Source: Spirochaetales bacterium (lineage in GTDB: Bacteria; Spirochaetota; Spirochaetia; JABEVK01). From it: a stretch of 64,000 nucleotides of DNA. The translations under genes and the position numbers were made by a program. The stretch is taken from contig JBAXAI010000005.1 in NCBI GenBank assembly GCA_037142615.1, positions 32,001-96,000 of the forward strand, given 5' to 3'. The notes beneath the pieces are model-generated. The model saw only the letters and a list, made by a program, of their open reading frames with translations. It did not search any database and was not told where the DNA came from. Positions 1 through 64,000 of the stretch are shown here, piece by piece. How positions within the stretch are numbered: the first letter of the stretch is position 1; each line of letters starts with the position of its first letter.

Positions 1-173
1 TCCGCGGGTGGGGACAGTCCGATGCCGGGCATTTCGGGAATAATGAGCTGATATTGCTGAGCCAGCAGCGGCTCCAAATCACGCCAGATGGTGAATGAGA
101 CTCCCCAACCGTGGATGAGCAGCAGGGGTTCCCCCTTACCCACCAGCCGGTAGTTCAGCAAGCCTTCAACCAC
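1..173 (-). CDS. alpha/beta hydrolase, N-terminal part (runs off window start)
   Basis: Manual translation from GTG 173: MVEGLLNYRLVGKGEPLLLIHGWG...IIPEMPGIGLS. The LLLIHGW and (D/E)xPGxGxS motifs are typical of abhydrolase N-termini. Not in the ORF track. Confidence 0.8.
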   Translation of the reverse strand, partial: MVEGLLNYRLVGKGEPLLLIHGWGVSFTIWRDLEPLLAQQYQLIIPEMPGIGLSPPA

Positions 174-843
174 CGCGTGGCTCCCTGGCCCACGGTGCCA
201 CGTGCTTCTCGAAAAAAGCGTAGACCGCGTAGGCGATGAAAACGGCCCCCAGAACGTCGATGGTGTAGTGAACGTGCATCAGCACCACGGCCAAACCCAT
301 CACAGTGGCCAAGACGAAGACGAGCCCCCGCACCCATAGGTTCTTTTTGATCAGGAACGCGAGGATGAACAAGGAACCCGTGTGACCCGAAGGGAACAGG
401 TCGCGAGTGCCGTAGAAGACGAGGCTGACGTTGAGCGTTGCCGAATCGTCGATTCGAGGAAAAGGGGTCGGCAAAACGGTGCAGAAGAGGAACCCGGCCC
501 GAATGAGGAAGAATACGCCGAGCAGAATGAGCGCCAAAGGGAAGTTCTCGGTATCCCAGAAGAGGAGGTAGGCGATGATAAGCACGAGGGCCAACTGGTC
601 GCCCGCCGAGACCAGTAAGTTGAGGTTGACCGGAGGTATCAGTTGATGGACAAGGTCGGGCAAGGTCTCGGTCGATGCAGGAAAGCTGTTGACAAAGTCA
701 TTGGCAAGCCGGCTCGCCAAGGTTGCCAACACCAGCAGGACAACACCAAGCGCTCCCGGGGCTGGCCGTGCAGCGAGGCCCCGGAGAGCGTTATTTAACA
801 GCGTGGACAAGTTGCACCAACGCCGTACTGAACCACGGCACAT
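166..843 (-). CDS. PAP2-superfamily membrane protein, sphingomyelin-synthase-like
   Basis: DLFPSGHT and HYTIDV motifs, about 6 TM segments. True start is probably nearer 800. Confidence 0.75.
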   Translation of the reverse strand: MCRGSVRRWCNLSTLLNNALRGLAARPAPGALGVVLLVLATLASRLANDFVNSFPASTETLPDLVHQLIPPVNLNLLVSAGDQLALVLIIAYLLFWDTENFPLALILLGVFFLIRAGFLFCTVLPTPFPRIDDSATLNVSLVFYGTRDLFPSGHTGSLFILAFLIKKNLWVRGLVFVLATVMGLAVVLMHVHYTIDVLGAVFIAYAVYAFFEKHVAPWAREPRGG

Positions 844-2692
844 AGGTCACGAGCATAAGGATAGCGAGCTGAATCGCCAAAAACGGGAGCACCGAAACCG
901 TGATTTTTCCGAGTGGCTGCTTGAAGCAGTACGAAGCCAGGTACAGGTTGAGCCCCACTGGTGGCGTCAGGAAGCCGATTTCCATGTTCACGAGAAAAAT
1001 GATGCCGAGGTGGATGGGGTCGATCCCAAAGACGGCACCCATGGGAATGATCAGCGGCGCAACCACCACGATGGCTGAATAAATATCCATGAACATACCG
1101 ACGACGAGCAAGGTCAAGTTCAAGAACGCCAAGAACACCCATGGTTCTGTGATGCTTGTCTTGACCCAAGCCGCCAACTGCGTGGGAAGCTGGGTATCGA
1201 CGATGTAGTACGAAAGCCCGCGCGCAAAGGCCAAAATGACCAGGATGCCCCCCATGATCACCATGGCCTTGGTCATCGCTCGGAACAGATCACGCCACTT
1301 GAGGTCCCGGAGCACGACGACCTGAATGAAGACCGCGTAGGCCGCAGCGGTGGCGGCCGTTTCCGTCAGGTCCATGGCCCCCGAAAAGTAGACGGCGACA
1401 ATCAGGACAGGCAATAGGATATCGAGCAGGCCGTCGCGAAAGGCCTTGAGCGCCTCTTTGAGATGAAAAGGAGTCCGCTCCACCTTGTTCTTGAGGGAGG
1501 TAAAGACCCCAAACAGCGTCATCGCCACAATCATCATGGCACCCGGGATCAGACCGCCGAGAAACATGTCGAGCACCGACACCCGCGACGAACTGCCGTA
1601 CAGGATCATGGGAAGGCTGGGGGGCAAGAGGATGCCAATCGAGCCGCTGGCCGTGAGCAAGCCGATGGCGAACAGCGGACTGTAACCGCTTTTGGTCAGA
1701 ATGAGATAGAGGATCATCCCAAGGGCCAGGATTGTGACGCCCGAAGCCCCGGTAAAGGTCGTGAAGAAGGCAGAAACGGCCACGGTGACAAAAATCAGTC
1801 CCCCGGGCATCCACCCAAACCACGCCCGGAACAGCCGGATGAGCCGCTCGGCCGACTTGCCTTCGGCCAGAATAAAACCCACGAGTGTGAACAGAGGAAT
1901 AGCAGGCATGGAGCCGTCGGTCAGCAGCGTAAACCCTTCACTGGGAATGGTTTCGAGCGCGCCTCCGGTTGGTAGGAACAGAAACCAGGCGATTCCTCCC
2001 AGCACGACAAACAACGGCAGGCCGGCGAAGGCGAGGAGGATGAGCAGGAGGATCCCGGGGATCACCAGCGGCGTCAGACTCGCCGCCCAGAAAGCGACGG
2101 CGTTGTCGTACCAGTCCGGCTGGCCGAAAAGGGCGGTCAGGACGTTGGCGAACGGCTGAAGCGCGAGGTAGGTGCCAAGCAGCACCCCGAAGATGGCGAT
2201 CAGCTTTCCGGTAAGCGACGTCTCGGCCTTGGTGATGAAGCGCACCGTGATGAAGGTCATCCCGATCGGCAGGACAACCGTAAACACCTGGAGCGGCAGA
2301 AATCCAACCAGCGCGCCGGGGGTGAACCCCGTAAGGAACAGAGACAGGGAGCCCCAAACGAACGCTGTGGAAATGGTAACCGCCGCGAAGGAGGTGACCG
2401 CGTGGAGGAGTTTCTTGAGGCGTTCGTTGGCAAAGCTGATGAAAGTGCCAATCGCGAGGTGCTGGCCTTCGCGGGCCGCCAGCATGCCACCGATGAAGGT
2501 GATGTAGAGCATCAGGTGGCGGGTCGTGATCAGGGAACCAGGGATGGGTTCGTTTAAGAACTTGCGTGAAAGGAAGTCAGCGAGCGGCAACAGGAGCAGC
2601 AGGAACAGACTCCCGATGCCAACCCATTCCTCGGCGCGGTGAAAGAATCGGAAGAACTTGCTCTTTGCGGGGGCGCGGAGGATATCACTCAT
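791..2692 (-). CDS. TRAP transporter fused small/large permease (DctQM)
   Basis: AIPLFTLVGFIL, GSIGILLPPSLPMILY and EIGFLTPPVGLNLY motifs. Start MSDILR overlaps the dctP stop (ATGA). Confidence 0.9.
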   Translation of the reverse strand: MSDILRAPAKSKFFRFFHRAEEWVGIGSLFLLLLLPLADFLSRKFLNEPIPGSLITTRHLMLYITFIGGMLAAREGQHLAIGTFISFANERLKKLLHAVTSFAAVTISTAFVWGSLSLFLTGFTPGALVGFLPLQVFTVVLPIGMTFITVRFITKAETSLTGKLIAIFGVLLGTYLALQPFANVLTALFGQPDWYDNAVAFWAASLTPLVIPGILLLILLAFAGLPLFVVLGGIAWFLFLPTGGALETIPSEGFTLLTDGSMPAIPLFTLVGFILAEGKSAERLIRLFRAWFGWMPGGLIFVTVAVSAFFTTFTGASGVTILALGMILYLILTKSGYSPLFAIGLLTASGSIGILLPPSLPMILYGSSSRVSVLDMFLGGLIPGAMMIVAMTLFGVFTSLKNKVERTPFHLKEALKAFRDGLLDILLPVLIVAVYFSGAMDLTETAATAAAYAVFIQVVVLRDLKWRDLFRAMTKAMVIMGGILVILAFARGLSYYIVDTQLPTQLAAWVKTSITEPWVFLAFLNLTLLVVGMFMDIYSAIVVVAPLIIPMGAVFGIDPIHLGIIFLVNMEIGFLTPPVGLNLYLASYCFKQPLGKITVSVLPFLAIQLAILMLVTYVPWFSTALVQLVHAVK

Positions 2693-3693
2693 TTCTTGCG
2701 AAACTCTGCGAGCGAGGCGACCATGACTTCGTAGACTTCTTTGTTGAAGCTCTTGCCGAGCAAGCCCGAGATTCCGGCGTCCACTTCTGCCTTCCAAACG
2801 AGTTCTTCCGCAGGGGTGACCGTCGTCTCGATCAGCCCGTAGGTTTTCATGGTCTTGATCGCGTCGGTTTCCATCTGCTGGATGTCACCGTCGAGCTTCT
2901 GCATGATCGGCGCGGCGGCGGCTTCCAGGGCAGGCTTGAGGTTCGCAGGAATCTTGTCCCACGTCGCCTGGGTAAAAAGGATTCCCCCGAGGAAGGGGGC
3001 AATCCGGATCGAGGCCATGTACTTGGCGATGCCGAACCACTGGAAACCGCCAGTAGCGATGGGGCTGGCGTACAGAGCGTCGATGCGGCCGGAATTGAGC
3101 GCGGTGAGCGTATTGGGCAACTCGACCGGTACTTGGTTGTAGCCCATGGACTGCCAGGCCTCGAACATCTGCTGATCGACAGGGTTGGAAGCGAGCTTGA
3201 GAGGCTTGAGGTCGGCCGGAACCTTGAGCGGCGTCTTGCTGAAGAAGCGTACCCAACCGGCCTTGGACCAGGCAAAGACGTGGAACTTCTGCGCCGCCAC
3301 TTCGGCTTTGAAACGGTCTGAGAGTTTCGAAAGAACGTAGTCGAGCTCGGCGTCGGTGCGGATCATGAAGGGGATGCTGAGGGTCAGGAAGTCCTTGGTG
3401 AGCTCATTGACGCCGAACGACGTCACAACCGCCCCTTGGAGTTGGTTCAAGCGCATCTTGCGGATCGAGTCGGACTCTCCGCCAGCGATGCCGCCATGGT
3501 AGATCTTGAGTTCCACCTGGCCGTTGGAAACGCGTTTCCATTCGGCCGCCAACTTGTTGAGCGATTCACCCCAAGGCGTGGCCTCCGGGGCGACAGAACC
3601 GACCTTGATGACCAAGGGGGCGGCGGAGGCAACAGGAATCGAAAGAGCCGCCACAAGGAGGCCGCACAGCAAGCTTTTGATCGTTCTCGACAC
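2689..3693 (-). CDS. dctP: TRAP transporter substrate-binding protein
   Basis: Signal peptide; IKVGSVAPEATPW and LKIYHGGIAGGE motifs; AAGGAG SD before GTG 3693. Confidence 0.9.
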   Translation of the reverse strand: MSRTIKSLLCGLLVAALSIPVASAAPLVIKVGSVAPEATPWGESLNKLAAEWKRVSNGQVELKIYHGGIAGGESDSIRKMRLNQLQGAVVTSFGVNELTKDFLTLSIPFMIRTDAELDYVLSKLSDRFKAEVAAQKFHVFAWSKAGWVRFFSKTPLKVPADLKPLKLASNPVDQQMFEAWQSMGYNQVPVELPNTLTALNSGRIDALYASPIATGGFQWFGIAKYMASIRIAPFLGGILFTQATWDKIPANLKPALEAAAAPIMQKLDGDIQQMETDAIKTMKTYGLIETTVTPAEELVWKAEVDAGISGLLGKSFNKEVYEVMVASLAEFRKK

Positions 3694-3752
3694 GGAGAAT
3701 CTCCTTCGGAGGGTTAGAGTGAAAAGATTATATCGCAGAGACTTGCGACAGT

Positions 3753-4784
3753 TCAACTCCGCAACTGCCCCGCTGCGAGTCGCCCGGAGCGCCAAGCCCC
3801 TTCCAGCCCCGCCTCGGGACCGAACAATTCGCCAATCAGCGTGAGGGTACCACCGCCCAGGGGCTGAACCAATGGCCGCTGCGCTGTTCCGCTTCCGTCG
3901 AGGCGCGAGTACTGCCAGCGGTGCGAACGGGCGGCAATAGGTGACAACACCCAGTCACCCCACAGGCGGGCGGCGTCGGCCAAGAGCTCGCGGGTCCAGG
4001 TGGCCTTTTCGTCGCCCAGATGTTGTTGCGACCAAGCCGACCGAGCCTGGAACACCAGCGTGGTCGGTCCCGCTTGTGTTGGTCCGGAGGCGTGCTTGGC
4101 TCCTTCGTTGCTGGCCAGCTGCAAAATCCGGCTGTCGGAGGGGTAGGCGACGTCCCAGGTTGGCACCGGCACCCCCTCGGGATAGACGGCCGCGACGGTA
4201 AGGCACGGCAAGGAGGGGTACAAGTCGAGGACGGCGATGAGCGCCAGGGCGACGGGGTTGGCTCCAGCAGTGGCAAGCAGTTGGCGGGTTTGGCCGGGAG
4301 CCAAGGCCAAGATCACGTGGCGAGCCACCAGGGTCTCACCGCCCAAGCGCAGCTCGATGCCCTCGGCATGCGGGGCCAGCGCTGTCACCTCGGCGTTGCA
4401 GCGCAGAACGGCCCCGGCGGCCACCGCGCGCCCGGCCTCGGCCTGAGCCAACCGGTTAAGGCCTCCGCGCAGCGCAAAACGGGTCGTGTTGGCGTGAAAC
4501 GAGCTGGGCTGGCAGGGAGTGCCCTCGCCCTCGACAAGTTGGGGCCACGACCTCCAGGCGTCGCCGCCCGCGTCACGAGCCCACGCCAAAAAGTCAGCTT
4601 TGGAACTCGCCCCGAACACCACGCCGAAGTCGAAACTTTGGCCGTGCAGCTCGCGGGTGGCGAGCCTTCCCCCGGGCTGATACGAGCGCTCCAGGATCAG
4701 CGGCACCTGGCCGGCCTCGGCTAGCGTGCGTGCACACGAAAGCCCTGCGATACCGGCCCCGACAATGACAATCTCGTGCTTCAC
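3753..4784 (-). CDS. FAD/NAD(P)-dependent oxidoreductase (renalase-like)
   Basis: GAGIAGL, GGRLATR, HRWQYS and EGAWRSG motifs. Confidence 0.85.
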   Translation of the reverse strand: MKHEIVIVGAGIAGLSCARTLAEAGQVPLILERSYQPGGRLATRELHGQSFDFGVVFGASSKADFLAWARDAGGDAWRSWPQLVEGEGTPCQPSSFHANTTRFALRGGLNRLAQAEAGRAVAAGAVLRCNAEVTALAPHAEGIELRLGGETLVARHVILALAPGQTRQLLATAGANPVALALIAVLDLYPSLPCLTVAAVYPEGVPVPTWDVAYPSDSRILQLASNEGAKHASGPTQAGPTTLVFQARSAWSQQHLGDEKATWTRELLADAARLWGDWVLSPIAARSHRWQYSRLDGSGTAQRPLVQPLGGGTLTLIGELFGPEAGLEGAWRSGRLAAGQLRS

Positions 4785-4834
4785 AAATTTGCCCTCCCGA
4801 CCGTCGGGAAGTATACTCCGACCGGAGGCCCGCC

Positions 4835-5509
4835 GTGAACACCCTCGAAATCCAAACGCTCGCCGAACTGGTCGAGAGCGACAAATCCCACGAGTGCGCC
4901 GGGGTCGGAAAAGACCACGTTTGCATCAAGGTCGTCGCGGCCGCCAAGCTTCCCTCGCGTTTTGGCGACTTCACCGTGGTCGCCTTCTGGAACAACCGCG
5001 ACAACAAGGAACACGCCGCGTTTGTGCATGGCGACGTGCTGAATCAAGACGACGTGCCCATCCGTATGCATTCCGAGTGCCTTACCGGCGATGCCATAGG
5101 CAGCCTGCGTTGCGACTGCCGCGACCAGCTCGAGGCCTCGCTGATCGCGCTGGGCAAAATGGAGCGCGGCGTGCTGTTTTACCTGCGCCAAGAAGGCCGG
5201 GGCATAGGCCTGCTCAACAAGATCCGCGCCTACACTTTGCAGGACCAGGGCATGGACACCGTCGAGGCCAACCTGGCCCTGGGCTTTCGCGACGACGAGC
5301 GCGACTACAGCATTGCGGCGCACATGATCGGCTCGCTGCGCATCAACAGCGTCCAATTGATGACAAACAACCCCAAAAAGATCGACGGCCTCAAGTCCCT
5401 CGGGGTGAACGTCACCGGCCGCATTCCCTTGATCATTCCGCCCAACCCGCACAACGACTTCTACCTCAAGACCAAGGCAGACAAGTCGGGCCACATGATG
5501 AACGGCTAG
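4835..5509 (+). CDS. ribA: GTP cyclohydrolase II
   Basis: RMHSECLTGD, SLRCDCRDQL, QEGRGIGL and LMTNNPKK motifs. Confidence 0.95.
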   Translation: MNTLEIQTLAELVESDKSHECAGVGKDHVCIKVVAAAKLPSRFGDFTVVAFWNNRDNKEHAAFVHGDVLNQDDVPIRMHSECLTGDAIGSLRCDCRDQLEASLIALGKMERGVLFYLRQEGRGIGLLNKIRAYTLQDQGMDTVEANLALGFRDDERDYSIAAHMIGSLRINSVQLMTNNPKKIDGLKSLGVNVTGRIPLIIPPNPHNDFYLKTKADKSGHMMNG

Positions 5510-6900
5510 CCGACCCTCACCGCCCTGCGCACCTTGCCCTTCACGGGGGTGGTGGTCAGCCCGGCAAACGCCTGGTCGGCCACGTCGGCGCGCACGGCTA
5601 CCCACGTGCCCCACTCCGTGACCTTGATGGTGCCCACCTGGTCGCGGCTCAGCCCCAAGCCGGTGGTGAGCGCCCCCAGCACATCGCCGGGACGGATTTT
5701 GTCCTTTTTACCGTCGAGGAACTTGAGCATGGCCATCGGCGGACGGGGAAGGCGCGAACGCTCGGGACCGGTCTCGGCGGGGGCCGACGGCACAGAATCC
5801 CATTGCGGTCGCAAGCCGGTGAGGTCTTCCACGCGGCGCACCAACGCAACCTCGTGCGGTGACACAAGGCTGACGGCACGGCCAGCCTCGCCCGCTCGCC
5901 CGGTGCGGCCCACCCGGTGCACGTGAACTTCAGGGTCGGGGCTGACGTCGTAATTCACTACCAGGTCAAGCTTTGACACATCGAGCCCGCGCGAGGCCAC
6001 GTCGGTGGCCACCACGATGCTCAGGCAGCGGCCCACGAACAGCGCCATCACCTCGTCGCGGTCGCGCTGCTCCAAATCGCCCGACAAGTCGCGGGCCGAG
6101 AACCCCCGACGCTGCAGGTCGGCCGTCACCTCGCGGCCGGTGGCCTTGGTGTTCACAAACACGAGGGTCGACTCGGGCTGGTATTGCAGCAACAGAGCCG
6201 CCAGCAAGGTGGGCTTGGCCTCGCGGGTCGCCTCGTAAAACGACTGCACGGTGGTGGCGGTGTCGGCAGCGCTGACGTTCACTCGCACCGGATCGGTCAA
6301 GAAGGGTGCGGCGATCGCTTCGATTTCGGGCGGGTACGTCGCCGAGAACAGCAGAGTCTGCCGGTCGAAGGGGCACTCGCGGGCCACGGCGGCCATGTCG
6401 TCGGCAAAGCCCATTTCGAGCATGCGGTCGGCCTCGTCGAGCACCAAGTTGCGCAGCCCGTCGAGGTTCAAACTGCCGCGCCTCAAATGATCCAGAATCC
6501 GCCCCGGGGTTCCCACCACCACATGCGCCCCGTGAGCCAGACTATCGAGTTGGCCTTTGACGGGCACGCCGCCGCACAACGTGACGACCTTGAGGTTGGC
6601 AACGCTGCGGCCGAGTTTGCGCACTTCGATGGCCACTTGGTCGGCCAGTTCGCGGGTGGGGCACAGCACGAGCGCCTGCACGCCGAAAAAGCGGGGGTTG
6701 AGGCGGGTGAGCAACCCGAGGGCAAAGACCGCGGTCTTGCCGCTGCCGGTGGCGGCCTGGCCGATCAGGTCACGCCCGCCCAGAACCGAGGGCAAAGCCG
6801 CCTGCTGAATGGGCGTCAGGGTGGTGAAGCCCAACTGTGCCAACGTCCCGGAAAAGCCGGAAGGTAGCGCCAAGGAAGTAAAGGCGCGCGACGAGGGCAC
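5506..6900 (-). CDS. dbpA: ATP-dependent RNA helicase DbpA
   Basis: Q motif, TGSGKT, PTRELA, DEAD, SAT, HRVGRTGRAG and a C-terminal GKKDKIRPGD domain. Start (GTG 6900) is approximate. Confidence 0.92.
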   Translation of the reverse strand: MPSSRAFTSLALPSGFSGTLAQLGFTTLTPIQQAALPSVLGGRDLIGQAATGSGKTAVFALGLLTRLNPRFFGVQALVLCPTRELADQVAIEVRKLGRSVANLKVVTLCGGVPVKGQLDSLAHGAHVVVGTPGRILDHLRRGSLNLDGLRNLVLDEADRMLEMGFADDMAAVARECPFDRQTLLFSATYPPEIEAIAAPFLTDPVRVNVSAADTATTVQSFYEATREAKPTLLAALLLQYQPESTLVFVNTKATGREVTADLQRRGFSARDLSGDLEQRDRDEVMALFVGRCLSIVVATDVASRGLDVSKLDLVVNYDVSPDPEVHVHRVGRTGRAGEAGRAVSLVSPHEVALVRRVEDLTGLRPQWDSVPSAPAETGPERSRLPRPPMAMLKFLDGKKDKIRPGDVLGALTTGLGLSRDQVGTIKVTEWGTWVAVRADVADQAFAGLTTTPVKGKVRRAVRVG

Positions 6901-6922
6901 GCTCTGGGTGTATTCTGTTGTT

Positions 6923-7066
6923 ATGTCAGCCACAATTTGGTTCCTGCTGGGGATAGTTGCTTTGATCGGCGGGGTCGTCACCACCATAGTCCGCGGCATC
7001 CGAAAGGGGAAGGACCTGCCTCCGCCCGATCCGGCGAAACTACGCCCGTGGAATGACGAGAAGTAA
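6923..7066 (+). CDS. small single-TM membrane protein (47 aa)
   Basis: Hydrophobic N-terminus followed by a charged tail. TATTCT lies 6 nt upstream of the ATG. Fills the intergenic gap. Confidence 0.6.
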   Translation: MSATIWFLLGIVALIGGVVTTIVRGIRKGKDLPPPDPAKLRPWNDEK

Positions 7067-7088
7067 CACCACCAGAGTTAGCTCAAGG

Positions 7089-8483
7089 CTAGCTGTACAG
7101 CGCCCGGTAAAGCCCGGTGAAGCGGTCAAAGTACTCGTCGATCACCGGCCAGGGCGACGGTAGAAAACGTGTGAACTCCTCGTGCGGGGTCAGGCTGACG
7201 CCAACGGCTTCGGCGCCCAACAAGGCAGCACCGCGGGCTGAGATGTCCCCTTGCGTCGAGACCGACAACTCCACCTGGAGCACGTTGGCGAGCATCTGGT
7301 TCCAGTAATTGTAGCGGGTGCTGCCGCCGACAATCCGGTAGTGCAACACCCCTTCGGTTCCCATGGTCTGCAGCCCAAGCCTTACGGTGCAGGCCACGCC
7401 AAGGAGGGCCGCATGCAACAGGTCGACGGGTTGGTGGTGTAGGCCCAACCCCGACCAAGCGGCGCGGGCGTTGGGATTGAGGTGCGGCGTGCGCTCGCCG
7501 GCAAGGTAGGGCAAGAACAACAGGTCGAGTGGTGACTTCGCGGCGCTGGCCTGCTCATAAAACTCGGGCCAGTCAAGGCCCACGGTTCGGCGCACCCATT
7601 CTAGGGCGACGCCCCCGTTGAGCATCCCAGCCATCTGGTAGAAGACGCCGGAACGCACGCTTTCGAACACGTTCAGCCCAGGATGGAAGGGGGGAAGCTC
7701 GTGAAGCAGGCGGACCACCTGAGTACCCGAACCGATGCTGATCTGCACCGTATCGCTCACAGGCAAGCCTGAACCAAAGATGGCTGCGGGTGTATCGCCT
7801 GCGCCAACGCCCACGGTTACTCCGGCTCGCAGACCTGTGAGGCGGGCTCCCTCGGGGCTGACCACTCCGGCTAGCGCGGCACTATCGAGGATGGGCGGCA
7901 ACTTGGCAACGTCGAGGCCGAGGCTCGTCAGCAGGTCGCTCATCCAGACCCCGCGCGTCAGGTCGTACATCAGCGTGCCGCTGGCGTCGGAGCGGTCGGT
8001 GCCGATCTGGCCAGTCAAGATCCAGCGCAGGTAGTCCTTCGGAGTCAAAAAAACGTCAGTTTCGCGGTAGAGCGCGGGCTCGTTCTCTTTGAGCCAAAGG
8101 ATCGACGTGATCGCCATGCCGCTGGCCCAGGAGTTGCGCACCCGGCGCAGGGGCTCGGGCCCTAGCTGTGTCAAACGGCCCAAGACATCTTTGCCTCGCT
8201 GGTCGGCCCAAAGGATGGCCGGGTACAACGCCCCGCGCTTCCAACTGCAGGCAACGACGCCGTGCATTTGCCCCGAAAGCCCGATCGAGTCGAGCCGCTG
8301 GGCAGGGAGCTTGGCTGTCAGCACCCGCAAGGCCGACAGCCACTCGGTCGTGTCGGTCTCGGCGTAGCCAGGCTTGGGAGCATTAACCAGGTACGGTTGC
8401 GCCCAAGTCTGCTCGGTGGTGTCGGACGACAACAGGAGAAGTTTGACCGAACCGGTGCCGAGGTCGATGCCGAGGTGGTTCAT
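7089..8483 (-). CDS. FGGY-family sugar kinase (xylulokinase-like)
   Basis: GIDLGTGSVK, GLSGQMHG, ILWADQR and FLPYLAGERTP motifs. Confidence 0.9.
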   Translation of the reverse strand: MNHLGIDLGTGSVKLLLLSSDTTEQTWAQPYLVNAPKPGYAETDTTEWLSALRVLTAKLPAQRLDSIGLSGQMHGVVACSWKRGALYPAILWADQRGKDVLGRLTQLGPEPLRRVRNSWASGMAITSILWLKENEPALYRETDVFLTPKDYLRWILTGQIGTDRSDASGTLMYDLTRGVWMSDLLTSLGLDVAKLPPILDSAALAGVVSPEGARLTGLRAGVTVGVGAGDTPAAIFGSGLPVSDTVQISIGSGTQVVRLLHELPPFHPGLNVFESVRSGVFYQMAGMLNGGVALEWVRRTVGLDWPEFYEQASAAKSPLDLLFLPYLAGERTPHLNPNARAAWSGLGLHHQPVDLLHAALLGVACTVRLGLQTMGTEGVLHYRIVGGSTRYNYWNQMLANVLQVELSVSTQGDISARGAALLGAEAVGVSLTPHEEFTRFLPSPWPVIDEYFDRFTGLYRALYS

Positions 8484-8490
8484 GGTCGCC

Positions 8491-9063
8491 TTAGGCGAAC
8501 GACCCCATCACTCCTTCGAGGTTCGTGTGACGCTTCTGCATCTCGTCCATGGAGACTTTGCGCTTCTCGATGAGGAGCATGACGATAATATCTTCAAACA
8601 GGAACAGCGCTTGCTCGAGCAACGAGGCCATCGGCTGCACCGAGGCGATCTCGGGGGGCGTGCCGAAAATCTGGCCTGGAACGGTGACCTTGACGTCGGC
8701 GTACTTGCCCTGCTCGTACTCGGGGTGCGCGGTGATGATAGCCACTCGTGCGCCGGCCTTTTTGGCCCGCTGGATGATGCCCAGGTCGATCTCGGTGACC
8801 GCGCAGTTGACGATCAGCAGGTCGCCCTTGCCGATCACGGGAGTAGTGGTGTCGAACACCACGTAGGCGTCGAAGCCCATGTGCTTGAGGCGCATGGCGA
8901 AGCCGCGCATCGAGGCCGTCATGCGTCCCATGGCGAACAGCTGGATGACTTTGGCCTTCTCGATCTCTTCGATCAGTTGGGCGATTTCTTTTTCCGAAAC
9001 GGCCTCGAGGACCTTTCGGTTTTCGTCGACGACGATCTTGGTTAGTTCCTGATAGCGGCTCAT
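8491..9063 (-). CDS. SIS-domain protein, 6-phospho-3-hexuloisomerase (HxlB)-like
   Basis: FAMRLKHMG, QPMASLLEQ and RHTNLE motifs. Confidence 0.85.
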   Translation of the reverse strand: MSRYQELTKIVVDENRKVLEAVSEKEIAQLIEEIEKAKVIQLFAMGRMTASMRGFAMRLKHMGFDAYVVFDTTTPVIGKGDLLIVNCAVTEIDLGIIQRAKKAGARVAIITAHPEYEQGKYADVKVTVPGQIFGTPPEIASVQPMASLLEQALFLFEDIIVMLLIEKRKVSMDEMQKRHTNLEGVMGSFA

Positions 9064-9099
9064 ACGGGTGTCTCCTTTTGGGGTCTGGGCGGTGGTAGT

Positions 9100-10143
9100 C
9101 TAGGCTGCGAGAGATTTAGCGCGTTTTCCGGGATTCTTGGCGCGGTACGAACGGTAGGCGATGACGCCGATCAGCAACGCTCCCCACAAGCCGAGCGTCA
9201 GGAACGAGCTGATCGACAGCAGGTTGAGCCCGCTGGTGATGGCCTGCATGATCAGAAGCGCCATCACAAGGCCCAGGACCTTGCCAAAGCCGCCGTCGGG
9301 GTCGGTGCCGCCGAGCACCGCGATGAGCACGGTGACCAGCAGGAGCGACGTGCCCTGACGGGCGTTGGCCGAAGAGAAGCGAGACAGCATGATGATGGCG
9401 GCAAACCCGACCAGAAGGCCCGAGAGCATGTAAGTCTTGATGATGACACGGTCGATGTTGACGGCTGAAAAACTGGTCGCCGTTTGGTTCGAACCCAGCA
9501 TGTACAACTGGCGTCCAAACGGGCGACGCTGTAGTACATAGGCAATGACGATGGCGACAACAACAAACAAGATCAGCGCGTAGGGTATCCCAAAAAAGGA
9601 ACCCGCCGCGATGTTGAGAAACTCTTCGGGCATGCCCGAAATCACGTAGCCCTTGGTGATGGCCAGCGTCAGCCCCTCGTACAGGATCATCGTTCCCAGG
9701 GTTGCCAACACGGGAGTGATTTTGAGTTTGGCGATCAGGAGGCCGTTGAACCAGCCGAGCAGCACCGAAAAGAGCAGGCCGCCGACAATGGTGACAACAA
9801 TCAACGGGATCGTCATTCCGGCGGCGGCGGCTCCCGGGCCGAAGGTGACGAACGTCACGGCCATGCCCACGCCCACCAAATTGGCGCTGCTGATGATCGA
9901 CAGGTTGATGCCGGCCGTGAGCATGGTCACCATCATCGCCAGCGACAAGAGGCCCAGTTCGGGAATCTGCGCCGCCATGGCTCCGAAGTTTTCGACGGAG
10001 AGAAAGTGAATGTTGCCCTCAGACACGATTTCGGTGGCGATGGAAAGAACCGCGACCACCCCGAGCAACAGAAACGGCAGAGCCGCCATTTCAGCGTTGC
10101 GGCGGCCCCAGCCTCGTGAGGCTTCGAGAATCTTATTGAGCAT
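9100..10143 (-). CDS. sugar ABC transporter permease
   Basis: GINLS, PVLATLGTM and GRQLYMLGSN motifs. Confidence 0.92.
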   Translation of the reverse strand: MLNKILEASRGWGRRNAEMAALPFLLLGVVAVLSIATEIVSEGNIHFLSVENFGAMAAQIPELGLLSLAMMVTMLTAGINLSIISSANLVGVGMAVTFVTFGPGAAAAGMTIPLIVVTIVGGLLFSVLLGWFNGLLIAKLKITPVLATLGTMILYEGLTLAITKGYVISGMPEEFLNIAAGSFFGIPYALILFVVVAIVIAYVLQRRPFGRQLYMLGSNQTATSFSAVNIDRVIIKTYMLSGLLVGFAAIIMLSRFSSANARQGTSLLLVTVLIAVLGGTDPDGGFGKVLGLVMALLIMQAITSGLNLLSISSFLTLGLWGALLIGVIAYRSYRAKNPGKRAKSLAA

Positions 10144-11164
10144 GGTACTTCTTCTCCCGGTTGCGCGCAGCGATCGCGCTCAGTGTCGTAATCGCTATGC
10201 TGAGGATGACAATGCCCCCCACGAACACCTCGTGCCAGTAGGTAGGCACCTTCATGATGGTGAGTGCGTTCCCCAAAACGGCGAGCAGGGTGACGCCAAG
10301 AACTGTTCCGACCACCGTGCCCGAACCGCCAAAGATGCTGGCACCGCCCAAGACGACGGCCGCGACGACGTCGAACTCGTGGCCCACCAGCGTGTTGGGC
10401 ACCACGGTCTGCGTGATGAAGGTATGTACCAAGCCACCGAGACCGGCGCAGAAACCCAAAAAGCCGTAGGCGAAGATCCGGTAGCGCAGAATGTCGATTC
10501 CCGCGCGTCGGGCTGCTTCCAGGTTTCCGCCCATGGCGTAGAGCTTTCGGCCGGCCTTGAAGTAGTGCATTAAAAGGCCCGCCACGACCGCGACTGCGAT
10601 CCAGATCACCACGATGATCGAAAGGCCGTAGCTCACCCCGTCGGCATTCTGAAAGGAGATCACGTAGGTCTGCGGAAAGTGGTCGAACCACTCGGGAAAG
10701 CCGTTGAGCCACTCGCCGCCAGTAATGAACTGCAGCAACCCAAAGAAGATGTTGAGGTTGGCAATGGTAATGATGATGGGCGGTGCGTTCAGGTAATGGA
10801 TGAGCAGGGCGTTCAGCGACCCGAGAGCCACTCCGACCACCAGGGGCAGCAAGACGGCGACGGCCGGCGGAATATCGGGGTTGGCGATCAAGACTGTGCC
10901 CATCACGTACTGTGCGACGGTCGCAACCGCCGTAAAGGACACGTCAAGGCCGCCGGAAACCAGCACCAGCAAAAAGCCGATGGCAAAGATCCCGGTGTAT
11001 GAGGCGCTGAGCAAGATCGAGAACAGATTCTCGGGCCCGAGAAACCGCGGGCTGACGATGGTGATCGCGGTCACCATTCCCAAGAGGACCAGCAGGAGAA
11101 CCATTTCGTTCTGACCGAAGAGGCGCTGGAGGCGAAGTTGGACTGTGGGGCTACTATTGATCAT
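10133..11164 (-). CDS. sugar ABC transporter permease
   Basis: GGLDVSF, GRKLYAMGGNLEAA and AAVVLGGASIFGG motifs. Confidence 0.92.
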   Translation of the reverse strand: MINSSPTVQLRLQRLFGQNEMVLLLVLLGMVTAITIVSPRFLGPENLFSILLSASYTGIFAIGFLLVLVSGGLDVSFTAVATVAQYVMGTVLIANPDIPPAVAVLLPLVVGVALGSLNALLIHYLNAPPIIITIANLNIFFGLLQFITGGEWLNGFPEWFDHFPQTYVISFQNADGVSYGLSIIVVIWIAVAVVAGLLMHYFKAGRKLYAMGGNLEAARRAGIDILRYRIFAYGFLGFCAGLGGLVHTFITQTVVPNTLVGHEFDVVAAVVLGGASIFGGSGTVVGTVLGVTLLAVLGNALTIMKVPTYWHEVFVGGIVILSIAITTLSAIAARNREKKYHAQ

Positions 11165-11182
11165 ACCGGTACCATCCCTGGC

Positions 11183-12673
11183 TTACGAAAGATTGAAGTT
11201 CTCGAACAAGTCGCGCTCGGCGTCGGGCCCCGGAACAACCTCGTGCACGAACCTTCCCTTCTGCATGACGAGGATTCGATGGCAGTTGGCCAGCACCTCG
11301 GGAATCTCATCCGAGATGAGGATGATGCCGATTCCCTTTGTAGCCAATTCCTTTACCAAATCATGGACGCCGTTCTTGGCCAGCACGTCGATACCGATGG
11401 TTGGTTCATCCAGGATGAGGAGTTTGGGGTTGGTAGCCAGCCACTTGGACAGGACCACTTTTTGCTGGTTTCCACCCGAGAGCGTCTTCACCGACGAATC
11501 GAGCGAGGGGATCTTGATTTGCAGGTCTTTGACCCAGGTTTCGCCGTCGTGTTTCATCCGCTTTTTGTCGAGCAGGCCCAGCTTGGACAGCAGATTGTCG
11601 AGTACCGTCAGGCTCATGTTGTCGAGAATAGTCTGGGCCTGAATGACCCCCTGCCGCAGCCGGTCTTCGGGAACATAAACGATCCCCAACTTTTTGGCTT
11701 CGCTGTTGGTGCGAAGCTTGATGGGCTTTCCTTCCAGCAGAATGGTGCCGGAATCGGGATGTGTCATACCGAAAATCGACAGCGCCAACTCGGTTCGGCC
11801 CGAACCCAAAAGGCCGGTGATTCCGACAATCTCTCCCTTCTTGACGGTAAAGGACAGGTCGGAAAACTCGCCGTTGCGGGTGAGGTTCTTCACCTCGAGC
11901 AAGGTTTCGGCAGCCGGGTCGAGGGGCGCGGGCGGAGCGCTCTCGTATTTGCGGCCCGTCATCAAGAAGACGAGCTTTTTGTGATCGATTTCGGCGGGCG
12001 TGTATTCGCCAATCTTTTCACCGTCACGGAGCACGGTGACGCGCTCGGCGATCTCGAACACTTCGTTGAGCTTGTGGCTGACGAACATCGTGGTCACGCC
12101 GCGGGCCTTGAGGCGGGCAATGACTTCAAACAGCGCGTTGACTTCCTTGCGGGTCAGCGAGGCCGTCGGTTCGTCGAGAACCAGCAGTTTTGGCTCGCCA
12201 ATCAAAGCGCGGGTGATTTCGACCAGTTGCTGCTGGGCGATGGGCAACGAACCCGTCAGGCGGTTGAGGTCGAGATCGAGGCCGATCAAGTCCATGGCAG
12301 CGCGTGCGGTCTTTTCAACCTTTCGCCACCTCACCAGCAAGGAGCCTTTGTCGCTGAACGACTGGAAGGCAATGTTTTCCTTGACGGTCAGGTTGGGAAA
12401 GAGAGCCAGGTCCTGATAGATGACGCGCACGCCCTGTTCGAGCGCTTGTTGGGCGGTCAGATGGGGAAAGACCTTCCCGTCGATGGTGATCTCGCTACCT
12501 TCGTCGGGCTTCACCACTCCTGAAAGGATTTTGATCAAAGTGGACTTACCGGAGCCGTTTTCACCGCAAAGGCAGTGCACTTCGCCCCGTTTCAGCTGAA
12601 AATCGATCTGTTTGAGCGCCTGCACTCCCGCGTAGTTCTTTGTAACATGGCGCATCGCTATGAAGTCCGACAT
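11183..12673 (-). CDS. sugar ABC transporter ATP-binding protein (two NBDs)
   Basis: GENGSGKST, LDEPT twice and LSGGNQQK. Confidence 0.95.
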   Translation of the reverse strand: MSDFIAMRHVTKNYAGVQALKQIDFQLKRGEVHCLCGENGSGKSTLIKILSGVVKPDEGSEITIDGKVFPHLTAQQALEQGVRVIYQDLALFPNLTVKENIAFQSFSDKGSLLVRWRKVEKTARAAMDLIGLDLDLNRLTGSLPIAQQQLVEITRALIGEPKLLVLDEPTASLTRKEVNALFEVIARLKARGVTTMFVSHKLNEVFEIAERVTVLRDGEKIGEYTPAEIDHKKLVFLMTGRKYESAPPAPLDPAAETLLEVKNLTRNGEFSDLSFTVKKGEIVGITGLLGSGRTELALSIFGMTHPDSGTILLEGKPIKLRTNSEAKKLGIVYVPEDRLRQGVIQAQTILDNMSLTVLDNLLSKLGLLDKKRMKHDGETWVKDLQIKIPSLDSSVKTLSGGNQQKVVLSKWLATNPKLLILDEPTIGIDVLAKNGVHDLVKELATKGIGIILISDEIPEVLANCHRILVMQKGRFVHEVVPGPDAERDLFENFNLS

Positions 12674-12781
12674 CGGTGTTTTCCTTGGGCGGGTGGTGTA
12701 AAGGGGGCCGGGCAGGACCCCGTAGCAAGTGTACTACAGAATCTTGCCCGGCCGTTATGTCAGAGAAGAGAGCGGGAACTA

Positions 12782-13813
12782 CTAGAACCCGAAGGAGTCG
12801 GCGTTAGAGGCGGAAACTTCGGCGTCAGCATGGAAGGTGATCACACCGACCTTGCTGGCGTTGGGCGAGACCGACTGTGCGCCGAACTGAGGCAGGTTTC
12901 CGATATCTTCGAGCTTCACGCCCGAAAGCATGCGTTCGATGATGTAGGCGGAATCCTTGCCGATCAGGTAGGGGTTACCGATGTAGCTGGCCTTGAGGCT
13001 GCCGTCGAGCAGGTACTTCTTGGCTTGGCTGGGAACAGCCGAACCAACGATGGCCACACGCTTTTGCACACCCTTTTCGGTGACAGCTTGGGCGCCGCCG
13101 ATAGGACCGGCCGAACCGACGTACAGCACGCCGACCAGGTCGGGATACGCGGTGATCAACTGCAGGGTCTTGTCATGCGCTTCCTGAACGTTTTCCGAAC
13201 CTTCCAAGCGACTGGTCACTTGCTTCAGGTCGGGGTAGTTCTTGGCAAGGTATTCGACAGCGGCATCGGCGCGGGCGTTATGGCCCTGGTTGGTCAAGCC
13301 ACCGACCATGACAGCGTAGCCACCCTTGGTTCCGGCATGCTTCACGAAAATGTCAGCCATGTCTTTGCCTTCTTTGGCAAGAATGAAGAACTCAATGTCG
13401 GCGTAAGCGTTCACAATGGTCGAAGCTTCCGAAGTCAACATCAGGATGCCGGCGGCCATCCCTTTCTTCATGGCAGGTTCGATGACAGCGGTGTCGTTGG
13501 GAACAACGAGAATACAGTCAGGCTTCTTGGCGATCGCATCTTCGATCAGACGGGCCTGAGCGGCGGGGTCGGTGGTCGCTGCACCGCTGACGGTGTACTT
13601 GATGTTGCTTCCCTTGGCGAAGTCATTGAAACCTTGGGTCATGGCATTGAACCACGGCACTCCGACAAGCTTGGGAACGAAGATCACAGAAAACTGCTTG
13701 ATCTTGGCCTTGGGGATCGACTGTGCAGACAACGACGGTGCCGCAACCAGACCGAGAACCAGAGCGGACAGAACGGCGAGCCGCGCGATGCGCGACACCA
13801 CTTTAAGAATCAT
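12782..13813 (-). CDS. sugar ABC transporter substrate-binding protein (LsrB/RhaS-like)
   Basis: Signal peptide; VPKLVGVPWFN and DPAAQARLIED motifs; GGAGG SD. Confidence 0.9.
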   Translation of the reverse strand: MILKVVSRIARLAVLSALVLGLVAAPSLSAQSIPKAKIKQFSVIFVPKLVGVPWFNAMTQGFNDFAKGSNIKYTVSGAATTDPAAQARLIEDAIAKKPDCILVVPNDTAVIEPAMKKGMAAGILMLTSEASTIVNAYADIEFFILAKEGKDMADIFVKHAGTKGGYAVMVGGLTNQGHNARADAAVEYLAKNYPDLKQVTSRLEGSENVQEAHDKTLQLITAYPDLVGVLYVGSAGPIGGAQAVTEKGVQKRVAIVGSAVPSQAKKYLLDGSLKASYIGNPYLIGKDSAYIIERMLSGVKLEDIGNLPQFGAQSVSPNASKVGVITFHADAEVSASNADSFGF

Positions 13814-13827
13814 ACATGCCTCCTAGG

Positions 13828-13945
13828 CGAATTGGTATAGTGCATATTCGCGCCACTCTCCGAATCTGTCAATACCAATTATTTAACTTTGGATACGATT
13901 TGTCTTGCACGAAGTTTACCATTTGGCTATTATTCCTTTACCAAG
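13828..13945. promoter_or_regulatory. divergent promoter region with candidate GntR-type operator half-sites
   Basis: + strand TTGCAC(13905)-N17-TATTAT(13928); - strand TTGACA (13867-13872); inverted AATTGGTAT(13830)/ATACCAATT(13872). Confidence 0.55.
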
Positions 13946-13958
13946 TTCGGAGGATTGC

Positions 13959-15053
13959 ATGAAGAGCAAGGATATCTATGCGGAGTTGCTGAGTCAGGTC
14001 GAGCAGGGAACCTGGAAGCCGGGCGACAAACTTCCCACCGAGCGCGAGTTGTCGGAACGCTACGGCGTGTCGCGCCCCACGGTGAGCCGCGTGCTCGACC
14101 AATTGCGCGACCTGGGCCTGATCGAACGCATCGTGGGCTCTGGCACGTATCTGTCGTCGCAATCGGGCAAACGCAAGGGCACGCAAAAAACCTTCGGCCT
14201 GTTTGTTCCTGGGCTGGGCCGCGGCGAAATCTTCGAGCCCATCTGCACCCGCATCGCCGAGCTGTCGCACGAATACGATTTCTCGCTCATTTGGGGCAGC
14301 ATCCCCAGCGGCCACGATGAGTCCACCGAGGAACGGCTGTACCAGACGGCGCAGCGGTTCATCGAAGGCGGGGTAGACGGCGTGTTTCTCCAGCCGGTCG
14401 AGCGCGAAGCGGGCCTTTCGAACAAGAACCTCCGCCTCGCCTCGATGTTTGAGAGCGCCGGCATTCCGCTGGTCTTGCTCGACAGCGATTATCTGCTCTA
14501 CCCTGAGCGAAGCGCCCACGACTTGGTAGGCATCGACAACATCCAGGCGGGGCTGGTGCTGTGCACCCACTTCCTGGAAAAAGTCCCCAGGCGGATCGAC
14601 TTTCTGTGGCGTCCCAACACGGCAGGAACCTATGCGGTTCGCTTGATCGGCTACCGCGAGGCCTTGCAGCGCGCGGGGATTGAGCCCAGCCGGGCCTACG
14701 AACACCGGGGCAAACCCCACGACGCGGAGTTTGTCGCCGAAATGATCAAAGGAGGCGCCCATGACATCATCTGCGTCAACGACGAGACGGCCGTCACTCT
14801 CATTATCACGCTGGAGAGTTTGGGCCTCCGGGTGCCCGAAGACGTCCGGGTGGCCGGTTTTGACGACCTCAAGTACGCCAGTCTGGCGCATGTGCCGCTA
14901 ACCACCATGCACCAACCCTGCCGCGAAATCGGCGAGGTAGCGCTGAGCGCGATGCTGTCGCGGGTCGCGAATCCCGGCCTCCCCCCGCGCAACCTGACCA
15001 TCGCGGCTGAACTCAAGGTGCGCAAGTCATCGTGGACGGGCACCCCCGCGTGA
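13959..15053 (+). CDS. GntR-HTH / LacI-sensor (AraR-type) transcriptional regulator
   Basis: LPTERELSERYGVSRPTV at the N-terminus; VPEDVRVAGFDD and PLTTMHQP at the C-terminus. Confidence 0.92.
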   Translation: MKSKDIYAELLSQVEQGTWKPGDKLPTERELSERYGVSRPTVSRVLDQLRDLGLIERIVGSGTYLSSQSGKRKGTQKTFGLFVPGLGRGEIFEPICTRIAELSHEYDFSLIWGSIPSGHDESTEERLYQTAQRFIEGGVDGVFLQPVEREAGLSNKNLRLASMFESAGIPLVLLDSDYLLYPERSAHDLVGIDNIQAGLVLCTHFLEKVPRRIDFLWRPNTAGTYAVRLIGYREALQRAGIEPSRAYEHRGKPHDAEFVAEMIKGGAHDIICVNDETAVTLIITLESLGLRVPEDVRVAGFDDLKYASLAHVPLTTMHQPCREIGEVALSAMLSRVANPGLPPRNLTIAAELKVRKSSWTGTPA

Positions 15054-16207
15054 ACAAAACCTCGTTCCGCAACCCGGCCATGTTCACGTTGTACGCCCTG
15101 GCCGCGCTGTACGCGTACCTTCAAACCGGGATCGGTCCGGCGGTTCCCTTCTTGCGACAGGAGTTTCACTTCGACTACACGATGGCCTCGCTCCACGCCA
15201 GCGCGTTTGCCGCCGGCATGGTGCTCGCCGGTCTGGTGGCGCCCCGCATCATGGCCCACTGGGGCGTCCGCTGGAGCCTCTGGGGCGGGCAGTTAGGCCT
15301 GTTTGCCGGGTTCACGGCGTTGGTGATCGCACCCAACGCGTGGTTCACGCTGTCGGCTATTTTTGTGGCGGCCTTGGCGGGCACCACGAGCGTGATCGCT
15401 GTGCAGGCTTCCATTTCGCTGCTGGCGGGCGAGCGCCGCAGCCAGGCGCTCCTCGAGGCCAACATCGCTACCAGCCTGACCAGCGCCGTCGCGCCAATCG
15501 TGTTGTTGGTCGGCACGGGGCTGGCCACCGGTTGGCGGACGTTGTGGCCGGTGTTTGTGGTGGGACTGGTCGCGGTCTTCGCGTTCGGGTTCCGGGCGCT
15601 GTCGCAGAAGTTGCCCCAACGCTCGGTAGAAGAAGAACACACGGACGAAAAGCTCCCCAAAGCCTTCTTTGTGGCGTGGCTGTTTATTTTTGTCGGCGTG
15701 TCGGTGGAGTGGTGCCTGGGCTTTTGGGCCACCTCGTACCTCAAGGAACTGCCCGGGCATTCCGACTCGGTGGCAGTCACCGGTGCCATCGTGTTTCAGC
15801 TTTCGGCGGTGGCGAGTCGGCTCATTTCGAGTCGTTTGACGCGGCGGGTGGGCGAAACGCGAATGTTGCTGGCGGCGATTGTTCTGGCCGCTATCGGCTT
15901 TCCCCTGTACTGGACGCTCACCTCACCTGTCGCTTCGATCGTAGGGCTGGGGTTGTGCGGCATGGCCGTAGCCCTCTTCTACCCGCTGGGGTTGTCGCGG
16001 GCGATCGGGATCGCCGGTGCCCAGGCGGCGAAGGGGAGTTCGTACAGCACCGTCGGCTCCGGTTCGGCTGTTTTGACCGCTCCGCTGGCCCTGGGCCTTA
16101 TGGCCGACCAGTGGGGACTCTCTGTGGCGCTTCTGGCGGTACCGGTGGGGCTGGCCGCTCTGCTGATTCTGCTGTTGGTGCAACGAAAGCCCTCGTCAAA
16201 ACTCTGA
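15050..16207 (+). CDS. MFS transporter
   Basis: About 12 TM helices; GTGA overlap with the regulator stop. Confidence 0.85.
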   Translation: MNKTSFRNPAMFTLYALAALYAYLQTGIGPAVPFLRQEFHFDYTMASLHASAFAAGMVLAGLVAPRIMAHWGVRWSLWGGQLGLFAGFTALVIAPNAWFTLSAIFVAALAGTTSVIAVQASISLLAGERRSQALLEANIATSLTSAVAPIVLLVGTGLATGWRTLWPVFVVGLVAVFAFGFRALSQKLPQRSVEEEHTDEKLPKAFFVAWLFIFVGVSVEWCLGFWATSYLKELPGHSDSVAVTGAIVFQLSAVASRLISSRLTRRVGETRMLLAAIVLAAIGFPLYWTLTSPVASIVGLGLCGMAVALFYPLGLSRAIGIAGAQAAKGSSYSTVGSGSAVLTAPLALGLMADQWGLSVALLAVPVGLAALLILLLVQRKPSSKL

Positions 16208-17206
16208 CGGGAGTTGACGAAGGCTGCGGCGCGCGACGAGCTCGACGGGAACTACGGAGTCCCGGGGGTAAGCCTTTCCCGCAATCAGGGCCAAGGCCGC
16301 TTCGCCCACCGCCTGCCCTACCCGGTCGAGGTCCTGCCGAATCGTCGATAGCTCAAGGACCTCGCCGAGGGCCAAGCCGTCGAACCCAACCACCTGAACG
16401 TCGTTTGGTACAGCTAACCCCAGGTCTTGCAAGGCTTTGATCGTTGGGAACGCCACAAGGTCCGACGTGCAGAAGAGGGCGTCGAAACTGCCGCGGGGCA
16501 ACGAATCGAGGTAGGCCCGGACCGCAGCAACCTCGGGTTCAAGCGCCTGCTGCCGGGAGGTTACTCCTGCTAGAGCAAGTTCTTCGACAAAGCCGGCCAA
16601 GCGCGCGGCGAGCGAACTGCTGAAGCCAGGGTGACGCGGACTGAGAACCACAATGCGGCGGGCGCCACGGTCGAGCAAGGCTCTGGCAGCGAGTTGCCCA
16701 CCCCGGTGGTTGTCGCAGGTGACCGAGGCCAGCCGGAGCCCCGGGGGTGCCTCGATCACGCGGTCGGCCAGCACCACAGGGATGCCGGCAGCCAGCAGCC
16801 GTGGATTGAGTTGACCGGTCACCGGGGTCAACACGAGGGCATCGACCTGGTTGTCGAGCAAAGTGTGGATGTAGAAATCCTCGGTGGCAGGGTCTTCTTC
16901 CGAGTTGCAAAGGAAGACCCCATAGCCGTGTTGGCGAAACACCCGCTCGACGGCCTGCGCCAACGTGGCAAAGAAGGGATTCGACACGTCGGGGATGAGC
17001 AGCCCGACAAAGTGCGAGCGGTTGCTCCGAAGCTTTTGCGCGAGCAGGTTCTTGCGGTAACCCAGCGCTTCGGCCGCCTGAAGCACGCGCTGGCGAACCT
17101 CTGGCGACACGGGACCAGAACCCAGCGCCCGGGACACCGTCGTGCGAGAAACCCCCGCCTGCCGGGCGACCTCGAGCAGGCGGAGTTGTGGGCCTTTGGG
17201 TTCCAT
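16196..17206 (-). CDS. LacI-family transcriptional regulator
   Basis: VARQAGVSRTTVSRAL and VPNDVQVVGFDG motifs. Confidence 0.92.
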   Translation of the reverse strand: MEPKGPQLRLLEVARQAGVSRTTVSRALGSGPVSPEVRQRVLQAAEALGYRKNLLAQKLRSNRSHFVGLLIPDVSNPFFATLAQAVERVFRQHGYGVFLCNSEEDPATEDFYIHTLLDNQVDALVLTPVTGQLNPRLLAAGIPVVLADRVIEAPPGLRLASVTCDNHRGGQLAARALLDRGARRIVVLSPRHPGFSSSLAARLAGFVEELALAGVTSRQQALEPEVAAVRAYLDSLPRGSFDALFCTSDLVAFPTIKALQDLGLAVPNDVQVVGFDGLALGEVLELSTIRQDLDRVGQAVGEAALALIAGKAYPRDSVVPVELVARRSLRQLPSEF

Positions 17207-18075
17207 TAGCCTTCGAGCATAAAGCGCGAGAACCGCAAACTTTCGGCCGCGTCGCGGTCAAGCTTGGCCTCGCTGGCCTTGTTGCTCAGGTCGCGCCACA
17301 CCCGGATGTCGTTGCCGACGGCGCCGCCGGCTTTCACGAAGGGCTCCATGACCACGTTGCCGTTGTAGCCAATCTCGCGCAGCGCCTCGCCGATTTCGCG
17401 CCAGGGCATGCGGCCCTGACCCGGTACGCGCCGGTTGCACTCGCCGGTGTGGAAGTGGCCCAGCAGGCTGCCCGCCGTACGGATGGCACCACCGATGGAG
17501 TCTTCCTCAATGTTCATGTGAAAGGTGTCGAGCATCACCTTCACGTTGGGCCGACCCACCTGCTTCACGAACGCGACGCCCTCTTCGGCCGTGTTGAGCA
17601 CGAAGTTCTCGAAGCGGTTGAGCACTTCGATGTTCAGCGTGATGCCCAGGTCTTCGGCAACCTTGGAAATGTCACGGATGCCATCAGCCCCGCGCTGCCA
17701 GTCGCCCATTTTGTCGACGGGTTTGGTGTAGTCGGCCGGCCAGTAGGAATGCAGCGCACCACCGATGGCCTTCACGTCGAGCCGTGCGATTTGAGTGAGC
17801 GTTTCGGTGAAGAACTTTTTGCCGCGTTCGCGCACGGCGGGGTCGGCCGACGAAAGGTTCTTGTCGGCGGTGGGGCCAATGCCGGCGGTCAAGATGATGC
17901 CGTTGGCTATGGCTGCGGTGCGAATCTCGTCGATCTGCTTGTCGCTATAAGTCGTGATTTGGTGGGCAGCGATCTCGAGCACATCGAAGCCGAGCTTGTG
18001 GGCCTTTTCGATGTAGTACTTGAAGTCACCGATCCATTCCTGTTCCCAGTACGCGTAGTAAATTCCGAACTTCAT
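17206..18075 (-). CDS. D-psicose/D-tagatose 3-epimerase family protein
   Basis: MKFGIYYAYW, EVLNRFE, LDTFHMNIEE, HFHTGECNRRVPG and VMEPF motifs. Confidence 0.9.
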   Translation of the reverse strand: MKFGIYYAYWEQEWIGDFKYYIEKAHKLGFDVLEIAAHQITTYSDKQIDEIRTAAIANGIILTAGIGPTADKNLSSADPAVRERGKKFFTETLTQIARLDVKAIGGALHSYWPADYTKPVDKMGDWQRGADGIRDISKVAEDLGITLNIEVLNRFENFVLNTAEEGVAFVKQVGRPNVKVMLDTFHMNIEEDSIGGAIRTAGSLLGHFHTGECNRRVPGQGRMPWREIGEALREIGYNGNVVMEPFVKAGGAVGNDIRVWRDLSNKASEAKLDRDAAESLRFSRFMLEG

Positions 18076-18112
18076 GCGTTTCTCCTTTTGTTGGCCACCC
18101 AGCGGTGGCAGT

Positions 18113-19210
18113 TTACTTCTGCAAAATAGCGGGCCGCTCGAACCTCTTGTCACCCAAACGAACCGTGACCAGAGGGAAAGACCGACCTGCGGTGACCGGC
18201 ACCGGTCCGGAAGCGGTCACCAAAAAGGTCTGCTCCGACTTGGTCCCGGCGATGGTGGGGTTCCAGCAGAACCCCTGCCCGTCAAACAGGGCACCCTGGC
18301 TATCGGGGGTGACGTCAAACTCGCGCGGTTGAAACCCCAGGCCGCCACCGATGGGGTGCTGCTTCCATTCTTCGGGCCAGCCAAGTTCGCGGTAATCTCG
18401 CACCATCGCGGCGACGAGGGTCTTCACCGGCGCACCGACCACGCTGTTGCCCTGTACCGAGGCCTCGAGCGTACAGGCCACCAGGTGTCGCGCGGCGAGG
18501 TCGGCGGGAAGGGGCCCAAAGTGCACCGACCGCGTGAGGGTGACGTGCAGGCCAAACCGGCGGAAGCAAACGGAAAAGACGCCGTAGCGTTCCAGAACCC
18601 GTGAGGTGGGAATCGCGTGGCGGAACGCAAAGGCCCGTTCGTCGGTTGCCAGGTTGAGCACCAGCGGCTCCATGCCTGCACTCCAGGCGGCGCGGGCCAG
18701 GTCGCCAGCGAGCTCGTTTTCGCGGCGGCCCGGCTGCACCCCGAGCGCGAACTGCTCTACGAGCTCGGCCGACTCGGCGCCCAGTTGCCGCAGCAACTCC
18801 TGTTCGTGCCCCGACAACTGCTGCCGCAGAACCGACAACTCGGCCTCGACATTGCGGTCTATCAGGATGGACTGGGAGGAAAACCCAGAGCTCTGCCAGT
18901 GGGTTTCGAACCGCTCGTACCACGGCCAGGCCACGAGCTCCAGGCCCCAGCCGGCCACTTCTTCCCGCTCCAAACGGGGTGCCTCGTTGGTGGTGGTGAA
19001 CAATACGACCCGGTCGGCGGTGATCAGGACCTTGGCGACCGAGCCCTCGCTGGCCAGGCTGACGAACGAGCGGCCATGGGTCAGCCAGCCGAAGTTCGTG
19101 ACGGTGGTGAGCAGCAGGCCGTCGGCCGATCTTTGGACCAGCCAAGCCCGAAGGCGCAGCAGTTTTGCCTCGTAGTCTTCCCTATGCCTGTCCGCCTTTT
19201 GCCCATTCAC
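18113..19210 (-). CDS. M24/creatinase-fold protein
   Basis: Creatinase-like N-domain; FRHAIP, EWKQHPIGG and WNPTIAGTKSE motifs; GGAGG SD before GTG 19210. Confidence 0.8.
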   Translation of the reverse strand: MNGQKADRHREDYEAKLLRLRAWLVQRSADGLLLTTVTNFGWLTHGRSFVSLASEGSVAKVLITADRVVLFTTTNEAPRLEREEVAGWGLELVAWPWYERFETHWQSSGFSSQSILIDRNVEAELSVLRQQLSGHEQELLRQLGAESAELVEQFALGVQPGRRENELAGDLARAAWSAGMEPLVLNLATDERAFAFRHAIPTSRVLERYGVFSVCFRRFGLHVTLTRSVHFGPLPADLAARHLVACTLEASVQGNSVVGAPVKTLVAAMVRDYRELGWPEEWKQHPIGGGLGFQPREFDVTPDSQGALFDGQGFCWNPTIAGTKSEQTFLVTASGPVPVTAGRSFPLVTVRLGDKRFERPAILQK

Positions 19211-19338
19211 CGCGATTTCCTCCGGGTGAACACCTGTGGAATCGATTCCACTGCCACCCAGCCCATAGTGGGCCCGGATGGCCCCGGTGTCAACCAGAAC
19301 TTTGTTCACCATTGCTTCTGACACGGCCGAGCCGTATC

Positions 19339-20709
19339 ATGGTAATTGTGCAGATCATTCAGCCCTCCAAAGACGGTACAATCGAAGCCGTTTCCGTGCA
19401 GTACGTCCTCGACAACCTGGACGCGCTCAAGCGCAACTCGGTTCCCGTATTCCGTGGGCTAAAAAACGCGAACGGCGACCTGAAGCCCCAGCGTGTCGAA
19501 CCAGATCTTGCGGCCAGTGTTCCCGAGGCCGAGCGCGGTCAAAAACTGTTCCTCGTCGACCGGGCCTGGAAGCGGACCCTGTTCACCTCGAGCGATACCT
19601 TCAACGCCCAACTGGCCCCCTTTGCTGGCAAGTCGCCCGAAGAAAGGGCCCGCGCGGTCTCGGCCCTCAAGCAGGTGATCGCCCAACTGAAGGCCGAGCA
19701 GGCCGACCCCGGCGAAAAGGCCCAGGCCATCATGGATTCGGTCAAGGACGTCTTTTTGCTCAACAAGGCCTCGCTGAAGCTCAAACCGGCGGAAGTGTCG
19801 GAGCACGAAAAGTCTGTCGCAAAGGACACGGAGTCGATTATCTCGTCAGCGATGGAAATGGCCGACGACCCGGCGCTGGTCGAGGGCCTGTTTGCGGGGT
19901 TTCAAAGCCTGTCGAACGGCCAGACCGTGAATCATGTGCTGCGCGTGTTTGCCACGTACTCGGGCTTTGTAAAGCACTACAACAACCAGCATCAGGCGGG
20001 GTTGGTACCCAGCTTGCGGCGGATCTTCCCGAGGACGTATCTGGACCACTACCGTGAGTTTGTCCCTGCGCTCAAGCCCGAACTGTTGCCCGCCGATAGC
20101 CTGCTCACGAGTGACAACCTCCTTCAGCTGAGCAAGTTCAAGCCGGAAGACATGAAGGAACTCGCTCTCGGTGCGTTTCTGCACGATATCGGCAAGATGG
20201 GCAATCTGGACTACTTCGAAAGCGACTCCGGCTATGATCCGGCGCAGATCCGTCAGCACGTTTTTCTCAGCGCAGGTCTCATCCTGATGAACTACGGAGC
20301 CGACCACAACCTTGCACGGCTGTTGGCCGGTGACCATCACAACGCGATGAACCACGGCGATGGGTACGGCGTCACCCGTTTGGAGCGCGAAAAGGGGCGC
20401 CGCAAGCCCGCCGCCTTGGAAAGGGCCCTTTCGAGCACCATGGAGGGGTTTGTCTCGGGTCAGGCGCTGGGCTTCCTTCCCGTCGAAATGCTGGCGGTTG
20501 CCGATGTGTACGATGCCATGATCGATACCAGCCGCACGTACAAGAAGGCTTTGAGCTCGGCTGAGGCCGTGGTCTTTTTGGAAGAAACCATGGCCGCCAA
20601 ACAGAAGCTGGATCCTGTGCTGGTCGACCTGTTCATCGACTACCTGCGCAGCAACGGCGTCGACGTGCCCGACAATCGGGGCTTTTTGTACAAACTCAGG
20701 ACGGCGTAA
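19339..20709 (+). CDS. HD-domain (HD-GYP-like) phosphohydrolase
   Basis: LHDIGK, HH...GDGYG and ADVYDAM...RTYKK motifs. Confidence 0.85.
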   Translation: MVIVQIIQPSKDGTIEAVSVQYVLDNLDALKRNSVPVFRGLKNANGDLKPQRVEPDLAASVPEAERGQKLFLVDRAWKRTLFTSSDTFNAQLAPFAGKSPEERARAVSALKQVIAQLKAEQADPGEKAQAIMDSVKDVFLLNKASLKLKPAEVSEHEKSVAKDTESIISSAMEMADDPALVEGLFAGFQSLSNGQTVNHVLRVFATYSGFVKHYNNQHQAGLVPSLRRIFPRTYLDHYREFVPALKPELLPADSLLTSDNLLQLSKFKPEDMKELALGAFLHDIGKMGNLDYFESDSGYDPAQIRQHVFLSAGLILMNYGADHNLARLLAGDHHNAMNHGDGYGVTRLEREKGRRKPAALERALSSTMEGFVSGQALGFLPVEMLAVADVYDAMIDTSRTYKKALSSAEAVVFLEETMAAKQKLDPVLVDLFIDYLRSNGVDVPDNRGFLYKLRTA

Positions 20710-21961
20710 ACACCGCTAACGGCTTCGCCTTGCCCCGCACTTCCAGCGAACCGCGAGGCTCAAAGGTCCAGCGAGGGTCTCCCAGCGCTGCCACCAACTG
20801 TTCCGAAACCAGAACTTCGTCGCCGGTCTGTTTGCACAGCGCCTCGAGACGGCTGGCCGTGTTCACGGTGTCGCCAATGACCGTATATTCCAACCGCGAA
20901 GCCGTTCCCACATTGCCTGCGATGACCGGTCCTGAATGGATGCCGATTCCTTGGCGCAACGGCGGAAAGCCTCGGCCCGAGAGGGTGTTGTTGAGCCCGC
21001 GCAAACGGGTCTGCATGGCGAGCGCGGCTTGCAACGCCCGCGAGGCGTCGTCGGGGGCTGGGTGCGGGGTGCCAAACGTGGCCATGATGCCGTCGCCGAT
21101 GAACTTGTCGAGCGTTCCGCCATGCTCGAAGATTGCGGCTACCATCTGTTCCTGGTAGAGCGACAACAGCTCGACCACCCGGGCGGGTTCCAGGCCTTCG
21201 CTCAGCGCCGTGAACCCCCGCAGATCCGAAAAAAGCACGGTGACGTTCTGCAGTTGGCCCCCGGGCCGAAGAAAGGCGGCGTCGGACCTGGCGATGTGCG
21301 AGGCGACTCCGGGCGAGAAATAGCGCCCGAGCTGGGCCGTTGAGTGTTCGGCCCGCGACGCCTCGAGAACTGTCTGCCGAAAGCGGGTGAGCAAAACCGT
21401 AAGCAGGATCCCTGAAGCAATGAACATCGTCGTGTTGATCAGCGTCAGCACCAGGCTGGCACCTGGTCCTTGGGTCGATGACAAAATGCTGTCGGTCAGC
21501 ACGAGGCGCGGGTCGGTGAAGGCGAGCGTGTAAATGACCGCGAGGCCGCCGATGGCCGCCGTGGCAAACACCGCCGGGTAAATCGGCCGCCCGGGCAGAC
21601 AGCACAACACCAAGAAAATGAAATCGAGGGGCAAGATGTTCACCTTGAGGAAGTAGGTCCGGGGAACGACATCACCGCCCACCGACTGGTACCAGATAAA
21701 CGGCAGCAGCAGGGCGATCACCACGTAGGTGCCTGTGAGCGTCCAGCCCGAAAAGTGCACCCAGCCCCCCCGGTAGTTCTGCCACAGAAAGAAGGCCATC
21801 GTGACCACGCCGAACCCGATAAACGCCAGCTCGGACAGCAATTCGAAGGTCGACTGCGCCGCCGTAAACGTCACGTAGACAAAGAAGACCATCATCCCCA
21901 GGTTGAAAATCAGCGAGAACCGGACACCCAACTGTTCGCGGCGGGCAAGGATTTCGTTCAT
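20696..21961 (-). CDS. membrane-bound class III adenylate/guanylate cyclase
   Basis: 6 TM segments; VLFSDLRGFT, DKFIGDGIMA and YTVIGDTVNTASRLE motifs. Confidence 0.92.
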   Translation of the reverse strand: MNEILARREQLGVRFSLIFNLGMMVFFVYVTFTAAQSTFELLSELAFIGFGVVTMAFFLWQNYRGGWVHFSGWTLTGTYVVIALLLPFIWYQSVGGDVVPRTYFLKVNILPLDFIFLVLCCLPGRPIYPAVFATAAIGGLAVIYTLAFTDPRLVLTDSILSSTQGPGASLVLTLINTTMFIASGILLTVLLTRFRQTVLEASRAEHSTAQLGRYFSPGVASHIARSDAAFLRPGGQLQNVTVLFSDLRGFTALSEGLEPARVVELLSLYQEQMVAAIFEHGGTLDKFIGDGIMATFGTPHPAPDDASRALQAALAMQTRLRGLNNTLSGRGFPPLRQGIGIHSGPVIAGNVGTASRLEYTVIGDTVNTASRLEALCKQTGDEVLVSEQLVAALGDPRWTFEPRGSLEVRGKAKPLAVFTPS

Positions 21962-22006
21962 GCCTCGTATTGTCGCCCATCGGGGCCTTGCGGTAAACTC
22001 CCCGCC

Positions 22007-23617
22007 GTGATCAACCTCGGCCAAGTGAAAGTAACCTACGGCAGCCGCGTGCTGTTCCGCAACGCCGACCTGCTGGTGCGCCCCGGCGACAAAATCGGGC
22101 TGGTGGGCCCCAACGGCGCCGGAAAAACCACGGTGTTCCGCCTGATTACCGGCGAGGAGCACACCGACGAAGGCAGCGTGAGCATCGACCCCGGCGTGGT
22201 GGTGGGCTACTTCAGTCAGGACGTGGGCGAAATGTCGGGCCGCACGGTGCTGGCCGAGGTGCTCGCCGGCGCGGGCAAAGTGGCGGCCATCGGCGAGCAG
22301 TTGTCCGAGCTGGAACACCGTATGGGCGACGCCAGCAACCCCTTGAGCGATAAAGAGATGGATCTGTACGGCGAGTTGCAGCACGAGTTCATGACCCGCG
22401 ACGGTTACGAGCTCGAGAACCGCGCCGAAACCATCCTCGAAGGCTTGGGCGTGGGCAAAAGCCGCTGGCAGGACCCCGTGGAGACCTTTTCCGGCGGTTG
22501 GAAAATGCGCATCGCGCTGGCCCGCATTTTGTTGCTCAACCCCGACGCCCTGCTCATCGACGAACCCACCAACCACCTCGACCTCGAGACCATCGTGTGG
22601 CTCGAAGGCTGGCTCAAGGAGTTCCCCGGCGCGCTGGTGATGACCAGCCACGACCGCGAGTTCATGACCCGCATCTGCAAACGCACCGTCGAAGTGGCCA
22701 ACCAAAGCATCACCACGTACTCGGGCGACTACGACTTTTACCTGCGCGAACGAGAGATCCGCCGCGACAACCTGATCGCCGCCAAGAGCCGCCAGGACGC
22801 CATGCTCGCCAAGGAGAACGAGTTTATCGCCCGGTTCGCCGCCCGCGCCAGCCACGCCTCCTTGGTGCAAAGCCGGGTCAAGATGATCGAAAAAATCGAA
22901 CGCATCGAAGTTCCGCGCGAAACCAAGGTGATGAAAGTCAACTTCGGCGACATCAAGCGCTCGGGCGACATCGTGGTCGACATGAAGCACCTGGCAAAAG
23001 CCTGGGAGCTCCCGGCGGGGGGCACTCACCCCGTGTTCAGCGGCCTCAACGGCACCGTGGTGCGCACCAACAAAATCGCCGTCACCGGCGTCAACGGGGC
23101 GGGCAAGTCAACCCTGCTCAAGGTGATCACCGGCCAGACCGACCCCACCAGCGGCAGCTCAGCCCTCGGCGCCAGCGTGCAGATGGGCTACTTCAGCCAG
23201 TACTCCGGCGACCTGCTGCACAACGACTGGACCATTTTGGAAGAATTGCAGGACCGCTTGCCCCGCGAATCGGTAGGAAGCCTGAAGAACCTCATCGGTG
23301 CCTTCCAATTCAGTGGAGACGATGCCGACAAGCGCATCAGCGTGCTCTCCGGCGGCGAAAAGAGCCGCGTGATGCTCGCCTGCCTGCTGGCCAGCCCCGT
23401 CAACTTCCTGGTGCTCGACGAACCCACCAACCACCTCGACATCGCCAGCCGCGAGGTGCTTCTCGAGGCCCTGCAAGACTTTGAAGGCACCGTAATGATC
23501 GTCAGCCACGACCGGTACTTCCTGAAGCACCTGGCCAACCGCGTGTTCGAGATCGACCACGGCGCGCTGCGCGTGTACGAAGGCCGCTACGAGGAGTATC
23601 TGGAGAGCCGAGGGTAG
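22007..23617 (+). CDS. ABC-F family ATP-binding protein
   Basis: Two NBDs (GPNGAGKT, FSGGW, DEPTNHLD; GVNGAGKST, LSGGE) with no TM segments. Confidence 0.95.
   Translation: MINLGQVKVTYGSRVLFRNADLLVRPGDKIGLVGPNGAGKTTVFRLITGEEHTDEGSVSIDPGVVVGYFSQDVGEMSGRTVLAEVLAGAGKVAAIGEQLSELEHRMGDASNPLSDKEMDLYGELQHEFMTRDGYELENRAETILEGLGVGKSRWQDPVETFSGGWKMRIALARILLLNPDALLIDEPTNHLDLETIVWLEGWLKEFPGALVMTSHDREFMTRICKRTVEVANQSITTYSGDYDFYLREREIRRDNLIAAKSRQDAMLAKENEFIARFAARASHASLVQSRVKMIEKIERIEVPRETKVMKVNFGDIKRSGDIVVDMKHLAKAWELPAGGTHPVFSGLNGTVVRTNKIAVTGVNGAGKSTLLKVITGQTDPTSGSSALGASVQMGYFSQYSGDLLHNDWTILEELQDRLPRESVGSLKNLIGAFQFSGDDADKRISVLSGGEKSRVMLACLLASPVNFLVLDEPTNHLDIASREVLLEALQDFEGTVMIVSHDRYFLKHLANRVFEIDHGALRVYEGRYEEYLESRG
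23300..23614 (+). repeat. 315-bp direct repeat, copy 1 (3' end of ABC-F gene)
   Basis: Matches 24996-25310 with one mismatch seen (GAG vs GAA). Confidence 0.95.
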
Positions 23618-23618
23618 G

Positions 23619-23685
23619 AAGGGGGGCGACCCCCTTACGGTGGTACGCGGTACCACCGTATCCCCCGAGCGGGGTTCCACCCCGC
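23619..23685. repeat. cluster of three adjacent hairpins
   Basis: AAGGGGG-gcga-CCCCCTT (23619-36), TACGGTGGTAC-gcg-GTACCACCGTA (23636-60) and GCGGGGT-tcc-ACCCCGC (23669-85). Confidence 0.8.
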
Positions 23686-23732
23686 AACGCCCCGGACTTG
23701 CCGGAACCACAGATTTGAAACATGATGACAAG

Positions 23733-24029
23733 ATGGTGAATCCCAATTGGCGCAACATTCTTATCGCAAAGAAGCTGCAATGGCAGGCTGATTATGGCCT
23801 TCGCCGGATGGCGGTGTTTGGAAGTGCGGCGCGCGGCCAAACAGGACCCGAAAGTGACCTTGATGTTTTGGTTGAGTTCCAACGCCCTTTCCGGTTTGAT
23901 CTCCTGAAGTTCATCAGTCTTGAGCAGGAGTTGTCCGCTGAAATGGGTGGCCCTGTCGACCTTGTCATGCAGTCTGACCTCAAGCCCCATGTGCGCGAAA
24001 ACGCACTCAGAGACGCGCAGGAGCTTTGA
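23733..24029 (+). CDS. minimal nucleotidyltransferase (MntA-like antitoxin)
   Basis: VFGSAARGQTGPESDLDVLVEF and GPVDLV motifs. Confidence 0.88.
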   Translation: MVNPNWRNILIAKKLQWQADYGLRRMAVFGSAARGQTGPESDLDVLVEFQRPFRFDLLKFISLEQELSAEMGGPVDLVMQSDLKPHVRENALRDAQEL

Positions 24030-24078
24030 TGGATCCCCGTGCCGCCCAACCGTCGAACGACATTATTCTGTGGCTTAA

Positions 24079-24333
24079 CTACTCGATCACCCCTCGGTAC
24101 AAATCCGCCACCGGGAAGCAGAGCTCGTAATCGCCCCAGACCAAATCACCGTGCACGATGCGGTAGCTGGAAAATGCGGCTGGTTCCAACCATTTACTGA
24201 TGTCAGGATGGATCGACTTGCGAAGGAAAGGGGCAAAGTCGACCAGTCTCTGAGTGCCATCCTCAAAGCGAAGGCGAAGTTGGAGACCTTCGGCGGGTTC
24301 TGCCGCAACAACGGAAATCAGACTAGCAGTCAC
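24079..24333 (-). CDS. DUF2442-family protein (putative antitoxin)
   Basis: LRLRFEDGTQRLVDF and LVWGDYELCF motifs; GTGA overlap with the upstream gene. Confidence 0.8.
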   Translation of the reverse strand: MTASLISVVAAEPAEGLQLRLRFEDGTQRLVDFAPFLRKSIHPDISKWLEPAAFSSYRIVHGDLVWGDYELCFPVADLYRGVIE

Positions 24334-24635
24334 TTGAGCCTCCTGTTGATCGTCACCGGGCGCACCGATTTGTGGAGCACGAAGAAGTCGATCCACTTGC
24401 TGACAATGTCCTTGGCTCGGGCCCTGACAACCTCCTCAAAGTATCGCATTTCCTGAGGCTCAAGGAAAGGTCTGCCAGTCACCTCCCGAAACTCGATGCC
24501 AGAAACCACGCCGCCGACTATCGTGATTTCCGCCCGGGCCTCGCGCCCTTGAGCCTTTCCGTGAACATGAATCGGGTCGTGCTCGTTGGCGTAGAACATG
24601 ATGATTAGCCCGAAGTACTCATACAGTTTTGGCAT
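24330..24635 (-). CDS. DUF4160-family protein (putative toxin)
   Basis: MPKLYEYFGLIIMFYANEHDPIHVH; GGAGG SD. Confidence 0.82.
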   Translation of the reverse strand: MPKLYEYFGLIIMFYANEHDPIHVHGKAQGREARAEITIVGGVVSGIEFREVTGRPFLEPQEMRYFEEVVRARAKDIVSKWIDFFVLHKSVRPVTINRRLK

Positions 24636-24684
24636 ACCGTCCTCCGCAAGGAGAAACGGGGTGATCAACCTTCCTGCTTCAACG

Positions 24685-24998
24685 TCAGCCCAGTTTCTTC
24701 AACTTTTCCACCACAGCCATGGTCACCACGCTCACACGCGTCACTTTGCCCAGTCATGCGACAACTTCGTCGAGGTGGTCGACGGCGCTGCGGTGGCCGA
24801 GTTTGTACGTCCACGCTTCGGGTGGGAAGCCGGTGACGACCAGTTTGCTGGTGGGGGTTTCAAACTCCACCCGACCGGCGGCTTGGTCCACCCGCTGCAC
24901 GGTCTTGGCCTTGCTGACGTTGGGAATCAGCTCGTCGCTGGCAGGGTTGGGCGGTCTCGAAGCCGATGTGCGCGTCCATGAGCGTTTCTCCTGCCGCC
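24685..24998 (-). pseudogene. remnant of a type ISP restriction-modification enzyme C-terminus
   Basis: Manual translation: AGETLMDAHIGFETAQP /frameshift/ ...GFPPEAWTYKLGHRSAVD..EVVA*LGKVTRVSVVTMAVVEKL*. This resembles the LlaBIII-type C-terminal region. Confidence 0.7.
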
Positions 24999-25310
24999 TT
25001 CCAATTCAGTGGAGACGATGCCGACAAGCGCATCAGCGTGCTCTCCGGCGGCGAAAAGAGCCGCGTGATGCTCGCCTGCCTGCTGGCCAGCCCCGTCAAC
25101 TTCCTGGTGCTCGACGAACCCACCAACCACCTCGACATCGCCAGCCGCGAGGTGCTTCTCGAGGCCCTGCAAGACTTTGAAGGCACCGTAATGATCGTCA
25201 GCCACGACCGGTACTTCCTGAAGCACCTGGCCAACCGCGTGTTCGAGATCGACCACGGCGCGCTGCGCGTGTACGAAGGCCGCTACGAGGAATATCTGGA
25301 GAGCCGAGGG
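24996..25310 (+). repeat. 315-bp direct repeat, copy 2 (headless ABC-F 3' fragment)
   Basis: Near-identical to 23300-23614; continues in frame to a TGA ending at 25322. Confidence 0.95.
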
Positions 25311-25371
25311 AGCGGAGATTGAGTTGACAACAGCGTTCCTGGAACTCAAAGTTGAACCTGAAGGAGGTTCC

Positions 25372-26127
25372 ATGAGACGTATCCTTTTGGTTCTCCTGGG
25401 GCTGATTGTCACCGGTAGCGTCTTCGGGCAGACCAAGGTCACGGTTTATGCCGATGACGGCTATTTCCCCTATTCCTACATGGAAGGGACTTCGGCGAGG
25501 GGGGCCTACATCGACATTGTCTTGGCGGCAGCGGCCCAACTCAAAGGCTACACGGTCGAGATCGTACCGCTCCCCTGGAAACGGTGTCTGAACCTGATGG
25601 AGCGGGGCGAAGCCTTTGCCATTTTGCCCCCCTACAAGCGTCCTGGACTGAGGCCGTGGATGGACTACCAGCTCAAGCTGTACGACGAGAAGATCGTGCT
25701 GTTCCTAAACGCCCAGGGGCCTAAAATGACACGGTGGCCCCAAGATTTTGTGGGCAAGACGGTGGGGGAAGCCGCTGGGTGGGCCAATCTTGACGCCTTT
25801 AGGGGCCAAGTCAAAATCGAGTTCGCCCAGTCCAACAAGATTGGCCTCTTGAAACTGGAGGCAAAGCGCAACGATGCCTATTTGATGGACGAAACGGTGG
25901 GCCTGTTGGCGATCAAGGAACTCAGGGCCGCGGGAGCCATCAACGCCAAAACCTCGTTCGTGATCGGCCCAACAGTCAGCACCGAAGAGGCCTTCCTTTC
26001 CCTGACCAACGTGGCCACTGCCAAGTTCCCCTTCAAAAACGACTTCGCCAAGCAGATGCAGGGCATTCTGGGCAGAATGACCGCTTCCGGAGAGATCAAG
26101 AAGATCGTTGCCAACTACACCAACTGA
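25372..26127 (+). CDS. periplasmic substrate-binding protein (family 3, amino-acid type)
   Basis: Signal peptide; YFPYSY and LPWKRCL motifs; AGGAGG SD. Confidence 0.85.
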   Translation: MRRILLVLLGLIVTGSVFGQTKVTVYADDGYFPYSYMEGTSARGAYIDIVLAAAAQLKGYTVEIVPLPWKRCLNLMERGEAFAILPPYKRPGLRPWMDYQLKLYDEKIVLFLNAQGPKMTRWPQDFVGKTVGEAAGWANLDAFRGQVKIEFAQSNKIGLLKLEAKRNDAYLMDETVGLLAIKELRAAGAINAKTSFVIGPTVSTEEAFLSLTNVATAKFPFKNDFAKQMQGILGRMTASGEIKKIVANYTN

Positions 26128-26162
26128 GCGAACTTCGAAGGGGGCAGCCCCGTGGCTCAGCC

Positions 26163-26197
26163 TTGACACCATGATGCGATGATGTCATGATGTTCCT
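26163..26197 (+). promoter_or_regulatory. vapBC promoter with three ATGATG repeats
   Basis: TTGACA(26163)-N17-CATGAT(26186); ATGATG at 26171, 26179 and 26187 (8-bp period). Confidence 0.75.
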
Positions 26198-26419
26198 ATG
26201 CGAACCACCCTCAGTATCGACGATGATATTTTTGCCGCCGCCAAAAGCATGGCTTTGCTCAAAAACATCGCCCTCGGTACCGCTCTGAGCGAGCTGGCCC
26301 GTGCGGGCCTGAATCAACGGACCTCGTACCCCGAAGGCGACCTGCCGACGTTCTCGGTCTCGGAAAAGGCCCCGGTCTTTGGCCTTCGCGAGGTGCAGGC
26401 CGCCGAGGACGACCTTTGA
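26198..26419 (+). CDS. VapB-type RHH antitoxin
   Basis: MRTTLSIDDDI...LGTALSELARAGL. Confidence 0.85.
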   Translation: MRTTLSIDDDIFAAAKSMALLKNIALGTALSELARAGLNQRTSYPEGDLPTFSVSEKAPVFGLREVQAAEDDL

Positions 26420-26850
26420 CGGTGCCGACAGCTTACTTGTTGGACGTGAACTTTCTGGTGGCCTTGGCGTGGCCCAACCACACCAGCCACGCTGCGGCCC
26501 GGGCCTGGTTTCATGAGCATCGGGCCCAGCCCTTTGCCACCTGCCCGATCACAGAATCAGGCTTTGTCCGCCTTTCCATGAACCCTTTGGTGGTTGGTCA
26601 GCAGGTGTCGCTTTCGGCAGCGCTGGAGCTACTGGGTCAGTATCAGGCGAAGTTCTCCTTTCGTTTCTTGGCCGACGACTTGCCCCTGTCCGCGCTGGCC
26701 GCTTACCGGAACATTTCGGGCCACCGCCAGGTGAACGATGCGTACCTGCTCGCCTTGGCCGCCTCGAAGTCCGGAGCGCTCGTTACCTTCGACGGGGGCA
26801 TCGCCGAACGTGGCCCAAGCGAGTATCGAGACTGCCTCGTCGTGGTGTGA
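26416..26850 (+). CDS. VapC-family PIN ribonuclease toxin
   Basis: LLDVNFLVAL, TCPITESGFVR, QVNDAYLLALA and LVTFD motifs. Confidence 0.9.
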   Translation: MTVPTAYLLDVNFLVALAWPNHTSHAAARAWFHEHRAQPFATCPITESGFVRLSMNPLVVGQQVSLSAALELLGQYQAKFSFRFLADDLPLSALAAYRNISGHRQVNDAYLLALAASKSGALVTFDGGIAERGPSEYRDCLVVV

Positions 26851-26936
26851 TCAGTTTCCCGCAAGTCTGTTGCGGATAACTGCCATTTTTCCGCAGCAGA
26901 CTTGCGGAAATCCGGATTTGATGCGAAACTTGGACG

Positions 26937-28115
26937 ATGACTCTTTCACGCCGCCTTGACCTTCGCTCTGCGGTCGCCCAGCGGAGCATCCTGTTACTCG
27001 GACCCCGTCAAACCGGCAAATCGACTTTGCTCCGCGAAACCTTTCCCCACGCACCGAGTTTCAATCTGCTGCACACCGACGTGTTTTTCCGCTTTCAGTC
27101 CGACCCTTCCCGTCTGCGGCAGGAAATCCGTCAGCTCCCCGCCTCCGACGAACCCATCATCATCGACGAAGTGCAAAAGCTTCCCATTCTTCTGGACGAA
27201 GTGCAGGCGATGATCGATACCGGCCCCCGGCGGTTCATTCTGACGGGATCGTCGGCGCGCAAACTGAAGGCCGGTGGAGCCAACCTGCTGGGCGGGCGGG
27301 CGCGCTTGCGGAATCTGTTCCCGTTTGTGTCGAGCGAGGTAGCCAATCTTACCAACTCTCCCGCGAGCTTTGACCTCGAAAAAGCCCTTGCTTACGGAAT
27401 GTTGCCGCCCGTGTGGTTGTCTGATGCGCCGCAGGAAGATTTGGAAGCCTACTGTGGCACCTACCTCAAAGAGGAGATCCAAGCCGAAGCCTTGGTGCGT
27501 CGGCTCGACGGATTCTCGCGGTTCTTGAAAGTGGCGAGCCTCAGCAACGCGCTCGAGCTGAACTTCGAGTCGCTGGCCCGCGATTGCGGGGTGCCCGCGC
27601 GCACCGTGCGCGAATACGCGTCCATCCTGACCGACACGCTGGTGGCCACTTTACTCGAACCGTGGCGCCAAGGCACCAAGCGAAAACCGGTCTCGAGCGC
27701 CAAGCTGTACTTTTTTGACGTGGGAGTGGCCCGGGTGTTGGCGCAACGCAAGCCCGCGCAGGCCGAGTCGCGCGAGTGGGGCCTGGCGCTGGAGCAACTG
27801 ATTTTTCAGGAGTTGCGCGCGTGGGTGGCGTACGACGGGCAAAACCGACCCCTGACGTATTGGCGCACCACCGATGGCCGCGAAGTGGACTTTGTGGTGG
27901 GCGACGAGTTGGCCGTCGAAGTCAAAGCAACGCGAAAAGTAACCGAACCCGACCTCAAAGGCCTGCGCGAGATCGCCCACGAGGGACCGTGGAAGGCGCG
28001 CGTCGTAGTGTGCCAGGAACCGGTTGCCCGCCAAACCGACGACGGCATCGTGGTGCTGCCTGTGCACGACTTTCTGGCTCGGTTGTGGGCCGGGGCTTGG
28101 CTCTCGTCCTCATAA
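26937..28115 (+). CDS. AAA_14 / DUF4143 ATP-binding protein
   Basis: GPRQTGKST, IDEVQK, LTGSS, KLYFFDVG and EVDF...VEVK motifs. Confidence 0.9.
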   Translation: MTLSRRLDLRSAVAQRSILLLGPRQTGKSTLLRETFPHAPSFNLLHTDVFFRFQSDPSRLRQEIRQLPASDEPIIIDEVQKLPILLDEVQAMIDTGPRRFILTGSSARKLKAGGANLLGGRARLRNLFPFVSSEVANLTNSPASFDLEKALAYGMLPPVWLSDAPQEDLEAYCGTYLKEEIQAEALVRRLDGFSRFLKVASLSNALELNFESLARDCGVPARTVREYASILTDTLVATLLEPWRQGTKRKPVSSAKLYFFDVGVARVLAQRKPAQAESREWGLALEQLIFQELRAWVAYDGQNRPLTYWRTTDGREVDFVVGDELAVEVKATRKVTEPDLKGLREIAHEGPWKARVVVCQEPVARQTDDGIVVLPVHDFLARLWAGAWLSSS

Positions 28116-28132
28116 AGTTATAGATTGTAACT
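28116..28132 (+). promoter_or_regulatory. candidate MarR operator
   Basis: AGTTA-tagattg-TAACT palindrome immediately before the marR-family ATG. Confidence 0.5.
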
Positions 28133-28135
28133 GTT

Positions 28136-28612
28136 ATGAGTGGTAATCAAACACAGCCCTCCCTTGAGTCCGTCCTCGACGAAATCTTTGTGGTCATTCC
28201 GCAGTTTTCGCGTCACCTGCGCACCATGGGTGGGCATTTGCTCGAGGGCTGTTCGCTGACCAAGGCGCATATGTCGGTACTCTCTGGACTGCACTTTGCC
28301 GGGCCCCAGACTATGACCGAGCTCTCCAAGCTGCAGGCCATCGCCAAACCCAACCTCACCGTCCTGGTCGACAAGCTGGAATCGCTGGGGTTGGTGAATC
28401 GCCAAAACGACCCTGCCGACAGGCGGGTGGTCCGACTGCAGCTCACGACCAAGGGAGAGGCTCAACTCGAAGAGTACCGAGGGGCCGTGCGCCAAGTGGC
28501 CCGCCGGGGCCTTCAAGCGTATTCCGCCCAGGAGATCGTTGATCTCCATACTGCTCTCGCCTCCTTGAGACTTCTCATGGAGCGACACGTCTTCAAGGAA
28601 GAAAATCCATGA
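28136..28612 (+). CDS. MarR-family regulator
   Basis: LVDKLESLGLVNR...DRRVVRLQLTTKG. Confidence 0.92.
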   Translation: MSGNQTQPSLESVLDEIFVVIPQFSRHLRTMGGHLLEGCSLTKAHMSVLSGLHFAGPQTMTELSKLQAIAKPNLTVLVDKLESLGLVNRQNDPADRRVVRLQLTTKGEAQLEEYRGAVRQVARRGLQAYSAQEIVDLHTALASLRLLMERHVFKEENP

Positions 28613-30351
28613 CCCAGACTTTACCGGCCCCCGGGGAACTTTCGGCCCAGCGCAAACGCTGGGTGCTGATCGGCGTTCTCGTGGGCATGTTCCTCGGTTC
28701 GCTCACCGGAACCATCATCAGCACGGCCATGCCGCGCATCCTGGCCGACCTGCAGGGGATGGAATACATCTCGTGGGCGATGACGGCCTACATGCTCACC
28801 AGCACATTGGCGATGCCCATTTTTGGCAAATTGGCCGACATGTATGGGCGCAAATGGTTCTACCTCGGTGGAATCGCGATCTTCCTGGTGGGATCCATTT
28901 TGTGTGGCTTTGCGACCGACATGACCCAGTTCATCGCCTTTCGGGCCGTCGCCGGTATCGGCGGGGGAATCATGCAGGCCATCGCCATGACCATCATTGC
29001 CGACCTTTTTCCACCGGCCGAGCGCGGCAAATACCAGGGACTCTTGGGTGGCGTGTTCGGACTCGCCAGCGTGATCGGCCCCCTTTTGGGCGGCTGGATC
29101 ACCGACAACATGACGTGGAACTGGGTGTTTTGGGTGAACCTTCCGGTGGGAATCACGGCTCTCGTCATCCTGGGGCTCGGCCTGCCAGCGGTGAACAAAC
29201 ACTACCTGACGCCCAGTGCCCAAAAGCCCCGCATCGACTGGTGGGGCATCGTGTTCCAGATTCTGGCGTTCACCCCCATGCTTGTCGCCTTCAGCTGGGC
29301 GGGAAGCAAATACGAATGGCTGTCGCCCGAAATCCTCAGCTTGCTCGGGTTTTCGTTGGTGATGGTCGTCATTTTCTTGGTGGTGGAATCCAAGGCCCAA
29401 GAGCCGATTGTTCCCCTGAGCCTGTTTAGGAACGGCATTTTCAACGTTTCGGTGATCACGGGTTTTTTGATGTCGATCGGCATGTTCGGCGGAATCATGT
29501 ACCTGCCCATGTTTCTGCAGGGGGTGGTGGGCCAAACCGCCACCAACTCGGGCTTGGCCATGGCGCCGATGATGGTCGCCTTGATCATCGCGTCGGCCGT
29601 GGGTGGCCAACTGGTGAGCCGGACGGGCCGGTACAAAATCGTCGGCCTCGTGGGTTTCAGTTTGATGCTGCTGGCCGAAATCCTGTTCTCACTGATGACG
29701 GTGCAGTCCGACGGTCTGACCGTTTCCATCGACATGATTGTGATGGGCCTGGGGCTCGGCCTGTGTATGCCGGTGTTCGTCGTCGCCTGCCAGAGCGCCT
29801 TTCCGCACAAACAAGTCGGGGTCGTCACGTCGAGCCTTCAGTTCTTCCGCTCCATTGGCGGCACCTTCGGAATCGCCCTGATGGGTTCGCTGCTCAACAG
29901 CCAGTTCAAAGTCGAGGCCGCCGCCGCCCTCCCCGCTTCGATCGCCAAACTGATCCCCGCCGACAAGAGGGACCAGTTTTTGACCCCGCAGGCGTTGTTC
30001 AGCCCCTCGACCAAGACTAGCTTTGAGGCCAAGGCAGCGGCTTTTCCCGGCGGCAAAGACCTCGTCGACACGATGTTCACTTCGTTCAAGCAGGCGTTTG
30101 CCGATTCGGTGCACCACATCTTTTTCATCAGCATCTTCATCGTGGCAGCGGCGCTTCTGGTGACGTTCTTTTTGAAGGAGATCCCGTTGCGCAAGACCAA
30201 CCGACCCGCAGCCGAAGAAGCCGGTGCGGAACTGCTCGCCGAGGGAGTTGCCGGGCCAGGGCCGATTCCTGCCGAGTTCGAGCCCGATTTGGGCGAGGGA
30301 ACTACCGAGGAAGGCGCGGCCGGACCGTCCACGCGTAAAACACGCAAATAA
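28609..30351 (+). CDS. DHA2/MDR-family MFS efflux transporter
   Basis: 14 TM segments; GKLADMYGRK, GPLLGGWITD and WVFWVNLPVG motifs. Confidence 0.92.
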   Translation: MTQTLPAPGELSAQRKRWVLIGVLVGMFLGSLTGTIISTAMPRILADLQGMEYISWAMTAYMLTSTLAMPIFGKLADMYGRKWFYLGGIAIFLVGSILCGFATDMTQFIAFRAVAGIGGGIMQAIAMTIIADLFPPAERGKYQGLLGGVFGLASVIGPLLGGWITDNMTWNWVFWVNLPVGITALVILGLGLPAVNKHYLTPSAQKPRIDWWGIVFQILAFTPMLVAFSWAGSKYEWLSPEILSLLGFSLVMVVIFLVVESKAQEPIVPLSLFRNGIFNVSVITGFLMSIGMFGGIMYLPMFLQGVVGQTATNSGLAMAPMMVALIIASAVGGQLVSRTGRYKIVGLVGFSLMLLAEILFSLMTVQSDGLTVSIDMIVMGLGLGLCMPVFVVACQSAFPHKQVGVVTSSLQFFRSIGGTFGIALMGSLLNSQFKVEAAAALPASIAKLIPADKRDQFLTPQALFSPSTKTSFEAKAAAFPGGKDLVDTMFTSFKQAFADSVHHIFFISIFIVAAALLVTFFLKEIPLRKTNRPAAEEAGAELLAEGVAGPGPIPAEFEPDLGEGTTEEGAAGPSTRKTRK

Positions 30352-31612
30352 CCGTGGCGATGGCCCCGATGGCGAGCAACAGCGCCCCATCGGTCATCGC
30401 CTGGGCGTCGAGAATTCTGCCCACCAAAACGGCACCAACGGCGCCGGCGAGAAACCCCGACAAGTTGAACACGCCCATTCCCACACCGATCTCGCTTTCG
30501 GGCAGAATGCGCGACACACCGTTCACCAACCCCGTGTTGAAAAACGTCAGCCCGGCAAACAGCACGGTCAAAAGCGCCGCAAACACCCACAACGGCTGGC
30601 CAAGGGCCAGCGGGCTTGCCAGCAGGCTGCCGCACAGAAAAATCAGCCCTACGGTCAGCACCAGCTGGTTGCCCCGTTTGTCGGCCAGGCGACCGGCAAA
30701 CGGCCCGAGGAACACCCCGCTGATAGCGCCGGGAAACAGCACCAGGCCGATTCCTTGCGAGTCGAGCCCGTTGGCGCGGTGCAGCATCAAGGGAATCAGG
30801 AAGTTCAGCCCGACGAAGGCTCCAAACAAAACAAAGGTGGTGATCACGGCGGCCCGGAACGGTCGGATCTGGAACAATTTCGGGTCAACGAAGGGCTCTT
30901 TGGCCGTCAGGATCCGGGCCACAAAGCCCGTCACCAGCAGCAGACCGGCGACCAAGAAACTCCAGTGAGGATACGTGAGCCACACGATGAGGGATGACAA
31001 CCCGAATACCAGAAGGGCGGCACCCAGGTAGTCGAGGTTGCCGGGTTTGGTAGGTTCCTTGGGCAATACTTTGAGCAAAAACGGGAAGGCAATCAACGTG
31101 AGCACAGGAATCAGGAACAGCCAGGCCCAATGCAGGCGAGCGGTGACCAACCCACCCAACACCGGGCCAATGCCAGCCCCGAACGAAATGACCGACCCCA
31201 GCGAGCCAAACAGCTGGCCGCGCACCTCGGGCGCGAAGTAGCGGGCGATGATGACCGTGACGAGCGCGGGCAGGGCCGAACCACCGATGCCTTGCAGGGC
31301 CCGCGAAAACAGAACGGTCGCGTAAGACCCCTGCAAGGCGAACCCCAGCACCGAACCGGCCGCGTAGACAAGGATGCCGATGGACAGAAGGCGCCGGATG
31401 CTGAACAGGTCCGATAGCCGCCCAAAGATGATGGTTCCCACCCCAAAAAACAGGATGAACATGGTGCCCATCCAGCTGACTTCGGTGGAGGTCAGGTGAA
31501 ACTCGGCGAGAATAGCGGGGGTCGATACGCCGAACACGGTTTCGTTCAGCACGGAAAAGAAGACGAGGTAGAGGATCCAAGGGAGTGTCTTTTTGACATT
31601 CAGGGTGAGCAT
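30302..31612 (-). CDS. MFS transporter (Tet(L)/DHA2-like)
   Basis: FFSVLNETVF, GRLSDLFSIRRL and PFVDPKLF motifs. Confidence 0.85.
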   Translation of the reverse strand: MLTLNVKKTLPWILYLVFFSVLNETVFGVSTPAILAEFHLTSTEVSWMGTMFILFFGVGTIIFGRLSDLFSIRRLLSIGILVYAAGSVLGFALQGSYATVLFSRALQGIGGSALPALVTVIIARYFAPEVRGQLFGSLGSVISFGAGIGPVLGGLVTARLHWAWLFLIPVLTLIAFPFLLKVLPKEPTKPGNLDYLGAALLVFGLSSLIVWLTYPHWSFLVAGLLLVTGFVARILTAKEPFVDPKLFQIRPFRAAVITTFVLFGAFVGLNFLIPLMLHRANGLDSQGIGLVLFPGAISGVFLGPFAGRLADKRGNQLVLTVGLIFLCGSLLASPLALGQPLWVFAALLTVLFAGLTFFNTGLVNGVSRILPESEIGVGMGVFNLSGFLAGAVGAVLVGRILDAQAMTDGALLLAIGAIATVICVFYAWTVRPRLPR

Positions 31613-31637
31613 TTCGTCAATATACAGCTTTTGCTTT

Positions 31638-34097
31638 CTACTTCGCTTTCAACATCAGCATCTGAAGTTTCTTGATCGAGACGATGGTTCGCTTCGAGGA
31701 CTTTCCAAAAGGTGACGAAGGCGCCAACAACCGGTCGGCGGTGGCCGCCGAGCCATTGCGAGCGGCATCCGCTGCCAACCGGTGGAACTCGGCATGCGAG
31801 GTGACCAACCGCTGAAAAACGGGGTTGGCCGAAAGGCTTTCGCCCTCGCCATGGATCCACTCGCCCAAAGGGCACTTGTCGTCGCGCGCTACCACATCCA
31901 GGGCGACCTCGAGGGCCTTCTTGCCGCTCAAATGGTCGGCAAGCCGCACCTTCCATTGTTCATGCGCGTAGATGGCCTTGTTCAGGTCGATGGTCCCGAG
32001 CTCGGTATGGAACTGACCAAAGTTCGTCTGGATGCGCGTGGCGCTCGACTGAAGGTCCGAAGCGATGGCGTTGAGCTGGCGCGACGCGTTGTCGATCTCC
32101 TGAAGGCCTTCGACCTGCTCCATGCTCGACTCGCGGTTCTTTTCCGAAGCTTGGCCCAGTTCGTCGAGCAGCCGCAAAACCTCGGCACCCTGCTGGGACT
32201 GTTCGGCCAAGGCCTCCGACGTGGTGTCGGCCAACCGGCTGACCACGCCCACGGCCTCGAGAACCGACCGGTTGGCGTGACTCTGCTCGGCCATCGAAGC
32301 GGCCAATTCGCGGGCGGCCTTTTGCAGTCCCGTAATTTCGTCGCGCAGAATGTCGAAAGCCTTCACGGTAATCAGCGTCAGGTCGCGGGTCTTCACGATC
32401 CCGCTCTGCACTTCCTTGACGGTCTTCTGGATGGTCATGGCCCCGCCGGAACTGGTTTCGGCCAAACGGCGAATTTCTTCGGCCACCACCGCAAAGCCCT
32501 TGCCGGCCTCGCCCGCGTGGGCGGCTTCGATGGCCGCGTTCATCGACAACAGATTGGTCTGCCCCGAGATGTCGGCGATCAGCGACGTCATTTCGCCAAT
32601 GCTTTCGGCCAAGCCGGCCACGAGTTCGACGGTCTGGCTCAGGTTCTGGACCGACTCGGTACCCGAGCCGCTGGCCTCGCCGGCCTTTTCGGCGCTCTGG
32701 CGGGTCTTCTCCGACAGCGAAGTGGTCGTCTCCAAGCTTGCCGAAATCTCTTCGACACCCGACGCGGCCGACTGCATTTGGGCCCGCATTTCGGCCGTCG
32801 TCTCGTCGATTTTTCGGATCTGGCTCACAAAGTTCTCGACGACTTCCTTGGCCTTTTGATGGGCCAACAATTGCACCTGGCTGTTTTGAACGACCATCAC
32901 ACCCGACGAGAAGATCTGGGCGGTCGAACTGGCCGATTGGGAGGTTTCGGCCACCAGGACGGCGCTGACTTCGGCAACCCTGCTGGCTTCGCCCTTGAGC
33001 CCTTCGATCAGTTCCCTGAGCCGGATGATGAAACGATTGAAGTGTCGCGAAAGGTCACCAATCTCGTCGGCCGGTCCGTCGGGAATTTGCACCGTCAGGT
33101 CGCCGGCGCCCTTCGACAACTGCTCCAGCGACGCCACAATGCGCACCAGGGGCCTCAGGATGGAGCGTGCAACCAAAATGGCTGTGACGATGGACAGCAC
33201 CAGCACGAGCAACAATACCGCAAGCTGGCCAAAAAAGGCTGACTGGCTCGCCGTCAATTCCGCTTGGGCACCGCTCACCACGGTCTTCTGAACCGTCTGG
33301 ATCAACCCCTGGATGACCGTGACCGTCGTCGTGGCTTGCGTGAAAAAGGCTGCGGAATCGAGGCCGAACTGACCCTGGGACGAAAGAAACTGCAGCGTCT
33401 GCCAGTCGTTCTCGATGGAAGACCACGCGGTCCCTGCCGTGTGAGACGACCAAAGCCCGGCGTCGGCGGTAGAAAGTCTTCCCAAAGTCAACTGCATCGA
33501 GGCGAACACGCTGGCATGCAACGTGCCGAGCCGAGACAACTCCTCGGGGTTGAGCGGGGTGTTGCGGCCGATGAGGCCTGCGCCAAGGCCCCGAAAGGCG
33601 GCGGCATTTTCTTTAGCCAGCTCGAGTTGATGCCAGGTCTGAAACCCGTCGCGCAAAAGGGCGGGCGCGGGTTCAAGGCTGACAGCTCCAAAGCGCGACA
33701 CGGCCTGACCGATCAATTCGGAATAGGCCGAAAAGCCCTGGAGCGCGGAAATACTGCCGGCATCGACTTTGGATCGGAGGGCGACGATCTGCTGATGGAG
33801 CGTGACGACTTCCGGTAGTGCCGAAGCACCGACCGCCGTATCGAGCACGGCCCGTTGTTTTTGAACCGGATCGAGGGTGCCATTGGACAATTGCGCGGTC
33901 AGGGTCAGCCCCCGCTCTTTTTGGCCCTCAAGAACAAACGCTGAAAGCTCACCAAGCCGTGCGGCGTTCTTCTGTGCTTCGCGGCCCTGCTGCCACGACG
34001 CAAAAGACTGCAAGCTCAGTAGCAAGCTGAAGGCAAAGATGGCCGCCAGAGGAAGCAGCAGCAACCCCAGAAGTTTGAGTCGGATGGAAAAACGCAT
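31638..34097 (-). CDS. methyl-accepting chemotaxis protein (NIT-like sensor, HAMP, MCP signal, C-terminal CZB)
   Basis: QKERGL sensor motif; [35 protein letters not shown]; H..W...CPLGEW...HAEFH zinc-binding tail. Confidence 0.92.
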
Positions 34098-34227
34098 AAG
34101 GCCCCCCTCCAACCATAGGCTTACGTAGGGGCATAAACAAGGACCGAGTCCACAGGACATCAAGAGGCGAAATATGTCCAATTTATTCATTCTTGCTTAT
34201 TGTGCGGGCCAGTCCTATATTTAGCCT

Positions 34228-35037
34228 ATGCGTAACTCCCAACTTTTCCGGGCAACGGCCCTGGTACTTCTGTTCTTGTTGGTTTCGTTCCTGTCAGCCC
34301 AGGAAGCCAAAGACGATTCGTCGAATACCATCGCGGCGTACGCCGTTGCGAAGGGTAAGCTGACCCTGGATTCCGAGTACCCCGTCACCGCGCCCGACAA
34401 AAAGGACCAAGCGACGATTTGGAAGGCCGTGACCACTTTGGTTCCACCGGCGCTGCTCAACCTCGTCACCCGGCTCGAGTTTTTCGAGGTTCCCGAAAGC
34501 GATGCCGCCACCGAAACCGATGGGTGGGCGTTACAGTCCGACGACAGCCAGAGCTTCACCCTCGGCCTGAGCATCACCAGTGCCAAGCTGGCATTTGTCG
34601 ACCGCGACGAGCAGGGACTCCCCGAGTTTGAGCAAACGATCATCCACGAGTTTGGCCATGTGCTCAGTTTCCGGGCCAGTCAGATGGACGAGAACGCCAC
34701 CGGCACGCTGCAGATCGAAGAGGGCACCCTCAAGTCCGACGGGTACCTCAACGTGTTCTACGAGAAGTTTTGGAAGAAGACCTACCCGAAGCACGGCACC
34801 GACGCCACCAGCGACGAAGAAGGCACCAAGTTGTACCTGACGGCACCAGCGTCTTTTGTCAGCGAGTACGCTGCCACCGGCCCCCTGGAAGACTTTGCTG
34901 AGTCGTTCGCGTGGTTTGTCACCAACGACAAGCCCAAGGGGAAAGACCTCAAGGACCAGAAGGTCCTTCAGTTCTACGCTTGGCCCGAACTCACCGGGTT
35001 CCGCGACCAATTCCGCAAGGGGCTCGCCAGCTTGTAG
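34228..35037 (+). CDS. secreted putative zinc metallopeptidase
   Basis: Signal peptide; IIHEFGH and FVSEYAAT..EDFAESF motifs. Confidence 0.75.
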   Translation: MRNSQLFRATALVLLFLLVSFLSAQEAKDDSSNTIAAYAVAKGKLTLDSEYPVTAPDKKDQATIWKAVTTLVPPALLNLVTRLEFFEVPESDAATETDGWALQSDDSQSFTLGLSITSAKLAFVDRDEQGLPEFEQTIIHEFGHVLSFRASQMDENATGTLQIEEGTLKSDGYLNVFYEKFWKKTYPKHGTDATSDEEGTKLYLTAPASFVSEYAATGPLEDFAESFAWFVTNDKPKGKDLKDQKVLQFYAWPELTGFRDQFRKGLASL

Positions 35038-35146
35038 AACGAGGGGAGCGCCCCAGACCACGGTGGTTGGGGGCCCGCTTTCAAATCTCACACCTCAAGT
35101 TGGTTTCGTTAACCGGTTTTCTAGTTGATTGACGCAATGAAGCAAC

Positions 35147-35175
35147 TGGACAGCCGAGAAGTTTCGTCCTAGGCT
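35147..35175 (+). promoter_or_regulatory. sigma70-like promoter of the GH94 operon
   Basis: TGGACA(35147)-N17-TAGGCT(35170). An AACCGGTT palindrome at 35111 may be a LacI-type site. Confidence 0.5.
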
Positions 35176-35202
35176 GGACTCCATCGATGGAGGAGTCCCG
35201 CC

Positions 35203-37713
35203 ATGTCAACTATAAAAAGCACCACCAACCCCTACGGCCATTTTGACGATGCTGCCCGCGAATACGTCATCACTCGCCCCGACACGCCGCTGCCGTGGCT
35301 GAATTACCTGGGGCAGGACGAGTTTTTTGGCCTGTGCACCAACACCGCCGGTGGCTACACGTTCTGGAAAGACGCGAAACTCCGCCGCCTGACGCGCTAC
35401 CGCTACAACAACCAGCCCTACGACCTGGGCGGACGCTACCTGTACGTCAACGATGCCGGTTCGGTGTGGAATCCGGGCTGGAAGCCGGTGAAGGCCAAGG
35501 TGGACCGCTACGAGTGCCGCCACGGTATGGGCTACACGACCATCGTGAGCGAAAAGGACGGTCTGTCGGTGAGCCAGACGATGTTCGTCCCGCCGGGTGA
35601 AAACCTTGAGGTTTGGAAGGTGGTGGTCAAGAACACCGGCAAGACCGCCAAGACCCCGAAAATCTATTCGCTGCAAGAGTTTGCGTTTTTTGAAGCGCTC
35701 AACGACATGACCAACTACCAGCGCACCTATTCCATCGGCGAGGTGGAGGTCGAGGGCGGCGCCATTTACCACAAGACGGAGTACCGCGAGCGACGCAACC
35801 ATTACACGCTGTTTGGCTGCACGGGCAACGTGACCGGCTTCGATACCAGCCGCGACGCGTTTGTGGGGGTACACGAAGGCTTCCACGAAGCGAAAGTGCC
35901 CTTTGCCGGCAAGGCGGGCAACTCCATGGCCTTTGGCTGGAACCCCATCGGCAGCCATGAGGTGACGCTGAGCCTGAAGCCTGGCGAGTCGGTCGAGTAC
36001 GCCTACATTTTGGCCTACGTGGATCACGATTTGCCCGGCGCTGACGGCAAAAAGTTCGCCGGCGAGAAGTTCACCGCGCCGTTCGTGATCAACAAAGCCC
36101 TGGGCAAGGACGTGATGAAGAAGTACGCCACGCCGGGCGCGGTCGATGCGGCGCTGGGTCGCTTGAAAGCGTATTGGGACAACAACTTGGGCAAGTTCCA
36201 GGTGACCAGCCCCGACCCGCACGCCAACCGCATGGCCAACATCTGGAACCAGTACCAGTGCATGGCCACGTTCAACATGAGCCGCTCGGCCAGCATGTAC
36301 GAAACCGGCATCGGCCGCGGCATGGGCTTCCGCGACTCGAACCAGGACCTGCTGGGCTTCGTGCACATGATTCCCAGCCGAGCCCGCGAGCGCATCCTCG
36401 ACATCGCCGCCACGCAGCTCAGCGATGGCACCTGCTACCACCAGTACCAGCCGCTGACCAAGAAGGGCAACGCCGACATCGGGGGCGACTTCTACGACGA
36501 CCACCTGTGGCTGGTGCTGTCGGTGGTGAGCTACATCAAGGAGTCGGGCGACTACGGGATTCTCGAGGCCAGCTGCGGATATGCTGATCAGCCTATCACC
36601 CCGGGGGCCGCAGGATATGCGGCCCAGCCTAACTTGCTGCACCATTTGGAAACCAGCATCGCGTACACCATGAAAAAGCGTGGCCCCCACGGTCTGCCCC
36701 TCATCGGCCACGCCGACTGGAACGACTGCCTCAACCTCAACTGCTTCAGCACCGAACCCAACGAGAGCTTCCAGACGGCCGGCGACGTGAAAGACAGCAA
36801 GGCCGAGTCGGTGATGATCGCCGGTCTGTTTCTGTACGCCGCGCGCGACCTCGCCGAGCTCTACACTGCCCTCAAGCGCCCCGCCGATGCCGAGCGCATC
36901 TCGAAGCAGCGGCTCGAAATGCTGGCCACTCTCGAAAGCGTCGCCTGGGACGGGGAATGGTACACCCGCGCCTACGACGCGCAAGGTGGCGTCATAGGCA
37001 GCAAGTCGAACACCGAGGGCAAGATCTTCATCGAGAGCCAGGGCTGGGCCGTCCTTGGTGGCGCGGGGGCCAGCAATGGCCGTGCCCGCCAAGCGATGGA
37101 GAGTGTTCACAAGCATCTGTATACCAAGAATGGAGTTGTTCTTCAGCAGCCGGCGTACTCCACCTACGACAAGAACCTCGGCGAAGTGACGAGCTACCCG
37201 CCGGGGGTCAAGGAAAACGCCGGTATCTTCAGCCACAACAACACGTGGATCCACCTGGGCTGGTGCTTGCTGGGCGAAGGCGAACGGGCGCTGGAATACT
37301 ACCACTCCATCTGCCCCTCGAAGAAAGAAGAGCAAATCGACACCTACCGTTCCGAACCCTACGTGTACGCGCAGATGACGGCGGGCAAGGATGCCCCCTG
37401 TTTCGGCGAGGCCAAAAACAGCTGGCTGACGGGTACGGCGGCGTGGACGTTTGTGGTGGTCAGCCAGGGTCTCTTCGGTATCAAGCCGACCTTTGCCGGA
37501 CTTCAGGTTGATCCGTGCATTCCCAAGGCGTGGCCGGGCTTCGAGGTGACCCGCCAATTCCGCGGCGACACGTATGCCATCACGGTGAAGAACCCGAAGG
37601 GCGTCAGCAAGGGCGTGAAGTCGCTGTTGTTGGACGGGAGGTCTGTCCCCGGCAATGTGATCCCCGTGGTCGGCGACGGCAAAACCCACAAGGTCGAAAT
37701 CAACTTAGGCTGA
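35203..37713 (+). CDS. GH94 phosphorylase, cellobiose-phosphorylase-like
   Basis: TPLPWLNYLG, RRLTRYRYNN, GRGMGFRDSNQD, ADWNDCLNL and KENAGIFSHNN motifs. Confidence 0.92.
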   Translation: MSTIKSTTNPYGHFDDAAREYVITRPDTPLPWLNYLGQDEFFGLCTNTAGGYTFWKDAKLRRLTRYRYNNQPYDLGGRYLYVNDAGSVWNPGWKPVKAKVDRYECRHGMGYTTIVSEKDGLSVSQTMFVPPGENLEVWKVVVKNTGKTAKTPKIYSLQEFAFFEALNDMTNYQRTYSIGEVEVEGGAIYHKTEYRERRNHYTLFGCTGNVTGFDTSRDAFVGVHEGFHEAKVPFAGKAGNSMAFGWNPIGSHEVTLSLKPGESVEYAYILAYVDHDLPGADGKKFAGEKFTAPFVINKALGKDVMKKYATPGAVDAALGRLKAYWDNNLGKFQVTSPDPHANRMANIWNQYQCMATFNMSRSASMYETGIGRGMGFRDSNQDLLGFVHMIPSRARERILDIAATQLSDGTCYHQYQPLTKKGNADIGGDFYDDHLWLVLSVVSYIKESGDYGILEASCGYADQPITPGAAGYAAQPNLLHHLETSIAYTMKKRGPHGLPLIGHADWNDCLNLNCFSTEPNESFQTAGDVKDSKAESVMIAGLFLYAARDLAELYTALKRPADAERISKQRLEMLATLESVAWDGEWYTRAYDAQGGVIGSKSNTEGKIFIESQGWAVLGGAGASNGRARQAMESVHKHLYTKNGVVLQQPAYSTYDKNLGEVTSYPPGVKENAGIFSHNNTWIHLGWCLLGEGERALEYYHSICPSKKEEQIDTYRSEPYVYAQMTAGKDAPCFGEAKNSWLTGTAAWTFVVVSQGLFGIKPTFAGLQVDPCIPKAWPGFEVTRQFRGDTYAITVKNPKGVSKGVKSLLLDGRSVPGNVIPVVGDGKTHKVEINLG

Positions 37714-37736
37714 ACAGCCTATTCCCGGAGGAACCT

Positions 37737-40148
37737 ATGGCAAACTGCGGCTATTTTGACGACGCGAAACGCGAGTATGTGATCACTACGCCCTTCACGC
37801 CGGTGAAGTGGATCAACTATGTCGGCACGCTGGCCTTTGGTGGCATCGTGGACCACACGGGGGGAGCGCTGATCTGCCAGGGCGACCCGGCCAACAACCG
37901 GCTCACCAAGTACCTTCCGCAGCTGCCGGCCTCGGACTTCCGGGGAAGCACGATCTACGTGCGCGTGGGGACAGACCTCTGGAGTCCCTTCTATACGCCG
38001 GTTCTGGCGAAGCTCGACAAGTGGGAGTGCCGCGTGGGGCTCGGGTACAACACCTGGGTCGCCGAGCGCGGCGGGGTCCGGCTCACGGTGAAAGTCTACG
38101 TCGCGAGCGGCGACGCCGCGTCGCCCGGGACCTATGTGCAAGACGTCACCGTCGAGAACATTGCGGGTCGCCCGCTGACCATCGATGTGATTCCCGTGGT
38201 CGAGTTCACCCATTTCGACGCGCTCAAACAGCTCACCAACGCCGACTGGGTACCGCAAACCATGACGGTGAAGGCCCACCAATTGGCGGGCGTGACGGTG
38301 CTCGAGCAGTACGCCTTCATGAAGCGCGACCTCGCCGTCAATTGGTTTGCCACCACGCTTCCGGCGACCAGTTTCGACAGCGACCGCAAGGTCTTTTTGG
38401 GCCACAACGAGTACGGCAGCTGGGCGCACCCCGGCGCGCTCGACCAACCGCAACTGAACAACTCCACTGCGTTGCGGGGCGACAACATCGGTGCCTTGCA
38501 AGTGAGTCTCGGGACTCTTGCGCCCGGTTCTTCGAAGCGGTTCGCCGCCTTACTCGGCCAGACCGCCAAAATTGCGGATGCCGCGGCGGTCATCACCAAG
38601 CTGAGCAACCTCGCCCACCTGGACGCCAACCTGAAGACCCTGGCCGCCGGTTGGGCCACCTTCCTCGACGTGCTGACGGTGAAAACCCCCGACGCCGCGT
38701 TTGATTCCATGGTCAACGTGCACAACCCGCGCCAGTGCCACACCACCAAGAACTGGAGCCGCGACCTGTCGCTCTATCAGCTCGGCTTGGGCGGGCGCGG
38801 CATGGGCTACCGCGATTCCAGCCAGGACGTGCTCGGCGCCATGACGCTCATGCCCGGCGAGTGCCGCGTCTTGATCGAGAAAATCCTCTCGGTGCAGAAG
38901 CGCGAAGGCAACGCCATGCATCAGTTCTACCCGCTGACCATGGAAGCGTCGGTGGGCGACAGCCACGAGTACCCCGACCGCCCCCACTGGTACGGCGACG
39001 ACCACCTGTGGCCCGTTTTCAGCGTGGCCGCTTACCTGCGCGAAACCGGCGACCTAGCGTGGCTCGATAAGAGCCTGCCCTTCTACGAAAAGGACGCCGC
39101 CAAGAAGCCCTTCGAGGCGGCTTCGATTTACGAGCACCTGAAACGCGCCGTCGAGTTTACGCGCACTCACGTAGGCGCCCACGGCCTGCCCCTGCTGGGG
39201 TTCGCCGACTGGAACGACACCGTCAACCTGCCCACGGGCGCCGAAAGCCTGTTCATTGCCAACCAGTACGGCAAGGCCGTTCGCGACCTGCAGGAAATCG
39301 CCCGCGCGCGTGGCGACCACGCCTACGCCACCGAGTTGGAAGCGGCGTGGACCACCATGCGCGACGCCTTCGAGAAGGCCGGCTGGGACGGCGAGTGGTA
39401 CGTGCGCTACTTCAAGGCCGACGGTTCGCCCATCGGCAGCCACAACGCCGACAAGGGCAAAATCTGGATCAACAGCAACACGTGGGCCGTGCTGTCGGGG
39501 TTTGCCTCGGCTGACCGAGCGGCCACGGCCCTCGAATCGGTCAACAAGCACCTGAACACCAAGTACGGCCTCAAACTCTCGGCGCCGGGCTACAACGGCT
39601 TTGACCGCGACATCGGCGGCGTCACCACCTACCCGCCGGGAGCCAAAGAGAACGGCGGCATCTTTTTGCACACCAACCCGTGGGCCATGATCGCCGAAAC
39701 GCTGATGGGCAATGGCGACCGCGCCCACCAGTACTACACGGCAATCAACCCAGCCGCCAAAAACGACGTGATTGGGATGTACGAGGCCGAACCCTACTGC
39801 TACCCGCAGAACATTCTGGGCGACGAGCACCCGCAGTTCGGGCTCGCCCGCAACACGTGGCTTTCGGGCACCTCAAGCTGGACGTACGTGGCCAGCACGC
39901 AGTTCATTTTGGGTGTGAGGCCCGAGATCGAAGGCCTGCGCGTCGATCCGTGTATTCCCAAGGCGTGGCCGGGCTTCGAGGTGACGCGGCAGTTTCGGGG
40001 CGCGAGGTACCACATCACCGTGAAAAATCCTCGCGGTGTGAGCAAGGGCGTGGTGGCGATGACGTTGGATGGGAGGTCTGTCCCCGGCAACCTCATCCCC
40101 TGCGTGGACGATCGCCAACAGCACGTGGTCGAAATCACCCTCGGCTGA
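37737..40148 (+). CDS. GH94 glycoside phosphorylase (second, divergent paralog)
   Basis: GMGYRDSSQD, ADWNDTVNL and KENGGIFLHTNPW motifs; GGAGG SD. Confidence 0.9.
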   Translation: MANCGYFDDAKREYVITTPFTPVKWINYVGTLAFGGIVDHTGGALICQGDPANNRLTKYLPQLPASDFRGSTIYVRVGTDLWSPFYTPVLAKLDKWECRVGLGYNTWVAERGGVRLTVKVYVASGDAASPGTYVQDVTVENIAGRPLTIDVIPVVEFTHFDALKQLTNADWVPQTMTVKAHQLAGVTVLEQYAFMKRDLAVNWFATTLPATSFDSDRKVFLGHNEYGSWAHPGALDQPQLNNSTALRGDNIGALQVSLGTLAPGSSKRFAALLGQTAKIADAAAVITKLSNLAHLDANLKTLAAGWATFLDVLTVKTPDAAFDSMVNVHNPRQCHTTKNWSRDLSLYQLGLGGRGMGYRDSSQDVLGAMTLMPGECRVLIEKILSVQKREGNAMHQFYPLTMEASVGDSHEYPDRPHWYGDDHLWPVFSVAAYLRETGDLAWLDKSLPFYEKDAAKKPFEAASIYEHLKRAVEFTRTHVGAHGLPLLGFADWNDTVNLPTGAESLFIANQYGKAVRDLQEIARARGDHAYATELEAAWTTMRDAFEKAGWDGEWYVRYFKADGSPIGSHNADKGKIWINSNTWAVLSGFASADRAATALESVNKHLNTKYGLKLSAPGYNGFDRDIGGVTTYPPGAKENGGIFLHTNPWAMIAETLMGNGDRAHQYYTAINPAAKNDVIGMYEAEPYCYPQNILGDEHPQFGLARNTWLSGTSSWTYVASTQFILGVRPEIEGLRVDPCIPKAWPGFEVTRQFRGARYHITVKNPRGVSKGVVAMTLDGRSVPGNLIPCVDDRQQHVVEITLG

Positions 40149-40209
40149 GGTTAACAAGGCCACCCAGTGGACAATAGGGGCCAAATCCCCTAGAATCGGG
40201 GCAAAACCG

Positions 40210-41523
40210 ATGAAAAAAGGCACCTTCCAACTCCCTGGGGTTCCCAGCGCTGAGGCCCCCTTCGTGCTCTCGGCGCTCGGTGAGTCCAACTTCGGCCGCC
40301 TCCGGTTCGCTAGCGGGATCGGTGCCACCGTCGATCTGGTTCACGTCGTACTATTTGCCCTGGGCCTTGGGACCGGGACCGCGATCGAGGACCTGTGGCG
40401 GTGGGGCATCATCGTCTGCCACAGTGTTCTCTGCCTGTTATTTGTCTCGGTCGGCGTGTTTTCGTGGCGGCGCAAGAGCAGGCCAAGCTCGAACCAACAG
40501 GCGGCGACACTCTTCGTCCACTCGTTCTACTTCGTCTTTCTCTTGGCCGGTGTGGGCATCGCGCTCGTCGATCAGCTTGTCGCTACGGCAGTGACGCCCT
40601 ACATCGTGGTGAGTTTTCTGGTGCCCCTCGTCGTGCAGCTCCCGCCCCGGGGACCCATCGTCTACCACACGGTGTCGTTTCTCGTCTTCGCCGGATTGCT
40701 GGGTTTGGTGCAGACAGACCACAACGTCCTGCTTTCCAACCAGGTACAGGGGTTCACCGCGCTGGGCGTGGGGATCTTCCTCAACGTGCTGTTGTGGCGC
40801 GTGAATCGAAACCGCATCCTGCAGGATAAGAAGATCGAGCGGCAGACTCAGGAACTCCTGGAAATCAACACTACCAAGGACAAGCTCTTTTCCATCATCG
40901 CCCACGACCTGCGTGGCCCGCTGGGCGGGTTCATGGCACTGCTGGAAATGCTCAAAGAGAAAGAGAGTCAGGCCTCGAAGCAGGAATACGACGAGGCGCT
41001 GGAGCTGCTCCGTCACTCCTCGGTGGCTGTGTTCGGCCTGCTCGAGAACCTGCTGAAGTGGTCCAAAGTGCAGCAGAATCTCATCGTGGTACGGCCCGTT
41101 GAGGTCGTTTTGGGCCCGTTCCTCGAGTCGGTGTGGCGGCCAATGGAGGGGGCTGTGGCGCTCAGTCGCCTGCAGGTCAACATCTCGTGCGCACCGGATT
41201 TGACCTGCCGGGTCGACCCCGAAGTTCTGGCGACCATCCTGCGGAACCTGCTTTCGAACGCGGTCCAATTCACCCCGCCTGGCGGCCGAATCGACCTCGA
41301 AGCAAGAGTCGAGGGCACTACGCCCGCGTTGGTCCTTTTCGAATGCCGCGACTCCGGGGTGGGAATGACGCCCTCGGAGCAAGAAGACCTGTTCAAAGTG
41401 GGACTCAAGTCGGGCCTGGGTCTCACCCTCAGCCGGGACTTTGCGCGGATGCTCGGTGCAGAGCTTCGCGTGGAAAGCACCCCAGGTGTCGGCACGCGCT
41501 TCTGGTTTGCCATTCCGAAATGA
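40210..41523 (+). CDS. membrane sensor histidine kinase
   Basis: TM region; IIAHDLRGP, NLLSNAVQFT, DSGVGM and GLGL motifs. Confidence 0.88.
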   Translation: MKKGTFQLPGVPSAEAPFVLSALGESNFGRLRFASGIGATVDLVHVVLFALGLGTGTAIEDLWRWGIIVCHSVLCLLFVSVGVFSWRRKSRPSSNQQAATLFVHSFYFVFLLAGVGIALVDQLVATAVTPYIVVSFLVPLVVQLPPRGPIVYHTVSFLVFAGLLGLVQTDHNVLLSNQVQGFTALGVGIFLNVLLWRVNRNRILQDKKIERQTQELLEINTTKDKLFSIIAHDLRGPLGGFMALLEMLKEKESQASKQEYDEALELLRHSSVAVFGLLENLLKWSKVQQNLIVVRPVEVVLGPFLESVWRPMEGAVALSRLQVNISCAPDLTCRVDPEVLATILRNLLSNAVQFTPPGGRIDLEARVEGTTPALVLFECRDSGVGMTPSEQEDLFKVGLKSGLGLTLSRDFARMLGAELRVESTPGVGTRFWFAIPK

Positions 41524-42416
41524 CCATCCTCGATGTCGTTTTTCTCTACCAGTTGAAAGAGGACCAAATGGTGCGCTGGCATTCGCGGCGCCACGCGCAC
41601 CCGGCCGGCCAGTACGAGTTTCACTACTTCGTGGGAGGCAAAGGGTCGTTCCAGCAGGGAGGGTTTTCGCATCCGCTGCAGGGTGGCCAACTGTTCCTCT
41701 CGTGTCCCGGTGAGTTTCACGAAATCCGCGTCACCGATCTGGCCCACCCGATCAGCTATTATGCCCTGCTCTTTCAGGTCAGCCCCGACGACGAGCTGGC
41801 CCCGGTACTGGCCGAGCCCGCGTTCCGGGCCTCGTTCCCGGTGAAAATCGGCACCAATCAGCGGCTGTTTTTCGAAGACGCGAAGGCCAAGTTCGCGCTG
41901 CATGACAACCCTTCGCGGGGGCGGGCGGCCAGTTTGCGCCTCGAGGCCTTTGTGCACGACTTGCGCGCGGATATGGCCGCGCCCGCTGAACTGGTCCCCT
42001 CGGGGCCGTTCAACCTGCACGTCGAACAGGCGCTGGGTCTGCTGCAGGCGGGCGTGTTCCAAAACCTTTCGCTGGCCGACATCTGCGGGCCGCTCCAGCT
42101 AACCGAGGAGCACCTCATCCGGCTCTTCCGCAAGCACCTTAACTTAACTCCCATGAAGTACTTGCAAGTGCTCAAGCTCGAGACCTCGATGTCGCTGCTG
42201 CTCAATACCAGCCTGTCGGTCAAAGAGATCGCGTACAAGCTCGGCTACCCCAACCAGTTCCTCTTCAGCCGCAATTTTCGGGCCCATACGGGGGTACCAC
42301 CCACCGAATACAAGCGCCTGTACTTTGCCGGGAATACCGACAAGTATCACCTGAAGATCCTCGACACTAGCGAGCCGAGATCAATTTCCGATATATCAGG
42401 GCAAACAAGGGCATAA
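41520..42416 (+). CDS. AraC-family regulator
   Basis: Cupin N-domain and a double HTH (VKEIAYKLGY...FSRNFR). Confidence 0.92.
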   Translation: MTILDVVFLYQLKEDQMVRWHSRRHAHPAGQYEFHYFVGGKGSFQQGGFSHPLQGGQLFLSCPGEFHEIRVTDLAHPISYYALLFQVSPDDELAPVLAEPAFRASFPVKIGTNQRLFFEDAKAKFALHDNPSRGRAASLRLEAFVHDLRADMAAPAELVPSGPFNLHVEQALGLLQAGVFQNLSLADICGPLQLTEEHLIRLFRKHLNLTPMKYLQVLKLETSMSLLLNTSLSVKEIAYKLGYPNQFLFSRNFRAHTGVPPTEYKRLYFAGNTDKYHLKILDTSEPRSISDISGQTRA

Positions 42417-42459
42417 GGACTGCACCCCCGAAATCGGCGCGAGGGTATAGGCTGAGGGC

Positions 42460-44043
42460 ATGTCGCAACCTACCGTTCTGGGTCTGGACGCCAGCACCCA
42501 AAGCCTGACCGCCGTACTTGTCGATCGCGCCACCGGCCGTGTGGTGGCTGAACACAGCCTTTCCTACCCCGCAGAAGTCTGGATGTCGGTGGAACACGCT
42601 GGCCAGGCTGACCAGTCGGCTGCCGTCTTCGTCCGGGCCCTGGGCCCAGTGCTGGCCGCGCTGCGCGACAAGGGAGCCCCGCTTGCCAGCGTAGAGCGCA
42701 TCGGGGTCAGCGCCCAGCAGCACGGGTGCGCCTTTTTGGCAACCGACGCCGCAAGTCAGCTCTCGACCCTTCGACAGCCGGAAGCCTCGCCGAAAGTGCT
42801 CGACGCTCTCGCGGAATCCCTGTTCAGCCACCCGCGTTGCCCCATTTGGATGACCAGCGATACCGAACCCTACGCCGCCGCCCTGCGCCGCGCTGCGGGT
42901 GGCTCGGCCGCGATGATCTCGCTTACCGGGTCCGACAGCCCTCTCCGGTTCACCGGCGCGATGATCCGCAAGTTCGGCGAGGAACACCCCCACCGCTACG
43001 AAAAGACCAGCCGGGTGGCCCTGCTCAGCCAGTTGTTCCCCATGCTGCTCACCGGCTCGGTCGAGGTTCCCGTGGACTGGGGAAACGGCAGCGGTACCAG
43101 CCTGATGGACTACCAGAAGAAGGTGTGGAGCCCCGCGCTCCTCGAGGCCTGTGCGCACGGCCTCCCCGGCGGAACGGCGGCCCTGACGGCCAAGCTGGGG
43201 GGTCTCGTGGCCCCGCTGACGGTGGCGGGCACCATCGCGCCGTGGTTCGTGCGGCAGTTCGGCTTCTCTCCGGCCTGCGAAGTGCTCATCGGCTCGGGCG
43301 ACAACCCGCAGTCCAAAGTTCCTGTGGCGGGCGACCTGCTGAGCCTGGGCACCAGCTTCGTGCTGATGGCCGAGCAGGGCCAGGCTTCGCCGCTCGACGC
43401 TCGGGGCTGGGGCAACGCCATGTACGATGGCCGTGGCCAGGCCTTTGTGTTCGGTTGCCGCACCAACGGCGCGCTGGTGTGGGACCAACTACGCCAGGCC
43501 CACAACGCCGACTTTGCCCGAGCGGAAGCCGCGCTCAACGCCAACGCCCCCGGCTCGGTGCTCGCCCTGCACCAGCCGCTTCACGAAAGCTTTCCTCCTT
43601 CCCCGGCGATTACCTGCATGGTCGCCGGGGAATCTTTTGACCGCCAATGGGCCGCTGCGGTCGATTCGTCGCTGGGTTTGCTGTTCCTGGGCAGCCGTCC
43701 CTGGTTGAAGGGCAAAACCGACGCCCTTTCGGTGACCGGAGGTCCGTCGGGCAGCGCCGCCCTGGTGCGCCGAATCGCGGCCTTCGCCAACCGCCCGGTG
43801 CGCGTCACCGGGGCCGCCGGTGCTGCGCTTGGGGCCGCCGCAGGTGCGCATTTGGCCGATCCTGTCGGCGACCGGCTGCGATCTGACCAACTTGCCCTTG
43901 TCGGCTGGGTGCCGACCTCGCAAGAAGTGCAACCCCGCCCCGAAGACGTCGCAGCCTTGCACGCCCCCGGCGGCTACCTCGATCAACTCCGCGCACTATT
44001 TGAAGCCAAAACGGGCATCGACCCGACAGGAGAACGACTATGA
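42460..44043 (+). CDS. xylB: xylulokinase (eukaryote-like FGGY clade)
   Basis: [25 protein letters not shown] and LLSLGTS motifs; translationally coupled to xylA. Confidence 0.8.
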
Positions 44044-45380
44044 AAAGCATCTGGACCGGCAAACAGACCTATTTCCCCACGGTAAAGGCCGTCGCCTACG
44101 AAGGCCCCGCCACCGACAATCCCCTCGCCTTCCGGTTTTACAAGGCCGACCAAAAGGTCGCCGGCAAGACCATGGAAGAGCACTTCCGCTTCGCGGTGGC
44201 CTACTGGCACACCTTCACCAACGAAGGCTCCGACCCCTTCGGCCCCGGCACCCGCGTCTTCCCCTGGAACGATAACAAGGACCCGCTCGAGGCCGCACAC
44301 GACAAGGCCGACGCCGCCTTCGAGTTTGCCAGCAAGCTCGGCACGCCCTTTTACTGCTTTCACGATGTCGACGCCTCGCCCGATGCCGACGACCCCGCCG
44401 TGTACGAGAAGAACCTGAAGCAAGTGACCAAGTGGCTCAAGGAACGCCAGGACGCCACCGGCGTGAAGTTGTTGTGGAACACCGCCAACCTGTTCAGCCA
44501 TCCCCGCTTCCGCAATGGAGCCGCCACCAACCCCGACTTCCGCGTCGTCACCCGGGGCGCTTTCCAGGTGAGGGCCTGCCTCGAGGCCAACGTCGAGCTT
44601 GGCGGCAGCAACTACGTATTCTGGGGCGGCCGCGAAGGCTACAGCAGTCTGTGGAACACCAACATGAAGCGCGAGCAGGAGCACATGGCGCGCTTTTTGA
44701 CGCTGGCGCGCGACTACGGCCGCAGCATCGGCTTCAAGGGCGTGTACCTCATCGAGCCCAAGCCCATGGAACCGTCGAAGCACCAGTACGACTTCGACTC
44801 GGCCACCGTCATCGGCTTTTTGCGAGCCAACGGCCTCGACAAGGATTTCAAGCTCAACATCGAAGCCAACCACGCTACCCTGGCCGGACACGAGTTTGCT
44901 CACGACCTGCAAGTGGCCGCCGACGCCGGGCTCTTGGGCAGCATTGACGCCAACCGAGGCGACCCGCAGAACGGCTGGGACACCGACCAATTCCCCAGCG
45001 ACCTGTACGAGACCACCAAGGCCATGCTGGTCACGCTGGCAGCCGGCGGCATCGGTCAGGGCGGGTTCAACTTCGACGCCAAGGTTCGCCGCAGCAGTAC
45101 CGACCTCACCGACCTGTTCGAAGCCCACATTGCCGGCATGGACGCGTTTGCCGTGGGCCTCATCACCGCCGACCGCATCCGCAGCCAGGGCAAACTTGGC
45201 AAGTTCGTGGCCGATCGCTACGCCAGCTTCGACAGCGGTGCCGGTGCCGACTTCGAAAAGGGCAAGCTCGACTTCAAGGCCCTGGCCGCGCTGGCACCCT
45301 CGAACCAGAACCTCCACCTTGCCAGCGGCAGGGAAGAGTGGATCGAGGCGCTGATCAACCAGGCGCTGTTGGCGAAGTAA
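44040..45380 (+). CDS. xylA: xylose isomerase (class II)
   Basis: [38 protein letters not shown] and GWDTDQF motifs. Confidence 0.97.
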
Positions 45381-45484
45381 GTTGTTTGCGGGCTAAAGGT
45401 CCAAGACCTCGACGAGTCGGCAATCCGCGATTGGGCAATGCGTGGAGTTTTCGCGTGGCGAAAACTCCGAGCGTTCAGGTCGGG

Positions 45485-46261
45485 TTAGTCTTGGCGGGAA
45501 CTCGCAAGCGTGTCGACTGTCGCAAGGGGAAGTCCGGTCAGTTCGGCAACTTTGGCTGTGTTCATGCCCTCGGCAAGGAGCACCTTCGCGACTTCAACTT
45601 TCCCCTCTAGCTTTCCCTTGGTGAAGCCTCGGGCTTCACCTTCACGGAAACCCTCGCCCTTGTAGCTCGCGATATCGTGGAGAGCCATGGAACGGCGGAT
45701 CTCGTTATAGACTTCAGGTGCGATACTCATGTAGGCCTCCATCCGTTGGTATGCTGCCCCTATCATCGCTCTTTTCAACTGCGTGGCAGGGTCTGGTGAC
45801 TTTAGCAGTTTAGGAAGTTCTACGAAAAGGAACCCCAGATGAGCGGTGTGAGGCAGATGGCAATGATGCAGCCAGGGCCCTCTCTTGGAGATTTCGTACT
45901 CGAGAAAGTTGAGTGAAATGACGGGCTGAAGCTTGTCGTAGTCGTCACCAGCGGGCAATTGCCGGGCAAAAAGCCTGGCCCAGTAGAACAAAGCGCGCTC
46001 AAAGTACGCGGGCTTCCGTGTCGTCTGAACTTCAACGTTGACGATGCGACCGGTTTCATCTTCGGCCAGAATGTCGACCAAAGCCAGCTTCTCGCCGTGT
46101 TCCGGCGGCAGGTCACGGGGCTGGAGCTGGAGTTTGTGGACTAACGGAGGGCCGACGGCCTCGAAATGAGCGTTGACCAGGCTTTCCAGAAGTGGGAGGC
46201 CTTCGGGTTCACCGAAGACGTGCAAAAAGACAGAATCGTGAGTAAGCGGGGAATACGGCAT
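45485..46261 (-). CDS. Rpn-family PD-(D/E)XK nuclease (possibly internally deleted)
   Basis: DSVFLHVFG, VDILAEDETGRIVNVEVQ, ERALFYWAR and ELPK motifs; EG-repeat and HTH tail. Confidence 0.85.
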   Translation of the reverse strand: MPYSPLTHDSVFLHVFGEPEGLPLLESLVNAHFEAVGPPLVHKLQLQPRDLPPEHGEKLALVDILAEDETGRIVNVEVQTTRKPAYFERALFYWARLFARQLPAGDDYDKLQPVISLNFLEYEISKRGPWLHHCHLPHTAHLGFLFVELPKLLKSPDPATQLKRAMIGAAYQRMEAYMSIAPEVYNEIRRSMALHDIASYKGEGFREGEARGFTKGKLEGKVEVAKVLLAEGMNTAKVAELTGLPLATVDTLASSRQD

Positions 46262-46355
46262 TTAGTACCTCAAGGTACCAGACGGGGGGGGACGCAACGC
46301 TTACGCACGACACCTTCGGCTTCCGCCTGAAGTCCCCCGGTGGGATCAGTTTGCA

Positions 46356-46751
46356 TCAGAACAACTCAATCGCGTCGGGGGGCGAGGCAATGGTCAAACC
46401 CTTGATTGGTGAAACCGAAAGCAAGTCGGCATCGCCACTGATCAAAAGTACGGCGCCGGAAGCGACCGCCGCTTGGACGAACATGTCATCGTCGAGGATC
46501 TCAACCCAAAATGCTGCTGCGTTCCAATCGTGGAGGAGACCCTTTCGGTCGTCGAGGGAAAGGTAACGGTCAAACTTGGGCCGGCGGATCCTTTCCTCGA
46601 GTTCCGCAAAAGTTTCGCGGGAAAAAACGGGAACACAGTTCTGCAGCACAAGCTGGACCACTTTGGCGGGACTGCCGTTTGCAGATAGGGCCGCGCTGAT
46701 CCAAACATTCGTATCGACAACGACCCGCGAGTTCCTGAGTGACCCAGCCAT
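46356..46751 (-). CDS. PIN-domain putative toxin
   Basis: RVVVDTNVWISA, DDDMFVQAA and LISGDADLL motifs. Confidence 0.85.
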   Translation of the reverse strand: MAGSLRNSRVVVDTNVWISAALSANGSPAKVVQLVLQNCVPVFSRETFAELEERIRRPKFDRYLSLDDRKGLLHDWNAAAFWVEILDDDMFVQAAVASGAVLLISGDADLLSVSPIKGLTIASPPDAIELF

Positions 46752-46756
46752 CGGGT

Positions 46757-47008
46757 TCAGCTTTCGTCGGCCAGAAGCCGGTCGAGTTCGGTCTCGGTCA
46801 GGCCAGCCGCCGAAGCTTTCCGGGCCGTTTCCTGGAGCGTCGTTGCCAGCCGCGCCGCATAGAAGGTCCTCATGTCCTCATAGTCCTGGGCGCTGACCAG
46901 AACCCCAATCACACGGTCGTGTTTGAGAACCTGAACGGGTTCGCGCTGGGCTCGATCGAGGAACTCTCCGAACCGGGTCTTGGCCTCATTGGCGGTGACG
47001 GTTTGCAT
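46757..47008 (-). CDS. Phd/YefM-family antitoxin
   Basis: MQTVTANEAKTRFGEFLDRAQREPV. Confidence 0.9.
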   Translation of the reverse strand: MQTVTANEAKTRFGEFLDRAQREPVQVLKHDRVIGVLVSAQDYEDMRTFYAARLATTLQETARKASAAGLTETELDRLLADES

Positions 47009-47150
47009 TCGCACAATATGGTCGAATCGCGCGAAATAGTCAACTCGGAGGCCGGGGAGCTGGTGGACGATTCTGGCACTTCTCAAGGTGTACACAACTG
47101 GGTCTCTGTACGTTCTGTTTCTCATGGGCGGACTGCCGGCGAAGTAAGCC

Positions 47151-48263
47151 CTAGAGGGATTGCAGACGTTGGAGGTACTCCTGCCACGGGAGTATCTCCA
47201 CCCCATTTTCGAGCCTGCGGGGCCGAGCTTCGCGGCCAACGATCCAGCGGTGCCTCAACGGCAGATCCTCGGCAAGGGCCTGCAAGCCTTTGGTGTCCGA
47301 AAGGTGAATGGACCCCGACTTGAACTCCACCGCCGTGTCTTCGTTGATCAGGAGATCCACCTCGAGACCGCTCGAAGAACGCCAGTAATTCACGCGATCT
47401 ATGCCCTTTCCATACGACTGGGCGGCCAAAGTCTCTAGAACCAGAAAGTGTTCGAACGCCTTGCCGAACTCCGCGGTCTTTTCTGAAAGTCGCCGCCGCA
47501 GCAGGATGTTGGCTACGCCCGTGTCGAAGTAGTAAAACTTGGGCGTCATCACCGAGCGGCGTTTCACCGTCCTGGTGAACGGCTCCAGCAAGTGCCCCAA
47601 AAGCGTGTCTACCAGAATCTGAAAGTACTCGGCCACCGTTTTGGCCGAGACGCCGGTGTCGCGGGCGATGGTGGCATAGCTCAGTTGCTCGCCGTTCGAA
47701 AGTGCCGCCAACTCCAAAAAGCGGCTGAAGGCCGGAATGTTGCGTACCAAGCCTTCCGCCAACACTTCTTCTTTGAGGTACTCGCCGCAATAGTCTTTGA
47801 GCTCGTCCCACGGATCGGAGCCAAGGACCATCGGAGGCAACCCACCGAACTGCAGGCGTTCCAGCAGGTCGAAACCCGGGATTTCTGCAAACGTCAGCGG
47901 GTGCAGGTGAACTGTCTTGAGCCGTCCTGCCAGATTGGTAGCCCCCGAGCGCCGGAGCTTGCGCGCGCTGGAACCGGTGAGCAGAAAGGTGTTGCCGGTA
48001 TTCTCGATCAGCCAGTGAACTTCGGATAGTAGTTCGGGAACCTTTTGTACCTCGTCGATGACAATCAACTTGCCGGTGTTACCGAACTGCTCCCGAAGCA
48101 AGGCGGGACGGGAGCGGTAGTCGAAGAACACATCGGTCTTGAGCAGGTCGATCAGCTCGTAGTGTATCTCGAGGCCTCTGATCAAGGTGCTCTTGCCTAC
48201 GCGACGTGGCCCCAAGAGGAGGTGGTTCTTCTTCAAGTCCAACTCAAGACTTCGTTTCAGCAT
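47151..48263 (-). CDS. AAA_14 / DUF4143 ATP-binding protein
   Basis: GPRRVGKST, IDEVQK, LTGSSARKL, KFYYFDTG and EVDL motifs; paralog of 26937-28115. Confidence 0.9.
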   Translation of the reverse strand: MLKRSLELDLKKNHLLLGPRRVGKSTLIRGLEIHYELIDLLKTDVFFDYRSRPALLREQFGNTGKLIVIDEVQKVPELLSEVHWLIENTGNTFLLTGSSARKLRRSGATNLAGRLKTVHLHPLTFAEIPGFDLLERLQFGGLPPMVLGSDPWDELKDYCGEYLKEEVLAEGLVRNIPAFSRFLELAALSNGEQLSYATIARDTGVSAKTVAEYFQILVDTLLGHLLEPFTRTVKRRSVMTPKFYYFDTGVANILLRRRLSEKTAEFGKAFEHFLVLETLAAQSYGKGIDRVNYWRSSSGLEVDLLINEDTAVEFKSGSIHLSDTKGLQALAEDLPLRHRWIVGREARPRRLENGVEILPWQEYLQRLQSL

Positions 48264-48337
48264 GACTACTTCCGAATTACAGGATATTCGGAAGTATCGG
48301 TGCCGTCAATCCAGCGGGCGCCTGCCCCTCGCTCCGG

Positions 48338-48780
48338 CCTCGACGAATCGGCAAATCACGAATGGGCAATGCGTGGAGTTTTCGCGTGGTGATACCTCGG
48401 GCTTCACCGATGGCTTCGCCCTCACGGAAACCCTCGCCCTTGTAGCTCGCGATATCGTGGAGGACCATCGAACGGCGGATCTCGCTATAAACTTCAGGTG
48501 CAATCCTCATGTAGGCCTCCATCCGTTGGTGAGCGGCGACGCCGCTCTGCGGCTTACGCCCTCAGGTTTCGGGCACGCCCAAAAACTGGGCACCCCGCTT
48601 TGTCGAGCGAAGGAGCTTGGGCAATTCGCGGGGCTGAAGCTGCGGTTTGTGGACTAGTGGCAGGCCCTCGGGTTCACCGAAGACGTGCAGAAAGACAGAA
48701 CCGAGGGAATCATGACCGGGGGGACGCAACGCCTACGCACGACACCTTCGTTTTACGCCTGAAGTCACCCGGTGGAATCA
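48338..48780 (-). pseudogene. abridged duplicate of the Rpn locus at 45407-46348, including both flanks
   Basis: Shares the 3' flank (GGGCAATGCGTGGAGTTTTCGCGTGG), the 5' flank (GGGGGACGCAACGC..TACGCACGACACCTTCG), VF.HVFGEPEGLP and MEAYM.IAPEVY.EIRRSM.LHDIASYKGEGFREGEA, with large deletions. Confidence 0.9.
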
Positions 48781-48972
48781 TTCCGGTGGCGGTTTCAGAT
48801 GACTTCGGACCAGCTCGTTAAGCAACTGCGAGGGGTCCTTTCCGGCCCTTTGGGCTTGTTGCTGCAAAAGAGCCGCGAGATCGGCTTCGAGGAAAACAGC
48901 CAGTCGATTTTCCGAGCGAGGATAGTACCTCTTGCCGACGACACCCTTGGTGAAATCATAGTGACTCTTCAT
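48778..48972 (-). CDS. BrnA/CopG-like antitoxin
   Basis: MKSHYDFTKG N-terminus; overlaps the toxin 3' end. Confidence 0.75.
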   Translation of the reverse strand: MKSHYDFTKGVVGKRYYPRSENRLAVFLEADLAALLQQQAQRAGKDPSQLLNELVRSHLKPPPE

Positions 48973-49264
48973 ACCGACTCCTCGTACTGAAGTATACCAC
49001 CTGTTCGCGGCGGTTAGCGCGGCGGGCAGAGATGATTCGCGTCTTTTCCCCTTCGAACGTCATTCGCAGGGTGTGGACGACCACAAGAACCGGCGAAATC
49101 CCCGAAAGCCCGAGAGAGGCCTCTCGCTCCTCTTCGGACGAGTGTTTGTCGTCGGAAACGGTGATGACAAACGGATCCTCGAAGACACATTCTGCCTGTT
49201 GGAAGGTTACTTTGTGTTTCCGATAGTTTTGAGCAGCCTTCGCATCGTCCCACTCGAATAGCAT
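48956..49264 (-). CDS. BrnT-family toxin
   Basis: FEWDDAKAAQNYRKHKVTF, EERE, LVVVHT and RIISARRA motifs. Confidence 0.9.
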   Translation of the reverse strand: MLFEWDDAKAAQNYRKHKVTFQQAECVFEDPFVITVSDDKHSSEEEREASLGLSGISPVLVVVHTLRMTFEGEKTRIISARRANRREQVVYFSTRSRYEESL

Positions 49265-49369
49265 CGCTCCCGTCCTCCAAGCAAAGAGACGGGGTATTTG
49301 GTGGTCTTGCTTCAGTAAAGCCGGAGTTTTTTCGGAATTTGGTGTCTCCGCTTGGAGGCAATAAAGCCA

Positions 49370-49773
49370 GAAGCTGGTGGCAGGGAAACAGCCCTCCGGT
49401 GCAACGGTTAGGTCTGCCCGAACAGGATTGTTGTCAACATACGTGAAAACCCGCAAAAATTCGCGAAGGTTGGGAATAATCCAGGAGAAATACCGTCCAC
49501 CCCAAAAATGGCCCCAAAGACCGTTGGTTTTGTTGTAGCGGATAGCGAACGTCTGCAGAATCCATTTCATGATAGTGGCAAGCGTCGATGCCCGTCCCGG
49601 CCGGATGATCAGGTGAAAGTGGTTGCCCGGCGTAAAACGAACTTTTCGTGGGCTCTGGCGAGCACATCGAGGAACATCTGCTTCACCACGTGTTCCAACA
49701 GGAGTTTTTGGTGGTTGGCACGCGCGGTCACGTGGTGCTTCGCGCCATCATGGACGATTCGGGCTCTTCTCAT
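49370..49773 (-). pseudogene. REP-associated tyrosine transposase (RAYT, Y1 HUH), frameshifted
   Basis: MRRARIVHDGAKHHVTARAN /frameshift near 49630/ NHFHLII...MKWILQTFAIRYNK..GHFWGGRYFS...YVDNNPVRA. 3' end is approximate. Confidence 0.85.
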
Positions 49774-49839
49774 ACCGTACATAACGTGGTGTCTGGGCGT
49801 TCTGCTTCTCATCGGAGGTCTGTCCCCCGGTGGATTCAC

Positions 49840-49923
49840 GTGTTCACCCGATTCCCGCTCTCCAGGCCGGCTTGCCCCGCCTGGGCGGGGCCGCAGGCCT
49901 TCCGGCGGGCCTCGGGTGAACAC
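49840..49923. repeat. 84-nt imperfect stem-loop
   Basis: GTGTTCACCCGA(49840)/TCGGGTGAACAC(49912) outer stem; GCCCCGC-ctgg-GCGGGGC inner hairpin (49874-49891). Confidence 0.85.
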
Positions 49924-49938
49924 TCGAAAGACAGGTGA

Positions 49939-52386
49939 TCAGGGACGAACAACCCGAAAGCCGAAGTCGTTGCTCCGGGCGTACGGGTAGTAGTTGTTCC
50001 GGTAGGACACGGTCGCGCTGGACGCATTGTAGCCCCAACTGCCGCCGCGTAACACGCGGTTCGAGCCCGAGGCCGCTCCCGTCGGGTCGGTCTGCGCACC
50101 GCTGGGGTAGGTGCCGTACCAGTCGTAGCACCATTCCCAGACGTTGCCGCTCAGGTCGTAGATTCCCAGCTCGTTGGCGGTCTTGGTGCCCACAGTCTGG
50201 GTGCCGGTGCTGCTGTTCTCGTAGGTCCAGGCTACCGTGGTGGAAGTGCTGCTCCCCGCGTAGGTGTAGCCGTGGGTGCTGTTGCCGCCCCGGGCGGCGA
50301 ACTCCCACTCGGCCTCGGTGGGCAAGCGGTAGCCGTTGTTGGCCCGGTTCATGGTCACCGTGGCACTGGTGATGGGGTAGCCGCTCGCCGGGCTCCGGCT
50401 TGTGATGGTGTAAACGGGGGTCAGACCCTCACGCGTGCTGAGCTTGTTGCAGAACTCGACCGCGTCGAACCAGGTGACTTGTTCCACCGGCCGGCTGGTG
50501 TTGCCGGTGAAGCCACTCGGGCTGCTGGTGGTCACCGTGGTGTATTGGGCTTGCGTGATCTCGTAGGCGCTCATGTGGAAGGTGCTTACCGTGACGTTGC
50601 CGGTGCCGTTGCTGAAGGTGCCGCCGGCTACGGCTTTGAGGGTGCCGATGGTGGCCGAGGTGAGGTCCGCCAGTGGAGTACTAACCACCGTCACGCCCGC
50701 GCTCTTGTTGCCGGCGTTGTCCATACTCTTCACGGTGAACGTGTAGCTGGTGCCGTTGGAGAGGCCGGTAATCACTTGGCTGGTGGCCGTCTTGGCCTCG
50801 GTGATTGGCTGGGCCGGGCTGCCGCCGGTGGGCGTCCAGCTGACTTGCACCCCGGCGAAGTCGGCATCGGTGGGGTTGGTCCAGTTGAGCGTGACCTGCG
50901 TGTTGCCGGCGGTTGCGGTGAGGGCCGAGGCGTTGGCCGGGGGTGTGGTGTCGATGGCCGGAAGGCTGAGGATGGGGATGGCTCGTGAAATGAGGTACCT
51001 CGGTGCTCCACCGTCCAACTCGGCCGAGTAGGATCCGCTTCCGTGATACAGGCTTGATGCGACAGCATACTGGCTCGTGGGCCAATTTGATCCCAAGGTA
51101 CCGCTTTCGAAGTCCTCCGAAAAGAGGGTATTGCCAGCTGAAGAAACGACTACGTCATCGACAAAGTAGTTGTCGCAACTGCTACCTGAGTTCGAGGAGT
51201 TCGAGAACTGAAGGGCGAAGCCAGAGTGAAAAGCGTCCGGGTACACGGAAGAATCAAGGGTGTAGGCGTAGGTCGCACCGGTCTGGATGCTTCCATTGCC
51301 CTGAAGGACAAGTCCCAAGCTATGCCAGTTGGAGTCCGACCCCAAGTACAACAACTCGAGATCCTCACCTGAGTCGGGAGTCTCTGGCCCCCCCTGCGCC
51401 CAGAACGAAACCGTAAGGGTCCTGTTTGCCGCGACAAGGCTGACACCGGGGCTCTGATTACCCGCCGAGTCAACGCTTTTGACGGTGAAGGTGTAAGTGG
51501 TCCCCGAGGCAAGCCCAGTGATCACTTGGCTGGTGGCCGTCTTTGCCACGGTGATCGGCTGCGCAGGGTTGCCGCCGGTGGGAGTCCAGCTGATCAGCAC
51601 CCCGGCAAAGTCGGCATCCGTGGGGTTTGTCCAGTTCAAGGTGATCTGACGCGAGCCGCCAGTTGCGGTCACTTGGATTGGATCGGCCGGAGCGGTCGTG
51701 TCCGCGGGCGTAGCACTTGCTTCGGCGCTCAGCACCGAGGTGCCGCCAGCGTTCTTGGCCACCACGGCCACGTAGTACGCAGTGCCATCGGTGAGCCCGG
51801 TCAGGGTGTACGGGCTTGTCACGGGAGAGATTGTGGTGGACGCTGCCGTCACAGGCGAGGTAGCCGACCAGTACAGGTCGTAGCTAGTGGCCCCAGTGGC
51901 GGCGGTCCAGGTAACGGTGAGCGCCCCACCCGTGGCCACTACAGTGGCCCCAACACCCTTCGGAGCTTGCGGCGGCAGGGTCACCTTTTGGGCAGCCGTC
52001 CAGTCGGACCACTTGCCAGCCAGCTTGACGCGCGAGCGGTACCAGCGGTCGGCACCGTCGGAATTGGCCAGGTCAATCGCCAAGGTCGAGGTTGCCTGCG
52101 TCGCATCGGTTTCCAGGACGAAAAAACCACTGCCGACGGACACCTGAAAACCGTAGCTTTCGGCACCAATCACTTTGGTGGCTTTAAGGGTCAGCTTTCC
52201 CGTGGCAACCACCGGATCGACCAGCTTGAACTCGGCCGCCGTCGCGACGGTGGGCAGGCCTTCGTACACCGGGCTCAGGTCGTCGACAGGGTTGCTCATC
52301 GGCCCCCACATGTTGCTGCAACTTGTAGCCAGTAACGACAAAGTCGCCACAAGCAGAATTGCGGAGCCAGAGGTGCGAAGCTTCAT
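49939..52386 (-). CDS. lipoprotein with FN3 repeats and C-terminal FGE-sulfatase (C-type lectin fold) domain
   Basis: Lipobox LATSC; three FN3-like units; YRLPTEAEWEFAARGG, DLSGNVWEWC and RVLRGGSW...FGFRVVR motifs. Confidence 0.92.
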   Translation of the reverse strand: MKLRTSGSAILLVATLSLLATSCSNMWGPMSNPVDDLSPVYEGLPTVATAAEFKLVDPVVATGKLTLKATKVIGAESYGFQVSVGSGFFVLETDATQATSTLAIDLANSDGADRWYRSRVKLAGKWSDWTAAQKVTLPPQAPKGVGATVVATGGALTVTWTAATGATSYDLYWSATSPVTAASTTISPVTSPYTLTGLTDGTAYYVAVVAKNAGGTSVLSAEASATPADTTAPADPIQVTATGGSRQITLNWTNPTDADFAGVLISWTPTGGNPAQPITVAKTATSQVITGLASGTTYTFTVKSVDSAGNQSPGVSLVAANRTLTVSFWAQGGPETPDSGEDLELLYLGSDSNWHSLGLVLQGNGSIQTGATYAYTLDSSVYPDAFHSGFALQFSNSSNSGSSCDNYFVDDVVVSSAGNTLFSEDFESGTLGSNWPTSQYAVASSLYHGSGSYSAELDGGAPRYLISRAIPILSLPAIDTTPPANASALTATAGNTQVTLNWTNPTDADFAGVQVSWTPTGGSPAQPITEAKTATSQVITGLSNGTSYTFTVKSMDNAGNKSAGVTVVSTPLADLTSATIGTLKAVAGGTFSNGTGNVTVSTFHMSAYEITQAQYTTVTTSSPSGFTGNTSRPVEQVTWFDAVEFCNKLSTREGLTPVYTITSRSPASGYPITSATVTMNRANNGYRLPTEAEWEFAARGGNSTHGYTYAGSSTSTTVAWTYENSSTGTQTVGTKTANELGIYDLSGNVWEWCYDWYGTYPSGAQTDPTGAASGSNRVLRGGSWGYNASSATVSYRNNYYPYARSNDFGFRVVRP

Positions 52387-54791
52387 TTCGACGCCTCGAG
52401 CTTGGTGACCAGAAGCCCCAGCGTGCGGATCCGCTGATCGGTGACGGGGTCGAGCGCAAGGTACCAGGTGACCGCTGTAGTGCCAAGCAAAGTGATCCCG
52501 GCCGCCAGCAACCCGTTGTACAAGCCTTGTTGCCCCTGCATCTGCACGTTGAGGCTGTGGGCGGTGGCCGTGTCGGGCGCGGCGAGGTATTGCAAGTAAG
52601 TGGCTGAGCCCGCAGTGTAAGCCCACGTGGCCCCGCTGACGCTGGCTAGGCCCAAGCCGCCGGTGATCCAACTGCTGATCCCCAAGTTGGTTTTGAGTTG
52701 GGCGCCTGCGACCAACTTCGCTTTGCGGTCGCGAGCCTGCTGAGTGATCGAGTCGGGCACGGCTTGCCGTAGATCGATCACAGGGGAAGTTCGCATCAAA
52801 CTGGCTGGAACCAACGAAACCAGACCGAAATCTTCTCCCCGGTACGTCGCCACGAGGCTTGGCGGGTTCTGCCGTGGAACCAGCGCCGTCAACCTCGAGG
52901 CACCGTTCGACAGCACCAGTTCGCTGGGCAGCTCAGGAAGCAGCAGGCGCACGTTGTCTTGCCCGAAGAGTGGACGTTCCGGATCAAGGAGTCCCACTTT
53001 TTGCGCCCAGCCTTGACTTTGGAAAGCGGCCGCGACCGAGCCAATTGACAATTCGAGGAGGCTGGCCCGAGTAGTCAAATTGCGCACGCCGTACCTGTTC
53101 ATCACAATCCGGTGCCAGCTCCCAGCTTGGTACTGCACGCGATACTCAAACCACGCCGAGAAGCTCTTGCTCTGGATGGCGGCCGCCAGCGAAGTGTAGT
53201 CGCGGGCCAGATTGCGCCCTGCCAGATTGACCGCGCCGCTGTCGCTCCACTCGAGGCCGGGAATCTTGCTGGTGATGGTCCACGGCCAGTCCTTGGTTTC
53301 GTCGTTGAACTCGCCCCACTTGAGTTCGACCTGCGAACCCTCTTCGCGCCACGTTTTGACCGCCAACTGCCCATTCAAGTCGGCACGCCGGGCCGAAACT
53401 TGCGCCAACTGAACGCGACGGGTGCCCTCGAGCCCCGTCAAGGCGCTCCGGACTTCCTGGTCGCGTTGGCTCTCGAAGCTGGTTTGCTCGATCAGCACCC
53501 GGGCGTTGAACTCACCCTTCGACTCCCACGGTTCCTTCTTGAGCAGGCTGAGCGTGCCAATCTGCACCTGCCACGTTTTGCCGATCTGGGCCCTCACGTC
53601 GGCGATGCTCTGGTCGAACTGCGCATTGATCGATCGTTCAAGGGGAACCAGGGCATCGAGCGCCGTCACCAAGGCGTCCGGGCTGTCCTGAGCCCCGCTC
53701 TTTTGCAGGTCTTCCAGCTCGCGGCGCATGGCGTCGGCTTTGGCACCCATGGCCGTCTGTTGCTTGAGCGCGTCTTGGGCCGAGGCCTCGCGGGCGGCCT
53801 GCAACCGCTGGGCCTGCAGCACGGCCAACTGCCGGTTCTGTTCCTCTTTCACCAGGTTCTCGGCGATCAGCTGTTTTTGGGCCAGCAGGGCTTCTTGCGC
53901 CTGCAGTTCGAGCTCCTTGGTCTTGCGCTCGGTGTCGTTTTTCACGCTGGCCAAGGTCGCGCGGGCTTTGTCGAGCTGGGCGGCCAGCAGGTCAGCTTCG
54001 GCATTGGCAGCGTCGGCAGCGGCTTTGGCCTTGCTGGCGGCGGTGGCCACGTCGTTGAGCACAAACGCCCGGGTCAGCCCGTCATCGACCCTGGGGCGCT
54101 GCACCCCGTTCGAAATGCGCACCACGTCGGCCTTCACCAAGGTCATCGCCTCGGTGATGGGCACGCCGTCCTGCGCCAGGTTCTTGAGCAGCGCCTGGGT
54201 GAACACGCCGTTGCGGCCATCGCCGTCGCTGGCCGTCTCGCCGGGGGCAGTCGCGTAGGCGATGAGAGTTTCCATGTCTTTGGGAGGAGCGACCGTGGCC
54301 AAACCGCGCGTAGCCGAACGGCTGGCCCCAGTGAAGGGGTTGTCGCGGCAGGCGTCGAGGAACAGCAGACAGGTTCCTGCTCCTGCGGTCTTGAACGAGT
54401 CGAGCACCTCGGCAACGCTCACCGACTTGCTCCGGATCTGCGGCTCGCTGGTGATGGCCTCTTTGACGGGAATCAGGTAGTTCTCGTTGGCCACCTGCAC
54501 GGCGTGCCCGGCGTAGAAAAACACCACCGTGTCGCCCCGGGCAACCTTCTTGCTGAAGCTCTGAAGTCCCGCCTCGAAGCCGGCGTAGTCTTGGTCGTGC
54601 AGCTCGGTGACCTTGAAGCCGTTGCCCGCCAGCAGCTTGCCCATGTCGGCCGCATCGTTGGCCGGATTGACCAGCGTCGTGATGCTCCCGCCATACACCG
54701 AGTTGCCCACCACCAGGGCCAACCGGGCTTCGGCAACGGCCCCAAACGACACAAACACCACCACCACAACCGCAAGAACACCACGCATCAA
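52383..54791 (-). CDS. secreted caspase-family (peptidase C14) domain protein with coiled coil
   Basis: RLALVVGNS.Y, FFYAGHA, LDACRDNP and IAYATAPG motifs; ATGA overlap with the lipoprotein. Confidence 0.9.
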   Translation of the reverse strand: MMRGVLAVVVVVFVSFGAVAEARLALVVGNSVYGGSITTLVNPANDAADMGKLLAGNGFKVTELHDQDYAGFEAGLQSFSKKVARGDTVVFFYAGHAVQVANENYLIPVKEAITSEPQIRSKSVSVAEVLDSFKTAGAGTCLLFLDACRDNPFTGASRSATRGLATVAPPKDMETLIAYATAPGETASDGDGRNGVFTQALLKNLAQDGVPITEAMTLVKADVVRISNGVQRPRVDDGLTRAFVLNDVATAASKAKAAADAANAEADLLAAQLDKARATLASVKNDTERKTKELELQAQEALLAQKQLIAENLVKEEQNRQLAVLQAQRLQAAREASAQDALKQQTAMGAKADAMRRELEDLQKSGAQDSPDALVTALDALVPLERSINAQFDQSIADVRAQIGKTWQVQIGTLSLLKKEPWESKGEFNARVLIEQTSFESQRDQEVRSALTGLEGTRRVQLAQVSARRADLNGQLAVKTWREEGSQVELKWGEFNDETKDWPWTITSKIPGLEWSDSGAVNLAGRNLARDYTSLAAAIQSKSFSAWFEYRVQYQAGSWHRIVMNRYGVRNLTTRASLLELSIGSVAAAFQSQGWAQKVGLLDPERPLFGQDNVRLLLPELPSELVLSNGASRLTALVPRQNPPSLVATYRGEDFGLVSLVPASLMRTSPVIDLRQAVPDSITQQARDRKAKLVAGAQLKTNLGISSWITGGLGLASVSGATWAYTAGSATYLQYLAAPDTATAHSLNVQMQGQQGLYNGLLAAGITLLGTTAVTWYLALDPVTDQRIRTLGLLVTKLEASK

Positions 54792-54889
54792 CGGCCTCCA
54801 CCCAAGTCCATAGGTAGAAACCTTCTACCCCGAAATGGATCGGAAGTCTACTGACCACGAAGTAGCCACCTTCGTGGGCGCGGGTTAGG

Positions 54890-55852
<963 letters not shown>

Positions 55853-55993
55853 ACGTCGAGGGTAATTCTTGGGGCTTTGGGGGTCAAGTGGGATCTTTGG
55901 CATGGCACACTCCTACCCTGCTTAACAGGGAATAGGTGCGTTCTGCTTGCGCCAGAGGCTTGGGGAGGGCGGTTTTCTTCCGATAATCAGCCT

Positions 55994-56554
55994 ATGAAGA
56001 AATGTGTCACTCTGTTGTCCGTCTGCTCCCTCGTTCTGGTTCTCGCCCCTCTCACCGCCCAAGCCCTCAACATGGGCGTCGGCTCCAATTTTCTGGGCTA
56101 CCAAAAGGCCAACCTCGAAGTGGGGCTTGGACTGAACAGCGAGCTGAGTCCCAACGATCTCGAGCTGGAGCTCGGGGCCGCCGTGGCCATCGACCTCGAC
56201 CGAAGTTCGGGCACCTTGGTACCGAAGTTTCTGGTGCCCGCCCACTTGGGTTTCAACTTTCTGTACCCGCTCAGTGAGGCAAAGAGCGCCAAACCGGCAA
56301 CCCTGTACGGCTTCACCTACTTTTTCGGGCTGGGTGCCGCGCCGCAGGTGAGCTTTGGGCTGAACTTCAGCGACCCGCAGTACTACGGCGGGCCGTACTT
56401 TCAGACGGGCTTCCGGTTCAAGGCACACAACTACATGACGATTCAGGTGCAGGCCGAGCAGGAACTTCTGTTTGGCGGACCAGACTGGATCAGCACCAAC
56501 ACCCGGGCAGGCGTGAGCATTTTGCTCAGTTGGCCGCCGGTCCCCAAAAAGTAG
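55994..56554 (+). CDS. hypothetical secreted/outer-membrane beta-strand-rich protein
   Basis: Signal peptide from MKKCVTLL; alternating beta-strand pattern. Confidence 0.7.
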   Translation: MKKCVTLLSVCSLVLVLAPLTAQALNMGVGSNFLGYQKANLEVGLGLNSELSPNDLELELGAAVAIDLDRSSGTLVPKFLVPAHLGFNFLYPLSEAKSAKPATLYGFTYFFGLGAAPQVSFGLNFSDPQYYGGPYFQTGFRFKAHNYMTIQVQAEQELLFGGPDWISTNTRAGVSILLSWPPVPKK

Positions 56555-57100
56555 TCACCACTCGGCGACGAACTCCTCGCGGAGCACTCCCCAGTACACG
56601 AGGTCGAGCGGCACATCCCACTTGGTGATGTGCTGACGCAGTACCCCTTCGCGTTGCATGCCAAGCTTGGCCATCACGCGGCCCGAGGCCGGATTGCTGT
56701 CAAAGTGGGCTGCGAAAATGCGTCGTAGCGGGAGTTTGGCAAAGCCTTCGGCCATCAGCGCGCGCGAGGCCTCGGTCATGAAGCCGTGGCCCCAGTGAAG
56801 AAACCCCAGCCAGTAGCCGAGCTCGGCCACCTGGTGCTGAACGTTGACCACCAGGCCGCAGGCGCCCATCAGGTCGCCGGTCACGCGGTCGCAAACGGCG
56901 TACACAAACTGCTTCCCCGCGGCACGGTCGCCCTCGTGCGTAGCAATCCAGGTTTCGGCCATGCCTTCCTCGTACGGGTATGGCACGTGCAGGGTGGTTC
57001 GCGCCACGGTGATGTGCCCGGCCAAGTCACGCACACGGGGCGCATCCGTGGGCGCAAAATGCCGCAGCGTGAGCCGCTCCGTGGTCAGAACCTCGTTCAC
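56555..57100 (-). CDS. GNAT N-acetyltransferase (RimJ/RimL-like)
   Basis: TERLTLR, AELGYW, WGHGFMTEA and NPASGRVMAKLGM motifs. Confidence 0.9.
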   Translation of the reverse strand: MNEVLTTERLTLRHFAPTDAPRVRDLAGHITVARTTLHVPYPYEEGMAETWIATHEGDRAAGKQFVYAVCDRVTGDLMGACGLVVNVQHQVAELGYWLGFLHWGHGFMTEASRALMAEGFAKLPLRRIFAAHFDSNPASGRVMAKLGMQREGVLRQHITKWDVPLDLVYWGVLREEFVAEW

Positions 57101-58719
57101 GGCTTCACTTGACCAAAACGATCCAGCGGCCAAATGCGGAACGCCAGATGCCCGATGATACGCTCGCGGTCCAACAGGCGTGGGGCCAGCATCGACTGGT
57201 ACACGGTCGAAGTCGGGTCGGTCGCGTCGAGGGCCCGGCTCTTGAAGGTGCTCAGCGCGTCGAAGCGGAAGTCGAGCGAGTTGTAGCGGTTGTCACCCAT
57301 CAGGAAGTACTTGTCGGCAGGAATGTAGTTGCCCTCACCGGCCGGATACTCGGGAAAGTTGCGCATGTCGAAGAAGCTCACCAGGTAGGCTTCCCACTGT
57401 TTGGCTTGGTTCAGTAGCGCGGTGAACTCGGCGGGTTTGTTGTCGAGCAGCGCGAGGTAGCGCTGGGCCAACAGTTGCTTGTGCAGCAGGTTGACCACCC
57501 GGGTGGCTTTTTCGTAAGGATTGGCCGCTGCGGGCAGGGTGGCAGGGGCCTCGAGGGAGGCCAACAGGCTGGCGGCGGTCGTGCCCACGGGCTGGGGCGG
57601 CAAACCGCTGTTCACCACGTTGTTCAGGCTCTCGACGGTGGCCACGCCGGGTTTGGCCAGCGCGACCTTGAGGCGGGCCACGTCGGAGGCCAGCGACACT
57701 CGCAGCGCTTCGGGGTCGGCGGCCTTGCGCTGCTCGTCGAGCTTGGTCAGCAGGTCGCGGCCACCTTGCTGGAGCGGGAACGTCGAGATTCGCTTGAGCA
57801 GGTTGTAGTCTTCTTTATAGAGGTCGGTGTGGCGGAAGGTGGCGTCGATTTCGACCGGCCTCCACGTGGGCGAGGCGGCCGTTTTGCTGTACAGCTGGTC
57901 GTCGACCATCAGGAGCTTCTCGCCCGGTACGCCGGTGACACGCTTGACCACGAACTGCACCTTGGGGTTTCCCGCCGAGTCGACATCGAGGTTGACGGTC
58001 GACAGCGTGAGGAAGAACACGAGCTTCTGAATCATCTGCGTCACCACAGGCGGCTCGTCGTAAACCGGGGTTTCGAACACGACGATCTGCCCGCGCGTCA
58101 CACCGGTCAGCACCGGAATCTTGTGCTTGCTCATGGGGATCTCGGGCCCATCGAGGGTCTTGACCACAAACGGCCGGTCGTCCTTGAGCAGGGTCGGCAC
58201 CATGGATTCGCTGGGGATCACGTACAACTGGAACAGCAGTTGCTGGAGCACGATGACGAGGAAAACGGTCTGCGCCACGATATCGACGTTTTCGAGAACC
58301 GAAGCGCCGAGGGTCTTTTTGGCCTTTTTGTCGGGCGGGGCGTAGCCGTAGTGACGCTCGGTGGTCTTGAAGCGCAGGCTCAGCCACAGCAGCCAGCCCA
58401 CAATGCCTTGAACGGAGCTCAGCAGCCACAGCACCTCGCTGTCCCACTCCAGCGACGCGATGTTGACCAAACAGTAGCCTACGACAACGCCGTAGCCCAC
58501 GAACTTGCGGAAGGCCGGAAACAGGTCGTAACGCTCTTTTTGAAAGAACTCGCGGGCGAACCAGAAGGCACCCAGCCCCAATACCAGGTTGGTCACAAAA
58601 TTGGTAGCCCAGAACCCATCGAAGCCGATGAAGAGCCCCACCAGCGGAGCCGGCACGCAGGTGGCGAGCCAAACCCAAGTCAGGATGCGGGCAGCGGTGG
58701 AAAGTGGGTGCTTTTGCAT
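57097..58719 (-). CDS. lepB: signal peptidase I, long form
   Basis: YVIPSESMVPTL (Ser), VVKRVTGVPGE (Lys) and YFLMGDNRYNSLDFR motifs. Confidence 0.9.
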   Translation of the reverse strand: MQKHPLSTAARILTWVWLATCVPAPLVGLFIGFDGFWATNFVTNLVLGLGAFWFAREFFQKERYDLFPAFRKFVGYGVVVGYCLVNIASLEWDSEVLWLLSSVQGIVGWLLWLSLRFKTTERHYGYAPPDKKAKKTLGASVLENVDIVAQTVFLVIVLQQLLFQLYVIPSESMVPTLLKDDRPFVVKTLDGPEIPMSKHKIPVLTGVTRGQIVVFETPVYDEPPVVTQMIQKLVFFLTLSTVNLDVDSAGNPKVQFVVKRVTGVPGEKLLMVDDQLYSKTAASPTWRPVEIDATFRHTDLYKEDYNLLKRISTFPLQQGGRDLLTKLDEQRKAADPEALRVSLASDVARLKVALAKPGVATVESLNNVVNSGLPPQPVGTTAASLLASLEAPATLPAAANPYEKATRVVNLLHKQLLAQRYLALLDNKPAEFTALLNQAKQWEAYLVSFFDMRNFPEYPAGEGNYIPADKYFLMGDNRYNSLDFRFDALSTFKSRALDATDPTSTVYQSMLAPRLLDRERIIGHLAFRIWPLDRFGQVKP

Positions 58720-58786
58720 GGATAAGGAATATACCACATTTCCTTTTGGCGGGAAAATCCTGTAGGATGGTGCCGAGGAGCCTTCC

Positions 58787-60442
58787 ATGTCGCTGACCGA
58801 GATCATCGTGACCGGACACAGAAACCCCGATACCGATGCCGCCTGCTCTGCTGTTTGCTACGCCCATTTCAAAAACAAGTCGGACCCCCACAACACGTAC
58901 AAGGGTGTGGTTTGCGGCGCGCTCAACCCTCAAACCCGCTTCGTTTTCGAAAAAGCCGGTCTCCCGCAGCCCGAACTGCTCAAAGATGTGCATCCGCGCG
59001 TCATCGACATTGTGAACAACGACGGCCTGACCCTCGACGAGCACGAACCCATCTTCGAGGCCATCCGCGAAATCGACGAGAACACCGTGAGCGTCATCCC
59101 GGTGTTCGGTTCCGAGCACAACTTTTTGGGCATCATTGGCATTCACGAGGTGGCCTCGTACTTCATCAAGACCAACAAGCGCAACAAAAAGCAGAGCTAC
59201 ACCTTCCACACCGGCAACCTGCCGAAGGTGATGCCCGGCAAGTTCCTCGTTAGGTCCAAAGCCCAGGAGATTCACGCTCCCATCATGATCGGGAGCCAGG
59301 ACTACGAAAAAACCATTGGCCGCATGGACTCGATCACCGAAGAAAAGCCTGTCTTGGTGGTCGGCGATCGCAAGCGCATCATCGCCCACGCGGTGCGCAA
59401 CGACTTCCCGCTCATCGTGATCACCAATGTGCACAAGGGTGACGAACTCACGATTGAGGCCGATCTAAAGGACTTCAAGGGAACAATTTACCTGTCAGAG
59501 AGCGACACCACCGACACCATTCGCCTGCTGTGGCTCAGTGCCCCCGTGAAGCACATCATGAACACCAAGCCCCTGGTGCTTCAGCACGACCAGGAGTTCG
59601 ACGACGCCAAGAAGACCCTGCTCGGGAGCGACCTGCGAGGTCTGCCTGTGCTCAAGGATGGGCACTTTGCGGGCATCGTGACGCGCCGCAGTTTCATCGA
59701 AAAGCCCCGCCGCAAAATCATCATGATCGACCACAACGAGTCGGACCAAAGCATCGCCGGAGCGCACGAGGCCGACGTACGCGAAATCCTCGACCACCAC
59801 CGGCTGGCCCCCGAAAAAACCAACGCTCCTATTTATGTCTTTTCGAAGCCAGTGGGGAGCAGTTGCACCATCGTGTACATGCACTTCAAAATGCACAGCC
59901 TCGAGATTGAACGGCCCTACGCCATCCTGATGTTGTCGGGCATGATGAGCGACACGCTGTTCCTCCGGTCGCCGACGACCACGCCCGACGACAAGGCGGC
60001 CGCCCAGGACCTCGCTCGCTTGGGCGGGGTTGATCTGGCCGAGTTCGAAAAGGAAATCCTCGGCAAGATGACCACGCTCGAGAACCTCGATCCGCACAAG
60101 ACGGTGTCGGGCGACTTCAAGATCTACCAGGATTTCGGCCTTCGCACCGGCATTGCCCAGGTCGAAACGGTGAGCCTCGACGGCGTCGACGCGGTGCTGC
60201 ACAAGTACCAGGCTGCGCTGGGCATGGTCAAAAAAGAAAACGGCCTCGACTGGGCGATGTTGTTGGTCACCGATGTGGTGAACGAAGACAGCGTGCTCAT
60301 CATGACGCCGTTCGAAAAGGGTGAACACGAACTGGCCTATCACAAGCGTGCCGACTGCCTGTACCACCTGCCCGGCGTGCTGTCGCGCAAGAAGCAACTT
60401 CTGCCCGAGATCCTGCGGGTGATGGAACTGGCAAGGGGCTGA
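58787..60442 (+). CDS. ppaC: Mn-dependent family II inorganic pyrophosphatase with CBS/DRTGG insert
   Basis: GHRNPDTD, IDHNE, LDHH and SRKKQLLP motifs. Confidence 0.93.
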   Translation: MSLTEIIVTGHRNPDTDAACSAVCYAHFKNKSDPHNTYKGVVCGALNPQTRFVFEKAGLPQPELLKDVHPRVIDIVNNDGLTLDEHEPIFEAIREIDENTVSVIPVFGSEHNFLGIIGIHEVASYFIKTNKRNKKQSYTFHTGNLPKVMPGKFLVRSKAQEIHAPIMIGSQDYEKTIGRMDSITEEKPVLVVGDRKRIIAHAVRNDFPLIVITNVHKGDELTIEADLKDFKGTIYLSESDTTDTIRLLWLSAPVKHIMNTKPLVLQHDQEFDDAKKTLLGSDLRGLPVLKDGHFAGIVTRRSFIEKPRRKIIMIDHNESDQSIAGAHEADVREILDHHRLAPEKTNAPIYVFSKPVGSSCTIVYMHFKMHSLEIERPYAILMLSGMMSDTLFLRSPTTTPDDKAAAQDLARLGGVDLAEFEKEILGKMTTLENLDPHKTVSGDFKIYQDFGLRTGIAQVETVSLDGVDAVLHKYQAALGMVKKENGLDWAMLLVTDVVNEDSVLIMTPFEKGEHELAYHKRADCLYHLPGVLSRKKQLLPEILRVMELARG

Positions 60443-60444
60443 CC

Positions 60445-60936
60445 ATGGGAATCGAACAGGCCAGGGAACACCTGAGGCGTTTTGGCCGAGACGGCGACAT
60501 TCTGGAATCGCCACAGTCGAGTGCAACGGTAGAACTCGCAGCGCAGGCGTTGGGGGTGGAACCAGCCCGGATCGCCAAGTCGTTGACGTTTCTGGTGCCC
60601 GAAGGGGCCGTGATGGTGGTGGCCGCCGGCGATGTTCGGGTCGACAACGCCAAGTTCAAGGCCCAGTTTGGCGTCAAGGCGAGCATGCTGAATCCCGAGC
60701 AGGTGGTTCGCTTGGTGGGCCATGCGATTGGCGGCGTGTGTCCGTTCGGGGTACTCAAGACGACAAAAGTCTACCTCGACGCGTCGCTCAAGCGCTTCGC
60801 CACCGTGTTCCCTGCGTGCGGGAGCCCGAACTCGTCGATCGAACTGACCTGTGACGAGCTCGAGAGGTTCGCAGAACCCGCAGGCTGGGTGGATGTGGGC
60901 AAACTGTCAGGCGGTGGTGTCGACCACAGTGCCTGA
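60445..60936 (+). CDS. YbaK/EbsC-family protein
   Basis: SSATVELAA, IAKSL and GGVCPFG motifs. Confidence 0.9.
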   Translation: MGIEQAREHLRRFGRDGDILESPQSSATVELAAQALGVEPARIAKSLTFLVPEGAVMVVAAGDVRVDNAKFKAQFGVKASMLNPEQVVRLVGHAIGGVCPFGVLKTTKVYLDASLKRFATVFPACGSPNSSIELTCDELERFAEPAGWVDVGKLSGGGVDHSA

Positions 60937-61065
60937 AGTCGGCGGCAACGGTGCGGGATCGCGGTCACGTTCGGTGGCACGGGTCTCGGTCGTTTCGGAA
61001 TCGCGGGCCGGCGGCGTAGGGCTGATCACTTCAGCACCGGCAGAACCCAAGGATGAAATGTCCAT
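60907..61065 (-). CDS. small hypothetical protein (52 aa)
   Basis: Strong GGGAGG SD; MDISS start and GTVVDTTA end. Confidence 0.6.
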   Translation of the reverse strand: MDISSLGSAGAEVISPTPPARDSETTETRATERDRDPAPLPPTSGTVVDTTA

Positions 61066-61136
61066 AAGGGCCTCCCTCTTTATTGGAGTATACATCTGCT
61101 TCCCCGGGTTGTCGAATTTGGGTTTACAGTGAAACC

Positions 61137-62096
61137 ATGAAACTCCATATGGTTCGCGACCTGTCGCTCCCCCTGCTGCCCCAACCCGAGTTCCGCGGCG
61201 AGTTTGTTGCGCTGCAACCCAAGCTGCACCGCGAAAGTGCCGAGGTGTTCCTCGACGGCTACCGCGATACTGTCGACTACGAGGGCGAAAGCCTCGACGA
61301 AACCCGCGCCTACCTGGAAGCCGTTTTCGACGCCGAGCATGGCCCGATCCTCCCTACCGCTTCGGCAGGGGTTACCGTCGACGGTCGCTTGGCCTCGCTC
61401 ATTCTGGTCAGTCGTTACCAGGGCCGTGCCTTCATCAGCCATGTCGTTACAGCCAAAGCCTTTGCGGGAAAAGGCCTGGCCAAAGCTCTCCTTCTGCGGG
61501 CCATGGAGGCCGCGCGCGAACTGGGCCTGAAAGAGATCGACCTGTACGTCACCGACGGCAACCCGTCGGTGGCTCTGTACGAGCGACTGGGTTTTGTCGA
61601 GGTGCCGGGTGGCAGCCTGACCGTCGAGCTCAAGTCGTTCCTGACTGCGTTCGAGGCTTCAACGCGGCTGCTGGCGAACTACGTTCAGCAGATTCCCGAA
61701 GCCACCCTCGATGTCAGGAGGTTGCCCGACGCGTGGACGATCCGAGAGCACGTCTACCATGTGGCCAGCCTGCAGCCCATGCTTCTCGGTCGCCTGCAAA
61801 CCATCGCGGCAAGCCCCAAGGCGGTGATGACGCCGTACAACCCCGAGTCGGTCGCCGACAGGGACAAACTGTACCCGTCGGTCGAGCAGGCCCTGACCAC
61901 CTTTGCCGAACTTCGAAGCCAGCAAGTAGCTTTGGTGAAAGCACTTCCGATGGCGGCGTGGACTCACGAGGCCGAACACCCGGAGTACACCCGCTACAAC
62001 CTTGGCATGTTGCTGCACCACATCCTGTTCCACGAGAACTGGCACCTGTACCGCATACAAGAGCTCTGGCTGGCCAAAGAGGTGGGACCAGCCTGA
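61137..62096 (+). CDS. GNAT acetyltransferase fused to a DinB-like domain
   Basis: GKGLAKALL and ALYERLGF; then WTIREHVYH and HENWH. Confidence 0.85.
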   Translation: MKLHMVRDLSLPLLPQPEFRGEFVALQPKLHRESAEVFLDGYRDTVDYEGESLDETRAYLEAVFDAEHGPILPTASAGVTVDGRLASLILVSRYQGRAFISHVVTAKAFAGKGLAKALLLRAMEAARELGLKEIDLYVTDGNPSVALYERLGFVEVPGGSLTVELKSFLTAFEASTRLLANYVQQIPEATLDVRRLPDAWTIREHVYHVASLQPMLLGRLQTIAASPKAVMTPYNPESVADRDKLYPSVEQALTTFAELRSQQVALVKALPMAAWTHEAEHPEYTRYNLGMLLHHILFHENWHLYRIQELWLAKEVGPA

Positions 62097-62103
62097 GTCC
62101 GCG

Positions 62104-63111
62104 CTACCACGAGTAGGCGTTGGGCGCCTCGCCTCCGGGTCCGGGGAAAATGGCGTCGAGCTCCTTGAGCGTGGCGTCGTCGAGCGTGATCTCGGTGGCC
62201 CGGATCGACTCTTCGAGCTGAGCAACCGTTCGGGGACCGATGATGGGGGCCGTCACGACGGGATTCGACAGCAACCAGGCCAGAGCCACGGTGGATGGGG
62301 CTTCGCCCAGTTTTTGGCAGAGCGCCTCGTACTTTTCGAGCTTGGGCCGATGCTTTTCGATGTCCTTTTTCATGTCGTCGCTGAGACGGCGACCCTCGGT
62401 GACGCCCTTCAACACGCCGCCCAAGAGGCCACCACCGAGCGGACTCCACGGAATCAGGCCCAGCCCGTAGTGCCGACAGGCGGGAATGACTTCGAGTTCC
62501 AGCATGCGGTTGTTGAGGTGGTAGATGCTTTGCTCGCTGGCCAAGCCCATTTGACCGCGCCTCGAAGCCTCTTGGCAGGCCGTGGCGATGTCCCAGCCGG
62601 CGAAGTTGGAACTGCCGGTGTAAACGATCTTTCCCTGCGCGCTCAAGTTGCCGAAAGCTTCCCAAAGTTCGTCCCAGGCGCAGTTGCGGTCGATGTGATG
62701 CATTTGGTAGAGGTCGATATGGTCGGTCTTCATGCGCGCCAAGCTGCCCTCGGCGTGCTTGCGGATTTTGTAGGCCGACAGCGTGCGGCCGTCGGTGTTC
62801 ACTTCGCGTCGGTTTTCCTGACGTTCGACGGGGTTGTAGACCTTGGTGGCGAGCACCACCGCGTCGCGGCGACCTCCCCCCTGAGCGAACCACCGGCCCA
62901 AAATGAGTTCGGTGTCACCGTGTTGGCCTGGACCGTTGCCTTTGCCGTACACGTCGGCTGTATCGAAGAAGTTGATCCCGAGCTCGAGCGCCTTGTCCAT
63001 GATGGCGAAGCTTTCCTTTTCGTCGGTCTTCCAGCCGAAGTTCATCGTCCCGAGGCAGAGGTTGCTGACCATCACGCCGTGTTTGCCCAAACGTTTGTTC
63101 GCTATCGCCAT
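62104..63111 (-). CDS. aldo/keto reductase
   Basis: LCLGTMNFG, FFDTADVYG, IDLYQMHH and PWSPLGGGLL motifs. Confidence 0.95.
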   Translation of the reverse strand: MAIANKRLGKHGVMVSNLCLGTMNFGWKTDEKESFAIMDKALELGINFFDTADVYGKGNGPGQHGDTELILGRWFAQGGGRRDAVVLATKVYNPVERQENRREVNTDGRTLSAYKIRKHAEGSLARMKTDHIDLYQMHHIDRNCAWDELWEAFGNLSAQGKIVYTGSSNFAGWDIATACQEASRRGQMGLASEQSIYHLNNRMLELEVIPACRHYGLGLIPWSPLGGGLLGGVLKGVTEGRRLSDDMKKDIEKHRPKLEKYEALCQKLGEAPSTVALAWLLSNPVVTAPIIGPRTVAQLEESIRATEITLDDATLKELDAIFPGPGGEAPNAYSW

Positions 63112-63170
63112 TTTGTTCTCCTGAACCTTCATTGCACACCGGCAGGCGGAATTATGCTAGCTTGTGTGCC

Positions 63171-63890
63171 ATGAAATCTTCTCAAGCCGTTTCGCCTTTG
63201 TGGCACGACGTCACCGGTGCGCTGCGGGCCAACTTCCTTCCTGGCGTCGTGCTGTGGTTGCTGGCCTGCACGGTGGTCGGTTCGTACTTCCTGTGGGACC
63301 AAGCCCGACCGTTCTTCGACACGCTGGGGGCCTGGAAGTCGGGCGGTGGCTTTTTATACAGCATCGTAGCGACCAGTATTTTCGCGGGGCTGATTCCTTG
63401 GGTGGTGCTTCGGTTGCTGCCGGGAACCCGCTCGCAGGCCACCGCGAGTTCGCTGGTGTTTCTGGTGGTGTTTTGGGCCTACCGTGGGCTCGAGATGGAC
63501 GCGTTTTACCGCCTGCAAGGCCTGATGTTCGGCAACGACGGGTCGCTGGGGTCGATCGCCGCCAAGGTGCTGTTTGATCAGTTTGTGTACAACGTGTTTT
63601 GGGCCGGTGGGTATCAGTTGCTGGCCTATCACTGGAAGGACTCGGGCTTCCGTTTGAGTGCCTTTCGTGGCTACGACTGGAAAGGCCTGCTTTCGCATCG
63701 GCTCCCGGTGCTGCTGGTCTCCACCTGGCTGGTGTGGTTTCCTGTGGCGGCGCTGATGTACAGCCTGCCCGCCGACCTACAGATTCCTGTCTTCAATCTG
63801 GTGGCGTGCTTTTGGTCGCTGGTGGTGGCCACGCTCACCAAACCGAAGGCTTCGGCGGCACCAAAGGAGCGGGCTATTCCCAGCGAATAG
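63171..63890 (+). CDS. Mpv17/PMP22-like membrane protein
   Basis: KVLFDQFVY, VWFP...YSLP..LQIP and CFW motifs. Confidence 0.7.
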   Translation: MKSSQAVSPLWHDVTGALRANFLPGVVLWLLACTVVGSYFLWDQARPFFDTLGAWKSGGGFLYSIVATSIFAGLIPWVVLRLLPGTRSQATASSLVFLVVFWAYRGLEMDAFYRLQGLMFGNDGSLGSIAAKVLFDQFVYNVFWAGGYQLLAYHWKDSGFRLSAFRGYDWKGLLSHRLPVLLVSTWLVWFPVAALMYSLPADLQIPVFNLVACFWSLVVATLTKPKASAAPKERAIPSE

Positions 63891-64000
63891 CCCGGCATTC
63901 CGCGTTCCCCATGGGCGGAATCGAGCGGTGCTGACGCGGTGGCAGTCCTGCGGCGCGGGCCAGCAGAATCTGCAGCACGTCGCCATGGCTGACCAAGACG

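Follow-up and report, generated by a model that had tools for sequence, protein, structure and literature searches.

This 64-kb window (the whole stretch of DNA that was analysed) raises the question of whether a short motif next to a broken RAYT gene, a Y1 HUH transposase relative, has also been placed inside protein-coding genes and altered the proteins that they encode. The features on which the question turns are as follows.

35203..37713, + strand: GH94 cellobiose-phosphorylase-like gene 1 (GH94-1), host of a motif copy
37637..37650, - strand: motif copy in the GH94-1 tail, G-R-S-V-P being coded on the + strand
37737..40148, + strand: GH94 gene 2 (GH94-2), host of motif copies
37967..37979, + strand: motif copy in GH94-2, coding G-T-D-L, at a 4-residue deletion
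40072..40085, - strand: motif copy in the GH94-2 tail, coding GRSVP, at a position homologous to 37637
47064..47135, - strand: degenerate 5' stub of a second RAYT, with 78% identity to 49751-49822
49394..49773, - strand: RAYT/TnpA-REP (Y1 HUH) pseudogene, HFH and YVDNNP retained
49814..49828, - strand: motif GGGGGACAGACCTCC in the same orientation as the RAYT gene, 40 nt ahead of its start codon, matching GGGGWSAS

The motif and the RAYT gene in the window

Exact matching across the whole window placed GGAGGTCTGTCCCC at 37637-37650, 40072-40085 and 49814-49827 (+) and its reverse-complement 13-mer GGGGACAGACCTC at 37967-37979, such that one of four copies lies upstream of the RAYT and three lie inside the two GH94 genes. 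The initial annotation had reported these positions, the coding frames (GRSVP twice, GTDL once) and a 49814 copy ending 40 nt ahead of the RAYT ATG (49773, minus strand), and all were recovered. The variant that it listed at 10-20, GGGGACAGTCC, is present there and codes GIGLSPP at a hydrolase-like site; it has only an 8-mer in common with the motif, about one of which is expected per window, and was not counted. Two further candidates were rejected as copies, one at 34950 (one mismatch, coding KGKDL) and one at 50417 (three mismatches, inside EGLTP of an FGE domain, residues we presume to be conserved).

Markov models of orders 0-5 put the expectation for the 13-mer in the window at 0.0008-0.004, in line with the earlier estimate of far less than one per 64 kb, and it was the sole 13-mer with four dispersed copies. 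The three coding copies were reproduced in 0 of 200 synonymous-codon and 0 of 200 codon-order shuffles. Chance recurrence combined with gene conversion between the GH94 tails would draw on the look-elsewhere result, in which order-5 Markov simulations gave some 13-mer at least three copies in 43 of 60 runs and four copies in 3 of 60, and on two stretches, 32 and 20 nt long, that are identical in both tails; this explanation is nevertheless largely refuted and very improbable, as the word is disfavoured (expectation ~0.001), fits the published RAYT motif, coincides at GTDL with a unique deletion and behaves in the same way on a massive scale in related loci. Taken by itself, the window convinces on two grounds only: its composition disfavours the word, and the RAYT-upstream position picked that word out beforehand. 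A suspicion already voiced, that the two tail copies are not independent, agrees with their homologous positions and identical runs: the 40072..40085 copy is possibly a gene-conversion product of the 37637 copy, and the pair may be a single event, which would make the window's coding copies the outcome of two events.

The RAYT pseudogene carries an internal deletion and a frameshift near 49629-49641, lacks its 3' end and reads in frame into a BrnT gene, while the second stub has a decayed upstream motif and is followed by a Phd/PIN toxin-antitoxin pair. The window RAYT is 82-83% identical to intact PF01797 proteins including P0002 (Spirochaetales), and H59, H61, Y119, N123 and P124 are invariant among 21 RAYT relatives. 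Profile NF047646 gave 77.9 bits for P0002, 89.8 for P0018 and 90.5 for the RAYT of locus L010 (cutoff 80), and the predicted fold of P0002 had E. coli TnpA-REP (4ER8) as its top match (E 3.6e-9, TM 0.70); the HUH motif, catalytic Y---NP, profile and fold place these proteins in RAYT class 2. Most close relatives have a length of 157-176 aa and PF01797 as sole domain, and the model shows no extra domain. A PDB sequence search returned no match for the RAYT, and plasmid and phage records held RAYTs in 23 and 1 records, all distant (<40% identity). Among the matches listed, a genome scan for relatives gave 30-49% identity, the closest clade not being among them. In four close relatives of the window RAYT, the ORF extensions themselves encode the window dialect (GQTP, GTDL, GQTS, GDRP).

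Altered proteins and motif dialects in related loci

To assess the GH94 sites, we compared them with homologues at protein level, which revealed that GRSVP occurs in 0 of 119 homologues at the GH94-1 tail site and in 0 of 119 at the GH94-2 tail site, and that the GTDL site coincides with a 4-residue deletion, the loop in all 117 aligned homologues being longer by 4 residues or more. The residues at the motif sites are thus not those that homologues encode, and the earlier propositions that the motif alters protein sequence and sits at tolerant coding positions both gained support from these comparisons. The 37637 copy holds the only AGG and the only TCT codon of GH94-1, and the GTDL copy the only ACA codon of GH94-2. 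Six of the 10 closest orthologues are near-cognate at the GTDL site (11-12 of 13 positions attainable), in a comparison whose rows P0177 and P0179 are mis-anchored; at the tail site near-cognate support is weak. For the window only, it is conceivable, if rather unlikely, that both GH94 genes arrived together from a donor rich in the motif, a history compatible with any mechanism: all three coding copies fall inside 2.4 kb, with none in the other ~50 kb of coding DNA. Set against this, the GH94 dialect is identical to the local RAYT-upstream copy, GC content varies little along the window (0.59-0.65), and the motif codons occur (almost) nowhere else in the GH94 genes.

Evaluating the motif beyond the window, we ran the proposed codon-aware count on 13 spirochaete RAYT loci, which had been picked out of 80 once motifs had been seen, every locus being selected for the presence of a RAYT. 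Coding copies of locus-specific one-base dialects numbered 93 against 2.8 and 1.1 expected, an excess of about 30-fold over the codon-aware null within 10 kb of the RAYT, and they occupied all six frames. With this enrichment in related RAYT loci and the differing residues in orthologues, the refuting conditions set by the initial annotation came out in its favour. The exact 9-mer was found 95 times against 0.9 expected, with one-mismatch variants at background (31 versus ~26). Called ORFs contained 108 of 177 motif copies, coding copies outnumbered intergenic ones in several loci, and 49 of 58 scanned motif-bearing ORFs were assigned to Pfam families, with Ffh, NDK, FabF and AccC among the housekeeping genes that carry copies. 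Many copies are in-register substitutions that leave length unchanged, including in the essential genes Ffh, FabF, AccC, GpsA and NDK; at the GpsA site the residues match conserved ones. In DnaE2, GAEL/GVEL became GTEL, a conserved Arg was lost, and a 27-residue insert carries two motifs. Proteins were enriched in motif peptides, with 18 of 18 compatible sites filled in L010 (1.6 compatible sites expected) and 41 of 49 across six loci against 8.3 expected, compared with 0 of 21 in control loci; rows for the window itself, which drew on partly erroneous ORF calls, were left out. A radical-SAM protein of L010 had no match in a PDB sequence search, and all-versus-all comparison of the fetched loci yielded mostly orthologue pairs at 30-65% identity, too distant for DNA-level junctions.

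The association with the RAYT that had been suggested from one gene held more widely, through both a stereotyped upstream copy and dialects that go with RAYT clades. The pattern GGG[AT]C[AG]G, in the same orientation and within 130 nt upstream, was present at 12 of 20 RAYT loci from spirochaetes and at 20 of 33 from outside them (32/53). Dialects are near-exclusive between loci and track the RAYT tree, the GGAG clade having WYDRFKS and the others WGxRFFS-like sequences, a region through which E. coli TnpA-REP is proposed to recognise its guide (PMC6006769); dialect may instead track host phylogeny rather than the enzyme. Non-spirochaete RAYT loci mostly keep the upstream motif, yet their own 10-mer recurs in just 2 of 20, and a RAYT alone is therefore not sufficient, since most such loci do not disperse their motif. 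The signature is, as first described, not a hairpin: none was conserved at the motif over 7 folds (z -2.4 to +0.3), on which the REP hairpin model was rejected, and an Rfam search gave 0 matches.

These patterns might also be expected of a host signal kept by selection (HIP1-, uptake- or Chi-like, for example a site bound by a domesticated RAYT or some other protein of chromosome organisation, recombination or DNA uptake), arising by ordinary mutation and becoming fixed for its usefulness, an explanation that we consider unlikely though the strongest of the rivals. Copy density is near 1 per kb and flat out to 10 kb from the RAYT, compatible sites are fully occupied, and strong selection would equally leave decayed copies without excess; selection has been argued to maintain HIP1 (PMC5861425). 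Point mutation would however struggle to make 3-5 simultaneous changes, or a deletion plus a substitution, without enriched intermediates; the motif delimits elements and the units of tandem arrays; the strict strand polarity of Chi/KOPS is absent (81:45 over 10 loci, upstream clusters counted); and the three coding copies of the 64-kb window are too few for a structural signal.

Element ends and a candidate writing mechanism

Some genomes hold RAYT units in multiple copies, with at least 19 loci in one bin and at least one from another, at 80-95% nucleotide identity. In the termite-gut elements, directly oriented motifs lie at both ends (left end, 12 of 14 anchored copies; right end, 17 of 19), homology between copies breaks at the motif, and tandem arrays have one motif per unit. 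Such direct motifs bounding multicopy units, together with the motif-bounded DnaE2 insert and a duplication rate given as the highest of the true RAYT groups for Group 1 (bioRxiv 10.1101/119735), would suit solitary copies left behind as footprints where a mobile RAYT element or MITE had inserted and was then excised or deleted between its direct-repeat motifs. We consider this improbable, given that in-register substitutions occur in essential genes, in which even a temporary insertion should kill the cell, and that footprints should decay, yet one-mismatch copies stay at background.

The reading we prefer, at a probability of roughly 0.55, is that the 13-mer is a candidate recognition/recombination site of a hairpin-independent RAYT (TIRYT, subclass 2.1), copies of which would be seeded chromosome-wide, genes included. 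The stereotyped upstream copy, clade dialects, coding excess, altered residues and indels, all-or-none copies and element-end motifs, established at the level of sequence, suggest an enzyme that imprints the genome with the site it recognises. A more specific version, to which we give slightly less than even odds, is that this spirochaete RAYT clade is a sequence-writing enzyme that would use ssDNA strand transfer to convert near-matching sites to its own 9-13 nt word, in essential genes too and as densely as one site per kb. The proteome would then bear a peptide signature peculiar to the enzyme, and recombination sites would form a network spanning the genome.

HUH enzymes nick ssDNA, the tyrosine keeping the downstream 5' end and joining it to another 3'-OH. 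The RAYT might thus cut transient ssDNA at the motif or just 5' of it. Joining of one true site to another would create tandem arrays and deletions and would mobilise the RAYT unit, whereas joining of a motif-bearing end into a near-cognate site, with resolution by 3' microhomology, would replace ~10-25 nt with the motif. Purifying selection would then retain only in-frame, tolerated patches, and repeated action would remove decayed copies. The window would be a sparse, probably recent instance next to a RAYT broken since.

If this is true, genome writing becomes a candidate function for the largest RAYT group, whose function is unassigned and which is described as lacking REPs; a transposase-derived enzyme would recode host proteins at scale, an unrecognised mutational process; and an enzyme-driven origin for HIP1-like iterated words would become testable. 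It would also represent a compact HUH writer in which few residues shift specificity by single bases, and GTEL, ALSL and SSVP peptides in spirochaete proteins may then be mutational signatures rather than adaptations.

Comparison with known systems

The closest relatives are the TIRYTs/TIRtrons (Di Nocera 2013, PMC3733652), which correspond to TnpA-Y1 subclass 2.1 (Quentin 2018, PMC6006769) and RAYT Group 1 (Bertels 2017, 10.1101/119735). The initial annotation overlooked that the RAYT-adjacent motif has been published: GGGGWSAS is given for TIRYTs in PMC3733652 and for TnpA-REP subclass 2.1 in PMC6006769, and the link between RAYT and motif is already known because the upstream copy, GGGGACAG 40 nt upstream of the window RAYT, fits it. 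Pervasive intragenic TIRYT motifs were not described anywhere in the literature searched, whose coverage leaves out most subscription journals. Shared features are a Y1 HUH protein with NH[YF]H and Y---NP, the absence of a GTAG REP, GGGGWSAS at a fixed upstream distance and moderately abundant repeat families in some genomes. As far as the TIRYT accounts available describe them, TIRYT repeats have long terminal inverted repeats and form dimers or clusters, whereas the copies here are solitary 9-13-mers that attain a density of ~1 per kb within genes and change the encoded proteins; most loci lack an inverted pair around the gene, and motifs are direct in multicopy genomes. The window RAYT, with its 3' end missing, has no inverted partner and none of the TIRtron long terminal inverted repeats, and an inverted core downstream within 350 nt of the match end, a range maybe short for long proteins, was present at 5 of 20 and 7 of 33 loci. 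The C-terminal HTH/DnaA-like extension described for subclass 2.1 is absent from the short spirochaete proteins, which measure 160-175 aa.

E. coli TnpA-REP and REPIN-RAYT systems, with intragenic REPs and Rickettsia RPEs counted among them, share the fold (TM 0.70), the catalytic motifs, small trans-dispersed repeats and tandem amplification; in vitro, ssDNA is both cut and recombined by E. coli TnpA-REP (PMC3333891). The extragenic hairpin with a GTAG/GTGG foot that defines canonical REPs and REPINs was not found here. REPs do occasionally occur in frame within genes (PMC3733652), and such intragenic REPs insert a complete palindrome or dimer of 20-40 bp, whereas the spirochaete motif in most cases takes the place of existing sequence, either in register or accompanied by a short deletion. 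IS200/IS605 elements have the same Y1 chemistry and resemble the multicopy, short-motif-ended units of termite-gut spirochaetes but differ in catalytic motif (Y---NP here, not Y---Q) and in subterminal hairpins, of which none were seen; the IS200 model scored 21-25 bits against a cutoff of 55.

Uptake sequences and Chi are short iterated words comparable to HIP1. HIP1 itself resembles the spirochaete motif as a short exact word, about one per gene, in coding DNA and several frames, and coding over-representation beyond codon usage was likewise found within 10 kb of the RAYT; a repair-driven model for its creation has been proposed (PMC4390886). Unlike the HIP1 palindrome, the main dialects are 9-13 nt and non-palindromic; unlike HIP1 and uptake sequences, they are tied to a HUH transposase instead of a methyltransferase or uptake machinery; and, unlike all three, the spirochaete motif also marks recombination junctions.

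The motif and the RAYT remnants in the window

Re-searching the window recovered the motif at every position, and in every reading frame, given for it in the initial annotation:

49773 to near 49394, minus strand: RAYT (TnpA-REP Y1 HUH protein) pseudogene, HFH and YVDNNP retained, homology lost at about 49394, beyond which it continues into a BrnT gene
49814-49827: motif upstream of this pseudogene
47064-47135: second RAYT stub, upstream motif decayed
35203-37713, plus strand: GH94-1, cellobiose-phosphorylase-like gene, motif at 37637-37650 (GRSVP)
37737-40148, plus strand: GH94-2, similar gene, motif at 37967-37979 (GTDL) and 40072-40085 (GRSVP)

The 13-mer is expected, as had been claimed, far less than once per window (Markov expectation ~0.001), it is the sole 13-mer with four dispersed copies there, and its three coding copies were reproduced in 0/200 synonymous and 0/200 codon-order shuffles. 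The recurrent motif feature is real. Because some 13-mer also recurs in simulated windows (four copies in 3/60, at least three in 43/60), the window alone is suggestive and not decisive. A proposed variant at 10-20 has no more than an 8-mer in common with the motif (chance expectation ~1) and was dropped. Folding comparison revealed no conserved hairpin around the motif, in agreement with its description as non-hairpin.

The pseudogene carries a frameshifting internal deletion near 49630. The 13 nt at this junction (49629-49641, minus strand) are an exact inverted copy of 48747-48759 (plus strand), 880 nt away, and differ from the paralogue of that segment near 46315; the junction is possibly a templated patch. 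Segments 45400-47135 and 48338-49822 form a duplicated module of truncated RAYT 5' end, toxin-antitoxin pair (Phd/PIN in one, BrnT with probable BrnA in the other) and Rpn/PD-(D/E)XK gene, the last intact in one copy and internally deleted in the other; the RAYT 3' end appears to have been replaced by differing toxin-antitoxin cassettes. Elsewhere, a 39-nt stretch (55910-55948) with 72% similarity to the upstream/start region of the RAYT lies immediately upstream of an Rpn-like gene (54890-55903), the second intact one, whose C-terminal coding region holds a 12-nt tandem array of 10 in-register copies (54971-55141). In addition, 300 nt from the tail end of a gene for an ABC-F ATPase occur as two identical copies (23300-23599 and 24996-25295).

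Pairing of the motif with RAYT genes

The window is probably of spirochaete origin: the closest named relative of its RAYT is from a Spirochaetales bacterium (82% identity). Intact relatives score close to or over the NCBIfam RAYT cutoff, and the predicted structure of one (pLDDT 90; best match 4ER8, TM 0.70) resembles E. coli TnpA-REP in fold. A genome scan gave at least 80 loci with relatives at 30-49% identity. Among the loci listed, the 130 nt preceding the RAYT contained GGG[AT]C[AG]G on its coding strand in 12/20 spirochaete and 20/33 non-spirochaete genomes (background 0.075 and 0.038, respectively, for a stretch of this length), which links the motif to the RAYT; termite-gut copies (AGG[AT]CAGACCT) escape this pattern. 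The motif is the GGGGWSAS described, in the accessible text of each source, for TIRYTs (PMC3733652) and for TnpA-REP subclass 2.1 (PMC6006769), the Group 1 of Bertels (10.1101/119735), and on those texts the enzyme-motif pairing is already known.

Dialects, locus-specific variants differing by one base, are near-exclusive between loci: L010 holds 20 GGGACAGAG and none of five other dialects, L031 17 GGGACGGAG and one copy of another. In the RAYT tree, compared without regard to host phylogeny, dialect tracks clade; RAYTs of the GGAG clade (support 93/94) carry WYDRFKS in place of the WGxRFFS-like sequence of the others, and four close relatives whose ORF extensions spell the window dialect group with the window enzyme (95/86).

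Dispersal into coding DNA and altered proteins

De novo 9-mer ranking placed the motif among the top words in most spirochaete loci among those listed. In 13 loci, picked from the 80 listed after motifs had been seen, crude in-house ORF calls gave 93 coding copies, where synonymous shuffles lead one to expect 2.8 and codon-order shuffles 1.1. Pfam families were found in 49 of 58 motif-bearing ORFs scanned (59 in total, one with Ns excluded), including Ffh, GpsA, NDK, FabD, FabF, AccC, ClpB and DnaE2. Across 10 loci, copies occupy all six frames, at 3.2 per kb inside 0.3 kb of the RAYT and 0.6-0.9 per kb at 0.3-10 kb. Outside the spirochaetes, most loci retain the copy upstream of the RAYT but only 2/20 show dispersal, which counts against a simple RAYT rule. 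Uabimicrobium disperses its own variant, mainly as intergenic arrays, and Planctomycetota loci L047, L048, L072 and L052 carry GTGTCAGACTC, GCCAGACTC, TGGTGTCAG and GGGACATTC in intergenic tandem clusters near RAYTs.

Proteins in dispersal loci are reshaped, as counts of motif-compatible peptide sites show: L010 has 18 (1.6 expected), all 18 occupied, and six loci have 41/49 occupied against 8.3 expected, with 0/21 in control loci. NDK reads GQSY at the motif and GKPF in a solved homologue; DnaE2 has GTEL for GAEL/GVEL, lacks a conserved Arg and bears a 27-residue insert holding two motifs. At conserved sites the motif is compatible with residues already there (FabF GGTEA). In L002 (641-725), a 24-nt tandem repeat within an ORF, one motif per unit, yields GDRGDTLS peptide repeats.

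For the GH94 genes, protein-level comparison likewise indicates that the coding copies are derived, orthologues not sharing the motif residues. GRSVP is absent from the final 60 residues of all 119 homologues of each gene, its columns being variable (consensus close to DGKxVxGN), as expected of the tolerant positions proposed earlier. At GTDL, GH94-2 is at least 4 residues shorter than 117/117 site-covering homologues (119 listed), the closest (88%) reading YVKVTDGATTDLWS against YVRVGTDLWS. AGG and TCT are each used once in GH94-1, and ACA once in GH94-2, every time within the motif. The GTDL site is near-cognate in 6/10 closest orthologues; support for such ancestry at the tail site is weak. 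Since the tails are unusually alike (65-72% against 46-60% for the rest of the paralogues, with identical runs of 32 and 20 bases), the two tail copies may represent one event, a non-independence already suspected. Import of the GH94 pair could also account for the clustered copies.

Origin of the copies and relation to known systems

Copies are all-or-none: in seven loci, 95 exact copies stood against 0.9 expected, and one-mismatch variants numbered 31 against ~26. Selection on a host signal would explain this absence of decayed copies, and has been argued for HIP1, the iterated short word of cyanobacteria (PMC5861425, in its accessible text; a repair-driven creation model is likewise on record in that of PMC4390886), but multi-base gains without intermediates and motif behaviour at junctions are not easily explained by it. 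That behaviour is seen in termite-gut metagenome bins, which may be mixtures, where the common sequence of multicopy RAYT units ends at the motif, in direct orientation at 12/14 left and 17/19 right ends, and each unit of the 18-24 nt tandem arrays contains a single motif. RAYTs in these bins (L016-L045, L051) reach at least 19 loci in one and at least seven in another, IS-like with direct motifs as bounds, contrary to the view of RAYTs as non-self-copying. Solitary motifs read as insertion-excision footprints would suit such multicopy elements but would not suit in-register changes in essential genes. The favoured, inferred reading is conversion of sites by the RAYT: the enzyme would cut at the motif or just 5' of it and occasionally transfer it into near-cognate sites. 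Accessible parts of PMC3333891 describe, for E. coli TnpA-REP, ssDNA nicking with low cut-site specificity, a tyrosine-linked 5' end, strand transfer and a model of tandem-unit amplification.

Pervasive protein-altering intragenic copies had no report in the literature searched, most subscription journals lying outside its scope; TnpA-REP has been proposed to diversify prochlorosin genes, with causality noted as not established in the text available (10.1101/2020.03.09.984088). The window system is a class 2 RAYT with a TIRYT motif. It falls outside TIRtrons, which are defined by long flanking inverted repeats; its motif behaves as RAYT target repeats do, and resembles HIP1 in how it is distributed.
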